Below are positions 1-64,000 of a DNA stretch of 64,000 nt, in pieces. The notes beneath the pieces are model-generated. The model was not told the origin of the DNA and did no database searches. It saw only the letters and a program-made list of their open reading frames with translations. Positions within the stretch are counted from its first letter, which is position 1, and every line of letters starts with the position of its first letter. The translations under genes were made by a program, and so were the position numbers. The DNA comes from Cyanophora paradoxa CCMP329 (taxonomy: Eukaryota > Plantae > Glaucophyta), in assembly GCA_004431415.1 (NCBI GenBank), contig QPMI01000545.1, positions 186,001 to 250,000 on the forward strand, written 5' to 3'.

Positions 1-1990
1 ACCTGCACACGCACCGTGGTATATATGCGTGTGCTCTGTAACGGCTGCAACCGCATGCGCACTGGGGGCGCGCACCTTTCGCACTGACATGTTCGATGTC
101 ATGTACTTTAGCATTGATGATTTCGACAGAAATGTCTTCAGTTTGCGTGGCCATCTCTGAGTAGCTCCCGCCTGCCTGCCAGTGCTTACTACGTATGTGC
201 TCAGCGGCTGCTTATATAAAGAACCGCCCAACTGCTGCACCTGTGCACTGCCAGCGCACTGCGGCCACGCGCGCTGCGGCCAGCTGCCGTACGGAAAGTT
301 GTTCGAATTCTGGGCTGCCAGCTGCAGCCTGCAGGCTGCGATTCCGCGAGCACAGTCTATACACGGTATTATCGATTCCGCGAGCACAGGTAGCACTGCA
401 GTCCGACGGTCGGCACTGCTGAGTCAGTGGATTCAGTGCTGACTCGGCCCGGCGGCGGGCCGGCGCCAAGCCGGCGGCAGGCTACCGCCCAGCAGCCTAC
501 CGGTAGTAGTCCGGTACCGTAGAACGTGTACGGTGTACGGCAGCAGGCGTCGACTCCTCCGACTCCTCCGAGCGACGAATTCGAATCGCCGACGATTCGA
601 ATTAAGCTTCTGCGAAGCTTCGAAGGAATTCGAATTCTAAACAAATTATGTAAGCTTTAAGGTTTCTGCGAAGCTTCGAAGGAATTCGAGTCGAGGGCCT
701 CCCGCGGCGGCGCGGCCTCGAGGCTTCTGCGCCGATGAATTCGAATCGCCGATGATTCGGAAGCCTCCGACCAGGGTACAGGTTACAAATCGAATTATTG
801 AATTCAATGATTACCAATCGAAAGAGCCGGTCACCTGAACCCGCTTTTTTTCCGTTGTCAAGTCGGAGTCTGTCAGACTGCTAAGTCAGCAGAGCTAACA
901 GGCTAGTACTACGGTAACAGCTGCAGTGAGCTAACAGTACTGCTAACTTTGCTAATTATATATTAATTATAAGTTGACTGCTAACGCGCACGTGCCACGG
1001 TGCACCGCGGTCGCCGCGGTGCACCGTGGCACTGGCCGGCGGCCAAGCCGGCTAGCTAGCCGGCCAATTTGGGCGGGGGGCGCCTGGGCTAGGCAGCCGA
1101 AACCCCGGCTTGCCAGCCCAGGGGTTTTGCTGGTTTTCCCCGGCTTGTCAGCCAAGTCAGCAAGCCCGGGGCTCGCAATCGAGCCGGCGAACGAAGCATA
1201 GGTGAAGTTAGCGCGAGCTGCACCAAGCCAGACCGAGCCGCGCTGGCCACCGGTACCATATTAACTGGCAAGCCGCTGGCAAGCCAGCCGAAATTTTGGA
1301 GCCGCCAAGCCGCTAGGGCCAGCCCCGGTGCAAGCTTTCGGAATTTTGGGCCAGCCCCGGTGCAAGCTTCTAGACCCGCCGGCCAGTGCCCTACCGCGGC
1401 GTACCGGTACCGTCGGTACGTCGCGTAGGCGGCTAGTAGCCTCCTACTGCCAGGCAGTGCCAGCTAGCGCTGGCAGCCTGGCACTGCCTGGCAGGCTACC
1501 TGGCCCAGTGGTACGGTACTTAATTACGGCGCTTAATTAATTACCGGCAGGCTGGCAGTACACGGTATATGGGCCACCGACGGCCCACCGTATGGCTACC
1601 GTGTAATCAGAATACTACCTTACCCCGTGGTCCCCGTATCAATACTACCTTACCCCGTATCTTACTACCTTACCCCGGCAGGCTTAATTAACTACCCCGT
1701 ACCAAGACATTATATTATACGTGTACTGTGCTATACTACTACTATATATATAGTCTACTACTATTCCCTAGAATCCCTAATACCGGTTTTGCGTAGTACC
1801 AGTACACGTTCGCCGTACCGTAGTACGGTACCTAATCGACGTCTCGTCGCCGTGGACGTCCGGTCGTCGGTAGACCCGGCCCTCAAACGGTCAGCGTCGG
1901 CCACCCGGGCCATGCATATGGCCAGGCGCCGCGGCGCCGGCCGAAAATTTCTAAATCAGCTTCAGTTAACCGGAGCCCACTCAAATTCGT
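1..1990. repeat. Non-coding, palindrome-saturated low-complexity block (probably decayed repeat/transposon DNA)
   Basis: No credible coding signal and more AT-rich than the genes. Dense short self-complementary words (gaattcgaattc, ggtaccgt, gctagctagc, ttaattaa). Local direct repeats: gattccgcgagcacag x2 (~340-390) and ttctgcgaagcttcgaaggaattcga x2 (~608-690). Confidence 0.6.
1613..1677 (+). repeat. Short direct repeat tactaccttaccccg x3
   Basis: Copies at 1613, 1643 and 1663, with a partial copy at ~1691. Confidence 0.85.
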
Positions 1991-2043
1991 AATCAGCTTC
2001 AGTTAACCAGTTAACGTTAACACCCGAATCACTCGACCAGGAG

Positions 2044-4506
2044 CTAGCTGCTCTCGTTCCCGTCGTTGCCGGCGGGGGGCTCGGCGGAGGGGAAGCGGGG
2101 CGGGGCGGCCCCCGGGGCCCGCAGCGCCGCCTCCACCCCCGCCACCACCCGCAGCGCCGCCTCCTGGCCCTGCCCGCGCCCGTCAAGTCAAGGCAAGACA
2201 CAGAAGGAGGCAGAGGGGCGGGCGGGGGCGAGCTCGAGCCTGGAGCGGGGAGGGGGCGGGGGCGTAGAGGCGCCCCGTCTTCACGGGCTTGCCGTCAGGG
2301 CCCTTCTGAACCTGCGGGCCCGCCCACCACCCCTCAGCCCCCGAACGAATCGAGTCGAATCGGATCGGGAACAAGTAAAGGCCGCGCGGGCGCGCGCCTT
2401 TCGGCCCTTGACGTCGAGGCGGCTGTCGGTGCGGAGGGCCTCCTGCTCGGCCGCCTCCGCCCCCATCGCCGCCAGGTGCTCCTGGGGAAAAGTAAGGCGA
2501 GGGGGGGGGGAGAGGGAGGGGGGTACGGTACCGGACCTCGTAGGGGGGGTCGTAGCAGGCGCGGACGCGGGCGGCGAGGGCGGCGCGGCCGGCGGGGCCG
2601 GCGGCGAGGTCCACCCGCGTCCACCGGAAGAGGGGCTCGCCCCGGAACCACGCCAGCTGCCGCTTCACGTACCGCCGCGAGGCCGTCTGAGGTCAGCGAG
2701 TCAGCGAGTCAAAGAGGTGCAAAGCGAAGGGGTGCGGCGGTACCTTGAAGTCGGCGAGGAAGGTGGTGAAGAGTTTGTGGCGCTGGGAGCGGCCCTCGGG
2801 CGTCGGAGCCGCCACGCCGCGCTCCCCGAGGCCCCACAGCTCCCCCAGAAACACCGCCGCCTTTCAGAGGGGGTCAAGGGATGAAGGGGGAGGCGTGGTG
2901 GAGCGTCTCGCGCCTGGCGGTAGCCGATGGCGCGGCCGACGGTGGAGTCCGGGTCGAGGCCCGCCCTCAGCAGCCCCAGCGTCTCCTGCAGCAGCCCCTC
3001 CTCCACCTGATAGATTCTATAAATAGAGGAAGCGAGGAGGAGGGGAGGAGGCGGGGGGGTGGCGGGGGGGGAGGGGGGGGGGGGGGCGCGCCATGACGTC
3101 GCAGCGGGCGTCGACCATGTGGTTCAGCTCGTGCCGCTCCGGCACGAGGAAGAAGCACCGGAAGTCGTAGTCCAGCCTGCCCCGCCCGCCCCGCCAGGCG
3201 CCATGGTGAGCGCGCCGCGATGGCGGGGCGGGGGCCAGGGGGAGGCGGCGGAGCGGGGCGGGCGGCGGAGCGGGGCAGGGGCGAAGGCGGTGAAGGGGGG
3301 GAGGGGAAGGAAGGGGGGGCGGGGGGGAGGCGCCGGGGGGGGGAGGGGGGGGGTGGGACGCGGAGGAGACGGGGGCGAAGGGGAAAAGAGGGGGGGGGGG
3401 GGATCTATCCCGAAGGAGCGCCGGAAGAGTGCAGGACGGGGGAAGAGGAGGGGGGGGGGGAGGAGGAGGAGGAGGAGAAGACGGAAACGTAGGGGGAGGA
3501 GCGGGGGGGGGGGGAGGGGAGGGGAGGGGAGAAGAAGGCGGGGGGCGGGCGGCCGCGCACCGGGTCGCGTCGGCGTCCTCGGACTGGCGGAACTGGCGCG
3601 GCACGGGCTTCCCCCCGTTCCCCTCCACGATCTCCAGCGCCCGGCTGGGACCGCTCAGATCGGATCTGATCCGAGGCCCCGGGACCCCGGGCCGGCACCT
3701 GAGGCGGTACCAGTCGTTCTCGGAGAGCGACGCCGCGAACTCGGGGTCGACCTGGGGGGCCTTCAGGGCGGGGCGCGGGCCCGGGCGGGTGGGGGGCGGG
3801 GGGTCGGGCGCGCCGCGGCGAGCTTGGCGAGGCACCCGGGCCAGTCGCTCTGGTCCCCCAGCTCCGCCTTGACCTTCTCCCTCACCGCGCTGTCCGCCGG
3901 CGGCGCCCCCGCCTTTCCGTAGAGGTACCTGCCCCGCCCGCTCAGAGGGGGGGATGCCGCTGGGCGGCGGCGCCGGCGCGCGTGCGCGCGCCAGCGGAGG
4001 TAGAGGCCGGTGCCGCCGACGACGATGGGGACGCGGCCGCGGGAGAGGATGCCGTCGGTGGCGGCGCGGGCAGCCTCGGCGAACTCGCCGGCGTTGAACT
4101 GGTCCCAGGGCTCCGCCACGTCAATCATGTGGTGCGGCACGCGCTCCCGCACCTCCCGCGGGACCTTGTTCGACCCGACGTCCATCCCCACGTACACCTG
4201 CCGCCGCCTCGCGCGACGCCGGCGCCAAGGCGCGCGCGGCGCGCGCGCGCGCCGCGGACCTGGACGGAGTCCGCGGAGACGATCTCGCCGCCCAGCGACT
4301 CGGCCAGCGCGACGGAGAGGTCGGTCTTGCCGACGCCCGTGGGGCCTGCGCCGCCCGCTGAGGGACGCGGGCGCGCGCGGCAAGGCGGGCGTCGCGCGCT
4401 CACCCGAGATGACGATCACCTTCGGCTTGGGCGCGTCGGCCCGCGGGCTCGAGGGCCCCGCGCGCTCGTGGGCGGCGGGCGAGGCGCTGCTGCACTCGAC
4501 TGACAT
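2044..4506 (-). CDS. miaA: tRNA dimethylallyltransferase (MiaA / plant IPT9-type tRNA isopentenyltransferase), multi-exon
   Basis: Spliced exons give [14 protein letters not shown] (P-loop), [82 protein letters not shown]. Stop TAG at 2044-2046. The frame is open upstream of 4506, so a targeting peptide may extend the N-terminus. Confidence 0.93.
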
Positions 4507-5524
4507 GCGTGCCGCAGGCGCATGACCGAAGAAGCGCTCAGTGCGCCCGAGGCCGACGAGCGGCGCTCGGCCGTGCTTGCCGCCGGCGAACCAGCGCAGG
4601 CCGGCCGCGGCCCGCCGCGCGGCGGGAGCGAGAGTGCACGCCGATGCCCACAGCGCGCGGGGTGCGATCCGGCTCGTGACCCGCTGCGAGGCGCTCGCGA
4701 TGGTGAGGGCCGGTCCGGCGAATGCCAGCTTTGCTCTGCTGCGGTGCCGGCGGCTCTAGCGTTTCTCCTGAGCCGCAACGGAGCGCTGCAGATCGAGACA
4801 CGAAGAACCCGAGGTCGGGCGGGAAGCGGGCCGGCGCGGAGCTGAACCCGTCCCGAACGCGGCTCCTACGACGCCTGACCCGCCCGACCCCGCGGGCCGC
4901 CGCCGACGCACAGGCCGAGGCACCTGAGATCGCTTCTCCTGGCGTGGCCTCCGAGCGTGCTCGGCCTTCGGGCGCGGCAAACAGCGCCGCGTCCCGCTCG
5001 GACTCCCGCCTCAGACGTCTGCGGTAGCGCGTAAGTGGTGCGAGACACGTTTCTTGCGCTTCGGTCGTGCTCGAATCGATCGTGCCTCGAACCTGACCGG
5101 ACCGCCTCGACCTTCCCTCGATCCTGCAGGTCGCCGCGCCGGCGATGGAGGACGGGAAGAAGAGCACAGAAGGCGCGGACGCACCCAAGTTCACGCGCCG
5201 CATTGCCGCGCCGCCAGCTGCGGAGCGGACTCTGCAGGAGCTCGAGGCGCCGACGTCGACGATCGTAAGCGAGCGGTCACATGCGCGTGCGGACAGCGCG
5301 AGCGGCTCCCAAGACGTCTCAGGTGCTCTCCGGCGCGATGTGCGCCGAGACATGAGGTTTCTAAGGCCCGCTGCGCAGCGGTCCCCTCGGTATCGGCCGC
5401 GGTCACTGCAGCAGAGGTGGTTGGAGCCGGTCCCTCGCACCCCAACGCGCCCGAGGCCGTGCCCGGGCCATCGGGCTGCATCCGGCCGGTTCCAAGCGAT
5501 CCTAACGACCGCGCCGAGCGCGGA

Positions 5525-8500
5525 ATGTCCCCGTCACGAGCGCCCGACGCGGCCGACGCGGCCGCGGAAGCGGACGCTGCGCCAGCGCCGCCGCCGCCTG
5601 CGCCTCCTGGCCGGACGCTGCAGCTCATGATCGAATCGCACGTCGCCTCCGGCTCCAAGAGGACCCGGTCCGCCCCGCCCGCTCCGGGATCCGCGCCGCG
5701 CCGCTTTGCTTGATCCGGCCCGCGCCCCGCTGGCTCGCGCGCCCTCGCCTGGGTGCGCAGCGTCGTGCGCATCAGCCCCGAGGGGCGGGTGGGCGACCTC
5801 CTGGCGGCGCTGCGGGCCGCGGACGGGCTGCCCGCACACGTCGCGGGCCTCCAGCGCATCTTTGGCGGCCCCCGCACCCTCTCCGCTGAGGACGGCTACC
5901 TTCGGCTCGCGGACGTCGGCATAAGCGAGGGCCTGCAGCGCATTCTGCGCCACTCGTACGCCCGCCGCTGCCGCTTTAATATTTTTTATCAAGAGCTGAG
6001 CGCTGACGAGCCGGCAGCCTCGTTTCGGCTAGATTCGGCGACCTTAGAAGGGTACCCGGCCAGCTGCAGCCGGCGCCACCGCGGCCGCCCCGTGCGGAAG
6101 CGGGCGCGGGGCCACCGGAGCCGCCGCCGCCTGCGCCTCCTGGCCGGACGCTGCAGCTCATGATCGAATCGCACGTCGCCTCCGGCTCCAAGAGGACCCG
6201 GTCCGCCCCGCCCCCTCCGCGCCGCGCTGCACCGTGCCGCTTCTCGCTCGGTGTCTAAAGCTGCCCGCCGGCAGCGTCGTGCGCATCAGCAGCGAAGGGC
6301 GGGTGGGAGACCTCTTCGCGGCGCTGCGGGCAGCGGAGGGCCTCCCGCACTTCTCCGCCGGCGTGCAGCGGCTCTGGGGTGGCCCCCGCACCCTCTCCGC
6401 CGGAGACGCTCACCTGAGCCTCGCCGACGCCGGCATCCACGAGGGCCTCCAGCGCACCCTCCGTCACTTGTGCGCCGCTTCGGCCCGCGCGGCCCGCGCC
6501 GCGCCGCCGCTGACCGGGCCGGCCGCCGGCCGCAGCCTGGCGGCAACGACAGCTCCAGGGCGGGCGGAGGCGCCGGAGCTGCGGGAGCACCTGGCGGACG
6601 AGGAGCCCCTGCCCAGAAGCCTGGAGCGCACCCGGGCGTTCTTGCACGACCTCTACCGCGCCCAGCTCCAGCGCGGCGTCAGCCCCGTGCGCCACCCCCG
6701 CCCGCATCCTCCCGCCCGGCCCCCGCCCCGCCCGACCTCCCGTTTCTGACTGACGCCCCGGCCCGGCCCCCTCCGCCCCGGCAGTGCGGCGAGTCGGCGG
6801 TGCGGTTGGCCGCCTGCGCGGCGCCGCGCTCGCGCATGCCGCGCCTCACGCCCCGCGCGCAGATGGCGAACAGCCTCCTGCGGGCGAGCGCCAAAGGGGA
6901 CCACTACGCGGCCCTCGCCCTCGCCCTCCACGGGGCCGACTGGAGCGCCCGGGACCCGGCGACCGGCCTCGTCGCCCCCGCCCTCCTCGCGAGCAGGATG
7001 CCGGGGGAGGCCAACCCACAGAAGCTCGTGAAGACGTGCGCGCGTCCGCGCGGGCGGCGACGTTGACGGCGCCGCGGCGGCGGGGCCGGCGCCTCACAGG
7101 AGGGCCCGCGCAGGCTTTGCTCGGCCCTGGAGGCGCTGGGAGAGCTCCGTCGATTCACGTTCCACCAGTCCCTCCGCCTCTCGCACACGGACGCGAACCG
7201 CTTCGTTTTGGATGTCCTCCGCGCCGCCGGTGCGCGCTGCCCTCGCCGCGCGCCCTCGCCGCCCCGCGGCGCCTATCCGAGCGGGCGCAGGCTTGTGGCG
7301 GGACCTGCCGATCGGCACGCCGGAGGCGCTGGCGGAGGCGCAGCGGGTGTCGGGCCTGTGCCAGCGGCACACGTATTGGCGGCGCTTCGGCGCGCGGCTC
7401 CTGCTGGAAGGGCCGAGCCACGTCCTCCATCCCCACCTCGTCGCCTTCCTCGCCATCCAGAGCACCTGTACCCCGCGGGCGCGCCGCCCCCCAGCCCCTT
7501 TCTCGCCCGCTCGCCCGCCCCGCGAGCGAGCGGGCGAGCGGGCGGGCACCTCTGTGCGCAGGAGCGCTCAAACGCGTCGTTTGTGCTCCGAGGGCTGGGT
7601 CCGACCGCCGTCGTCATCCTCTTCGGCCTCCTCGAGGTGCTCCCCGCCGTCGCCCGCGCCGCCCCCGCCGCCCCCGCCGACAGCACGGGCGCGCAGCGGC
7701 CGAGGATCCCGCCGGGCACGGCGGGGGGCGCGCGGCGACGGGCGCTGACGGATCTGTTGCTGGAGCAGCACGAGACCGTCTTCGCGCTGCCGGAAGTGGC
7801 GGAGGCGCTGCTCGCCGCCGCCTCCCGGGCCGTGGCCGAGCCCGGCGCGCCGACCCCGCGCGAGGCCGCCGCCGACGCGGACGGATCCAGGTCCTCCCTC
7901 GGCCTCCTCCTCCCTTTCCTCCTCCGCTCCAGCCACGCCGGGGTGCAGGCCTTCCTCGCTTCCGGTCGCGCCGCGCGGCACACGGGGCCGCTGCTCCCCG
8001 CGGCCCTCCTCGCCTACCTTAGCGAAGCCTGGGAGGCAGCGCCGCTCGTGGCGCTGCTGCGCGGGCACGCCCCGACGCGCGCCGCGCTCGCCGTCGCGGC
8101 CTTCCCCGCCGCCGCCGCCGCCCTCACCGTCGTCACCTCGGAGCTGCTCCGCTTCGCCTCCTGCGCCGCTTCCGCCTCCGGCGCCGGCGCGGAGGAGGAG
8201 GAGGAGGCGGGGCGGCCGCTGGCGGTCCAGCCAGCCGCGGAACTGACACTCAGGCTGCTCGATCGCGAGCGGGCCGCGGGAGGCGCCCTGGACTTCCGCC
8301 CCGAGGCGGGGGCCCACGGCCAGGGCGGCGACGAGGAGGAGGAGACGCGGCAGGCGCTCGCCGCCGACCTCTCCCTCCGCCTCGCGTGCGCCCCCCGAAG
8401 TCTCATAAGCTCAACATGATGTATTAGAAGGACCTATCATACTACTGCTGGACCTTCCTTTCCCACCTCAGCGCCCTTCTCTTATCGCTTGACGCAGCGG

Positions 8501-10739
8501 GGCGGCGGGGGCGGCGCTGGCGGGCATGGCGCCCTCGCTGCGAGCCGCCTTCCTCCTCTCCTGCCCCGCCCTCCTCTCCACAAAGGTCCGAACCTCCGAT
8601 GTTGCCGCCGCGCCAGCGCCGGCGCTGATGGCGGCGCCGGCGGCGCAGCCCGCGGACTTCGTGTGGCGGTCGGTGGCGGCCGGCGCCTCCGTCGCGCGCG
8701 CCGCCGGCGTCCTCGACGCCTTCGCCGAGGCCCTCCGCCCTGCCGGTGCGCGCGCGGGCGCCTCGACAAGCCGCGCCGCGCCTTCCCACGCGCGCGCGCG
8801 CGCGGCGCAGGGGGATTTTCTCGTTGTGCGCCGAGGCGCTGCTCGCGGGGCGCGCCTTCGTCGGCTCCGCCTTCGCCGCCGCCGTCGGGCGCGTCCCGGG
8901 CGCCCTCTCGCCCCACCTCCGCCGCGAGGCCCGCCCCGCCCCGCGCAGCTCTGCTCCGCCTCGCCCCGCCTTCCCCGCTCGCTCACACGGGAGCAGGCGG
9001 TGCTGGCCGAGCACGTGGTGGGCCCCGGATTCGACTCCGAGGAGGGCGACACCCTCGAGCTCGAAGTCGCCCGCGGCTCCCTCATCGACTCCAGGCACGG
9101 CCCCTTTCCTACATTCGCTTCGATCCGGACTCGTGCGAATCGCGGCGCAGCATCGCGGGGCTGGGGCACGAGCTCCTGGCCGCGGGCGGGGACCCAGTCT
9201 CGCCGGCCGAGCTCGAGTGGCGCCGCAGCGTCGCCGGGCTCCAGGTCCGCTTACCGGCGCCGGCCCCGCCCCGTCGATCGCGACCACAGCCTCTGCCGCA
9301 GGTGACGTTCAGCGGGGAGGCGGCGCACGGCCCCGGGGTGCAGCGGGAGTACCTGGCCTGCCTCGCGCGCGAGCTGCTCGACCCGCACGCCGCCCTCTTC
9401 CGCCGCCACGACGACGCCGCCGGCATCTACTACCCCTCCAGGTCCTCGGCTTGCTTTGGATTCGCTTTTCTCTGCCGTCCTTCTCCGCCTTTGACGGGCC
9501 GCCCTCGTGATCAGCGACGCCCGCGTTCAGCCCGGCCACCTCACGTGCGCCCAGTCGTCAGCGGTGTACAGAACCGCCCCCTCTGGCCCCCGCCGACGCC
9601 CGCCCGCGCAGCATGTTCCGGCTCTGCGGCTGGGCGATGGGCGCCGCCTTCGCGATCGGCTCCGTCTTCCCCGTCTACGTCCGTACCCCCGCCCCGCGCC
9701 CTTTCTCCTGTACCCCCGCTCACCCCCCCCCCCAGTTCCCGGAGTGCCTGTACGGGTACCTGCTGGGGCGGGCGCCGTGCCTTGAGGACCTCGCCTCGGT
9801 CGAGCCGACCATCGCCCGGGCCCTGCAGCGCGTACGCGCTTTCCAAGCCGCCCCTTCTTTCGCTCTAAGTTGAAAGGCAGGACGTGCTGGGCCGGGACGT
9901 GGCGGACCTGGGGATGGTCTTCGCGGTGGACGAGATCTTCTTCGGGGCGCACCGCACCGTACCCCTGCGCCCCGGCGGCGAGCACGAGCCCGTCACCGAC
10001 GCCAACAAGGTCCGTGTTTGCGCGCCGCGAGCTCCTTTAGCTTGACACGCCCGGCCTCACGCGGCGCGGCGCGGCGCAGGAGGAGTACGTGCAGCTCGCG
10101 GTGGAGTACTACCTCGTCGGGCGCGTCCGCCAGGAGGCACGTACCACCCCCTTCTCCTTCTCCCCCTTCTCGATCTGACAACGGCGGCGGGGGTACAGCT
10201 GGAGGCGCTGCGGGAGGGGCTGCGGCGGGTGCTGCCGGCGGCGGCGGCGGGGGTGCTGCTGCCGTGCGAGCTGCGGGAGCTCGTCGAGGGGCGGGCGGAG
10301 GTGGACGTCGCCGACTGGCGCCGCCACACGCGCTACGGCAACGGCCTCTCCGCCGACTCGCAGGAGGCCCGCCCCGCCCCGCCCCGCCGCCCGAGCCTCG
10401 CGTCGCTTCTCTCAGCGACGCCCCCCGCAGGCGGCCTGGTTCTGGGAGTACGTCGAGACGCTGCCGGCGGCGGGGCGGGCGCGGCTGCTGGCGTTCGCGA
10501 CGGGGAGCCCGCGGGCGCCGCCGGGCGGCTTCGCGCACCTCGTCGCGTCGAGCGGGCGGCTGGAGCCGTTCCAGCTGGTCGCCGGCCCGGACGCCCGGGC
10601 CGAGGCCGGCGCCGGGCGGCTCCCGACCTCGCACACCTGCTTCAACCAGCTCGTCCTGCCCCGCTACGCGAGCGCGGGGGCGCTGCGGGCCGCCCTCGAC
10701 GCCGCCATCGGCGCCGACCACGGCTTCGGCTTCGCGTGA
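5525..10739 (+). CDS. HECT-domain E3 ubiquitin ligase with two N-terminal ubiquitin-like modules and an ankyrin-like segment, multi-exon
   Basis: HECT motifs: VTFSGEAAHGPGVQREYL, LEDLASVEP, VPLRPGGEHEPVTDANKEEYVQL, VDVADWRRHTRY, WFWEYVE, LLAFATGS, LPTSHTCFNQLVLPRY (catalytic Cys), GFGFA-stop (TGA 10737-10739). The start is uncertain; exons may lie upstream (e.g. the 5145 ORF). Confidence 0.88.
5587..6467 (+). repeat. Internal tandem duplication of the ubiquitin-like module
   Basis: 5587-5680 and 6120-6213 are identical over 94 nt. The following exons are diverged paralogues (VVRISPEGRVGDLLAALRAADGLP vs VVRISSEGRVGDLFAALRAAEGLP). Confidence 0.9.
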
Positions 10740-10921
10740 CCGCGATCGCGAATTGCGTCGATTTTGCAATTGCATCGATCATACGCATGTTTGTATCTTG
10801 CATCGATGTACTTACAGTAAGGTATTTAAAGAAAACATCAGATGAGCTAGTTATTGAAAGAATAAGATCGGATATCGATGCACAGCGCGCAGTGCACAGT
10901 GCACACGCGGCGGCCTTGGGC

Positions 10922-13900
10922 CTAAAGGAGGGCGGCCTCGCGGGCGATGCGGGCCCCGTGGGCGTCGCCGCAGAGCGCGAAGCAGCGCGCCGCCTCCGCC
11001 AGCAGCGCCGCCCGCCCCGCCTGCAGCGGCTGCGGCCCGGGCGGCTCGGCGCGCCGTGGGAGGAGCGGGGGTTAGGCGAGGAGGAGTTGGCTGGCGGGGG
11101 CGGCGCCGGCGCCGGCGCCGGCGCCCCCTCGGGGCCGACCGGCGGGGGACCGGTGTGGAAGGCGGCGAAGAGGAGCCCGAGGGCACAGTCGCGGGGGCGG
11201 CGCGGCGCCGGCGCCGCCGCCGCCGCCGCCTCGAAGCCGGCCCAGCCGCCGAGGGTCGCCGCCGCGAGGAAGCGCTCGCGCGCCGGGCGCACCGCGCCGC
11301 GCGCGCTCAGAGCGAAGCCCTCGATGACGGCGATGGCGCCGGCCGCCTGCGCGCTGAAAATCAAGGGGAAAATTGAATACAGGAAAGAAGAATTTAGATC
11401 ACCGCCTCGTTCCAGGCCCAGCGGGCCGCGTTGCGCGCGGCGGCCTCCAGCAGCGCCGCCAGCGCCGCCGGCCCGATGGAGGCCGCCGGCTCGGGTTCAG
11501 GCTCGCCCACGGTCGGTGGGAGGCCGTGGCCGGCGCCCCTGGCCAGGTAGAGGCGGGCGAAGGGGGCCGCCGGGTGCCCCTGCAGGCGGGCCGCCGGGGA
11601 GAGGGCCCACGCGGTGAAGACGGAGCATGCCGCCTCGCAGACGACGTCCGGCTGGGGAGGATCGAAAACTCGCAGCTCAGCGCGCGCGAATCAGAGGAAG
11701 AGTAGACGGCTGGGAGGGGGGGGGGGGGGGGGGGGGGGTCACAGCCGACCGCACCGCCATGAACCCGCTGAGCCTCGCGGAGAGGAGCTGGATCGCCTCT
11801 CGCGCCGCCTGATCGTGAGCGCAGGTCAGCGCTCCGGCGGGCGGGGCGGGCGGACGGGTAGGAGGGGAGGGCGGGCCTGTACGGCGGAGAGGCCGCTGTA
11901 CGGGGCGCGGGCGTGGGGCCCGAGGGTGGCGAGGAGCGTCCGCGCGTGGACGGCGTAGAAGAGGGCCGGCATCGACGGCGCGACCGCCGCGAAGCCGCCC
12001 CGCAGACGGGTGCAGTAGAAATCCTCCACCGGCTGCGCCGATTGCGGCGCCTTTCCGCTCAGTCCTAAGCTCAAGGCAGCACGCTAACCGACTTCCTCTC
12101 TAAGGCTTTCGAGCAAGCGTAAGCTCAGCTTGCAATTTCGCGCTCTACTTGTCGCCGCCCCCGGCCCGCCGCCCCCGGCCCGCCGCCCCCGCCGGCGCCC
12201 TCGCCCCACCCCGCACAAGGCACCTCTAGGGCCTCGGGCGCCCGGTCGCGGAGGTTCTGGATGAACGCAAGCACAGCCTGCCGCGGCGGCCGGCATCAAT
12301 TCCTGCGCCGTTCTTGCCGATTTCATGATCGAGTGAAACGGGGGGACCGTCGAGCCGATGGTGTGGACGTCGTCGGTGAGCTCGCGGTCCCGCAGCACCT
12401 TAACTTCTCCAGGGCCCCCTGCGCGCGCACGCCCCGCCGCCCCCGCCGCCCGGCCGGGCGTCAGAAGCACGCACAGATCTAGAACTGGCGCAGCGCTAGC
12501 GATCGCGAGCGCGCGCCTGGATGCTGGCGAAGAGGCGCTCGAGGAGGCCGGCGTCGCCCCCGCTCCGGAGGTGGCACAGGAACCGGTACATGGACATCTC
12601 CAGCACGTCCCGCCGCGCGTACTGCGCGCCGTCCGTTCGTTCGATCCCGACGGCTCGTTTGATCGATCCCGACGATCGCGAGGGGTCCCCGGCGCACCAT
12701 GCGGAGGGCGGCCTCGGCTCCGAAGTCGCAGACGCGGGCGGCCTCCTCCGCCTCGCTGGCCGTCACCAGCGCGAAGGCCACGGCGCGGTACATGATCCCG
12801 ACGTAGGGCCCCGTGCACGCGTCGCTACCCAGCTCCTGCGCGCGCGCGAATTTCGCGCCGCCGATCAGCTTCGAGTTCGATTTTCGCGGCGCGAAAATCG
12901 GAATCGGAATCGAAGGGGCGCGCGAATGCGAATTTGGCGAAGGCAACGACGAGGGCGCGGCTGCCGCTGCCCGGGAAGATGAGCGCGATGTTCGTGGCCT
13001 GCGAAATTCGAACGCGAAAATCAATGGCCGGGCAGCGAAATTCGAGGGGCGCCCCGAGCTCGAGGAGGCGAGGGCGCCGCACGACGTATCCGGCGGCGAT
13101 GGCGAGGAAGTGGGGGCCGGCGGGCCGCTCCAGCGCGTGCCTCCAGAGCGCGAAGCCGGCGTAGAGCACGAGGGCGTCGTCCCCGCAGTGCGCGGCGGCC
13201 TGCCGCAGGGCCACGAGCAGGTCCCCGACGACGCCGTCGGCGGGGCGGCGGCCGGCGCCCCGCGGGGCCTCGAGCTTCTCGGGGGAAGGCCGGCCAGCGT
13301 CGGCGCGCCCGCAGCCGCAGCCGCACGGCCGCGTACATGAGCGCCGCCCACAGGCCCAGGCGGCTCCTGCGGGGCCCTGAGATCTAGGGCGCGCGGGCGG
13401 GGGCCGGGCCAGGGCCGGCGCAGGCGCACGTGGGGATCCGCAGGCCGAGGAGGGCGAGGGCCTCGCGGCAGTGCCGGACCGTGTCGGGGAAGCGCCCCGT
13501 GCGGGTGCCGACCTCGGCCAGGCCGGCGAGCCATGTCGCGCGCCGCACGGGCGGCGCGCCCGGGTAGGCCCCGAGGAGCTCCCCGTAGCCGCGCTCGGCC
13601 TCGGCGTTGCAGAAGCCGTCGAGGGCGGCCGCCGCGCAGCGCTCGAGGTAGGGCAGCGCCGCCCCCGGCTCCTCCGCCGCCGTCCAGTGGTACGCGAGCC
13701 GCTCAGCCGCCGCCGAGCCGGCGGCCAGCTCCGAGGACGAGCCCGAGGCCGAGGCTGAGGCCAAGGCGGAGGCGGAGGCGGAGGCGGAGGCGGCGTCGCT
13801 CGAGCCGCGGCGCCCAGGCGCGCCCGGCTCGCGCTCGCGGGCCTCGAGGAACTCGGCGAAGGCGCGGTGCAGGCGGCGCCGCTCGGCGACGGGCAGCAGG

Positions 13901-16900
13901 CCCCGCACGACCTCGCGGAGGGGCGAGAGGGCGAACTCGAACTCGCCCCCGGCCGCCTCGTAGACCGCCTCTCTGAGGACGCCGGCCGCGCACAGAGCCG
14001 CGAAGTCGGCGGCCAGCGACGCCGCCGCCGCCTGCAGCGCCGCCGCGGAGCGCTTGTCCTTTCCGCCCTCGAGCTGCGGCAGGATGGCGGCGACCTCCTC
14101 GGCGCTGAAGCGCGTGCCGACGACGCTCGCGATCTGCGGGGCTCGCGATCGTGAGCCGGCGGGCGATCGCGACGTCGACGGGGCGCCGGCGGCGGCCGCG
14201 GGCGGCGGGGCGGGCCTTGGCGGCGAAGAGCTGCGAGGGGGCGAGCCGGTCGAGGCGCCAGAGGAGCGCGGAGCGGAGGCCGTCCGAGGGCCGCGGGTTC
14301 CGCAGCGGCCTCGCCACCGTGCAGGCGCCCGTCGCGGGGTCGACCCGCAGCGTCCCCTCCTCGCGCAGGCGCCCCGCCAGGTCCGCTGCGATGAACGGCA
14401 CTCCGCCCGACTCGCTCGCTGCGCCCCGCGCCGGTACCCATCAGGCCGGCGCCCGCCGTGCGCCTCCGGCGCTCAACGGACCAATGAAGGCGGCGGCCTG
14501 CGGGGGCAGGGAGGCAGCGCCGATGCGGGCGCAGGCGAGGCGCGCGACCGTCGCGCTGTCGAGCGGGAGCAGCTCGAGGAGGCGATGCCGGTGCACGCCG
14601 ACGAGCCTGTCGAGCAGGCCGGCCCCCTCCGGCTCCGAGGCCAGGCGGCCGGTGACGAGCAGCAGGAGGCGCGCGGCGGGGCTCTCCGCCGCCTCCTCCG
14701 CGAGCCGCAGCAGCACCGCTTGGCTCTGGCTGTCCGCCAGGTGCACGTCTGCGGCGCCGGCGCGCGTCAGCTGCGAGCGCGGCGTGGCCGGCGGGAAGGG
14801 GCGCGCCCTCGAAGACGAGGAGGAGGGGCCGCTGGGCGGCGGCGCGAGACAGGACGAGCCGCACGAGGGCGCCCCGCAGCTGCCCGGCGCGCGCTTCCGC
14901 CGGCAGCGCGGTGGCCGGCACGCGCCCGCCCGATCGCATTGAGCCGGCCCTGGGGAGGCGGCGGCGCGGCCCCTCGCGATGAGAGGACGGGCGGCGGCGC
15001 TCGCGCTCGGACGCGGCGCCGGCCGCGGCGGGCGGATCCGGATCCGGAGGGGCGGCGGCGGGGATCCAGCTCAGGGAGGAACGCCGCCTCGCAACGTGGG
15101 GCGAGGGTCCGGGCCCGGGTGCGGCGGGGTCGGCGGCGGGCGGCGGGGCGGGGAGCAGGGCCTCCAGCTCCCCGACGACGGCGGGGTCCATCCCAGGCTC
15201 CTCCACCGCCAGCGCCCCCGCCTGCGCTCAGCGCTCATGATCAGCGACCTCGTGATCGCCGCGGGTGGCCATGGGTGGGCGGGACGGGCCTCGAGGATGC
15301 CCTGCGGGAAGAGGGCGGCGAGGAGGGGCCGCCACGCGGCGAGCGGCTGCCGCTCCGTCGCGAGCGCCGCCGTCGCTGCCGTGCGCCACCCGGCGGCCGC
15401 CGCCATCGCCGCCGCCGCCCGCGCCAGCGCCGACTTGCCCAGGCCCGTCTCCCCCGCCACGACCAGGAGAGACGCCGGCCGCGGCGCGGGCGCGGGGCCC
15501 TCCGGAGGCAGCTCCGCGCCGGCGCCGGCCTCGGGGAGGGGGGACTGGGGACCCGGGGCGCGGGCGGCCGCGGGGACGTGTGCAGCTACAGGGGACGCCA
15601 GCGATCGGGAGCCGAGCCCGCCGGATGCGTGGGCCTCCAGGAGCCCCCGGATGGTGTCGATCTCGGACTCGCGCCCGAAGAGCGCGCCCGGCGCGTCGAC
15701 CGGCCCCGGCGCGATCGAGGGCCGGCGGCTCTGGCCGTGGCGGCCCCTGACCCGCAGCGGGCGGAACGCCGGCGTGGGCCCGATCCCTTTGAGGTTGTAC
15801 TCCCCCGCCGCCTCCATCTCCACCCTCTGCTCCCTGCGCCAGCGTGCTTCAACGCCGGCGACGAGGGCCCCGCGGGCCGGAGCGGCGCGGGGCGCACGCG
15901 ACGGCGCGGGTCTCGCCGTCCGCGAGGATGCCGCCGCCGGTGAGGCCGGCCTTGCCCATCAGCCGCGCCGCCCGGTTCACAGCGTTCCCGAAGACCGAGA
16001 ACTCGCTGTATGCAGTTGGGGGTGAGCCGGCTATTTTTCAATCGCGCGGGGCGGGGCGGGACGGGGAGGGCGCGCCAGCGGGTTTCGGGGTCGCCGACGA
16101 AGGCGCAGAAGGCGGGGCCGGTGGCGAGGCCGAGGGCGCAGCCGACGCCGGCGGCCTCCATCGCCTCCCGCACGTCCAGCGCGCACGCCGCGCACCGCCC
16201 CGCGTCGTCTGGTGCAAGCGGACCCGGGCAGGGCGCGCGGTGAGCCCGCTCGCGCGGCAAGTCGACGGGCGAATTTCAGCGCGAACAGGGCTCGGCGCAC
16301 CAGCGTGGGAGATGGGGTACAGACCGAAGACACCGATCACGACCAGCCCCTTGTCTGAGGCGCCCGACGCCGCTCAGGGTAGGGGGGGTAGGAGGGCAGG
16401 GGGGAGGGATCGGAGGGGTAGGCGGGCCGGGGGGAGGGGGGAAGCGGCAGGGGGAACGCTCACCGTCGAGGACGATCTGGCGGAGGGAGCCCTCGTGCGC
16501 GTAGAGCAGCGCCTGCACCGTCCGCACGGCCCGCCGCACGGCCCGCGGCCCCGCGCCCTCATCCCCCCCGTCCCCCTCCGAACCCGCTTGCAGCTCGAGG
16601 GACCCGAAGAGAACCGAGACCTGCCTCCGGCTCAGCAGGGCGGACCGGGGCGGGGCGGGGGCCGGGGCTATAGCTAGGCGGGGCGCACTGGGCGGAACTC
16701 GGCGAGGTAGCGGGCCGGGTCGACGGCGCCGAGGCCGGCGATCTGCCCCAGCCGCGCCCGCACCTGCCCCCGCCCGCCAGCCTCCGTCAGCGCCGGCCGC
16801 CAGGACGAGGGGACAGGGTTTTGGGGGCGCGCCGTGAAGGGAACGAAGAGGGAGGCGAGGGCGAGCTGCTCTGCGGTCTCCAGCGGCGGCGCCCGCTCCC

Positions 16901-19100
16901 GCATCGCCCCCGCAAGGCTCCCTGCGCCCTTGCTCATCAGCTTCGAGTTCGACGGCGGCGGCGGGGGGGCGGGGGGGCGGGCGGACCGGAGGGGAGGCCG
17001 AGGACGGCGCGGCAGCAGTCGGCGAGGGGCGCCGCCGCCGACGGGTCGACGACGAGGGGCAGGGCGCGCGGGGCCACGGACGAGCTCGAGGGGCCAGAGA
17101 AGGAGCCGGCGTGGGACCGCCCGGCGGACTCGGACCTGGATCCGGGCTCCGACTTCACGCCGCCGAAGGAGGCGGAGGCCTGCAGGCCCAGGGGGGCGGC
17201 GGGGTGCCCCGAGAAGGACTGGCTCGGGGCCCCGAGGCGCCGCAGGGAGCGCTCGGTGGCCGCTCGCTGCAGGGCCTCCCGATGGGACGCCTCCCGCCGC
17301 ACGCTGCGCGTCGCCGGCACGACCGCCGTCCGCGGGATGTGTCGCATCAGCGACCCGCAGAGTATCACTTGACTGCGCGCGCCGCAAGCGTCAGCTGCAG
17401 CTGCGGCGCGCGCGGCGCTGGGAGCGCTAGCCGAGCGCGGAGGGGCGGTGGGGCGCACCCCGGGGCGATGTCGGCGAGGGCGTCGCCGGCCTCCGTCACC
17501 GCCGCGCCCTTCACGAAGAACACCATCCGCCTGCCCGCCCCGCCCCGCCCCGCCCGCCCCGCGTCGGCGACAAGCGCGCCGGCGCGGCGCCGGCGCCGGC
17601 GTCGAAAGGCGTATTCGTACCCGGGCACGGGGGAGCCGTCCGGGTTCCTGAGGGAGGCGCCTCTCCACATCTCGGGGCTCCCGAGCGAGGAGGCCGGCCG
17701 CCCCGAGGGCTTGGGGGACCCCAGGAAGTCGAGGCCGGATGCGGGGCGGCTCTCGGGGGGCCCCGGGCCGCCGATGCCGGCGACGTGGAGCCGGAGGGGG
17801 CCGGCGGAGACCGCGATCCGCAGCCTCATGCCCCCCGCCACGCCCGCCTCGAAGCGCTCCTGCACCTGCGCCCCCGGCCCGCCCGCCCGCCGCCTTCGGC
17901 CCTGACACGAGCCGCGGCCGGCCGGGAGCCCGCGATCGCACCCGCAGCGCGCACTCGACGGCGGCGGCGGCGCGGAGCGCGAGGGCCGACGCGAGCCGCC
18001 CCTCTGCGTCCCCCCCCTCTTCCTCCTCCTCCTCCTCCTCCTCCTCTGGAGGAAGACCCGGGGGGACCGCGCCCACGGGCTCGGGCCGGGGGTGCGCGCC
18101 CTCGGAAGCCTCCGCGTACGGATCGACGGGCCAGATCGCTGCCGGCGGCTCGCTATGAGGAAGAAGGAAGGGAGCGGGGGCGGGGGAAGGGGCAGGGGGA
18201 GGGGGCCAGGGCGGGCGAAGGGGGGGGGGAGATTTGGAGGGAGAAAGGAAGGGGGAGAGGGAGGGGTAGGGGGGGTATGGGGAGGGGAGAGGGGGAGGCG
18301 AAGGCATGAGGGAGGGGGGTACAGACCGAGGAGGCCGTCGCCGAGAAAGGAAAGAACGTCGGCTCCGTACTCTGCCGGCGCGTCAGGCCCGCGCTGGAGC
18401 AGGGGGCGGGGCCGGCGGGGCGGGGCGGGGCGGGGCGGGGCGGGGCGGGCCCTCGAGGAGCTCGATCTCGGCGCGGAAGCAGCTGTTGATGGCGCCGAAG
18501 ACCCCCTCCATGTCGCTCTCGCCCGCGCCAGCCCGCTGGACGAGGTCGCTGAAGCCGGCCAGGTCGAGCATCATGACGACCGACCCCGGGCACGCCTCCC
18601 GCAGCCGCGCCCCGCGGCAGTGCGCGAGCACCAGCCTGCCCCGTGCGCATGCGGTAAGACGCAGGCCCCCGCGGCCGGCAAGCTCGCCGCGGCGCGCGCG
18701 GAGCGGGCTCGCACGTGCACCGTGGGCAGAAGGCGGCGCAGGCGGCGGCGAGCGCCGCGTCGGGCGCCGCGGCGGCCTCATCGATGTCCTGCGGCTCGTC
18801 CCGCGCCAGCAGTCCTAGGCCTAGTCCTGGGCTACGCTGGCCAGCCGCAGCCGCAGCCGGAGGCGTCCGCGTTCGGTGCAGGCCCAGCTCGACTACCGAG
18901 GCCCGGGCACGACCTAGATCGTCATCTTCATCTGCAGCTGGCCCCGCGTGCTTCCCATCCTTATCTGCCCTACTTAAGGTTGCGCCTGCGTCGAAGAGCA
19001 TGGCGACGGTCGCCGAATTCGAAGCTGGCCAATCTATTAACGCCGCGGCCGCGCGCGCGCCCCGCCGCGCGCGGCCCGTCAATTGCAATTGCTAAGCTCG
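10922..19100 (-). CDS. Soluble adenylyl cyclase-like protein (ADCY10 type): two class III cyclase domains + STAND P-loop ATPase + TPR-like tail, multi-exon
   Basis: C1: VMMLDLAGFSDL and YGADVLSFLGDGLL (both metal-binding Asp), LRIAVSAG. C2: RQIVLDDKGLVVIGVFG, GLATGPAFCAFVGD, EFSVFGNAVNRAARLM, YNLKG. ATPase: LFGRESE, VAGETGLGKS, LLLVFE-DVHLAD. Later ERLAYHW, F(C)NAEA and a terminal helix LLAEAARCFALCGDAHG. The 5' end is approximate, and 10922-12200 could be a separate gene. Confidence 0.85.
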
Positions 19101-19581
19101 CCCATGTCACCGCGCGCCCTGCGACCCGATGATCAGCTAAAGCTTCAGCGCCGAGCTCGAGCTGATCTACTGCGCTCTAGCACTGACGAACAGCAGGCTT
19201 CCACAGCAGCTGCTGCTGATCATCCTGATTGACACCGTACGGCGCCGGCGTTACACGCGTACGCGCGCGCAGCAGGCTTCCAGCAGCAGCTGATACTAGT
19301 AAGGCACGCGTACCGGTACGGCGCTAGCGCTGGCGTTACGTATACACGCGCGCGCGCGCACTTGCAGAAGTTGCAGCTCGACAAGCTTAAGGTCTGTGGA
19401 TCCGGATTCCGGAGACGGAGGGTCGGAGCCTGAGCTTTTCGAGCCCTACCCCTGCCTTGTACCCATTTTTGCCAGGGTACACAGTTCGTGCATGCGCGCT
19501 TCGCCGCCGGCGCAACCACACGACGAGAGGCAGCATCCGTATTCCCGACTGCACCACGCGCACGCTGAAGACGCGGACGGG

Positions 19582-22259
19582 ATGCCGGGGACGCTGCTTG
19601 AGCCGGGCGCCGCGCGCTCGGATGCCGGCTTCGCGGCCAAGAAGGCGAGAGCGCAGACGCCGCATCAGCCCATGAGCACGCTCCGAGTAGTTCTCACGTC
19701 CGGCAGGCGAGTGCATCTCCCCCGCATCCCGCGCAGCAGTCCTGACCGCGCCGCTAATTCGCCCCTTCGATGCGCAGCGGCTTCTTCACGGACGCTTATG
19801 TGCGCTGAGCGCGAGCGTACCGCCGCGGGGGCGACGCGTGGCGGCCGCTGACACGCGGCTCGGCAGGACCTCTTTGTCATCGGGCTGGTGATCCCCGTCG
19901 TGGAATTCCTCTACTTCCCGAACCACAAGATGCCGTCGTACGAGAAGGCGCGCCGCCTCCTCCCGCGCGGGCCGGCCCCCGCCGCCCCCGCCGGCGGCGC
20001 GGCGACGGCCGCGGGCGCCGGCGCAGGGGGCCATCGCGGCGGTGAGCCTGGCGGGAACGCTGGTGGGCCAGCTCTTCTTCGGGTACCTGGGCGACCGCCT
20101 CGGCCGCAAGCGCACCTTCATCGCCACCTCCTGCATCATCGCCGTGGCCCGCCCCGCCCCGCCCCGCCCCGCCCCGCCGGCGCCGCTGACGGCGCCGCTG
20201 ACGGCGCCGCGGCGCGGCGCGCGCAGGCGAGCTTCGGCTCAGCGACGGCGTTCCACGCCGGCCCCGTGACGATGCTGGGCTCGCTGGTCTTCTGGCGGCT
20301 CGTGCTGGGCGTGGGCATCGGGGGGGACTACCCCCTCGCCGCCGTCGTCTCCTCCGAGTCCTCGCACACCGCCCAGCGCGGCCGCGTCGTCGCCTCCGTC
20401 TTCGCCATGCAGGTCCCCACGCCCCGCCCCGCCCCGCCGTCCGTCCCCCGAGGCCTCGCCCCGAGCGCCTGACGGCCCCGCCGTGCGCCGCCCCGCGCCG
20501 CAGGGCTTCGGCATCCTGGCCGCCGCCATCATCATGCTGATCGCGCTCTCCGCCTGCGGCCCGAGGCGCGCCGCCCGCCCGCCTCCGTCGCCCCGCCCCA
20601 CCCTAAGGGCGGGGCAGCCGGCTGGACCTGGCGTGGCGCGTCGCCCTGGGCTTCGGGGGCCTCGCCGCCGTCGTCTCCTTCTACTTCCGCCTCACCATGC
20701 ACGAGGCAGGCCCCCGCCCCCGCCCCCGCCCCGCCCCGCCCCCGCCCCGCCCCGCCCCCGCCCAGCGCCGCTCACCCGCACTGCAGAGCCCGCGGTTCGA
20801 GAAGGGCGCCCACGAGCACGCCGACGCCGACTCGGAGAGCGGCCCCGAGATGACCCCCGCCCCGGTTCCCGCCCCCCCCCGCGCCCTCCGCTCGCCCCCG
20901 CCGCCGCGCCGAGGGCCCCGCAGAGCCCCGCGGCGGCGCCGCCCTCGACGCTGGACCTGCTGCGCGCCCGCGGGTGCGAGCGCCGCCGCCCCGCCCCGCC
21001 CCGCCCCGCCCCGGCCCGCCTCCGAGCTGACTCGGCTGCACCCGGGTGCAGCTGGCTGCTCTTCGCCACCTGCTCCACCTGGTTCCTCCTCGACGCGCGC
21101 CCCCCACCCCCCCACCCCTTCTTCTTCTTCTCCTCCTCCGCCGACCCGGCCCGGCCCCCGCGCAGGTGGCCTTCTACTCGCAGAACCTCTTCAACCCGAC
21201 CGTCCTCACCGCCATCGGCTTCTCCGGCGTCAAGCGCGCCCCGTACCCCCCTCCCCCTCTCTTCCGAGGCTTACGCGCCGCGCCGCGCCGCGTCGCAGGG
21301 AGCCGCGTACCCCCGAGGAGCTGTACGCCTCCGTGCACAAGATCTGCGTCGGGCAGCTCCTCATCGCCCTCTGCGCCACCGTCCCGGGCTACTGGTACCC
21401 CCCCTCCGCTCCTCCTACCCCCACCTCCGCCCCGTGCCGACGCCGGGTACAGGGTGACGGTGGCGACGATCGAGAGCCTGGGGCGGCGCCGCATCCAGCT
21501 CATCGGCTTCGCAGCCATGACCATCGCTTTCGCCGTCCTCGCCGCCGCCTACCAGGTACCCCCCGCGGCCGCGACGGAGGGGGTACGCCCCATTGATGTG
21601 TGTTCCGCAGCCCCTCGTCTCGCAGCACGGCCTCCTCGCCCTCTTCCTCGTCATCTACGCCATGTACCCCCTCCCCCTCCCTGCGCCGCCTCGTACCCCC
21701 CTCGCGTGCCGATCGCGTACCCCCCCCCCCCGGCAGGACCTTCTTCTTCTCCAACTTTGGCCCGAACTCGACCACGTTCATCCTCCCCTCTGAGCTCTTC
21801 GTGCGCCGTACCCGTAACCCCAAACCCCCCCCCCCCCCCCCCCCCCCCCGCCGACGCCCGGTCGCCTTTCGCAGCCCACCGCGATCCGCTCGACGGCCCA
21901 CGGCATCTCCGCCGCCTCCGGCAAGGTGCCGCGTACCCCCCTTCGTTTCCCGTACCCCCGGAGCCGAGAGCGCGCGGCAGGCGGGGGCGATCGTGGCGGC
22001 GTTCTTCTTCCCCTCCTTCGAGGAGCGCTTCGGGGCGCAGTGGGCGCTCGGCGTGATGTCCATCTGCCTGGTGGCGGGGTACGTGATCACCTGGGCGCTC
22101 ATCCCCGAGACGGCGGGGAAGTCGCTGGAGGACCTGGAGGAGGGGGTCGAGATGGGGGCCCTCGGGGGCCGCTCCGCCCCCGCCGGGGAGCACTTCGCAT
22201 ACCACGGGCCGGCGAGGCGGCCGGGGAGCCCCTCCGACGCCGGCTCCGCCTCCTCCTAG
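19582..22259 (+). CDS. Inorganic phosphate:H+ symporter, PHT1/PHO84 family (MFS), multi-exon
   Basis: GFFTDAYDLFVI, GTLVGQLFFGYLGDRLGRKR, LGVGIGGDYPLAA (PHT1 signature), RGRVVASVFAMQGFG, WFLLDVAFYSQNLF, VPGYW, FFSNFGPNSTTFILPSELF, RSTAHGISAASGKAGAI, PETAGKSLEDL. ATG could be 19582 or 19672. Confidence 0.95.
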
Positions 22260-22612
22260 CGCTAGCTGCCAGTGGCCAGCTGTACCCCCCTGCCCCGCCG
22301 CACTCTTCCCTCCGCCGCAAATGCAAGGGCCAGCCTCGATCCACGGCACTGATTATGATAGCCAGCGATCCGATGATAGCCTGCCTCGGTTGAGCGTCTC
22401 GTTCGAGAGTCTCGGCCCGGGGCGAGGGAAGAGATCTAGAGGAGGGAAACACGTGTGCGTGCCAATTGAGCGAAAGTGCGCGTGCCAGTCTGGAAACGTG
22501 TACGTGCACGCGAAAGTAATCCTATAGAGAGAGAAGAAGAAATTATGTACATAATTATATAGAGAAATCGAAGAAAGAAGCACTGCAGCCGATCAGCCAG
22601 CCGGCATCAACG

Positions 22613-23156
22613 ATGCAAGATCAAGACCGCGAGGTCCGCCTTCAGCTTGCGCGCGGCCCTGCAGCTGTAAACTCAGAGATTCGATTTCGCGAACAGAATT
22701 TCGCCCTCGGAGACGCTGAAATTGAGCATGACAGCAAAAAGCGCAAATTGGAGCAGGCGTGCATGGGGCTTTCTTTCGTATAAATCCGGAGCCATAACAT
22801 GCCCGCGCGATTTAATATGCATACGCAGGGAGACGTCGACGCGCTCACGCACCGCCCCGATTTCCAAGAACTGTACGAGGTGCGCATGCTCCGCGTCTTG
22901 ACGCAGGTCGCTCCTCAATCTCTGTAGGCGCGATTGCGTTCCAACTTTGCAATTGATCATGAGTGCGCAGGAATTTTACCATCTGCGAGGTGAAGTCAGG
23001 GCTTTGCAGGAGCGGCTTGCAGAGGACGAGGCGCGGCTGTCGGATGACGAGCAGCGGATCGCCTTGGGCGAGCAGCGGCTTGCGCAGGCCGCGGCCATGG
23101 GTGCGCAAGAACGTGTCCGATCGCGATCGCGAGGCAGGGATCAAATCCATTTTTGA
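22613..23156 (+). CDS. Small hypothetical coiled-coil protein (probably spliced)
   Basis: Intron-like segments flank short exons. The last exon is heptad-like (LRGEVRALQERLAEDEARLSDDEQRIALGEQRL). No family recognised. Confidence 0.3.
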
Positions 23157-23255
23157 AATTTGGCCGCAGATCTAGAGCAGCCGCAGCAGCCGCAGCGAAG
23201 CAGCGCCGGCGTGGCAGGCAACGCGGCCCGCCTGGGTGCGCATGCATTTGCGTGA

Positions 23256-23687
23256 AACTTTAAAATAGTGTCCGACTCGGCGAGAAATTTATTGCATGCG
23301 TTTTTCCGTGGCCCAGTGGGCTATTGGGAAGTCCCGCGCGAGATAAAGCCCAGCAACGTGACCCCAGAGCTGGTGCGAAAGTCTTGACAATCCCGTGTGA
23401 CGATCGAGGTCGATCATAAAGGCACGCGCCCCGGGCCCGCGCGCTCGCAGCTGGAGGCGTACCGCGACAACCGCGCGGTGTGCTTCGTGGTGGAAGGGCG
23501 GAACACCTACCATTTCGCCTGCTGTCCCGCCATGTACGAGGGGGGCGCGGAGCACACCAACTACAGCCGCGTGAACCCCAGACTCAAGGGCTACGTTTTC
23601 CGCAACGAGGCGCAGATGCGCGCGTGGGCCAAGGCACAAGTGATGGACAAGTGCCGCGTGTACACCTTCCGCTGCACCAAATACTAG
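23256..23687 (+). pseudogene. Intronless ORF remnant with an internal TGA; possible small His/Cys metal-binding domain
   Basis: The frame continues upstream of ORF 23397-23687 through a single TGA at 23385 (YWEVPREIKPSNVTPELVRKS*QSRVTIEV). It contains TYHFACCP...YVFRNEAQMRAW...C. Confidence 0.3.
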
Positions 23688-23964
23688 CACGTATACTGAT
23701 ATCGCGCGAGCTAGCCGCCGATCATGAGCTGCTGGGCAATGCATGCGCATATGTCGAATTGGTAATTGCTGAATATAATGCCGACCCATCAATGCTTTCT
23801 TAAGCTTCCTAGCTCTTCAAGTTCAATAAGAATTTATATGATGCGCTCGCCAAGCATGCGCAGGGCCGAACGCCCGCAGCAGCCCGTAAGCTTCTACCCA
23901 AACCCGTTCGCGCTGTCCATAATTACGATCACGGGCCTTGCATATGGCCACCAAGGGCTCGAGC

Positions 23965-26900
23965 TCAGTCCTCGCGGCGGGCCGAGGCGGCGGTCCGCGC
24001 CTCCTCGAGGGCGCGCACCAGCTGCTCCTTCCGCACCGGCCTGCGCGTGCACGGAACAGCGTGAGCGGGGCGGGGCCCGCAGCTGCGGCGGCAGCGTTCG
24101 CGGGGCGGCACTTGACGAGGCAGGCGTCCATGCCGGCCTCCGCGCAGCGCCCCACGTTCTCCGCCATCGCGTTCGCCGTCTGCCACGCAGTCAGAGGGGC
24201 GGCGGGGCGGGGCGGAGAGCAGCCTAGGGCATAGAAAGGAAGGCCCAGAAGGGGAGGGGGGGAAGGCACCAGGGCGACGATGCGCGAGGGCGGGCCGCCC
24301 GTGCGCCCCGCCGCCTCCTGCAGCCGCGCACGCGCGTCAGCGGGAAAGAAGAGGAGGGGGCGAGGGGCGGGGGCGCGCGAGGCGGCGGATCTCGCGCGTG
24401 GCCTCCAGGCCGTCCATCACCGGCATCTGGGCGGGCTCAGAGGGGCGGGGCGGGGCGGGGCGGTGGGATAGAGACGCGGGTCCCACCTCGACGTCCATGA
24501 GGATGAGGGGGAAGGGCGCGAGGCCGGCCGCCGCCCGCCCCTCCACCGCCTCCACCGCCTGCGAGGCGCCCGAGCGCGATCAGCGTCGGCGGAACTCAGT
24601 GGCCGAGGGACGCGCCTCGCGGCCGTGGACGGCGGCCTGGGAAGCCACGCCGGCCTTGCCCAGCAGCGAGGCGACCACCTTCCGGCTGCGCGCCCCGGCC
24701 GACCCGCGCTCAGAAGAAGGAGCGAGCGCCCGAGCTCGAGCAGCGCTAGCGCCCGGCCGCACTTGAGGTCCACGTCGTCCACGACCAGCACGTCCGGCGG
24801 GGCGCCCGGGGCCGCCGGCGGCGGCCGCGGGGGCCCGCTCGCGCGGCTCGCCCCTGCTTGCTCGCAGGCGCAGCCGGGCCGTCCGCCGGCGGCGCCGGCG
24901 CTGTCGGGCCGTTCGCCGGTGCCGCCGGGCCGTCCGCCGGCGGCGCCTGCGCCTCGGGAGCTCCGCGGTCTCGGGCGCCCATCGGGCCGTCCGGGACGGG
25001 GCGGGCTCTTCGCGGCCGGCCCTCGGAGGCCCCGCAGGCCCCGCCGCCTCCGCTGCAGCCGCAGCGGCCGGCGCGGCCGCTTCCGCCGCCGCTCCGGACA
25101 CCGGCACTTCGGAGGGCGCCTCAGGCGGGGGGCCGGGCGCCTCCGCCGCAGGCGCCGCCGCTTCTCGGGCCGGGACCGGTTCCGCAGCCGCCTGTGCCCC
25201 AGCATCGCCGGCCGTTCCGACGGGGGACGGGGCGGTCGGCTGCGGGGCGGCTTCCCCCGCTCCCCGCTCCTCCGGAACCGGAGCCGCCGCCCCGGGAGGT
25301 GGGGCTGGTGGAGCCGGCGAGGCCGCGCAGGCGCGGGCGGGATCCATCGGGGACGGTGCCGGCGGCGACGGCAGAGGCTGCGGCTGCGGCTGCGGCTGGG
25401 GCTCGGGGGGCGGCGAAGTGCTCGGGGGCGCTGCTGCGGCCGCCTCGGCCGCCGAGGGCTCGGGCGAAGCTGCGGGCGCTGGCTCGCCCCGCGCGACGGC
25501 GCCGGCGGCACCTGAGCAGCGCAGTGAGCACGCGGCGGGGCTAGAGGGGGGCGACTTCAGTAAAGGTTCTCTTTAGGTTTTATCATAAAAGAAACCAAGA
25601 CCCGGAAAAATTGAAGCGGCTCGCCTGGGAGCGGAGGCGGTGGACGGCGGCGGCGAGGACGGCGGCGAGGCGGCGGAGGCGGACGGGCTTGCGGAGGGTC
25701 AGGGGCCCGCACGCGCGCGCCGCGCGGCGGGCGCGCGCCGCCAGCGGCGAGGAGGCCGGGACGGGCTCCTGGAGCCGCACGCAGCAGACGGCCCCGGGGT
25801 GCGGGTGCGGGCGCGGCTCGCCGTGCACGTCGGCGGCGGCGTCTGCGCCCGCAGGGTCCTGCAGGACGACGGCGGGTCCGCTGGCTCCGGCGGGGGTGCC
25901 CCGTCGAAGACGAGGCCCGGGGGCCACCCCAGCGACTCGGCGTAGGCCCGCAGGATGCCGGCCACCTGCCCCCGGAGCTCAGGGGCGCCTCCCCTCGAGT
26001 TCTCTCGGAGGGCGGACCTCGGGGTCGGCGACGTGGATGTAGAGGCGGGGCAGGGGCCCCGGGAGGGGCGCCGGGGCGGGGCCGCAGGGCGAGGCGCGCC
26101 CCTCGCGGAAGAGCCGCGGGGAGCCCGAGCCGCCCTCGCGATCGGAGCCCGCGGACCGCTCGGCGGCCTCCGGATCCGCGGACGGACCCTCGGGCGGCTC
26201 GAGCGAGGCGGAGGCGGAGGCGGCGGCGGCGGCGTCCGCGCCCTCCGCGGGCGCCTCCTCGAGCGTCAGCTCCGCGTAGAAGACGCTGCGGAGAGGCGGC
26301 GGTGGTGGTTCAGAGTGAGGGCTCAGAACGGAAAGCGGAGGCGCGCGGGCGCGCCTGCCCTTGCCGAGCTCGGAGTGGGCGCCGACGGTGCCGCCCATGG
26401 CCTCCGCCAGGCGCTTCGCGAGGGCGAGGCCCATCCCCGTGCCCCCGAAGCGCCTGCAATGCAAGGCGCGTGAGCGAGACAGGGCCGGGCGGCCTTCCCT
26501 CGGCCTCGCTCGCGCCTGGTGATGCTCTGGTCGGCCTGCACGTAGTCCGCGAAGATCCGCTCCAGGCCCTCCCTGCCAAACAGCGGTGGTGTTGTTGGAG
26601 GCTTGAAATTCGCAAGCTTTAAGCGAGGGCGGACGGGGGGATGCCGTGGCCCGTGTCGGCGGCCTCGAGGCGGAGGGTGGCGCGGCGGCCCTCGCGCCGC
26701 ACCACCCGCGCCGAGACCACCACCCGCCCCTCGTGCGTGAACTGACCCCGCCGTCGCGATTGCGAGGTCAGCGAGCGAGCGAGCCGAACCGGAACCTAGT
26801 TCTAGGCCGTCTGGGCTGGCGTCTGGCCCGAGATCTATCACGCCCCTCGTATGAAATCTAGACGCCTAAACTCGAAAGAAACCGACGAGGCTCGGGGCCG

Positions 26901-29900
26901 GGGCGGCGGGCCTTGACGGCGTTCTGGGCGAAGTTGGTGAGGATCTGCTTGAGGCGGAAGGGGTCCCCCACCAGCACCTCCGGCGCCCCCGGCTGTGCAT
27001 CGGCTCGGGCTCAGAGGGGGGAGGGCGGCGCGGGCGAGGCTGGGCCTCGAGGGCGGCGCACGGGAACGAAGGAGGCGACCTCGACGCCCTTCGCGAAGGC
27101 GCTCGGCGCCACCGCCTGCCCCCCCCGCAGTCAGCGGCGGCGGCGGGGGACCGAAGCCGGCGCTAGGCTATTGGGGGTGCCGGCTCTCTCTCTCGGTCGC
27201 GTCGGAGGCGGAGGGGGCCGCGGGGCGTCAAGGCCAATGTACGCGGCGCGCTAGCTCCTACTGCTTGATGTACGCGCGCTCCTACTCCCGCTGCTTGTAA
27301 AGCGGTACCCCCCGTGTCCTCTGGGGCGGGGCGGGGCGGCGGGGCGGGGCGCGCCTCGACGACCTCCTCGATGGCGGAGCGGAGGCAGAAGGGGACGCCC
27401 TCCAGCACCAGCTTCCCCGCCTGCCGGCGCGCCCGGCGCCGTCAGAAAATCCGGCGTGGGAGACTGAAGCGCTCCACCGAGGTCGCGAGCACCTCCATCT
27501 TGTGCAGCTGGATGCGGCGGTGAATTGGAGCGGGCGGCGGGCGGCGGGGCGGGGGCGGGGGCGAAGGCGCGCGCACGTCGAGGAGGTCGTTGACGATGAT
27601 CAGCATCTGCGCGGGCGGGTGCGGGGGCGGTTAGAACGTGCGAGCGAGGGCCAACGAGAACAGCGGCTTAAACTTGTCCATGTATGTATGCGCGGGCGCG
27701 GCCTGGGCTCGCGGAGCCGGGGCGGACCTGCTCGCCGGCGGTGCGGAGGCTGTGGAGGAGGTCCCGCTGCTCGGCGTCCAGCCCGGACTCCTCCAGCAGC
27801 TCCGTCATCCCCAGCAGCCCTGAGGGGCGCCGTCGGGGCGGGAGCGGGCGTGGGGAGCTGCCGGGCGGCACCGTTCAGGGGCGTGCGGAGCTCGTGGATG
27901 GTGTATGCGAGGAAGCGGGTCCGCGTCTGCACGCGGGGCTCAGAAAGAGGATTAAAAAAGCGCTGGGAGCGGCGCGCGCGCGCGCGCCTCGTTGACGGCC
28001 TCGGCCTCGATGCGCCGCCGCTTCTCCGTGATGTCCTGAAGCGGGATGGAGAATGAGGCGGGGGCGGGGCGGGGGCGGGCGGAGCTCAGGAGGGCACGCT
28101 TGCTTATAGACATCCTTTTAGAAATATAGATGGCCCAGAAGCGGAGGGCGATCGACTTCCTTCTAGCTACTTGAATCAGCGCGTGCTCGCCTGGCCGACG
28201 AGCATGGAGCCGGAGATCTCGCCGGAGGGACCCCGCCGCGCCGTCGCCGAGAGCAGCAGCCGCAGCCGCCGGTCTGGCGCCGCCTTCAGGCCCGCCCCCG
28301 CCCCCGCCCCCGCCCCCGCCCCCGCCCCCACCGACCGCCGCGGCGCGTCCATCGTCAGCGTCACCTGCCGCCCGCCGCCTTCAGCACCCAAACAAAGTCC
28401 GAAGGAAACGAGGCAGGCCGAGGAAGGAAACGACCTCGCAGGGCTCCGGGGGCAGGCCGAAGGAGCAGAAGCCGTCCTCGCGGGCCCCTCCCGTGGCCTG
28501 CGCGGACCCCGGCGGCCCCGCCGCCGTCGCCTGTGAGGCGTGAAATCCCGAACCCGCTGCGGGGGCCGCCCGGGCGCGGGGCTGGGCCTTGATCTATAAA
28601 GACGAGCCACATAAGAAAGCTATTTCAAAGCTGCAGATCTTGCACACGGGCCGGATTAAGAAGAAACATAAGCCTTAGGGCGCGCTTGGAAGAATAATAA
28701 CAATAAGAGGCTAGAGCAGAAAGTTGCTTTAGGGCTCCTATGCAGCCGCGGGGGGGCGGGCCTGGGCGACGAGCTCGCGGAGGGCCTCCCGGTCCTCCTC
28801 GATGACCAGCTCCAGGAAGTTCCGCCCCAGCACCGAGCTCTGCGCGCCGCGAAGCGTTGGAGGAGGAGGAGGAGGGCGGGGCGGGGGTGCGGGCCTCGGT
28901 GGCGCCGGTGAGGCGGGCGGCGGCGCGGTTCCAGCGGGCGACGCGGAGGCGACGGTCGAGGGCGATGAAGGGGCACGCGGCGGCGTCGACGAGGCGCTGC
29001 AGCTCCTCCCCCGCCACCCGCGCCCGCCGCTCCCCCTCCGCCACCGCCGCCTCCATCGCCTGCGCGCGCGCGCGGGGGGGCGGGCTTCAGCCTGCTCTTA
29101 GAGCAAATGAACTTCGTTCGCCTCGCGGACCTTGCGCTGGGATATGTCGCGGACGATGAGGACCTGCAGGCCCGGGCCCTCCCCGGCGCCCTCCCCCGCG
29201 CCGGCGCCCGAGGGCATGCGGCCCGTCGAGATGTCCACGCAGAAGCGCTCGGGGGGCGCTCCGGGGGCCGGCCGCGTCAGCGCCCCGCACTCCAGCGTCG
29301 CCCCCTCCGAGCGCGGGTCCGAGAGGAAGGCGGCGAGGGCCGCCCGGTCCTGCGCTCCCGGCCGGCTGAGCTTCGGGGGGGCGCGAGGGCGGGGCGGGGC
29401 GGGCTCGCCTCTGGGGCGAAGAAGGAGAGGACGGGCGGGCGTGCGGCCAGCTCCGCGTCGGCGTCGGCCCGCGGCCCGAGCGGCGAGGGCGGGTAGAACA
29501 TGGCGCGCGCTGCGGGCCGGTGAGCAGTCCGGGCGGATAACTTAGCGATGCCTTCGGCGGGTCGGACCGGCGGCGTTGGCGTGAGCGACGGCGCCCCCGG
29601 GGAGGGGCGTGACGACGAGGAGCGCGTCGGAGATGGTCGAGGTGACCGCGACGGCCTGCCGCGCCTTCGCCAGGGCGTCCCCCACCTGCCCGGGCCGGCC
29701 GGGCTCGGCGGAGGCGCCTCGGCGCTCGCTCGCGAGGGCTCGGCTCGCGCACGCGGTCCAGCTCCGAGATGACCGAGTAGTGGTCGTGGGGGCGCACGGG
29801 GCGGCCGTCACGCCGGAGAGTCGGCGGGCGCGCCACGAGCGGAGCCTCGGACGGCGCCCCGGCCGCCGGGTGCGGGCGCGGGCGCGGGCGCCACCCGCTG

Positions 29901-32900
29901 CTGCTGCGGGTGCTCCGGGCCGTGGACGACGATGTGGTGGAGGGCGACGGGGCCCGCGGAGGCCGCCGCGAGTGGCACGGCCGGGCCGGCGGGAACGACG
30001 CCCACTGCGAAGGGCGAGGGGGCCTGCAGGGGCGCGAAGGGTACGGAAAAGCGCGAGGATGCAGCCGCGGGCGGCGCGAAGACCCCGGGAGGAGGAGGGG
30101 CGGGCGGGGCGGCGTGCCGGGGATCCGGGGGCGAGGAGGCGTGGAGGAGGGAGGCGCCGACGGCGGGGCCCGGGCGGAAGACGGGGCGCGAGGTGCGCCG
30201 CAGGGGCGCCGCGGCCGCGGGGGAGCCACGGCAACGCCGTCGACGCCGTCTGCAGACGCCAGCGCTCCCTCCGATGCCGCCTCCATCGAATCCGACGGGC
30301 CGGACGCCGGCTCCAGCGCCGGCGCCGGCAAGGGCCCCGGGGGCGGCGGCAGAGGGCCCGTGGCCGCGGCGAGCGGGGGCGGGGGCGGGAGGTCCGGTCG
30401 CGGCGGGGGCGGGGACTTGGCGGTGTGGTCGGGGTCCAGGCAGAAGTACGAGAGCGCCGAGAGGTCCTTCTCAAAGCGGCCCATCACGCGCCGAACCTGC
30501 GGCGGCGGCGCTGAGTAGAGGGGCGGGCGGGCGGGCGGATCGAGCAGGCGCCTCGAAGATGACGAAGAGGCCTAGCACGAGGACCGTGAAGCCTGCCACC
30601 GAGGAGACGACGATCACGACGATCTGCAGGTGGTCCAGCTTCCCGTACAGGTCTGCCAGACCATCCGCATCAGCGCGCTGACAATGATAGGGAGGCAGAA
30701 GGGAACGGCGGGGACCGTTTTTGGGAATGGCGACGCCAAACGCGAGGTGAAGGGTCCGGTTCCGAGAGTCGCCGGGCTGGCCGATCAGCTTCCGCCAGCG
30801 CCCCGCGTAGTCGACGCCGCGGACGGAGAAGCGCATCGCTGCAGCGCCCATGAATATCGAGTGAAACGAAGCTTTGAGATGAAGCGAACAGCTGCAGCGG
30901 GTGATCGGAGCGGCGCACGCTGCATGAACGGGGTGTCTGCGGTGTGCTGGGTTACGTTGGGGTTGCCGTCTACGCTCGTGTACATGAACGACTCGAATTT
31001 GCTAAGGTCCTCCGGAAGGGATTCCATGAAGGCCTGAGAGGCGAATCGAATTCGCGGGGGGACGCGTTGCCGCGTGCGCCCCTCGCACCTTCAGCTCGGG
31101 GTCCGCGATTTGATCCGTCGGCACAAACTCCACGGAACTTACGCTCCCTGGCGGGGAGTGCCGCAAGACAGCGCTGTTGTTCTGCGCGAGGGACCGAAAC
31201 CGCCGCGTGGGCGGGCGCCTTGTTTCTGGGATGGAGGCGGTGCGGACCCGAGTGTACGCGACGGGGCGGAAGACGCCGCGCTCGTCGTTCGCTACGACCA
31301 CAGCGAAGCCTGCTCATGATCAGACCTTCAGCGGGCCGGCGCGTTCGCTGCCCGACGAGACGAGGACAAGCTTGATGAGAGATCTAGGGAACGGACCGTC
31401 CTCGGGAATGTGCAAGTTCTCTACGTAGGAGTGCAGCCCGGGGAGGGAGATGACGAGCTGCGCGGTCCGATAATGATCAACTAGACTCGAATTCTAGGCA
31501 TCGATCGCGAGGCCCCCGGGCGAACCACTCCGCGGGCCTCGCTCTCGTTCCCCGCAGCCGCGCCAGGCGGCGGCGGCCGCGTCGAGGGGGGCACGACGGC
31601 GGGCGGGATGACGTCGCCGAGGAGGCCGGGCAGGCTCAGGTTGGCTACCGCCGACTTCGCGAAGAGCGGCGTGCTGTACGGGAACGTCGACGACGCCACC
31701 TCGGCGTCGAACTGCGGGGCGGCAGGTCAGGCCGCATCCGCGATAATTTAAGAGGAGAGCTGTAGAAAAAGGCCGAACCGGAAAAACCGGCGTCCAGGAC
31801 TGCGAAACGTGTGCATGCCGCCGACATCAGAGCGTCCAAAATTTTGCGGGCGCGCGCAGTCTGCTGTAGAAACCATAGGCGTACCGGCCCTCCTGACAGA
31901 ATCGGATCGTAGATCTGCGGCCGTTTCCTGCGCGGCAGGAAATGAGCCGCCCGGGGGCGCCAAAGCCACTATTCACCTCTAGGCTTCACCTGAGATCCAC
32001 GGTGTTGTTTCGGATGACGTGGTAAGTGACGATGCGTCCCGCGCGGTCTATATAGGAGCTGTACGAGTCCGTCACCTGAGATTCAAAGTGTAAGCCGGAT
32101 TACGCGAGGCCAGGCAGCAGAGCAACGGAGGGGATTCGCGCCTGCATATCCGGCGGATACGACGTATTCCTGCGCCATTCCAATAGCGAAATGGGGTACG
32201 AAGCATCCGGAAATCGCTGCGCCGCGTTCGGTATTCAATGAGGACATTCTTCAGAGAGCGCGGACCTGCATCCAGAGGGGGTCCAGCTCTCTTTGGATGA
32301 CCGCCGCTTCGCGGTTAGGGAGGCTTAGCTGCGTGGAGGGCAGGCGATCAGCGGGGCATTCTCCCCGGGCCCGATCGCGAGGCCCAATATTAATTGCAAG
32401 CTTGAGCCCAAGCGTTGCGCACCGCTATGAACTGTGTTGCGCCCCCGAGCCCTCCCGCGGCTGTATCGAGGAGGATCTTGAGGACTTCGGGGAAGTCGCT
32501 CGAGTTGTACGGCCTGCGCGCGCGGGCCCGTCGGTAGAATAGGGCATACGGGACAGATGGGAAGCTCGAGATCGGAGGAGGGTGAACGCGAACCGGTCGC
32601 CGAGTCTCTGAGTGACGCGAGCCGCGAGGCGCGTGGACATGCGCATAGTGTTCCGCCGGAGCATGGACATCGTCTGGAGAAGCGCAGTGGTCATGCCCGT
32701 AGTGATCATGATCATGAGCACGATGCGAGGAATTTCGAATTCGAAGGCGTGAGCGCGGCGAAAGGTCCAGTTCTAGAGGCGCAGAACCACGCGGCACAAG
32801 AGGCGCAGTTCTATAGCTATACCCGCGGCGTGCGCGTGGCGGCCGCGGGGGCGGATCCGGACCTGGTCTGCCCGTTCGCCGATTTGCTGGACGCGGCCGC

Positions 32901-33450
32901 GGAAAGAATGAGCGCCATGTCACGATCATGATCAGAGCGGTGCGCAAGCACCTCGAGGAACAAGAAGGAGAGTCGATCCGTTGTCTGCCGAGCGAGCACC
33001 GCCGAAACCACCCCGATTGTCTGCGCGAGAGACAATTTCGGAAGATCTAGAGCTCATGGACGGGCCCTCGCGTGCCACGTTTCAGCATTGGCCTCGGCCT
33101 CAATTCTATCTCGAGAGCGGTGCGCAGGAGGGGCGATCTAGCATTCAAAGGATTCGAATGACGCCGGGCCGGGCTCGAGCGCGCTGCAGGCGAAAGGCGC
33201 ATGGGCGGAAGGCGCACGACAACGCCAAATACAACGACGATTATGAGCATCGGAAAGATCGCCCGCCCGAGCCTGCGCCCATCGTTAGCGGCGCGAACTC
33301 ATCCGAACGGCAAAGCGCGCGCGAACGACGGCAGCGCGAGGCTACGTACCCGATGTGGAACGCTTTCTTCGCCATGACGCTCGCGCTGCTCGCATCACGC
33401 GCTGCGAACCCAACCCCAGCTGCAGCGCCGATCGTGACCTCTACCCCCGG
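23965..33450 (-). CDS. Membrane-bound hybrid sensor histidine kinase: TM-extracellular domain-TM, HAMP-like, PAS x2, HisKA, HATPase, receiver; multi-exon
   Basis: H-box FLAYTIHELRTPLNGLLGM; N-box GDPFRLKQILTNFAQNAVK; G1 ADTGHGI; F/G2 IFADYVQADQSITRRFGGTGMGLAL; receiver VLVVDDVDLNRKV, LILMDVEMPVMDGLEAT, TANAM, GMDACLVKPV; PAS FIALDRRLRVARWNRAAARLTG; TM IVVIVVSSVAGFTVLVLGLFVIF. The 5' limit is approximate and assignment of exons at 31-33.4 kb is less certain. Confidence 0.88.
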
Positions 33451-33663
33451 GCCCGGCCGCGGCCAGCACTGCGCCCGCGCCCGCGCCCGCGATCTGATGC
33501 GCGTAGAATGAATTCGAATCAAGTGATTGCATCTGTACACATCGCTATCTGCTTCCGATCCGCGAGCGCTCGTCCGGCCTCAGCGCGGTATACGTATCGG
33601 TTCGACAAGACCGGCCCCTGCAGCTGTACATGCACACGCAGCTCCAGCTAGCCCTAGCCGGCG

Positions 33664-35440
33664 CTAGGAGAGCCTGAAGACCGAGCGCTCGTCAACCCTG
33701 TCGCGCGTCACCGGGTTCCGCGGCTCCCGCGAGCTCCTGCAGAGGCGCCGGCGCGTCAGCGCCGGCGCCCGGGGAGGAAGCCGCCCACGAGGGAGCGCGC
33801 GCACCGGAACCAGTCCTGCAGGGCCGAGTCCCTGAAGAGGTGCACGTGCCAGTCTGCGCCGCGCGCGCGTCAGGATCTGCTGAGGGTGGCCCGCCCTCTT
33901 GAAATGCTGTTAATCTAGGCGCCGGCCGGGGCGCGTGGGCCCGCCCTCTTCGCCCCCGCCGCGGGCACGGACCGTCCGGGGAGCGGGCGGCGGTGGCGTG
34001 GCGGGAGCCGGCGCGGGGCTGCGCCAGCGCCGCCACGTCGCCCGTCAGGCGGCCCCGCGCGTCCAGCAGCGGGTCCAGCCTGCGGGAGAGAAAGGCCGGG
34101 CCGGTCAGCTCAGAGGGAAGGAAGACGGGGCGGGGGCTCGAGGGGCGCGCGTGATGCAGCAGGTCGGGTCCTTCTCGCTGAGCGCCCGCACGAGCGCCTG
34201 CGAGGATTTCAAATTCGAATAATCGAATTTGAATTCGAATTGGGGGGCACGACGGACCGGCTTGAGGACGTCGGGGAGCGCGACCGCCTTCTCCCGATTC
34301 ATGCCGAACTGGGAGGGGTACGCGCTTTAGGGGAGGGGTAAAGAAAAGAGACGGGGGTACGCGCACCTGGGCCACGAGGAGCTCCTCAAGGGATTCCGCC
34401 TCGTCTCGGCTGACGCCGGCGGACCCGGAGGGCCCCGCCCCCGGCCGCCCTGCCGCCGCCGCGGGCGCGCGGCGGGCGGCGCGGAGGGACGGGCGCCGGC
34501 CGAGGCGGCGGCCGCCTCGCCCCACTGCCGGATCATCTCCGGCGTCGCCGGCGGCGCGCTCGGGACGGAGGCGGGGCCGGAGGAGGAGGAGGAGGGAGAG
34601 GAGGAGGAAGGGGCTGCCGGGGCCGAGGGCCTGGAGGCGGAGGCTCCCGAGCCGGACGGGCCGGGCACGGCCCACGGGGGCGGCGCGGGCCCCGCGGATC
34701 CGGCTCCGGACTCCCGCGCCTGTGCGAAGAGCATCGTAATGACGCGGCCCGCGAGGTCGGCGATGTCCTCGCCGGCGCCGCCGTTCCTGCCCGCGCCGGC
34801 GCCCGTCCGCGCGCTGGGGCCCGGCCCGCATTCCGAGCGCGCCTCCGCCGCGTTGGAGGGGAGGGTCAAAGCGAGGATGCCGCCGACGGCTCGCACAGCC
34901 GCCTCAGTGCGGCCCTCCCGCATGGCGCGCACGACCCGGCGCAGCGTCTCCGTCAGCTGCTGCCGCTGAAGGGCGTCCAGGTTCGGGTTGCGCTGCGCTA
35001 TCATGTCCCCGATGACGGTGACCCCTCTGCAAGCGCGTCAGCAAGCGCTCAAGGCGCCGACCAGCTGACTGTGTCGGCGGCGTCTGCACACATGTCGGAG
35101 AGGACGGCATTGGTGAAGAGGCTGAAGAGCCCTTTCGCCACCCACACGACAAAGGAGGCGAAGCTCATGAAGCCACGCGCTCTCCGCTCTCGCGCGGCCG
35201 CGCCCGAGCGCGGGCGACCAACTCAGCCGACCTGCACTGGGCGTCAGCAAAGAGAACCGTACGCTGATGCGTCTGCATATTTACGCGCCTCTAGGCTTCC
35301 AAAGCGCGTGCAGACGAAGCTCCGCGGGAGCTCCGCTGAGCTCGGCCCCCGCTCAGCTCAGCGCGATCTCCGCTCGATCGCCCTTGCGCTCTTGATCAAG
35401 TGGATGCGCTCTTCCTGCACGCCGCTTACGAGCCCTGTGA
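33664..35440 (-). CDS. Protein with C-terminal U-box/RING-like domain, multi-exon
   Basis: Spliced C-terminus DPTCCITLDPLL...HVHLFRDSALQDWFRSSREPRNPVTRDRV resembles the U-box pattern (CPIT...H.F....I..W...P.TR). A hydrophobic N-terminal exon reads SFVVWVAKGLFSLF. Start approximate. Confidence 0.55.
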
Positions 35441-35618
35441 TGGTTCAGCGGTCCAGTTCGCCGTACCCCCAAAGTGGCTCCAGGCTCCAGCCTTCAGCCT
35501 GTCTGCCGCGGCAGTCAACTACCGCTCCTGCTCCGTGTCAGTGGAGTTCTAATCGGCTTGGTTGTGTCGGCCGCATACGCGCGGCGCGATCCCCCGGCGC
35601 GAATTCTCGGCCGCGAGC

Positions 35619-38600
35619 ATGGCGAAGCCGAAGAATTCTGGCGTCGTAATCGAAGCCAAAGGCCAGTTCCTCGAGAAAGTCGAGCCCGAGAAACTGACGA
35701 AGGATAAGCCGCCGGCTAGCCAAATTGATGGCCTCGATCTGTCGTACAACTACTTGACAACGCTCTCCGGCGTCGCTCCGTTCTGCCGGCTACTCCGGCT
35801 TGATGTATCCGTGCGCCCGCCGCCGAGAGTCGCCGTTGCGTTTGTCTCGGGCCGCCTTCTCACTGTCTTCCTTTCGTCATTCGCAGCATAACCACATCGG
35901 TACGCGGCTCGCGTGTAGCGCGGTCGCGTGCCCGGCTCGGTTTTCAAACCGACCGGCCCCCCACCGCCGAATCCCTCCGCCCCTAGCGGAAAAGGAATCC
36001 CTTGCGAGCTTCCGACTTTCCGTTTCGGCAGATGAGCTCCAGCAGCTGGCCATTACCATTACGAGCCTCAGCGCGGCGTACAATCGCCTCTCGTCTCTGA
36101 CAGGCATCGAGGACCTGCGGGCTCTCACCGGTGCGGCCTGTCGCCTCCCCTGACGCGGCGCGCGCGCGCTGAAAACGATCCCGTATCGCAGAGCTGGACG
36201 TGTCCTACAACTCGATATCGGACCTGCGGCAGGTCGGATCGCTCATGCACCTTACGACGCTGCGCGTCGCCGGCAACAAGATCCGCTCCGTCGAGGGCCT
36301 CGAGCGCCTTCAGCGGCTGAAGAAGTGCGGCGCCCTCGGCCCCGGCCCACGTGCGCGCCGCTGAGGCCCACCCCCTCCCCGCAGCCTCGACCTGAGGAAC
36401 AACCTGCTGGCCGCGCCGGACGCGGCGGCCCCGCTAGCCCAGAACCCCCGCCTGGCGAACCTGGAGCTGTCGGGCAACCCGCTCACGCGGTCCGCGGCGC
36501 CGTCGCCCCTCCGCCCGGCCCGCTCGCGCCTCACGCCGCCCGTCGCGTGCGCAGGGCCCGCGGCTGGAAGCTGGAGGTCCTTCAGTTCGTCATGTCCCTC
36601 GAGTTTCTGGACGGAGAGCGTGCGCTACCCCCCGGGCCCCCGCGCCCTCCCTTCTCCTTCCTTTTCCGAGCCCCCTCTTCCTCCTCGCAGGCCTGGAGCG
36701 GAGGTTGAACCGCCCCCCGAGCCCCGCGCGGAAGCCGCTGCCCCCGCGGCCGCCGCCGGAGCCTGTGGCGCCTGGCCAGCAGACGCAGCCAGTCCCGCAG
36801 GGGAGCCCCCTGCGCCAGCCCCTGAACGACGGTGCGGCCCGTGGGGGGGGCGCCCCCTCGCGGCCCGCGGCGGGAGCGCTCACCGCCCGCCTGCCCGCCC
36901 GCACGCTCGCAGGCCGCTGGCCCTTTCTTTCGGGGCAGTCGCCGTCCCGCGGCCCCTCCTCCCTCGCCTCGTTCGACTTCGGCTCGGAGTCGGGCCGGCG
37001 CACCTACCGCTCGCCTTCCCCGCCCCGCTCCCTCGCCTCGGCGCCCTCCCTCGCGGCCTCCTCCTCCTCCCGCCTCCTCCTCATGCGCTCGCCCTCTCCC
37101 TCCAAGGAGGACCTCCGGGCTGCCGCCATGTCCCTGAAGAAGGGTGCGCGGGCCGCCCGGGGCGCCCCGCCGCCGCGCCGACCCTGACGCCCCGCCCCAC
37201 CCCCGCAGAGCTGGGGCTCTCGCCGCCGCGCTCGGCGCGCCGGAACCTGGGGGAGCCTTCGGTCTTCCTCGCGGCGTCGGCCCTCGAGCAGCCGCCGCCG
37301 GCGCCGCCCTCGCTGGTCGGGACGCACCGCGCGGCCTCGCCGGCCGCCTCGCAGTCGCGCCTGATGGAGCTGTACGACCCTCTGGACCCCACCGTCGCCC
37401 TCGCCGCCGCCGCCGAGGACTTCGAGCTGCGCCAGTCGGCCCCGCGCGCCCGCCGCGGCAGCGGGCAGCTGGCCCTGGGCGCGCCCAGTGGGAGGAGCTG
37501 GCGGGCCCGCCGCGCACGCCGGCGTCGCCGCTGCCGGGGCGGCCCTCGTCGCGCATCGGGTACGTGCCCGACCTGCCGAGCCCGGAGCACGACCACGACG
37601 AGGGGACTACCCCTGGAGGCCGCCGCCGCGCTGCAGGCCGTCGTGGAGGCGACCTCCGAGGAGGAGCACGGGGCCACGCCCCCGCGCGGCCGCCCCGCCT
37701 GGGCCCCGCCGCAGCCCCCGCAGCCGCCCGCCCCCGTCCTCAGCAGCGCATACGCCGCGGCGTACCGCTCGCCCTCCCCGCCCCACTCCCGCTCCCTCTC
37801 CGTCGACGTCGCGCCGGCCCCGCGCTCCCGGCAGGGCCCCGGGCCCCTGTCGCCGCCCCGGAGCGCCCGCAGCGTCGGCGCGCGCTCCATTTCCAGCTTC
37901 TCGCGCGCCTCGGCGCGCTCTGGCGGGAGCGGCAGCGTGGAGCCGGCGGTCCCGCACAGGCACTCCTGGGCCCTGCGGGTGGCCGGGAGCCCGCGGGCCG
38001 GCACCGAGCTCCTCGCCGACCTGCACGGCTCCTCCCGCGCCCGCTCCCTCGCCGCCGCCACCGACGGCCCCGGCCCCGGCATCCTCCGCCCCGCCTCCTC
38101 CCTATCCTCCACCTCCTCCTCCGCCCCTGCCGTGCCCCGCCCGCCTCCTTCTCCTCCTCCCTGCGGGATCTGTACCCCCGTCCTCCGCGCACGGCCCCGA
38201 CGTGGAGCGCGCGCTCGCCGCGCGGCCCGCCCGCTCCCCGACCCGCCGCCGGCGCGCCCGCACCCGCCCTCCAACCGGCCGCCCCCCAGCTCTCCAGCTC
38301 CCTCCGCGTACCCGTCGTTCGCAACGCCCTACCCCGGCCCCGCCCGCCCGCTCCCTCTCCCCGGCGCGCAACCGGACCGCCCCGCCCGCCTCCTGGTCCT
38401 CCATCTTCCGGGCCGCCTCTGCCTCCGCCTCCGCCGCCTCCGCCGCCGCCGCCGGCAGCGGGAAAAGCAAGCCGCCCGCGCAGCCGCGGCGCGCGCCGCT
38501 CAACGAGAGCATCAGCGCCTGGGACGCGGGCGACGCCTCCTCTGGAGCACCCTCGGACCTCGCCCCCTCCCCGCCCCGGAGCCTCCCCGGCTCTCCCGCC

Positions 38601-39865
38601 CGCGCCCCCGCCGCCTCCGCCGCCCCCGCGACGGCCCCCGTGCAGCGCTCCGCCCCCGTCCTGCAGCACGGCGCCCACGCACGCCGCCAGGGCCGCCGCA
38701 GCGCCGAGGGTGCGCTTTCGCCGCCGTACCCCCGCCGCGCTCTCTTCCAACGCCGCCGCGCAGTCGTCGTGTGGTCGGGGGCGGCGCTGGAAGGGCTCGC
38801 GCAGCTGCTGCGGAGCCCGCAGGCGGCCGTCCGCAGCAAGGCCCTCCTCGTCCTCGCCGGCGTCCTCGACTCCGGTACCCCCCGCCGGCCTGGACTCCGG
38901 TACCCCCCTTCCCGCCGCTGACCTGTCTTCCCAGACGAGAACGCGCGGAACGCCCTGTCTCTGGACATCTGCCCCTCCCTCGCCGACCTCCTCCGCTCCT
39001 CTGACCCCTCCGCCGTCCGCCTCGTACTCCCTTTGGGTTCCTCCCACTTCCTGATCCCGTACCCCTAGGTCGCGGACACGTGCCACTGCGTCGCCCGCCT
39101 GGCCGCCGTGTGGGATCCGCAATCCTCCCCCGTGCGTCCCCGGGCTCCCGCGGGCCGTGGCGCCGCCTCTCCGGTCCCTGACGCCGCCGCAGAACGGGCC
39201 GCACCTGCTGGCGCTCTCGTACCCCCTCCTCACCGTCGCGGCGGGCCCCGACCCCGGCCTGCAGGCCTCCGCCATGGCGGCCCTGGAGGCCCTCGCCGGT
39301 GCGCCGTACCCCCCGCCGCCTCCTCCCCCCGGCCGCTGAGTCCCCCCCAGCGAAGGGCCTGACGTCGGAGAGCCCGCCGCCGCCCTCTCCCACGGCGGCG
39401 CGGCAGCCTGGGGAGGGGCCGGGGCCGGACGCGGCCGGGGCCGGGCCGGAGCCGGAGGTGGCGCGGCGCCTCGAGTTCGAGGGCCGCGGGGGCCAGCAGG
39501 GGCCCCCTGGGCCCGAGCCGGCGCCCGAGGCGGGGGCGGGGGCGGAGCTGGACGAGTCGGGGCAGGGGGAGGCGCTGCTGCGGCGGAAGCGCTCGAACCG
39601 CATCGTGCACCAGATCCTGCACCCAGAGGAGGCGGCGGCGGCGCCCCCCGGGGCGGCGGGCCCCGCCTACCACCAGCTCTCGCTGGCCGAGCTTGCAGAC
39701 CGGCCCCTGGGCGACCTTTCGCCCGACTGGCGCACCCCGTCGCCCCCGCCCCCGCCGTCGCCGCCGGACCCGCCGCCGCCGGCGCGGTGGCCCCCGGGGG
39801 CGCCGGCGGCCCCCCGCCGGACTCCATGGATGTGGACGCCGAGGGCCGCGCCGCCCCATGATTAG
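35619..39865 (+). CDS. SDS22-like leucine-rich repeat protein with a long Pro/Ser-rich region and helical C-terminus, multi-exon
   Basis: LDLSYNYLTTLSG, LDVSHN, LSAAYNRLSSLTG, LDVSYNSISDL, LRVAGNKIRSVEG, LDLRNNLL, LELSGNPL and the LRR cap SLEFLDGE. The 3' exons are less certain. Confidence 0.8.
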
Positions 39866-39869
39866 TATA

Positions 39870-42090
39870 CTCGAATCCGGCCGTGGGGACGGTGCGGTCC
39901 GCACTACGGTACCCTACGAACGGGCCCCCCTCCGGGGCCCGCCGGGCCGGGCCCCATGGGCCATGGACCATGACTCATGAGGGTTTGCGTCGCTCGACGG
40001 GAACGCGTCGACGTTGCCGTCGACTCCGACAAGTCGCCGTCGATCGCAACTCGCGAGTTGCCCTCGACGCTGTCAACCGATTAAAGCGGACTCGAGCGGC
40101 CAGCCTCGAGCTCAGGCTGCGCGCGGGGTCTACCCGGCTAGCCGATAGGAGGTGACTAGCACAAAATACTATGATACAGAATCAAGAGGGATCATGAGAA
40201 GGGACACGATCAGAAGAATGCAAAAGATAAGGAGAACGAGCACGAGGAGAAGGAGTAGAAGAGCTTAATTGCAAGGACGGTCGTAATTTCCCTCGTAAAT
40301 CGATATATGGAGTCACATTGGACCGGAGTAGACTCACTTGAAAAGGCTCACATTATATTGGACCGGAGTGTTATCCGATGATCGACGCGTATACGAGTAC
40401 GGTACGACCGTGACCGTCGCGATCGGACGTACGCGCCGCGGACCGCGGTCCGCGGTACGTATACGTATACGTACGTACGCCGCGCGCCGATCGCGAACGC
40501 CCGGCGCCGGCGGCCGCGGATCCGGACCGCGGTACGCGTACGCGTCGACTCGTTAAACGTTCGATATCGATCGATATATCGCGTTCGAATTCGCGTAAAT
40601 ACTAATATACTATGATAAAAATTCAAAAACATTCACGTCCAGGAAGACGTCGCGATCGACGTCGACGTCGACCCCTTTCGAATTCATGTACCAGTAGACT
40701 GGCAGTAATAGCCTAGTAGGTCCAGTACGTTACTGTACGTATACCCGCTAAACTACCCGCCGCAGCCTCCAATTCACGCACGCGAGTCGACGTCGGCGCC
40801 GGCGGCTCGGCCTCACCGCCGACTCGCGATCGGCGGCGAGTCGGCGCCGACTCGGCGAGTCGGCGGCTCGCCGAGTCGGCCTCACGATTCACGATTCACG
40901 AACTTTCGGAATCACGATTCATGACTCCGGAATTCGGATCCGGCCCATCATGATCATCCGGGCCGAATGGCCCGAATCATCCCGGAGACTGGGCCGGAGT
41001 CCGACCGACTACTAGTACTACGGTACTAGTACTCCGACGTCGACCGACCATCCAATGCATCCATGATGATGAATAGCTATAGCTTGACATGATCCCCTTA
41101 AGCTTAAAATTCTTATCAGTGTAGGCTGTGTTAGCCTGTGTAGCGGCACTGCTGCGGCAGTGCTGCGGGCCTGCGGCACTGTACGGTCTGTACCGTGTTA
41201 CCGCCGGGCCGGTTGCAATTGGTCCGTGTAACGTAACATGTACACATAAATACTGGACTCACTTAATTAACAGAGTCCCAAATTAACAGACCGAAATTTT
41301 GACATAGTCTGTTAATTTGGCACTCTGCTAATTTGCTGCTGTTCAGTACGTATACGTACTAGTCGTCTCATACAATCTACCCCCCAACATTAGCGCACCA
41401 TACAAGCCAAAATTAAATTGTTTAGTCTGCTAATTTAATTGGGACTCTGTTATTTCGCCTATAATTATAAGGGATCCGGATCGGAGGGCCAGATTTTAAA
41501 ACCTGTTATAATTAATTAACGGGCTGTTAATTTAGTGTAACACGGACGTTACACGGTAGTCTGTCACAGTGTAGCGGCAGTGTACCGGTAGGCTGTGTAT
41601 AGCCTGCGCAAGCTGGTCGGGTCGATCGCAAATTCGAATTCGCAATGGCGCACTCATCAGTAAATTGCGTTTAGGATGCTCCATGCTCGATTGACGCCGG
41701 CATGGCCATGGCATGGCCATTCGAATTCGTTCGAAGCTCGGCGCGCATGGATCGATATCGGAATGCCATCATGGATATCGGATATTCCGTCGCCAATGAC
41801 TCGCCAAGAGTCGCCATCCGACTCGATGATCCGAGTCGACGACGACTCGACGTCGACGTCCATGCGTGGAATATTTAATCCGGCGACCGACCGGCGTATA
41901 CGAACGTATGCGCGTGAATCCGCGCGCGCATGCACATATATGGCCAATTCCAGGCCAAAGCGTTGGCCGCGCGCGCCGGCCCGCGCGCCCGGCCCGCCGC
42001 GCGGCCGATTCCCGGAGTCCGATGTCGATGGTAGTCGATCGCGATCATCATGATCATCGACGCGATGAGATAGCTATAGCGCTATAGCTG
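39870..42090. repeat. Second palindrome-saturated non-coding block
   Basis: For example ccgcggaccgcggtccgcggtacgtatacgtatacgtacgtac (40435-40478), gagtcggcg/cgccgactc arrays (40785-40880) and actactagtactacggtactagtact (~41008-41033). Confidence 0.65.
41251..41546. mobile_element. Decayed MITE-like element with imperfect terminal and subterminal inverted repeats
   Basis: Left cacttaattaacag versus right ctgttaatttagtg (13/14 complementary). Internal 28-bp inverted pair at 41264-41291 / 41307-41334, and a third related copy at ~41425-41455. AT-rich and non-coding. Confidence 0.5.
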
Positions 42091-42335
42091 CCAGCGGAAC
42101 GCTTTTGGAAGTGCAGGCTCCGCATCTGCAGCTACACGTATTCGGCGTTCCGCCGGCGCCTCATCTCCTTCTCGCGCCAGCTGGCAGCAGGGAGCAGCGC
42201 TGCATTTCCCGCCGAAGATCGCAGGAATCACTCTCTCTGCGCTTTCCCCAGCCCGGCCGTCTTACTTCAGCCGCCACCGCCGTCGTTTCCTTGCGATCAC
42301 CCACGGCCGCGCCGTTGATCGGCGCCGGGAGAACC

Positions 42336-43390
42336 ATGGCGCGCTGGACATACGCGTATCACTTCCGCAACCGGCGCGGGAACAATGCGGCGATCATGCT
42401 GCGCGACGGCCGTGATGGCGTCCCGCGCACGCAGTCCGGCCCGTGGCTCGACCTCATAGGTGCGAGCCTTCGAGAAGTCTGGTTTAGTTGTTGCCGCCAA
42501 GTCCTGCCTCTCGCAGAGGCCGTGGCGAGCGCTTTCCGCATCCCATACCTGGAACTCCTTCGCAACCCGAACTATGACACTGTCGACGCTCTTCAGCGGC
42601 TCACCTTGACGTGCGCCTCCTTCGATACTGCTCGCACTGAAGCGCATGCGGTGTAATTTCTGACGCGCCCTCCGCGCGCAGTGGGCACTACTACATGCCG
42701 CCCGGCCAGAACATCCCCCTGAACGAGCGGCGCTTCCGCCTGCCGGGCAACGCGGCGCGCATGCGGGAGCGGGCGCTGCTGTGCAAGATGAACGGGTGGA
42801 TATCGGAGGGGCCCCTGCCGGGCGCCTCGCGCTTCGACGGGCTCCTGGACGCGCACGACCTCTGCGCCCCCTCGACGCCCCTCAAGGTCCTCTCCGACCG
42901 GGCCTGGCCCTCCCCCCGCAAGCTCATCCGCGCCCGCTACGGCTCCGAGCTGCCCGACTCCGATTCCGAGCAGCCGCCCCACAAGCGCCCCCGCCGCTTC
43001 TGCGACCTCGCCGCCGCCTCCTCCTCCTCCTCCGCCTTCGACTCGGCCCCATCCCACTGCCACGCGGAGGCGCCCTGCGCGCCCGCGCCCTGGCCCCCCC
43101 TTCCCCCCGTCCAGGCCCCCCCGCAGGCCGATCGCGACGCCGGATTCCTCCCCCGGCTCGCCGACGCCTCCCCCCCCTCCGCCTTCTCCACCCCCTCCGC
43201 CTCCGGCTCCTTCTTTACTCCAGCCGGCCCCTCCTCGCCCGCCCCGCAGTTCTTCGATCCCTGCCCCGGCCCCGCAGCCTTCGCCTGCCCCTTCGCCCTC
43301 CCGGCCTCCTGCGCATGGGCAGGGGCACCCTTCGCCCCGGACTTTCGCTTCTACAATCCGCCCGCCCAGCTCGCGGGCGGGTACTCGTAG
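42336..43390 (+). CDS. Hypothetical protein, 3 exons, Pro/Ala-rich C-terminus
   Basis: Protein-like exons (MARWTYAYHFRNRRG; LREVWFSCCRQVLPLAE; HYYMPPGQNIPLNERRFRL) separated by canonical short introns. Possible NLS HKRPRR. Confidence 0.55.
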
Positions 43391-43824
43391 CCGTCGCTTT
43401 CGCTGCCCACAGCGAAGCTTCCTCAATGTGCTCTAGTAGGATTTTTCAGCGTACGAAGGCAGTCTCGTGCTCAGTTGTTCCTATTTAAATTATTTGAACG
43501 CTTTTCCAACTTCAATTTTGAAACCACCGTCAGACTCGGCGAGATTCAGACTATGCCAGGCAGCCTCGCAGGCAGCTTGCGATTTAAAATGATGTATACG
43601 TAATTATAACGGCTATCCGCATGCTCCACGGTATACCAAACTCCATTGCCACTCCCAGAGAACTGCCGAGCGCCGTCCGGCCCCCCGCGCCCTGCCATGC
43701 CGTGACCCGGCGCAGCTGCAGCCCCGCAGCGCCTCGCGAACTCGCGGAGCCCTCTCCATAGATACAGAGCACCGGCCCGCTCGCGGCTGCTCGCGGATGC
43801 TCCCCAGGGCCTAGCTAGGCGCTT

Positions 43825-45220
43825 CTAAAACCTCCTCGCGCTCCCGAAGGTCCAGGACGGCTTCGTCTTGTTCTGGTACGCCGACTGGAACTCCTCTTTC
43901 GGCTTGTAGATCGGGCCTGCGCGCCGCGCGCCGTGCCCGTCGGTACAGCGCCGGAGACTTTCAGAAGCCGCGGCTCGAACGGACCTGGGCTGTTTACTGC
44001 TAAGAATTGGGCGGTGTGCTCCCTCCCGAAGTACTGCGCCCGCGCCGGCTGCTCGGCTGCCACCGGCCGCTGCGCCGCCGTGCCGAACTTGAAGGCAGCC
44101 GCGCACGTCTGCGCGGGGCCGCCCACGGCGCTCAGGGCGGGGTCGGGGCGCGGGCGGGGGGCCGGGGGCGCTCGCTCGCCTGCGACTGGTCCGTCTGCTC
44201 GGGCTCCCCGACGAGCTTTGGGAGGTCGTACGCCCCCGGGCCCGGCGTCGTCTCCGCTGCGCGAGCGGGAGCAGTCGGCGCCCGCGCCGCCGGCCGCCGG
44301 CAGGCCGCGGGACGTCGACAGGGCCCCCGCACCTTTGGACTTGGGCGGGGCGCGCTGCGGGGAGGTGCCGAACCCGAAGGCGGGCGGGGAGCGGCGGACG
44401 GAGGCGTAGTGCAGGTCGGGCGTGTAGGCGCCGGGGCCCACGTTCGAGACCTTGGGCCGCGACTTCGCCGTCCGCATGGAGCCGTCCTCGGGGTGCGGCC
44501 GCTGCGGCGCCGTCCCGAACCGGTGGCTCGGCGCCCCCCGCAACGAAATGTCCGTCTCCGATCCCACCGCCGCCCTCAGCGCGTAAGAGCCCGGGCCCGG
44601 GCTGCTGGCTGCGCCCGGCCGCCCCGTCAGCCGCGGCGCCCCCGCGCGGGAAGGCCGACGCCGGACGCACCTCCGAGCACCGATCCCCGGTTCGGTCCGC
44701 TACCAAACACGTGTGAGGGACTCCTCCTGTAACCGTTCTGGCCCTCGCCGCCGACTGTGGACCTGATCTTGTAGACCGGCCCTGGCGCATAGCTGGTCCG
44801 TATCGCGTCCTCGATGAACGTTATGCCAGTGCTGCGGCGCGCGCTCGTTAGGGCGGTCGGCGTTCCTCGCGGGCCCGCGGGGCGGCTTGCCCTTGTATGG
44901 ACCACGCCGGGGCTTCACTCAAACTGTTCTGCACATACGGCGCCTTGCCTACGTAGGTGCCCAGATCATACTGCAAAAGAGGTCAGACAACGTCGACGTC
45001 GAGAGCTAAGCTTAGAGCTCGGCGAGGCGTCAGCAGCCCTCTCGATTGCAGCGAGATCGCTACATAGCTAGACCCGCAGCTTAGACAAGATCCCTTCCGA
45101 CATCTAATGGCGCGTTGGGCCTGCGGGCTGCTGGCGCAAGCATACCTGGCCCGGGCCAGGCGCGTTCTTGTCCGGCTGCGCGACAGAGAAGGACGAGAAG
45201 CTTTCCATCGATTCCCTCAT
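43825..45220 (-). CDS. SHIPPO-repeat (PGPGxY) flagellar protein, ODF3/STPG-like, multi-exon
   Basis: Repeats APGPGQ, APGPVY, QPGPGSY, VGPGAY, TPGPGAY, SPGPIY alternate with SPxFxFG(T/S) motifs; ends PSWTFGSARRF. The start may be further upstream (~45335). Confidence 0.85.
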
Positions 45221-45398
45221 CCTCTCTTGCCGGGACGCGCCTCGGCTGCCGGGCGGCTGTGGGGAAACGGGGGAGCCCGCCTGCATCGCAAGGTACTCTG
45301 CTGTACAACTGACGCGCGGCAGATGGCTTTCCCAATCGCTTGTTACAGTTTAGATTGATGCTGTCGCGGAATAGGGTTTGAGCTCGTACCCCCTAGAG

Positions 45399-47046
45399 AT
45401 GAAAGCCGACCCGCCGCAGACGCCTGCCGCGTCCCCTGACAGCGCTGACGCGTTCACTTGTACGCAAAATGCGATCCGCTGCAAACCCGTCGAGGAGCCA
45501 AAGTTCGCCGTCGACTGCATGTGCGTCTGGCCCAGCTAGCCTGCCGCCCGCGCCATGCAGCGCTTCTCCCAACGCAATCTAAGCCGTTCGAATTCGCAGG
45601 CTGGGACGCACGGCTCGGCTTCTGCGGTGCGCCGGGTTCGACGCCTTCTTCGCGCCCACGAACCAGAAAGAGGCGCTCGCTGCGAAGGCGGAGGATGAGG
45701 GACGGTGCGCCGTCGCTAGCGCTGTGCACGCGCACACCTGTCGCCCGCCGGTCTTGCAAGCGTGCCGTCGCCGTGTACGTACGCACCCTTTTCCCTCCTC
45801 GCAGCGTGATTATCACGCGGGACGTGTCAATCGAGAGCCTTCTCAAGCGCCGCGTGCTGGACCGCGAGGGGAAGCTGGTCGCGATTCCGCCGCGAAGAAG
45901 TCCTGGCCAGGGGCCGCGCCCGATCCTGTTCAGCGACCCAGGCCTCCTCGGGGACAGCGACGAGGACGACTGCGACGAGGACACAGATCCAAGCGACGCA
46001 GGCCTTTCTCGCAACCGCGCACGGTCTAGGAATAGGGTGCGGCTGCGTTCGTTCCCGTTCTGCTGCTGCGGCTTACTGGCGAGCCCCACAGGCGCTCGTG
46101 AAAGCCGTTCCCAGCGATCGAATACCCCGTGTGAGCGCGCCTCTTGCTAGTCTTGCCATTGGGCGTTCGCACGCCTTGCGCCGCGTATCTGAAATCCGGC
46201 GCAAACGCAGGTCGTCGTTGTGACCGCGGAAGACGCGAGGGACCAGGTCGGTGCGCGACGCTCCCCTTGTTCTATGGAACGGGCCCCTAGATCTGCGCTA
46301 AAAGATGGCGCGTAACCACAGATGAGATCCTACGCGCTTTGAACGTGCACGGTGAGCGCGCCCTGCAGCCTGCGGCGGGTCGACTCTTCAGGCGTGACGC
46401 ATTCAACGAATCGACCGCAGTTCAGTTCGAAAACCTCTTCTCGAGATGGTGAGCCCAGAGCTGCAGCTTCTGTCGCCCCGGCCCGCGAACGCCGTGCGCT
46501 CACGGCGCGCCGCGCAGCGTCAAGTGCTGCGGGGCCAAGTGGCTCTCCGTCACCCCGGAGCATGCTCGGGTGCGTGCTGGCCATGGCCATGGGACCCTCC
46601 GGCCCGAGAGCGAGGTGCTGGCCGCTGCGCTGACCGCCGGGCACCGGCCGGCGCGCCCTCAGTCCGTGGGGATCAGTGAGAGGACCTTGTCGAGGGTGCG
46701 TGCCCCGCCTGCCTTCTCGGCCGCTTCCCTCCGCTGTATCTGACGCCTTCCAGCAGGTCTCTCAGTTCTGGGCGTGCGGCGACTGCGGGTGCATATTCTG
46801 GGAGGGCAGGCAGTTCCAGGGGTGTGTGCACGCGCGCCGCGCCCTGCCGCGCCGGCACACGCGTTCGTTTACCGCTCCCCGCGCCGCTCACTGAGCGTCC
46901 TGCCCCGCAGCGCGATGGACTGGATGACGGAGCGGCTGTGCCGTCTCGACTGCGGGCGGGGCGGGGCGGGGGCCCCCGTGGGGGCGCCCGGGCAGCAGCG
47001 TGCGTCTTTACAGGAGGATCTGCAGGCGAGGCCGGACTCTCATTAA
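45399..47046 (+). CDS. Stand-alone Mut7-C RNase (PIN-like + zinc ribbon, DUF82) domain protein, multi-exon
   Basis: KFAVDCM-LGRTARLLRCAGFDA, IITRD, LFSRCVKC, FWACGDCGCIFWEGRQF. Confidence 0.8.
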
Positions 47047-47274
47047 TATTGAGGCCAGACGCTGCACATTCCCCGCCCTCTTTTTTCTATCGTGCCCTAC
47101 TCGCATGCCGCCGGCCGCAGCCGCGCCGGCGCCGGCGGCGCTAGTTCTGGCCGCGCACGCGCGGCGCCGGCCACCACCGGGTCCGCTTGAGGTACTCTCA
47201 GTATCAATTAGCTATAGTTATACTGTTCAAAAGGTACAGCGCGTGATTATAGGCCGCTGAGCGCTAGCTTGATC

Positions 47275-50200
47275 ATGAGCCCGGCGGGAGTCGTTGGACC
47301 CGGAAGTTGGCCTGAACCGACCAGGGGGGGTACCCTCGTCCCGCGCGCAAGTTCGTTGGGAGACGCTGCGGCCAGCAGCTGGCCTTTCGGGCAACCAGCA
47401 GCGATGCAGTCGGGCAACTTCATCCTCCCGACAGCAATCGCAGTGCTCCACACCTCGCGGCAGAATGCTGATCTCACATCGGTTATGCCGCGCATGCACA
47501 CCCAGGAGGGATGCATGGGCGTTCGTTACCACGAGCCTTCCGACAACTGGATGATGTTCTTCAAGACGCAGGCCCAGCGCGATGCTTTCGTTGCTAGTTC
47601 GCCCTTCCCAGCCACGTTGTGGCGCAGCGGAACGAAGACCAGCGTACCGCTTCAGATTTCCGCATACGATAGCCCCGATGCGAACAGCTTACTCATCGCC
47701 TGGATGAAGACGGTCCGGCGCGATAACAAGACACCCGACCAAGCCGCTGCGGCCTCGGGTCGCTCTGCTGTGGCGGATGACGATGACAACATTCCTCTCC
47801 CCACCCAGACTCCTGCCCCTACGCCCCCGGTGCCGTCCCGCCACGAGTCGCCCTTGTTTTGGAGGCGCTCAGCTAACATCTGTTGCCTGCGCTTTCGCTC
47901 CGTTTTTATGAACAGCCTCCAGCCTTCCTCGCTGCAGCCGCGGCGCAGCATGTTCGTTCGCCCCGGCCTCCGAGCCCTCATCGCTTAACGGCCCGCCCGC
48001 GCAGTCTTCAACCCCTCAGCCCGGCTTCCAGAGCTCTCAACGTGAGCGGTTTTGTAATCTCTTCGTGCATATTGGGAAGCGCTAAGGAAAAGTCGCTACG
48101 CAGCCCTCGAGGACTCCCAAGTCAGTGCCCGCGGCGGTCCCCCGCTGGACAGCTCCCAGATCAGACAGCAGCAGCAGCTTCAGGCATGCTCTTCTATTCT
48201 GCTTTTCCATTTCGCACCTTTCCTAACCGCGGTTTCGAATCGGCAGGCCGAGATGCGCAGGAAGCTGGCGCGCCACCTGATGGAGCTCGAGAACGAAGTC
48301 CAGACGCACATCTCGCGAACTTCGGGGCGGGGTTTGGATGGCAAGCCGGCGGCGAACGCGCTGGTGTTCTGCTGCTTCCCGAACCCCGCGCACCCGGAGC
48401 TCGGGCGCCAGCCGAAGCCCCGGAACTGGGACTGCATCACGTCGGACCTCACTCCCCGCATCGACGGCGTCGACAGGCCGCCCACGGTCAAGCACATGCA
48501 GCAGCTCCGCGGCGACATCTCGCTCGTGATGGAAGTGCGCTCGGGGCTCTTTGGCGGTTCTTTCTTCCGCTCTTTCGCGCCTCACGCGCAGCGCGCTGCA
48601 GGTGCTCCAGCGTAAGGAGCAGGACGAGGAGAACAACGCGGTCGACAAGCAGAGCACCGAGGGCCGCATTGGCACGCTTGTACAGGTCCGTGCGCCCGCG
48701 CCCCGGCTCCCTGCCAGCCGGGCGAGCGTCCTCCGCAGAGGATAAAGACGGAGAGCGAAGAGACGGCGCTCAAGCAGTCGATCGACGACCTGCACAGGAT
48801 CGCCGCCCACTCCGGTGACGCCCCCGCCGCGCCGCGCGGCCCCGCGCGCCTCGACCCGGCTGACCTCGGCGTGCAGAGCGGAACAAGGTCATGATTCGCG
48901 ACGCGGGAGCCATCCCGCCGCTCGTCGGCCACCTGCAGGTGCCCTCCCCGTCCATCCTTGGCCGCCCGGCCGCCCGCCGAGCCGCCCCGCCAGAGCCGGA
49001 GCGAGACCGTCAAGCGGAGCACGGTATCGCTCCTCGCGCGGCTCGCCAACATCGGTGCGCGGGGCCGCCGCCCGCCCCGCCCGGCCGCCGCTGACCGCCT
49101 CTGCCCCTCCAGAGCGCTGCAAGACGGCGATCCGCGACGCGGGTGCCATCCAGCCCCTCGTCGAGCTGCTCGGCTCGCGCGTCGAGGTCCGGCCCGCCCG
49201 GCGTCCCGCCCCCCGCCGCGGCTCTCCCGGCGCCGGACCCACGCCGGCCCGCGCAGGTGCTGCAGGAGAAGTCCGCGTCGATCCTGGCCAAGCTCGCCGT
49301 CAACGACGTCGACAAGAAGCTCATCCGCGACGCCAAGGCGAGTTTGCGCGCCGCCCGCCCCCCGCCCCGCACGCCCGCCCCCGCCCGCCCTCCTGAGGCG
49401 GCCGGGCGGCGCAGGGCATCCCGCCCCTCGTGCGGCTGCTCTCCTCCCAGAACGAGGCGGTCCAGACGAGCGCCGTCGCCGTCCTCGGCAACCTCGCCGT
49501 CAACGGTGCGCGCCGCGCCTGCGCACGCGCGCGGCGGGGCCGGCGCCGGGGCCGACGCTGGGCGCGGCGGGCGCGGGGCAGAGCGGAACCAGGAGGACAT
49601 CCGGGAGTCCGGGGCGATCAACCCGCTGGTTGCCCTCCTCGGCTCCCGCAACGAGATCCTGCAGGAGAAGTCCGCCGGGGCCCTCTGCAACCTCGCCTAT
49701 AACGGTGACCGCCCTGCCGACCCCGCGCCGGCCGCGCGCCGGCCGCGCTGACGCCGCCGGCTCGCAGACAAGAACCAGGAGGTGATCCGGGAGGCGGGGG
49801 CGATCCCGCAGCTGGTGCGCCTGCTGGCCGCCCGCAACGAGCTGGTGCAGGAGAACGCCGCCCGTGCCGTCTGGTACCTCGCCGCCAACGGTGCCCCGCC
49901 CCGCCCCGCCCCGCCCGCCCGGTGGCCGACTCGGCCGGGGCCAGTGCGCAACGAGGAGTACATTCGGGACGCGGGCGGTATCCCGCCGCTCGTGAAGCTG
50001 CTCGCCTCGGGCAACGAGTCGATCCAGCTCAACGCCGCCGGCGCCATCGCCTACCTCGCGCCCAACGGCACGCCCCCGCCCGTCGCCCGGCCGGGCCCTC
50101 AGCAGCCCCTGTGACGCTTGGTCGGGGCGCAGAGCGCAACCAAGACACGGTGGCGGAGGCGGGCGGCATCCCGCCCCTCATCGCCCTCCTCAAGAGCCGC

Positions 50201-51031
50201 AACGAGAAGCTGCAGGAGAAGGCCGCCAGTGCCTTCCGGTACCTCGGCCGCTCCGGTGCGCCCGGCCCCGCGCCGCTCGGGCTCTGCAGGCCGCCGCCGA
50301 CGGCCCGCCCCGCCCCGCGCCGCGCCGCGCCGCGCAGACCGGAACAAGGAGCTGATCGTGTCGGCGGGCGGCATCCCGCCCCTCGTCGCCCTCCTGAACT
50401 CGCCCAACAAGAACGTCCAGGAGAGCGCGGGCGGCGCCCTCGGCAACCTCGCCGTCTCCGGTGCGCCCGGCCGCGCCCCGAAAGCCCTCCCGCCGGCCGG
50501 GCGCCGACGCGCCGCCACGCAGACAAGAACCAGGAGATCATCCGGGAGGCGGGCGGGATCCCTCCGCTGGTGGCGCTGCTGCCGACGTGCACGGAGCCCG
50601 GGCGCGTCGGGCCCCTGGTCGCCCTCTGCAACCTCTCGGTCAACGACCGCAACAAGGAGCTCATCGTGCAGGCCGGCGGCATCCGGCCCCTCGTCGCCCT
50701 CCTCGCCTGCCGGGACGAGACCGTCCAGGGCTGCGCCGCCGGCGCCCTCCAGAACCTCGCCGTCTCCGACCGCAACAAGGACCTGATCCGCGACGCCGGG
50801 GGCATCGGGCACCTCGTGCAGCTCCTCCAGTCCCGCAACGAGACGATGCAGATGCACGCCGCCGGGGCGCTCCGGTATCTCTGCGCCACCGCCGAGGGCC
50901 GGAGGGTCCTCAAGCAGAGCAACGGGATCCCCGTGCTGGAGCAGCTCCGCCAGTCCCGCAACAGCTACGTCTCCAAGTGCTCCGTCCTCATCCTCAACTC
51001 CTTCGGCAAGAGCTACCGCCCCGCGCGGTGA
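47275..51031 (+). CDS. Armadillo-repeat protein (Vac8-like repeats, about 11) with an uncharacterised N-terminal region, multi-exon
   Basis: Repeated 41-aa unit (D/E)RN(K/Q)xxIRxAGGIPPLVxLLxSxNExxQExAAGALxNLA. Linking the 47275 ORF to the ARM exons is inferred from splice signals. Confidence 0.88.
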
Positions 51032-51250
51032 TCGGCGCCGCCCCGCCGCCGAGGGGCGGCCGGGCGCGTGCGCGGCCGAGCCACGGCCCGCCCCGCCCCG
51101 CCCGACGCACATGCACACGCACATGCTGGCGAGTTGCCGCCCCCGCACCGCAACGCGGGCGCGCGCGCTCCCCGATACCCCCATTACTAGATTCCACACC
51201 AGTCGTCCAACCTATTAAACGTCGTGCTCACGTAGTAGTTTTGTCTTATT

Positions 51251-52554
51251 TCAATGAAGCGTCAGTCGGATGCGGCGCGGGGCGCGGGCGGGGGCGCCCC
51301 CGACCTCGAGGCGGCCGCCCGGGGCGAGGCGGGACACGAAGGCGCGGGCGGCGCGGGCGCCGCCGTCGCCCAGGGCGAGGTGCCCGAGGGCGAAGGAGGG
51401 CGTCGAGTGGGCCCAGAGCAGCTCGACGCCCTCGCCCGGCGCTGCGACGAGGGCGAGGAGGCCGGCGTGGGGCCCCGCCGCCAGCCAGGCCGCACCCGCG
51501 GGCCCTGCCCGGCCGCCGCCGCGTCGACGTCAGCGGGCGGCGCGGATCGGAGCCCACTGGGCCGGCGCCGCACCTGAGAGGACCGACTCTTCGAATAGGG
51601 CGCGGGCCGCCTCGTCGGGGCGGCCCCGGGCTCCGCCAGGCGCCGCGCGAGCGAGCGGCAGAAGTCGGCGCGCACGAGCGCCTCCCCCGCGCCGCTGCTG
51701 CTGCACGCGACGCCCGGCCGCGAGGCCGCCGCGGCCTGCGCCCAGCAGCCCGCCCCGAAGACCGCCGCCTGCGCGGCCCGCTCGCTCGCTCGCTCGGGCC
51801 CGGCCGCCGGCGCGGATCGGCGAGGGCGGACCTGGCCGACGCGGCCGCTGGTCTTGAAGAGGAGACCGCCGCTGGAGACCGCGGCTGCGCAGGCCCCGCC
51901 CCTCGCCCACGCCACCGCCCCGACCTTCGCGCCGGGGCCCCGTCGACCTTCGCGCCGGGGCCCCGTCGTCCGGCCTGCGCTCCGAGGGTCGGCCGATTGC
52001 GTGCGGGCCGCCGCAAGAGAGGGAGGCGAACCGGGGAGGAGGCCACGGGCGCCTTCCTCGAGGATCGCCGCCGCCAGCCTTACGGGGTTGCGGACGCCAG
52101 ACACGGCCCCGCAGGCGCCGAAGGCTTCTCCCTCACTCCGCATGATCGAGGCATCAAGCTCCACGGAACCGGTGGCTGTGAGGTTCGCGCCAACGCCCGC
52201 GTTGGTGAGCTCGTTGTCCTACGAGGGTCCGCGCGTTCGCTTGCGCATCATCGCTAGCTATAGTAGCATAGCTGCACGCGCGCGCGCACCTCCAGGCACT
52301 GCACCGCGGCCGCCACGCACTCGGTCACGCTCTGGCGACCGCGTTAGCTGCGCGGCATGCGCAGCTGCATTGCGCGCCGCGACGGATCGCTCGCGCGAAC
52401 CCGGCCGGCCTAGGCCTACGCGCACCTCGCTTCTCGCGTAGGCGTCGGCAGCTGCTTCGAGAGCGCGCTTGCAGGCCCGCACGTAAGCCAGCTCCTTGGA
52501 GCGGGCGTGCTGGCCTGCCCCGGCGTGTACGGCGACGACCAGGGCGGGCTCCAT
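51251..52554 (-). CDS. Taspase-1-like (type 2 asparaginase, Ntn hydrolase); internally deleted and lacking the catalytic Thr as assembled
   Basis: VAVHAGAG, LTNAGVGANLT, VELDASIM, GAVSGVRNPV, VGAV, AAVSSGGLLFKTSGRVGQAAVFGAGCWA, SSSGAGEAL, ELLWAHSTPSF. The expected DTVGAV reads AKVGAV. Confidence 0.8.
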
Positions 52555-52752
52555 CGGCAGGGTATGTACATGTCGCGGCGGCACCGAACGCACATTGCGT
52601 GTACCCCCCTTGCATCTTGACCCAAGGCGCCTGCGCATGGCAGCAGCATCCGCAGCGAGCGTCCGCAGATAAACAAGCACACGGACCTAGAAAGAGTCGA
52701 TTCGGGTTGGTGCCCAGGGGGTGCGACATTGCGTCAGCCGCACGAAGAAGCT

Positions 52753-54899
52753 ATGGCGCTGGCGGTAGATATCGGAGGCAGCCTAGCAAAGCTCGTGTAC
52801 TTCGAGCCCCGCGCCAGCGGCTCTTCGAACGACAAGCTCGATCTTGAGGTACGCAACGGCGACTGGGCAGCGCTCGTCGGCGGGGAGAAAAGCAAAGACG
52901 TCAAGCCCGGTGCGCTTAACTTCCACGTCCTGAGATGCGCCCCCGCCCGCTGACGGGCCTCTGTACGAACCGACAGCGAGCTCGGGCTCCCGGGGCCCTC
53001 AGACGGCGGGCAAGCGGAGCGTCAGCACGGATTACGGGCGCCTTCATTTCCTGAAGTTTGAGACACGAAACATCGTTGAATGCATCAAATGGGTCGGTGC
53101 GTACTCCGGCGCGCGCCCGCTCGCGATATCCGCTAGGGACGAGCGCCGCGCGGGGAGCGCGCCGCCGCGCGGCCCGCCGCCTCTTTCTCCGCGCGCCCCG
53201 CGCCTCTTATCGGTGCCCTGTCCGCACACGGCGGCGGCCGGACCGCAGACAAGACGCTGACGGAGCTAGAAGAGAACATGCAGACCAAGCCGGCGCAACG
53301 CGTGGTTTACGCGACTGGCGGCGGCGCTTTCAAGTATGCAAAACTCTTCCAAGAGCTCGCGAACATATCGCTAAAGAAGGTGGACGAGATGGAGGTGCGG
53401 CGCGCGCGCGCGCGCGTCTCGCGTGCTTGCGGCGTCCAGGAACCCGCCGTCTGACGCGGCACCGCGCGCAGAGCATCATCACCGGTCTCAACTACCTCTT
53501 GAAGCACGTGGAGGACGAGTCCTTCGTCTTCATGTCTGCGCTGAATAAAAAGAACCCCAAGATCTACGCCTCCCTCTCCGTGCGCGCAGGCCTCCCCGTC
53601 GCTCGCCCGAGCCGCGTCGCTGATTTCTCTCGCAGGAAAACCCTTTTCCCTACCTCATCGCCCACATCGGCAGCGGCGTCTCCATAATACGAGTGCCTTT
53701 CCCCCTCTTTTCTTTCTTTTCTTCTTCCTCTGCTCACGCCCCCGCAGGTCGACAGCGAGCACCAGTTCGAGCGCGTCAGCGGCACGAGCATAGGCGGCGG
53801 TGCGAAGAAGCTTTGCGCCAGCGCGCGGCGCCCTCGCCCGGGGCGCGCCTCACTTCGCCTCCCGCCGGCGCAGGCACCTTCCTGGGGCTCTGTCAGCTCC
53901 TCACCAACTGCCAGAACTTCGACGACCTCCTCAAGCTCTCCGCGAAGGGTGCGCGCGCGACCCCGCCCCGCCCCGCCTCCCGCGCCCCGCCGCGCCCCGC
54001 CCGAGGCGCAGCCGGCAGGGGACAACACGCGGGTGGACATGCTGGTGGGGGACATCTACGGGACGGACTACTCGCGGGTCGGGCTGCGGGCGGACACCAT
54101 CGCGTCCAGCTTCGGGAAGGTCCTCATGCGGCCCGGGCACCAGGGTCTCCCCGGCCTCTTCGGGCGCACCCTCCGCCGCACCGTCGGCCTCTGGATCGAC
54201 TTCCTCCGCCAGGCCCGCACCCCGCCCCCGCCCCCGCCCTCGCTCGCGAGCGAGCGAGCCGGCGGGCGCAGGTCCCGTTCGTGAGGCGGTTCGTGCCGGG
54301 CGTGCCGGGGGCCTCGTGCGGCTGCTGCAACGCGTGCGACCACTTCCGGAGCGAGGACATCGCCATGGGCCTCCTCCGCATGGTCTCCAACAACATAGCG
54401 CAGGTGCCCGGGCCCGCGCGCCCCGCCCCGCCCCGCGCCTTCCTTCCGCCTCCGCTCAGATCAGATCGGACCAGATCGCGTACCTGAACGCGCTGCGGTT
54501 CGGCCTGAACCGCATCTACTTCGGGGGCCACTTCATAAGGGACCACCGGTACACGATGGACACCATCTCGTACGGCGTCAACTTCTGGAGCAAGGGCGAG
54601 GTCAGGGCCCTCTTTGCTCTTGGCTTACTGCAGCTTTATCCCCCCTTAGCTTATCGAAGCTTTACTGGAGCTTATTTCTCTTGGCTCACTGAAGCTTTAT
54701 CCCCCCTTAGCTTATCAAAGCTTTACTGGAGCTTATTTCTCTTGGCTTATTGAAGCTTTGGTCTTACTGTCCGGCCCAGGTCAAGGCGCTCTTCCTGCAG
54801 CACGACGGGTACCTCGGCGCCCTCGGCGCCTTCCTCCACTCGGGCGACGCCGGCCTCCGCGCCTCGGACGCCACGCGGTGCGCGCCCCGACTGGGGTAA
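52753..54899 (+). CDS. PANK: Type II (eukaryotic, fumble-like) pantothenate kinase, multi-exon
   Basis: [117 protein letters not shown]. Confidence 0.95.
54617..54759 (+). repeat. Intronic tandem repeat, 61-bp period, about 2.3 copies, AGCT-rich
   Basis: ctcttggc recurs at 54617, 54678 and 54739 with near-identical sequence in between; lies in the last PanK intron. Confidence 0.9.
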
Positions 54900-55092
54900 T
54901 CTGTGAACCAAATATCATATATATGTGGGCCTTTGTGAAGCGTTGAGCTCTCGAGCTTGCCCCTTCGCTGTCAATGTATTGTTAACCCTCGGAGGTTGAT
55001 GAGTCACGCGTTGCGGAGGTTGCATTGTTATATTGCATTCGGGGAGGCACGGGGACTAACACGTCCGACGTACCCCTCGGGGCCTCCGGCCT

Positions 55093-56571
55093 CTAACTAT
55101 GCTCAGACTCTAACTGAATGCTGTACCCCCTCACTGGCCGAAGTGAGACGGTCCCCACTCGAGGTCGGGGTGGGCCATGGGGCCTCCGGCGGGGTACGAT
55201 GCTCCCGCTTGCCAGCTCCATGTACTCCCCCACGGGGTTGTCTTCGTTTGCGAGGTCCCTGTAGTTGCCCTTTACGAGATCCGCCGCCGCTTTGCGCCAG
55301 CGAACGGCCACGTTGTACGTGTTGTCGATGATGTTCTGCACTGTACCTCCATGGGTATTAGGGACGGCCTATAGTCGACCTGTCTCTCACGCAGGTTCAA
55401 TTCCCTTTGGTAGTAATCCACTGCGTCTGGGAGGGCCCTGAGCTCCAACGGGTGCTGGCCGGGTCCGACGAGCTAATGAGCCCGGAGCGTTGCAGCGCGT
55501 TCACAGCCGCCCGCAGCATGATTTTGCCTACCCCCCGCATCGCGTTATTCTGCTCGGGCGTCCCGTACCCCCCTGCGGCCCGTAATCGTTGTAGTAGCTC
55601 TCTATTTCGACTGTGGCCGGGCTAGTACCAACCCGAGGCTGCACAAAGCCGTACAGCCATGCCATAGCGTCGTTGTCCGCGGAGCGGCCGCTCTCGGAGA
55701 GGAAGAGAACACTTCGATTTTGAAGTCCCTCGTCCGCCGGTTGACTCGCGTCATTAGGTTGAGGGGGTAGCGCGCATTGCCGAATTTATCAGGAAAGAGG
55801 CGGTGTAGCTTGAACCATGCTTCCTGATCGCCGTACGACATTCGCTCGCGGCTCGCTGAGAATTTCTACCTGTACCCCTACTCGCGGTCGGGTACTTGTA
55901 GCCGGGCATCAGCCTCGCGCGCTTGCGCATCTCCGCCTCCTCGGGTAGCCAGTTCTTCGGGTCGTTGCTCCACTCCTCCCATTCGCGTATGTCTCGCCCG
56001 ACGTCACGTGGGGCGGGGCGTTTATCGGTGGGGCGGGCGGGGCTGGCAGGGCCTGGCGCCGGGGTTGAGGCCCCTGTTCCACGAGTACTCGGGGTACTCT
56101 TCCCAGCCCAGGGGTACCAGATTTGCCGGAATCGGCTCAACTTCGAATTGGGGCTTTTTGGTGTGATACTCATAGTTCGTGACGTACGCCGTCACAGCCG
56201 AGCGCAAGCGCGAGAGGTCGCGCAAATTTACGTCGTCCCATTCCGAGTCCCTTGCCTTCGCGTACCGCTCGAGGATTTGCATGCGAATGTGGTCCGGGAG
56301 GGTCGAGAGTATGCTGAGCTTGGAGCCCAGGGCGAACCAGATGCGCTTGAACTCGTCGATAATCCTGCCCTCGTCGTGGCTCCGGACGTATGAGGCCCCG
56401 CCATAGTTGTAATGGCTGTCCAGCCACCCTGCCCGGCCAGCTCCAGCACCGGCCAGGTTGGCGCTGTCGATTCGGTCGCGAGGCCTGCTCTACCACCCAG
56501 CGTCTAAGGTCCTTGACCTGATCTATGAACTGTGCGATCACGTCCTTGGGCGCTTCCTCTGCATCCGACAT
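55093..56571 (-). CDS. Intronless protein with a C-terminal GNAT-like acetyltransferase domain; interrupted by several 1-nt slips
   Basis: Joining frames gives MSDAEEAPKDVIAQFIDQVKDLRRW...TVEIESYYN...NNAMRGVGKIMLRAAVNALQRSG...LELRALPDAVDYYQRELNL...MEGTVQNII. This matches GNAT motif A (RGxG) and motif B (A..YY). 3' end uncertain. Confidence 0.6.
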
Positions 56572-56621
56572 TTGCAATTGCACACATCAAGAAATTCTAA
56601 ACGCTACTGCGAGACCAAGTC

Positions 56622-57286
56622 ATGCATACCGATACAGATTGCGAGACTTGCGAGAACTTGCAACAGGGGAGCGCGGCGTGGCACGCGGCGCGCCGCGAAA
56701 AGCTAACTGCCTCGAACTTTGCGGCTGCGTGCGGCATAAATCCCTGGAAATCCAGGGCCCGCCTCTGGGCGGAGCTAAGCGGCATAGCGGAGGAAAACAA
56801 CTTCGACAACCCTGCGCTAACCTACGGCATGACTATGAGCCCCTCGCGGTCTCTCTCTACAAAACGTCGAACAACAACGTGGACGTGCAACATACTGGAT
56901 TGCACGAACATAAGGAACTGCCCTTCCTGGCGGGCAGCCCGGACGGGCTGATTGGAAGCGATCGTATACTTGAAATAAAATGCCCCTACAAACAAGAACT
57001 CTACGAAAAGGTCCCAACTTATTACATGCCCCAGCTCCAGGGCCTGCTGGACATAACGGGCCGCGAGTGGGCCGAACTTTTTTGCTTCACTCCTCTGCGC
57101 GTGCAAACGTGGTACGTCAGACGGGACGAGAGGTACATCAAGCTCATGAGGAAGTGCTTACATCTATTTTGGATGCACGTCAAGGAGGGCACGCCGCCCG
57201 AGCCCTACAGCGATCGAATGAAGTCAGAGAACCTCAGCGAGGAGCAGGCGGCGCTGCGCGAGTTTAAGTCGTACGCCCTCCTCTAG
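56622..57286 (+). CDS. YqaJ-like viral recombinase / lambda-exonuclease family PD-(D/E)XK nuclease (1-nt frameshift at ~56826)
   Basis: QGSAAWHAARREKLTAS, YGHDYEP, TGL, FLAGSPDGLI, LEIKCPY, YYMPQLQGLL. The second copy has an extra G that restores the frame. Confidence 0.92.
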
Positions 57287-57335
57287 TGTCCGGACCTTTC
57301 CAATACTCTATATGATTATTGGAGGGTCCGGACAC
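57286..57335. terminator. Stem-loop immediately after the YqaJ stop codon
   Basis: gtgtccggacctttccaata ... tattggagggtccggacac forms a stem of ~18-19 bp with an AT-rich loop, between convergent genes. Function inferred. Confidence 0.5.
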
Positions 57336-57439
57336 GTCTCTTGGTCAGACTACTTCTGTCCCAGGTCTTTGGAATCTTAATATAAATTTTCCCGGGACCC
57401 GGGACAGGCTTGGTCGGACTCACCGTAGCTTGGTGTAGC

Positions 57440-60400
57440 TCAGGCCCAGGCCGGGTAGGCGAGTCTGTAATGAATCAGACCGCGCAGGATTTGGTTGAGC
57501 TGCTCGGTGCAGGGGGCGGGAAGGCGAGGCCGCGGAGGCCATAGAGACGTAGCGGAAGGGGTGGGGAGGCGGCCCCTGTTATCCCACATGGCGTCCACTA
57601 TGGCGTTGTGGACCACTTGCTCTGGGAGGGCGGGACGGGCCTGCGCGCACCGTTTCAGGCCCTCAGCAGCCCTCGAAGATGTTGGAGTTGGCGTGCACCA
57701 GCGGGAGGGAGGGCTGGACGGCGGCGGCGAGCCCGGGCCGAGCCCTGGGTGGCGAGGGCCTGCGAGGGCGCCGGCTCCAGCTCCATCTCGAACATACCGC
57801 CCTCGACGTCGACGGTCACGGGCGGCGAGGCCGGGATCGCGCCGGCCTGCTGCGTGGCGGGGACCTGAGCCGAGAAGTTCTCGAGCCGCCACTCGCGGCA
57901 GCCCTGGCACTCACCTGGACGAAGACGGTGCGGTTGGCGACGGGCGGCGTCGGCAGGGCCTGCGCGGGGCGTCACTCACAGAAGCCGAAGGCGCCGGCCT
58001 TGTGGGGCGGGGCGTCGGGGTCGCGGGCGTGCTATAGGCCTCCGAGCCCTCCGATTCAGAGTCACTCACCGGGCTGAGAGGGTGGGGTGAGAAGAGGCCG
58101 AGGCGGGCCTTCTTGGCGGGCAGGAGGTGGGAGCCGTTGAGGGCGCAATCGGCGCCGTGGGCGCACCTCTCTCCGTAGGTGGGCAGAGGGCCGGGGGCGA
58201 GGGCGCCGGAGCCAAGGGCGCCGGAGCCGAGGACGCCGGGGCTGGAGGAGCGGTGAGAGGGGCCGAGGAGGAGAGGAAGGGGAAGGCGCGGGCACCGGCG
58301 CCGGGACGAGGCCCTCCTCCAGCAGCCGCATCTGCGCCTCCTTCGCCTTCTCGTCGATGCGGGCCTCGAACGTCGCCCAGTTGAAGCCGACGGCGTCCGC
58401 CTCCGCCAGCTCGGGGAGGCCGTGCTCGTCGAACGCCAGCGCGGGCCGCCCGCTGAAGCCGAACGGGGCGGGGGCGAGAGCGCGTTGTCCCCGACGCCCC
58501 AGACGGCGCTGAACGCCGCATCGTCCCAGCGCGCCTCCGCCTCCGCCTGGCCCTCGTCCCTTGCCTCGTCCACCTCCTTGGCGGAGAGCGACCCGATCTT
58601 GATGATGGAGGCCTGGATCAGCACAAACTCGCGCTGGAAGAATTGGACGAGCGGGATGGTAACTGCGGGAGAGGGGTGAGCGGGAGAGCGCGGGGCGCAG
58701 GCCAAGGGCGGGGCGCAGGCCAAGGGCGGGGCGGACGCACATTCGATGCCGTAGGCCACCTCCTTGATGTAGCGGCCCCGGCGGCCGATCTCCTTGGCCA
58801 GCATGCTGCACTCCTTGCGCGCCGGGTGGCCGTGGCCCCACTCCATGGCGATCATCGCCTTCGCCAGACGGACGCCCTCGATGTGCCACTCGTCCATCAG
58901 CGCCTCCAGCTTGGCGCAGATGCGCATCCAGAAGAAGACGCGCTTGAGCTTGTCGCGGTCGAATTCGGCGTCGCCGCTCTTGCTGCCCCAGTCGCGCAGG
59001 TCCGTCTCCTCCGCCTTCTTCACCTTCTCGTACCAGCACTTGATCTTCTCCGCCTGGCGCTGGAACTCGTCCGCCCGCGCCGTGAGAACGTCCGACTCCT
59101 CCTGCGCTCCGAGGGCCCGGGGTCAGGGAGGAGAGGCGGGCTAAGCGGGGCGGCGGCGGACCGTGTGCGAGAGCTCGCCGACGATCACGGAGATGGCCGC
59201 CGAGAGGATCTCACGGGCGCGGGCCGGCCCGTTTGGGTGGCCCTCGCGCAGAACCTCCTCCAGCTTCAGCACGGCCGTCCGCGCGAGATCGCGGTGGCGC
59301 TGGCGGGTCTCGTCGCTCCGGCCCTGATCCACGAGAAGCTGGAGCTGGGGCCGCATGCCGGAGTCGCAGACGCTGGCGTACTTCAGAAGGGCCGCGCAGG
59401 AGAGCACCTTCTGCACGCTGACCAGCCAGTACGCGTAGCCCAGCGGGCTCTCCGCGCTCGGGTTCTCCCCGACCTGCGGACGCGACCTTAGCGCGCGCAG
59501 GGGCAGGGGAAAGGGGAAAGGGCGGGCTCTCGCGCACGTAAATGTCATCGGCGCAGGAGAGGAACATGTGATCAACGACGTCGAAGAAGCCGCCGGACGG
59601 GAGCGTGCCGACGCCGTGGTACGCGCCTTGGATGGTCTCGCCGGCGCAGATGCCGGCCTGGACGGTGACGGTGTACTGCGAGGCCGGCGGCCCCTCCTTC
59701 ACGTAGACGAAGTTGAGGTCGTACTTCTTGGCGTACGTCGGGTTGATGCGCTTGGTGACGATGACGTAATCGCACCGAACGCCGAGGCCGACGGGCTGGC
59801 CTTCTCCTTCTCCGTCACCGACGCCAGGCACTGATCCCGCGCGATCAAGAGCTGCAGCGGCCCGCGCGTGAGCAAGCGCGGGCACGCGAGCGCAGGGAAG
59901 GGCCCTCACCCCGTGGGCGCCGCCGCTGCCGGATTTGAGGTCCGCGAGGAACTCCTTCTGCTCCGGAGTGCCGGAGAAGATCGCGCGCGGATGGAAATCG
60001 CGATGGAGCGCGATGCTGTTGAAGCAGCCCGCCGCCGCATTGTCGGACATCAGCAACAGCGCCACATCGCCGTGCGTGAAGCCGTACTTCGCCTTCACAT
60101 GCTCCGGCAGCTCGTGAATGCTGTAAGGCACGATCTGCGCGCGGGGCACGCGAGCCGGGGCATGTGAGCCGGGCCGAAGCGGTGCGGGCGAAACCGCGAA
60201 CCTCGTTGAACTTATTCACCGGCGTGAACTGGCCCTTGGTCTTCAAGCGCTTCGGGTGGCCGTCCGTGTTCTGGATCTTCTTCAGCCCGCCGAACGGCTC
60301 GAAGCGCGGCACGCCGGCCGAGTTGAACACGCTATCGCAGGTCATCGCGTTGAGCGCCTCCTCCGCCGACAGGCTGCCGAGATCGCGGGCTATGCTGTCC

Positions 60401-60453
60401 TGCTCGCCGGGCTGCTGCTGCTTCGCGCACGAGCGGAAGGTCGCCGCCTGCAT
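57440..60453 (-). CDS. Large orphan protein (island gene B), spliced
   Basis: Protein-like exons joined by GT-AG introns (...TPVNKFNE|IVPYSIHE...; ...SCADDIY|VGENPSAE...; KLKRVFFWMRICAKLE). Cys/His motifs near the C-terminus (RCAHGADC, GECQGC). No family recognised; several homopolymer slips. Confidence 0.65.
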
Positions 60454-60758
60454 CGCGAGTGTTACTGCCCGCGATGTCTCAACGGATTCCGTTCAACGTC
60501 GTACCCCCGCTGGCTTGTTCCCTCCCCAACTCGCGAAGACTCAGACTTGAAGCCCGCTTCCCCCCCCCTCAAAATGCGTACCCCCCTTGGGCTCGAACCC
60601 CGGTCGGTTTCTCGCTTTTTTTTGACTGCCCAGTCCGGCGATGCAATGCAGGCCGCTCGTTCAAATCGGCTGGGAACTTGGCGCCAGAACCTTCGCAGCG
60701 CGCGCAGCACTCCCAGCAGAGCGCGCGCAGCACCGGCGGCAGCATCGGCGGCAGCAGC

Positions 60759-63613
60759 ATGTCTCGGCTCGCGCTCCCTCCGGAGATCCCGGCTAAGCTG
60801 GCGAAGAACACGCTGTACGACGTTCTCTGCGTCGGCGACAGCTTCGGCGTCGATTGGACGGTTTTCGAGGCCGGCATCAGCGACCAGGCGAAGGAGGCGC
60901 AGGCGCGTGCGCTGGAGGATGGCATGCAGTTCAGCCCGAGCAGCAAGGATGTGCTGCGCAAGACCGAGCTGGCCGAGCGCAAGCGCAAGCTCGCCGCGGC
61001 GCGGACTTTGAACGCCGAGGGTGCCCCCGGCCCGTCGGTGCAGTTCTCCATCGACTCCGTCCTGTCGCGGCTGCGGCTCGCGGAGGTGCTCGCTGCCTCT
61101 TTCTCCCTCACGCGCCCGGCTCGCAGCGGCTGAGGCGCCGCCGCGCTCGCAGGACGCGGACGTGCGGGCGATGCACGCGGCGCTGAACATGACGGAGGAG
61201 AACTTCGACACGCCGAGCAAGCCGAAGCCCGGGCGCGATTCCGACGCCCGCCGGCTGTTCGCGGCGCAGCGCCTGCGGCTGCTCATGGGCGCCGTGCCCC
61301 GGCACATCGCCAAGGGCGAGTGGCGCACGATTGGCCTGCTGGCGGGCCCGGAGGAGTTCTACTTCAACCGCATGGCGGAGGCGGCCCCGCACCTGCTCTG
61401 GCTGCTGGTGCTCAGCTCGGACCCGGCCTACACGCCCGAGGTGCGCCCCCGGCCGCCCGTGCAGCCGCGGCCGCCCTCCCCGCCGACCCCCGCCGGCCCG
61501 CAGAGGCTGGCGAAGGGCATCATGGGCGTCGAGGCGCGCTGCATCATGCGGAACAGCCGCGCGTTCATCACGCGCCACGAGAGCTCGGCGGTCTGGGGCG
61601 AGCGGCCGGACACCGGCGTCCTCACCGACGCCTACGCCATCCGCATCGTGCTGGAGGCGGCCTGCCGGACGTGCCGGGACCGCCACGGGCGCCAGGGCAT
61701 CTGCGCCTTCGACCTGGTTCCTGAGTTCGAGGTGCCCGGCGTCACCATCGGCGACCGCGTGCAGGTGCGCCGTTTCTATTTGGATGCTATTTAGATGCTA
61801 TTTAGACTATTTAGATGCCATTTAAACCCCCTCGCAGGTCATCCGCCGGTGCTCGATGCCGGACTCGCACGGGCGGCCCATGATCCACGGCGCCGTGAAG
61901 TACGTGGTGCCGCGGCGCACCCTCGCCCTCACCTTCTTCGTCCCCGTCTTCGACAAGGCGGCCGCCGCCGCCGCCGCCGCCGCCTCCCGCCCCGCCCCAT
62001 GCTCGCGGCCGCGGAGTCCTCGGATTCCGACTCGGATTCCGAGGCGGAGCGCGAGGCCGAGGCCGCCGCCGCGGCCCGGGCGCTGGACTTCACGGAGGAG
62101 GAGCTGGAGCGGGCGCGGAGCCTGCCGCGCGCCGGCCAGGCGATGGCCGCGGCCTTCCAGGCGGCGATCGGCGAGGCGACGGCCTCCGCCTCGGGCGCCC
62201 GGGCCGGCGGCAGCATGATCACGGCGGAGGGCCTCGCGCGCGCCATGCGCGTGGCCCAGGCCCAGGCCCAGGCGAAGGGCAAGGGCAAGGGCAAGGCCGC
62301 CTACATCGACCTGCGGTTCGAGGAGGAGGAGGCGGGTGCCCCGGCGGCGCGGCGCGATCTCGGCGAGGAGATGGAGGCGGCGGCCCCCAAGGCGGCCGGT
62401 GCGCCCTCCCCGCCCCTAATTTCTGAGCCTAGGGCGTTCCAGAGGCGCAAAGGAATGACCCTGCCCACAGAGGAGGAGCTGGAGGCCGAGCGCGAGATGG
62501 AGATGGAGGCCGCGCTGGCGGCGGCGGCGGACGCGAAGGCCTCGCGCGAGCTGGAGGTGGCGGAGGAGTACGCGATGGAGCTGGAGCGCGAGCGCGAGCG
62601 CGAGGGCGAGCCCGATGCGGAGCTGGCGGCGACGGTGGAGGCGGGGGCGGGGGACACCTTCGAGCCCGAGCCCCCGTCGACGAGTTCTACCCCCTCCCGC
62701 CCTCCCCTCCCTCGACGGCGCCCCGCCGCCGCCCATCGAGGAGTTCTCGGACGACGAGCCCGGCGACGCCGGCCCCAGGCCGCCCCTCGTCTCCCCCGCC
62801 GCCCGCCGCCCCCGTGCCCCCCGCCAGCCCCGCCGCCTCCGACGTCTCCTGGCGCCCGAGCGGCAACCCCTCGGCCTTCAGTCCCTTCCGCCCCTCGCAG
62901 CCCTCGCAGCGCCCGCCGCCCTCCGTCCAGGGTACCCCCTCGCCCGCCCCATCCCCTCGCCGCCGCGGGGCACGCCCGTCGCCACGCCCGCCTCCTCCCT
63001 CGGCCACATGCCCCCTCCGCCCCTCCGGCCCCCGCGCCGGCCGCCTCTCCCGCCGGGCCCAGCAGCGGCGCGAGCGCGAGCGGCAGCTGCTGCGCGATCA
63101 GCGGGCGGAGGCGGAGGCGGACCACGACGACGGCCAGGCGTCGGAGGTGCCCCGGCGGCGCGGCGCGATCTCGGCGAGGAGATGGAGGCGGCGGCCCCCA
63201 AGGCGGCCGGTGCGCCCTCCCCGCCCCTAATTTCTGAGCCTAGGGCGTTCCAGAGGCGCAAAGGAATGACCCTGCCCACAGAGGAGGAGCTGGAGGCCGA
63301 GCGCGAGATGGAGATGGAGGCCGCGCTGGCGGCGGCGGCGGACGCGAAGGCCTCGCGCGAGCTGGAGGTGGCGGAGGAGTACGCGATGGAGCTGGAGCGC
63401 GAGCGCGAGCGCGAGGGCGAGCCCGATGCGGAGCTGGCGGCGACGGTGGAGGCGGGGGCGGGGGACACCTTCGAGCCCGAGCCCCCCGTCGACGAGTTCT
63501 ACCCCCTCCCGCCCTCCCCCTCCCTCGACGGCGCCCCGCCGCCGCCCATCGAGGAGTTCTCGGACGACGAGCCCGGCGACGCCGGCCCCAGGCCGCCCCT
63601 CAAGAAATTCTAA
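60759..63613 (+). CDS. Orphan protein (island gene C), spliced, with a Cys/His cluster and a duplicated acidic C-terminal region
   Basis: Exons MSRLALPPEIPAKLAKNTLYDVLC...RLAE|DADVRAM...YTPE|RLAKG...CRTCRDRHGRQGICAFD...DRVQ|VIRRCSMPDSHG..., then an acidic tail. The last frame stops at TAA 63611-63613. Confidence 0.6.
62335..63601 (+). repeat. ~455-bp direct repeat (62335-62788 and 63146-63601)
   Basis: The copies differ only in C-run lengths as far as can be read by eye. Both encode RRDLGEEMEAAAPK...EEFSDDEPGDAGPRPPL. Confidence 0.92.
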
Positions 63614-64000
63614 ACGCTACTGCGAGACCAAGTCATGCATACCGATACAGATTGCGAGACTTGCGAGAACTTGCAACAGGGGAGCGCGGCGTGGCACGCG
63701 GCGCGCCGCGAAAAGCTAACTGCCTCGAACTTTGCGGCTGCGTGCGGCATAAATCCCTGGAAATCCAGGGCCCGCCTCTGGGCGGAGCTAAGCGGCATAG
63801 CGGAGGAAAACAACTTCGACAACCCTGCGCTAACCTACGGGCATGACTATGAGCCCCTCGCGGTCTCTCTCTACAAAACGTCGAACAACAACGTGGACGT
63901 GCAACATACTGGATTGCACGAACATAAGGAACTGCCCTTCCTGGCGGGCAGCCCGGACGGGCTGATTGGAAGCGATCGTATACTTGAAATAAAATGCCCC
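63600..64000 (+). repeat. Direct repeat of 56587-56986 (at least 400 bp, runs off the window)
   Basis: Both copies start tcaagaaattctaaacgctactgcgag. The only difference seen is tacggcat versus tacgggcat. Confidence 0.95.
63635..64000 (+). CDS. Second YqaJ-like exonuclease copy, in frame, truncated by the window edge
   Basis: ATG at 63635; reads ...NPALTYGHDYEPLAV...AGSPDGLIGSDRILEIKCP without a frameshift. Confidence 0.9.
   Translation, partial: MHTDTDCETCENLQQGSAAWHAARREKLTASNFAAACGINPWKSRARLWAELSGIAEENNFDNPALTYGHDYEPLAVSLYKTSNNNVDVQHTGLHEHKELPFLAGSPDGLIGSDRILEIKCP

Follow-up and report, generated by a model that had tools for sequence, protein, structure and literature searches.

Positions 54,780 to 64,000 of the window, by which we mean the whole 64,000-nucleotide stretch of Cyanophora paradoxa CCMP329 contig QPMI01000545.1 that was analysed, hold an exon of a PanK (Fumble) gene followed by a gene A, a YqaJ/lambda-exonuclease gene, two large genes B and C, and the start of a further tandem unit (Table 1). 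Genes A and YqaJ lie head-to-head; their ATGs at 56571 (minus strand) and 56622 (plus strand), 50 bp apart, were confirmed in the sequence. The divergent orientation of B and C and their splicing, both already read from the sequence, are confirmed, the splicing by GT-AG joints, with introns in C too. Three of the runs (X15, X17 and X19) are RNA by guess and were relied on for GT-AG joints only.

Table 1. Features between the PanK exon and the end of the window.
Feature	Position	Strand	Evidence
Last PanK (Fumble) exon seen	54780..54877	+	Fumble matches upstream; presumed-RNA contig X19
Left end of the element, TATATATGTGGGCC	54918..54931		Depth step and several unrelated flanks
Gene A, ~480 aa, no intron seen, frameshifted in the assembly	55131..56571	-	Open frames
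YqaJ/lambda-exonuclease, copy 1	56622..57286	+	Profile match, catalytic motifs
Gene B 3' UTR, spliced and antisense to the coding sequence of YqaJ	56826..57439	-	Joints, GT-AG
Hairpin, directly 3' of the YqaJ stop	57286..57335		Folding against shuffles
Gene B, orphan, ~780-800 aa, spliced, transcribed	57440..60453	-	Presumed-RNA joints
Gene C, 5' part, coding for an orphan N-terminal domain and a linker of low complexity	60759..63146	+	Gene models, read contigs
Internal duplication of 62335-62788 (99.6%)	63146..63601	+	Junction overlaps of 1 and 2 bases
Next tandem unit: YqaJ copy 2, ATG 63635, open to the window end	63600..64000	+	Self-comparison

YqaJ is a stand-alone gene of 221 codons. Its assignment is borne out by matches to PF09588 (copy 2 at E 1e-24, copy 1 with its C-terminal frame at 9e-13) and to TIGR03033 above cut-off, and the catalytic E, D and E-x-K are present in the motifs YEP, SPDG and EIKCP. 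Near position 56828 copy 1 is one G short of copy 2. Compared with the read contigs, single bases in G/C runs are missing from the window at many places, and most frameshifts in the window look like assembly errors. For gene A, one-base differences in the read contigs open a 219-codon C-terminal frame; in these contigs the region of the gene also differs between subfamilies. The sequence-only reading had proposed a GNAT-like product for gene A. C-terminal motifs recognised by eye speak for this, but the frameshifted pieces (66-91 aa) gave no GNAT match in Pfam, NCBIfam or PHROGs. RNA cover is lacking over most of this gene, from which nothing is concluded.

The hairpin behind YqaJ stood up to folding analysis, with a z of -5.4 and 0 of 200 shuffles folding as well. 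It falls within a 3' UTR intron of gene B (57205-57423), and its stem letters vary in loose contig ends, where pairing was read by eye. Joints in the 3' UTR of gene B were found at 57203-57423 and 57094-57162 in the presumed-RNA runs X15 and X17. At least 8 GT-AG introns lie in the coding region of this gene and 10 in its transcript; 10 of 11 RNA joints fit GT-AG introns, in runs of two studies. Its 13 aligned copies are 92-98% identical. Profile searches assigned gene B to no family, a PDB sequence search returned no significant match, and its AlphaFold model, built from 13 near-identical sequences, has a pLDDT of 30. As a candidate tyrosine recombinase, gene B was examined by eye for an HPAR/GRY stretch; since the spacing does not fit, this reading was dropped. 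For an annealase or recombinase function of B or C, the more general proposal, profile and PDB sequence searches gave no match.

Base composition changes over part of the locus. GC is 0.54-0.60 over 54918-57400 versus 0.75 in host genes at 5-20 kb, and GC3 is 0.68-0.80 for YqaJ and A, 0.90-0.98 for B and C, and 0.98 for PanK. The switch to lower-GC, intronless genes described before holds for about 2.5 kb only; B and C are host-like in GC and GC3. In codon use B and C are host-like and A and YqaJ are not.

Gene C and the genes downstream of it

In the window gene C is cut before its helicase part, and contigs of runs X4 and X15 run past 63146 into other sequence. Full copies encode 1,435-1,519 aa and carry a predicted D5-type SF3 helicase at the C-terminal end, which bears out the suggestion that B or C might be a replication partner. 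Because gene C gave no direct D5 profile match, the assignment runs via two remote matches. When a profile of the C-terminal part was searched against 1.84 billion proteins, 22 were matched; the two weakest matches are limited to the ATPase region (E 1e-5 and 2e-4) and belong to D5/P4 primase-helicases (DUF5906, D5_N, TIGR01613). Gene C aligns to these two D5-type proteins with 96% probability, with Walker A (GQSGTGKS), motif C (LVIVCN) and the arginine finger (FFAR) in register; the alignment is loose over Walker B, a degenerate region. Of 19 gene C models, 14 have an intact Walker A and 5 stop short of it. Direct searches returned a weak AAA_22 match only and none in NCBIfam or the PDB, the N- and C-terminal parts both being without significant match in PDB sequence searches. 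An AlphaFold model of the C-terminal part (2 sequences) has a pLDDT of 31, too low for the empty Foldseek result on it (E<=0.001) to carry any meaning. In the N-terminus, profile and PDB sequence searches found no primase or polymerase domain; this part does not align with that of a 795-aa helicase relative.

In other copies gene C is followed by at least 4 further small genes (D0, D, E and F). D0, D and E hold hydrophobic segments, with Kyte-Doolittle values of 1.7-2.6 for D and E. No profile match to a capsid, packaging ATPase, polB, integrase or transposase was found in genes A-F; these negatives cover the element as far as gene F, and Pfam and PHROGs are weak for capsids of Polinton-like viruses (PLVs). 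IMG/VR held no relative of C, YqaJ, B, D or the 795-aa helicase relative, and metagenome scans found no relative, close relatives alone being detectable in both. A search of Rfam gave no match.

The fresh YqaJ copy noticed at the end of the window is 99.75% identical over 401 bp, but it is not free: with it a 7,013-bp tandem unit begins anew behind the truncated, internally duplicated gene C. The ends of two public gene models on one contig carry the same two junction peptides; among the read contigs listed, none bridges 63146 or 63601. The copy in the window, which lies in tandem inside the PanK intron, is a derivative that has lost the helicase by deletion.

Left end, insertion site and copy number

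Contig X19 (one contig of one run) matches two PanK exons with 0 differences, departs from the window at 54877 before the GT, and past this point stays in frame into sequence that is absent from the window. A GT donor at 54878 follows the exon end in the window sequence and according to this contig; with the left end at 54918, the element lies 40 bp inside a PanK intron. An insertion directly after the PanK stop, as previously assumed, is contradicted by the same single contig, which places the TAA at 54897-54899 within the intron. PanK is hereby implied to splice over more than 9 kb of inserted sequence, nearby introns being mostly shorter than 200 bases.

The left boundary, earlier set at 54950, has to be moved: the sharp end is at 54914-54918, where unrelated flanks meet in 4 of 4 runs (X1, X2, X13 and X19) and the depth rises from 59 to thousands (run X2). 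A motif search found the left-end motif once in the window. Read-contig variants diverge at 54998-55131, which could reflect subfamilies or a second arm; PLVs are expected to have terminal inverted repeats of hundreds of bp. Among the loose ends of read contigs listed, there was no empty-site DNA junction at the left end.

In run X1 the read-contig depth is 91 for PanK versus 3,195-4,330 for the long contigs of B and C (35-47 fold); such a depth is not a copy number, for which the gene models provide an independent floor. The element proteins match EukProt models of Cyanophora paradoxa, which place B on 20, C on 17, D on 38 and E/F on 35 contigs; altogether at least 61 contigs are involved, which shows many dispersed, near-identical copies. 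On all 11 contigs having both, the gene numbers of B and C are consecutive, and the order B-C-D-E/F is held on 34 of 34 contigs with at least two families, local repeats aside. Genes A and YqaJ are multicopy by depth; their adjacency to B was mapped in this window alone.

The high-copy mobile element is real; in the window it is represented by the left end and by a rearranged copy. The multiple copies, the one sharp common end and the replication-type helicase predicted in full copies agree with the self-amplifying, partly intronised, virus-like element that had been suspected from the sequence. Single-copy, syntenic cellular genes would not explain tens of copies, a precise end and unrelated flanks. 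An element built around YqaJ, or YqaJ amplifying alone, is not supported.

Nature and origin of the element

With a probability of roughly 0.45, we read the locus as the left end of an element A-YqaJ-B-C-D0-D-E-F that is a capsid-less, host-adapted offshoot of the PLV/giant-virus mobilome, copying to TA-rich sites. In such an element host polymerase II would make the B and C mRNAs, and the gene C product would act as a hexamer in unwinding the element, primed either by the host or by the orphan N-terminal domain of this product. YqaJ might resect 5' ends, upon which free copies would anneal, circularise or form concatemers, before a copy enters a TATATA-like site. Insertion would most likely be carried out by a tyrosine recombinase or other integrase encoded right of F, or else by B or the N-terminus of C. 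Counting against the capsid-less reading, the hydrophobic segments of D0, D and E fit a virion better than a transposon.

This last point would suit the left arm of a complete PLV or NCLDV-like dwarf virus, the main rival explanation, which we hold to be somewhat unlikely and in which capsid, packaging ATPase and tyrosine recombinase lie right of F and the replication-side genes have gained introns. PLVs are present in Cyanophora (PMC12220804, whose Table S6 gives 85 of 156 glaucophyte elements with PF00589 and 0 with rve), SF3 helicase fusions are reported as a standard PLV replicase (PMC12220804; 10.64898/2026.06.19.733378), and YqaJ is labelled in PLV/dwarf-virus genome maps (10.1101/2022.07.28.501842). 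D0-E are small as well as hydrophobic, and the hairpin of YqaJ recalls the hairpin polyadenylation signal reported for Mimiviridae (PMC4402537). However, the coding region of B is interrupted by introns and its GC3 is at host level, endogenous PLVs being described as intron-free (PMC10120064); furthermore, 0 hallmark genes were found in the ~8 genes seen, and there is no relative in IMG/VR, where close relatives alone are detectable.

It is rather doubtful that the element represents a new class, which would replicate by a D5-type SF3 helicase plus YqaJ and insert at TATATA without capsid, DDE enzyme, tyrosine recombinase or HUH Rep, the inserter being B or the N-terminal domain of C. If full copies turn out to carry no integrase of a known kind, the candidate for a new mobility enzyme is gene B or the N-terminal part of C.

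Spliced, host-like genes are normal in eukaryotic transposons, and the sharp end lies in a TA-rich motif. A large cut-and-paste transposon, with viral genes captured as cargo and a DDE transposase in the right part or represented by a diverged B, is still unlikely. In ISL2EU and KolobokE YqaJ is described as an accessory gene or domain, but SF3 helicases are not named in the descriptions at hand of either family, a DDE match is absent from every gene seen (A-F), and the present element is larger, has more genes than ISL2EU and starts with TATATATG and not with GG.

D5 helicases and YqaJ are common in giant viruses. An endogenised giant-virus fragment without mobility of its own, spread passively by segmental or tandem duplication, would fit giant-virus insertions reported in C. 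paradoxa (PMC12344493) as well as the tandem, rearranged window copy with its overlaps of 1-2 bases. We nevertheless consider it very unlikely in view of the unrelated flanks that meet a single end, precise to the base, in 4 of 4 runs, the fixed gene order across at least 61 contigs, and a gene B that is spliced and transcribed, whereas the reported insertions are described as methylated and mostly silent (PMC12344493). An assembly artefact from collapsed repeats is least probable of all. Bases in G/C runs are missing from the window, positions 63146 and 63601 are unbridged by the read contigs listed, and an artefact may well explain the tandem unit. It would leave the element itself unexplained: in X2 a contig of 4,215 bases at single depth reaches from PanK 30 bases into the element, one of X1 does likewise, and spliced transcripts exist.

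Under the preferred reading of a host-adapted offshoot, the element has the look of a virus-type replicon on its way to becoming a nuclear transposon: the viral helicase and exonuclease would have been retained, and the large genes are intronised and codon-adapted while the small ones are not. The polinton-virophage-transpoviron network leads one to expect intermediates of this kind, which would escape screens based on intron-blind gene callers and capsid baits. Tens of young copies are present in the host, an alga that is kept in culture.

Comparison with known systems

YqaJ shares 35-39% identity with phage exonucleases, many of which adjoin RecT/Bet genes as in phage Red/RecET systems; unlike these, the element showed no annealase homology in B, C or D-F. 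Tandem copies and the lack of a visible DDE enzyme recall Helitrons and Replitrons; in profile searches B and C gave no HUH Rep match. Helitrons use a superfamily 1B helicase, and Replitrons were not detected in glaucophytes according to the account at hand.

ISL2EU and KolobokE likewise combine a eukaryotic mobile element with a YqaJ/lambda-exonuclease. Both are defined by a DDE transposase, which was not found in the genes seen here. According to the available description ISL2EU elements average ~4.8 kb, have two ORFs (a DDE/THAP transposase and YqaJ), usually start with GG and generate an AT duplication; the present element exceeds 9 kb, counts at least 8 genes and has an end that begins with TATATATG. 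In KolobokE the lambda-exonuclease domain follows the DDD/E transposase domain, whereas YqaJ here stands alone.

The giant endogenous viral elements (GEVEs) of C. paradoxa also bring viral-type genes into the nuclear genome of this species, but they are described as methylated viral-gene clusters; the present element is a compact repeat whose end is precise and whose transcripts are spliced. PLVs and virophages share with the element a D5-type SF3 helicase, predicted in our case, at the C-terminal end of a large protein, many small orphan genes and multicopy integration in protists. They possess a primase/TVpol-SF3 helicase and a tyrosine recombinase of their own; among the genes seen here (A-F) no capsid, A32 ATPase, polB or integrase was found, and B and C differ by their spliceosomal introns and host-level GC3. 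Transpovirons and Tlr1 of Tetrahymena resemble the element as helicase-bearing members of the virophage-polinton network with 6-8 or more genes. Their helicase belongs to superfamily 1, in contrast to the predicted D5-type SF3 helicase of gene C, and transpovirons are linear plasmids tied to mimiviruses, whereas the element described here occurs as spliced chromosomal repeats.

Copies, left end and host gene

Copies of the element were assessed from read contigs and gene-model names. In sequencing run X1 the read-contig depth, which does not equal copy number, was 91 on the contig of the host gene PanK (Fumble) and 3,195–4,330 on long contigs of genes B and C, a 35–47 fold excess; the values of run X4 (3.5 vs 125–198) start from a single-copy depth too low for trust. 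Models of the element's genes are spread over at least 61 contigs altogether: at least 21 for B on 20 contigs, 19 for C on 17, 38 for D on 38 and 38 for E/F on 35, all of them floor values from length-limited searches in which 4 of 18 C, 10 of 14 B and 10 of 38 downstream matches were expanded, cluster members were assigned by membership and multi-accession entries were counted once. All matches to C (18/18) and B (14/14) are EukProt models, and Cyanophora paradoxa accessions occurred in every cluster looked up (4/4 for C, 10/10 for B). B and C are consecutive on all 11 contigs carrying both, and the order B-C-D-E/F is kept, local repeats aside, on 34/34 contigs with at least two families. The assembly is reported to comprise 712 contigs with 11.5% unknown repeats (PMC6704402, in excerpt). 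The element is present in high copy, in line with the self-amplifying element inferred in the sequence-only reading, and it is a real, young, multi-gene mobile element.

Unrelated flanks meet the repeat at 54918 in four contigs each of X1 and X2 and two each of X13 and X19; further joins lie at 54916 (two contigs, X2) and 54914 (one contig, X13). Single-depth PanK contigs (X1, X2) reach 54943, 30 bases inside the repeat, and beyond the PanK contig end the depth in X2 rises from 59 to thousands. The left end is precise. Its shared sequence is TATATATGTGGGCC, the TA run of which is either target or terminus, one end having been read. Subfamilies, or a second arm of the terminus, could account for variants that diverge from the window at 54998–55131 and in gene A.

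The element had been placed directly after the PanK stop. An RNA-type contig of X19, without differences to two PanK exons, exits at 54877 before a GT and runs on, in frame, into sequence that the window lacks. On this one contig, from a sample that could be without the insertion, the TAA at 54897 falls in an intron and the element sits inside a PanK intron. At 54614–54759 a PanK intron holds an AT-rich tandem repeat (61 bp, 2.3 copies) among GC-rich introns, perhaps a small mobile insert or one that generates introns. Host genes left of PanK (49400–52220) include one with armadillo repeats and an Asparaginase_2 (taspase-like) gene.

Genes of the element

Features of the element, with positions in the window
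Feature	Position	Strand	Description
Gene A	ATG 56571	minus	start 50 bp from YqaJ ATG
YqaJ	ATG 56622	plus	PF09588, TIGR03033 and PDB matches
Hairpin	57286–57335		3' of YqaJ stop, folding z -5.4
Gene B	ATG 60453	minus	GC-rich, spliced
Gene C	ATG 60759	plus	GC-rich, spliced
D0	downstream of C		short hydrophobic peptide
D	downstream of C		~160 aa, hydrophobic C-terminal segment
E	downstream of C		~100 aa, hydrophobic C-terminal segment
F	downstream of C		~130 aa, basic

From 54918 to ~57400 the GC content drops to 0.54–0.60. The head-to-head starts of A and YqaJ, the identity of YqaJ, the hairpin and the divergent, spliced pair B and C were all borne out. YqaJ matches PF09588 with E 1e-24, its catalytic motifs are in place, and its PDB matches are phage exonucleases and mimivirus R354. 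In loose ends at the hairpin the stem letters differ, with pairing still possible by eye; a hairpin polyadenylation signal is reported for Mimiviridae (PMC4402537). At the terminus of gene A, extra bases of the read contigs open a 219-codon frame with GNAT-like motifs, also by eye.

Gene B has 11 splice joints in runs of two studies. Ten are GT-AG introns, two of them in the 3' UTR antisense over YqaJ, where the hairpin is spliced out; a diverged copy of gene C is likewise spliced. GC3 is 0.90–0.98 in B and C, 0.98 in PanK, 0.68–0.72 in YqaJ and 0.80 in A. By splicing and GC3 the element holds two kinds of gene, B/C and YqaJ/A. The excess of 6-bp palindromes typical of the host (41 vs 30 per kb in shuffles) was not found in the element, with 19–22 per kb, at or below shuffles. 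A gene C intron (61765–61837) carries 4.6 copies of an 11-bp CTATTTAGATG repeat.

Contigs of X4 and X15 run on beyond 63146 with different sequence, and in other copies gene C has 1,435–1,519 aa. GQSGTGKS is present in the C-terminal part of 14 of 19 models, the remaining five stopping short of the motif. Pfam gave AAA_22 alone for this part, weakly. A two-sequence profile of it gave 22 matches among 1.84 billion proteins. By score, twenty are close copies or fragments, and five of the 16 new ones among them, looked at individually, are pieces of gene C; the other two, of 795 aa (E 1e-5) and 540 aa (E 2e-4), are D5/P4 primase-helicases. In both alignments to gene C (96% probability) the arginine finger, Walker A and motif C are in register and Walker B is loosely aligned. 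Judged by these motifs, gene C in its full copies is a predicted helicase gene. Of the roles proposed for B or C (annealase, recombinase or replication partner), the replication partner is supported by the D5/P4-type helicase part of C; the N-terminal domain of C is an orphan for which no relative was found.

The helicase part differs by 30% between two subfamilies (P0008 vs P0012/P0015, gene C proteins) while the N-terminus differs little, and gene B is 92–98% alike among aligned copies, which suggests module exchange between subfamilies. Two C fragments (P0134, P0137) have a common unrelated N-terminal stretch, as if a single nested insertion in C was copied.

A fused model extends beyond C, and its tail, used as a query, gave 38 proteins, which comprise D0, D, E and F. 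These had no Pfam match below E 0.04, and the genes read in this way extend as far as F. D has 61% identity with an unnamed protein in ENA, so relatives exist outside the reference models.

The copy in the window

Self-BLAST identified 63146–63601 as a near-perfect copy of 62335–62788 and 63600–64000 as one of 56587–56986, with overlaps of 1 and 2 bases at the junctions. The "fresh YqaJ copy" first noticed here is a repeat, not a free copy, and the window copy would be a derivative. On one public contig two C models end in the same duplication and terminal LKKF as in the window; next come B, another partial C (the third), D and F. This fits an array in which a 7,013-bp unit without the helicase is repeated in tandem. 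None of the read contigs listed bridges the two junctions, and the array may therefore be real or misassembled. At many places the read contigs show one more G or C within a run (one comparison lists 12 such cases from its 52 indel rows, another 8), so the frameshifts in the window are probably assembly errors.

In two low-GC non-coding islands (1–2050 and 39950–42100) the density of six-base palindromes is 55 and 73 per kb, as compared with ~17 in mononucleotide shuffles, and each island includes a larger inverted repeat (992–1032 and 41265–41333). Low GC and short ORF fragments, the two tested being without Pfam match, also mark 22600–23900, possibly another element remnant.

Mechanism and known systems

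We favor a capsid-less, host-adapted element, with a probability of roughly 0.45; it would work like a replicon of the Polinton-like virus (PLV) type. The host would transcribe B and C, C would unwind the element and YqaJ would resect it; free copies would anneal, circularise or concatemerise. Insertion at TA-rich sites would be carried out by an unseen integrase, by B or by the N-terminus of C.

That the element is a complete PLV is unlikely on balance. Excerpts of the literature report PLVs (PMC12220804) and giant-virus insertions (PMC12344493) in C. paradoxa. Intron-free genes are given as a PLV feature (PMC10120064, in excerpt), at which the spliced B and C fail. A DDE transposon carrying these genes as cargo is rather improbable; the element fails the tests for ISL2EU and KolobokE. 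Passive spread is very unlikely, and an artefact is hardly credible.

The element likewise fails the tests for transpovirons. Among the top matches listed from the openly searchable literature, with subscription papers and Repbase outside, we found no description of an element with spliced YqaJ and SF3 helicase; related work, in excerpt, includes 10.1101/2022.07.28.501842, PMC4482050, PMC9587614, PMC10288648, 10.64898/2026.06.19.733378 and PMC3671162. We consider a new class doubtful, and the element could be among the unnamed glaucophyte PLV entries.

What the first reader, a model, noticed from the sequence alone, without database searches (positions are those of the whole stretch)
56587..64000. 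7,013-bp head-to-tail unit: the YqaJ region restarts, and gene C terminates inside the repeat
Seen: 56587-56986 recurs at 63600-64000. The junction has only a 2-nt microhomology (tc). Gene C reads through the junction (…GPRPPLKKF*, TAA 63611-63613), and YqaJ starts 21 bp later. Inference: the unit [YqaJ, B, C] is circularly closed, as expected for a tandem concatemer, an integrated circle or long terminal direct repeats. Near identity means a very recent event.
Basis: partly seen in the sequence, partly recalled or inferred. Interest (0 to 1): 0.72.

Follow-up and report, generated by a model that had tools for sequence, protein, structure and literature searches.

The report
Truncated virus-like element amplified in tandem
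In the alga Cyanophora paradoxa, one copy of a virus-like element present roughly 40 times in the genome has lost its predicted DNA helicase and is repeated head to tail in the assembly, likely through a local copying accident rather than because the 7-kb unit is a natural circle.

Summary
The repeat is real: 56587-56986 equals 63600-64000 but for one homopolymer indel, with a 2-nt overlap. The 7,013-bp unit is not the element's natural form. It is an internal piece of a larger element (about 40 copies by depth; gene models on 32 contigs) that begins near 54914, includes two more genes left of 56587, and normally carries a 1,435-1,540-aa gene C ending in a predicted D5-type helicase. Here C is cut before the helicase by two backward jumps (811 bp at 63146, then 6.2 kb at 63600); its KKF* end is borrowed spacer. 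A second gene model with the same contig label has both junctions, so the whole unit repeats; no other contig has more than one C. Short-read contigs of three DNA runs show only the normal neighbours at 63600, which excludes a family-wide junction but not a one-locus one. Best reading: local tandem amplification of a defective copy; rivals are a helper-dependent amplicon and an assembly artefact. The parent family (three orphan genes, YqaJ, helicase, spliced introns) was not found in my literature searches or in earlier scan notes, and is the more interesting object.

The parts
52753..54899 (+). Host pantothenate kinase gene (left flank, single-copy reference)
   Evidence: Pfam Fumble PF03630 E 2e-16; one long contig at depth 91.4 in X1 (to 54686) and 14.6 in X14 (to 54943)
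54914..64000 (.). Multi-copy element; left end approximate, right part outside the window
   Evidence: X14's single-copy contig ends at 54943, so the repeat starts near 54914 if words are 31 long (inference); long contigs inside are 26-47 times deeper than the host contig, 7-17 times in the most GC-rich piece
55093..55841 (-). Gene D, in pieces in this copy; resembles a GNAT acetyltransferase by eye only
   Evidence: Six-frame translation; no Pfam or meaningful NCBIfam hit for its four pieces; the GNAT likeness is recalled, not tested
55878..56571 (-). Gene A, orphan of about 230 aa, divergent from YqaJ, outside the repeated unit
   Evidence: Homologues P0065-P0072, all from the same species; contig X15 record 18 spans 56061-56782
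56572..56621 (.). 50-bp spacer between the A and YqaJ start codons; holds the landing point 56587 and supplies the KKF* tail
   Evidence: other copies also join here: 55892 to 56567 (gene A missing) and a replaced start after 56610
56587..63599 (+). 7,013-bp repeated unit (YqaJ, B, truncated C with internal duplication)
56622..57286 (+). YqaJ-family PD-(D/E)xK exonuclease, copy 1; one-base frameshift in a G run near 56827
   Evidence: Pfam PF09588; PHROG 434 RecE-like exonuclease, E 8e-25 for copy 2; 127 phage records at under 60% identity, best 39%
57286..57336 (.). Hairpin between the converging YqaJ and B genes, followed by a weaker one; candidate terminator or origin
   Evidence: 57270-57419 folds at -32.6 kcal/mol, z -6.24, 0 of 200 shuffles as good; function not tested
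57440..60453 (-). Gene B, spliced orphan of about 800 aa
   Evidence: Exons seen in contigs of X15 and X17; 21 clusters, all from one species; only 3 hits among 1.84 billion representatives, all the same family; no Pfam hit
60759..63613 (+). Gene C, truncated: 759-aa model P0073 against 1,435-1,540 aa in intact copies; helicase half missing
   Evidence: P0073 tiles onto the window with 2 of 759 residues unmatched; alignment of C models
63145..63146 (+). Junction J1: jump back 811 bp to 62335; overlap about 1 nt
   Evidence: X14 record 16 leaves the window sequence after 63146
63146..63601 (+). Second copy of 62335-62788
63599..63601 (+). Junction J2: jump back to 56587; overlap TC
63600..64000 (+). 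Start of unit 2, with YqaJ copy 2 in frame from 63635

Best explanation
The repeat at 63600 is the start of the next unit of a head-to-tail array that likely arose when one integrated copy of a roughly 40-copy virus-like element was re-copied with two backward jumps, which cut off its predicted D5-type helicase, and was then likely amplified in place by unequal recombination. Shown: both junctions and their 1-2 nt overlaps; the truncation of C; the multi-copy state of the family; the extension of the element left of the unit. Inferred: template switching or end joining as the cause; that further whole units follow the window (from gene models only); that the parent element copies itself with its helicase and uses YqaJ for recombination. 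The array is a defective derivative at one locus, not the element's normal form.
For: Two jumps in a row, 811 bp and then 6.2 kb back, no substitutions. 17 of 25 C models continue normally at J1, 2 of 25 carry J1 and J2, 6 are uninformative. Both J1+J2 models share one contig label, which also has two more C and three more B models; it is the only one of 23 C-bearing contigs with more than one C. All B and C models with that label share the window's diagnostic residues. Loose ends at 63600/63601 in X1, X14, X5 and X15 read the normal neighbours. The missing half of C aligns to a profile of 12 phage P4/D5-type primase-helicases: hhalign probability 79.9, score 47.7 over 131 columns, against at most 0.56 and 20.3 in 30 column shuffles.
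Against: No listed short-read contig bridges J2 (X1 8 of 18 records shown, X14 2 of 2, X5 6 of 6, X15 1 of 1); in X1 the listed normal records leave under 8 units of depth at 63595-63599 against a single-copy depth of 91. Such contigs drop rare connections, so this is weak, but it leaves J2 without support outside the assembly. J1 was not tested. The diagnostic residues are shared with about ten other loci, so they do not prove local origin. Nothing here separates unequal crossover from rolling-circle copying. The helicase call rests on motifs and one profile pair; Pfam gives only AAA_22 below its cut-off.
Confidence: 0.6

Rival explanations
1. Helper-dependent defective amplicon: the helicase-less unit keeps a cis origin and is copied as a rolling-circle concatemer by helicase from intact copies, then integrates or persists beside the chromosome.
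For: The unit loses exactly the predicted helicase and keeps a strong hairpin and a recombination exonuclease; the same double junction recurs in a second unit; the family is transcribed and spliced. Defective herpesvirus genomes that keep an origin are the precedent (PMC10734421, passages).
Against: Found at 1 of 23 C-bearing contigs; no high-depth J2 contig in three DNA runs; the hairpin lies between converging genes and may be a terminator; origins proposed in an earlier scan note for other elements of this genome lie next to the helicase gene, a region lost here (unchecked note e1-10595310).
Confidence: 0.16
2. Assembly artefact: chimeric long reads or a mis-walked repeat created J1/J2, or inflated the number of units.
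For: No bridging contig; the window has many single-base deletions in G runs that short-read contigs correct (12 shown, 38 more not shown), so this repeat is poorly polished; multi-copy viral elements are known to assemble badly (PMC8547959, passages).
Against: The same two-step junction stands in two units with different indel patterns, which a one-off chimera would not give; the host-to-element joint on the left is covered by a single-copy short-read contig. An inflated unit count remains possible even if J2 is real.
Confidence: 0.18
3. One reading: [YqaJ, B, C] is a natural circular unit, or 56587 onward is a long terminal direct repeat of a KolobokP-like element.
For: Exact repeat; C stops just inside it and YqaJ starts 21 bp later; KolobokP elements have terminal direct repeats and form multimers, and KolobokE has a lambda-type nuclease (PMC9587614, passages).
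Against: The element goes on about 1.7 kb left of 56587 at the same depth; normal C is twice as long; the whole unit, not a terminal part, recurs; YqaJ stands alone, not behind a transposase domain.
Confidence: 0.04

Closest known systems
Endogenous polinton-like viruses / Polisuviricotina and their mobile replicase modules (10.64898/2026.10.13.758929 and 10.1101/2022.07.28.501842, passages)
   Same: Many integrated copies; large protein with a C-terminal SF3 helicase; YqaJ occurs as an accessory gene; tandem integration and tandem mosaic copies are reported.
   Different: No capsid, packaging ATPase, integrase or recombinase in the 9 kb visible here; B and C have spliceosomal introns and host-like GC (70-75%); no primase or polymerase domain was detected; the tandem here is a truncated internal piece, not whole genomes.
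Mriyaviricetes (PMC11253617, passages)
   Same: SF3 helicase at the C-terminus of a larger protein with a poorly conserved N-terminus; a PD-(D/E)xK nuclease; no DNA polymerase seen.
   Different: HUH endonuclease and major capsid protein not seen in the visible part; no relative found in viral contigs.
Defective viral genomes of HSV-1 (PMC10734421, passages)
   Same: Rearranged genome that has lost a predicted replication gene; junctions with little homology.
   Different: Chromosome-linked in the assembly; origin, helper dependence and packaging are not shown.
KolobokP / KolobokE transposons (PMC9587614, passages)
   Same: Direct repeats and multimers (P); lambda-type nuclease (E).
   Different: The repeat is not terminal, the nuclease is not fused, no transposase was recognised, and a helicase gene is present.

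Membership tests
D5/P4-type SF3 helicase (intact gene C) | Walker A, Walker B, motif C and arginine finger in SF3 order | tested here: met
   hhalign against 12 phage primase-helicases aligns Walker A to the arginine-finger strand, probability 79.9, shuffles at most 0.56; Walker B is atypical (MAE)
D5/P4-type SF3 helicase (intact gene C) | N-terminal primase or polymerase domain | tested here: inconclusive
   No hit in Pfam, PHROGs, NCBIfam or PDB sequences; structure model failed (pLDDT 31.6)
Polinton-like viruses | Major and minor capsid protein and packaging ATPase | not testable with these tools
Polinton-like viruses | Terminal inverted repeats and target-site duplication | not testable with these tools
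   Only the left end is visible, to within some tens of bases
Polinton-like viruses | Integrase or tyrosine recombinase | tested here: inconclusive
   Not recognised in A, B, C or D; B has no usable model
Polinton-like viruses | GC content below the host, compact genes | tested here: inconclusive
   Left part 60% and YqaJ 56% against 71% for the host, but B 70% and C 75% with introns
Mriyaviricetes | SF3 or SF2 helicase plus PD-(D/E)xK nuclease | tested here: met
   these two genes are not specific to the class
Mriyaviricetes | HUH endonuclease and NCLDV-type major capsid protein | not testable with these tools
   Not recognised in the visible part; the rest is not held
KolobokP | Direct repeats of about 450 or 660 bp at the two ends of the element | tested here: not met
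   The repeat starts 1.7 kb inside the element and the whole unit recurs
KolobokE | Lambda-type nuclease fused behind a DDD/E transposase | tested here: not met
   YqaJ is a stand-alone gene of about 220 codons with its own start
Defective interfering amplicon | Head-to-tail reiteration of a deleted genome | tested here: met
   units beyond the window are seen only as gene models
Defective interfering amplicon | Cis origin retained in the unit | tested here: inconclusive
   Hairpin at 57286-57336, z -6.24; function unknown
Defective interfering amplicon | Replication in trans by intact copies; extrachromosomal form | not testable with these tools
   Needs raw reads or bench work

The most novel reading that the evidence does not exclude
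The parent is a capsid-less, intron-bearing, self-replicating element of a new kind (D5-type helicase, YqaJ exonuclease, orphan B as its unrecognised integrase or primase), and the 7,013-bp unit is its defective-interfering amplicon, rolled out as a concatemer from the hairpin by helicase supplied by the other copies.
Probability: 0.12. Interest if true: 0.78.

Novelty: new variant of a known kind. Interest (0 to 1): 0.4.

Why it matters
As a tandem amplification of a broken copy the junction is ordinary, and it warns against reading 'gene ends inside the repeat' as a sign of a natural circle. The lasting value is the parent: a young, transcribed family of about 40 copies whose largest genes are spliced, with no relative found outside this alga. 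If its unseen right half lacks capsid genes, it would be a helicase-driven mobile element of a form I did not find described; if the array proves to be copied in trans, the hairpin would map its origin and show defective-interfering behaviour in an endogenous element.

Tried and rejected
No run is on record as RNA or kept as raw reads; contigs only. AlphaFold on B (pLDDT 30.1) and on C (31.6) failed; fold searches on the C model gave nothing meaningful. The protein atlas was unavailable. No relatives of B in metagenome contigs, of C in viral contigs or phages, or of YqaJ in viral contigs; these scans find close relatives only. No Rfam match in 52000-64000. No fold signal at J1, J2 or the left end (z between -1.14 and 0.79). 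A 14-nt inverted match between the left end (54908-54921) and the hairpin loop (57309-57322) is too short and AT-rich to use. DDE-like motifs in B and the GNAT likeness of D are recalled resemblances that no search supported. P0023's tail matches the antisense of B at 59391-59435, which hints at a further junction in the array, but a prediction artefact is not excluded. Earlier scan notes: look-ups by sequence for C, YqaJ and B and by place found nothing.
Full report
Observation. The repeat is as described. 56587-56986 matches 63600-64000 over 401 columns with no substitution and one indel in a G run; the overlap at the junction is TC; the frame ends GPRPPLKKF* at 63611-63613 and YqaJ starts 21 nt later. 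The sequence therefore runs through the element to 63145, jumps back 811 bp (J1), copies 454 bp and jumps back about 6.2 kb (J2). The first copy of that 454-bp piece continues as ordinary coding sequence, so the KKF* end is spacer DNA read by accident: one of three frames stops that soon, and a 2-nt overlap is expected in about 19% of random joins.

Setting. The host is a GC-rich, intron-rich eukaryote; all protein matches are labelled Cyanophora paradoxa. The left flank is a pantothenate kinase gene. Short-read contigs cover it as one long piece at depth 91.4 (X1) and 14.6 (X14), whereas long pieces from 56185 onward are 26-47 times deeper, 7-17 times in the most GC-rich piece. Contig depth is a rough measure, but it agrees with gene models of A, B or C on 32 contigs, with B and C within two gene numbers on 20 of 20 contigs that have both. 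X14's host contig ends at 54943, which puts the start of the repeat near 54914 (inference).

The element. Left of the unit lie two more genes on the minus strand, A (start 56571, 50 bp from the YqaJ start) and D, at the same high depth; one contig spans 56061-56782 without a break. So 56587 is inside the element. YqaJ is a clear PD-(D/E)xK exonuclease. B is spliced in contigs of two runs guessed to be RNA, and one C intron is skipped with GT..AG ends in X17; this shows expression of the family, not of this copy. B has no relative outside the species among 1.84 billion representatives; the searches for A and C, limited to longer proteins, also returned only this species. Intact C models are 1,435-1,540 aa (one fused model 1,765). 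Their C-terminal half has a Walker A motif and aligns to a profile of 12 phage P4/D5-type primase-helicases with probability 79.9 against at most 0.56 in 30 shuffles. I call it a predicted SF3 helicase; no primase domain was detected.

The array. P0073 (759 aa) tiles onto the window's gene C with 2 residues unmatched; P0034 (726 aa) has the same contig label, the same J1 and the same PLKKF end but needs other frame changes, so it is another unit. That label carries four C and three B models; the model of the window's own B was not retrieved. It is the only one of 23 C-bearing contigs with more than one C. Of 25 C models examined, 17 pass J1 normally, 2 have J1 and J2, and 6 are uninformative. 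I take the models with this label as a view of what follows the window; that is an inference. It means the whole unit repeats, which rules out a terminal repeat.

Is J2 real? Laying four runs on 63540-63660 gave no listed record across the junction (17 of 27 records shown); loose ends read the normal C continuation in X1, X14 and X5 and the normal A side in X1 and X15; in X1 under 8 depth units are unaccounted for at 63595-63599. This excludes J2 as the arrangement of most copies. It does not exclude a junction at one locus, since such contigs drop rare connections beside deep ones (tool text). J1 was not tested. The window has many single-base deletions in G runs relative to short-read contigs; a published assembly of this species was made from PacBio RSII reads with Canu and the alga is reported as likely haploid (PMC6704402, passages). 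The three indels between the copies are of that kind and are likely errors. Two units with the same double junction argue against a one-off chimera.

Mechanism. Most likely (0.6): template switching or end joining in one integrated copy produced J1 and J2 and a tandem duplication without the helicase; unequal recombination between the identical units then lengthened the array. The spacer at 56567-56610 is also a joining point in other copies, so it may be a module boundary. Rivals: an artefact of assembly (0.18) and a helper-dependent rolling-circle amplicon (0.16), for which the unit's hairpin (z -6.24) is the only candidate origin. A natural circle or terminal repeat is nearly excluded (0.04).

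Known kinds. The gene set works like the replication and recombination module of polinton-like viruses or mriyaviruses (10.64898/2026.10.13.758929, 10.1101/2022.07.28.501842, PMC11253617; passages read), but membership needs capsid, HUH or integrase genes and termini that lie outside what I could see. KolobokP and KolobokE fail on tested features (PMC9587614, passages). Polinton-like viruses and giant-virus insertions are mentioned for this alga in PMC12220804 and PMC12344493 (passages), neither with YqaJ. Nine full-text searches gave no description of this family; the library lacks most subscription journals and repeat databases. Earlier scan notes describe other virus-like elements of this genome, one with YqaJ and a different helicase type; sequence look-ups found no overlap.

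Verdict. A real repeat, a tandem array of a helicase-less piece at one locus, inside an apparently undescribed multi-copy element. Interest 0.4, carried mostly by the parent family.

Noticed in passing
window 55892-56567 and 56610-56661: A subfamily (depth 629 in X1) lacks gene A and has a different YqaJ start without the cysteine-rich N-terminus; the altered start is also in X14 and X17.
   Followed up: no
window 57276-57409: Other copies vary around the hairpin (joints going back 52 and about 80 bases, loose ends that repeat a hairpin arm).
   Followed up: partly
window 54614-54759: A PanK intron is filled by 2.3 copies of an AT-richer 61-bp unit, unlike the short GC-rich introns around it.
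   Followed up: no
window 61776-61824: A gene C intron holds 4.6 copies of an 11-bp AT-rich unit and is skipped with GT..AG ends in X17.
   Followed up: partly
window 61901; P0031: One C copy has a 34-aa insertion bounded by a repeated GAVK; matching letters are a loose end in X17. Possibly a small insertion with a target duplication.
   Followed up: no
P0076, P0035, P0039 against P0030: Two subfamilies of the helicase half (about 70% identical) occur with mixed N-terminal halves, which suggests recombination between copies.
   Followed up: partly
P0041 and P0025 tails; P0066, P0070, P0071: Fused gene models give glimpses of further genes beyond C and, in some copies, another gene beyond A that is absent from this window.
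   Followed up: no
window 54916-54925: A perfect 10-bp palindrome lies at the approximate left end of the element.
   Followed up: no
window 48864-51031: Host armadillo-repeat gene with repeats split by short introns.
   Followed up: partly
window 22500-23700 and 40000-42000: Two other stretches of lower GC with short ORFs; not identified.
   Followed up: no
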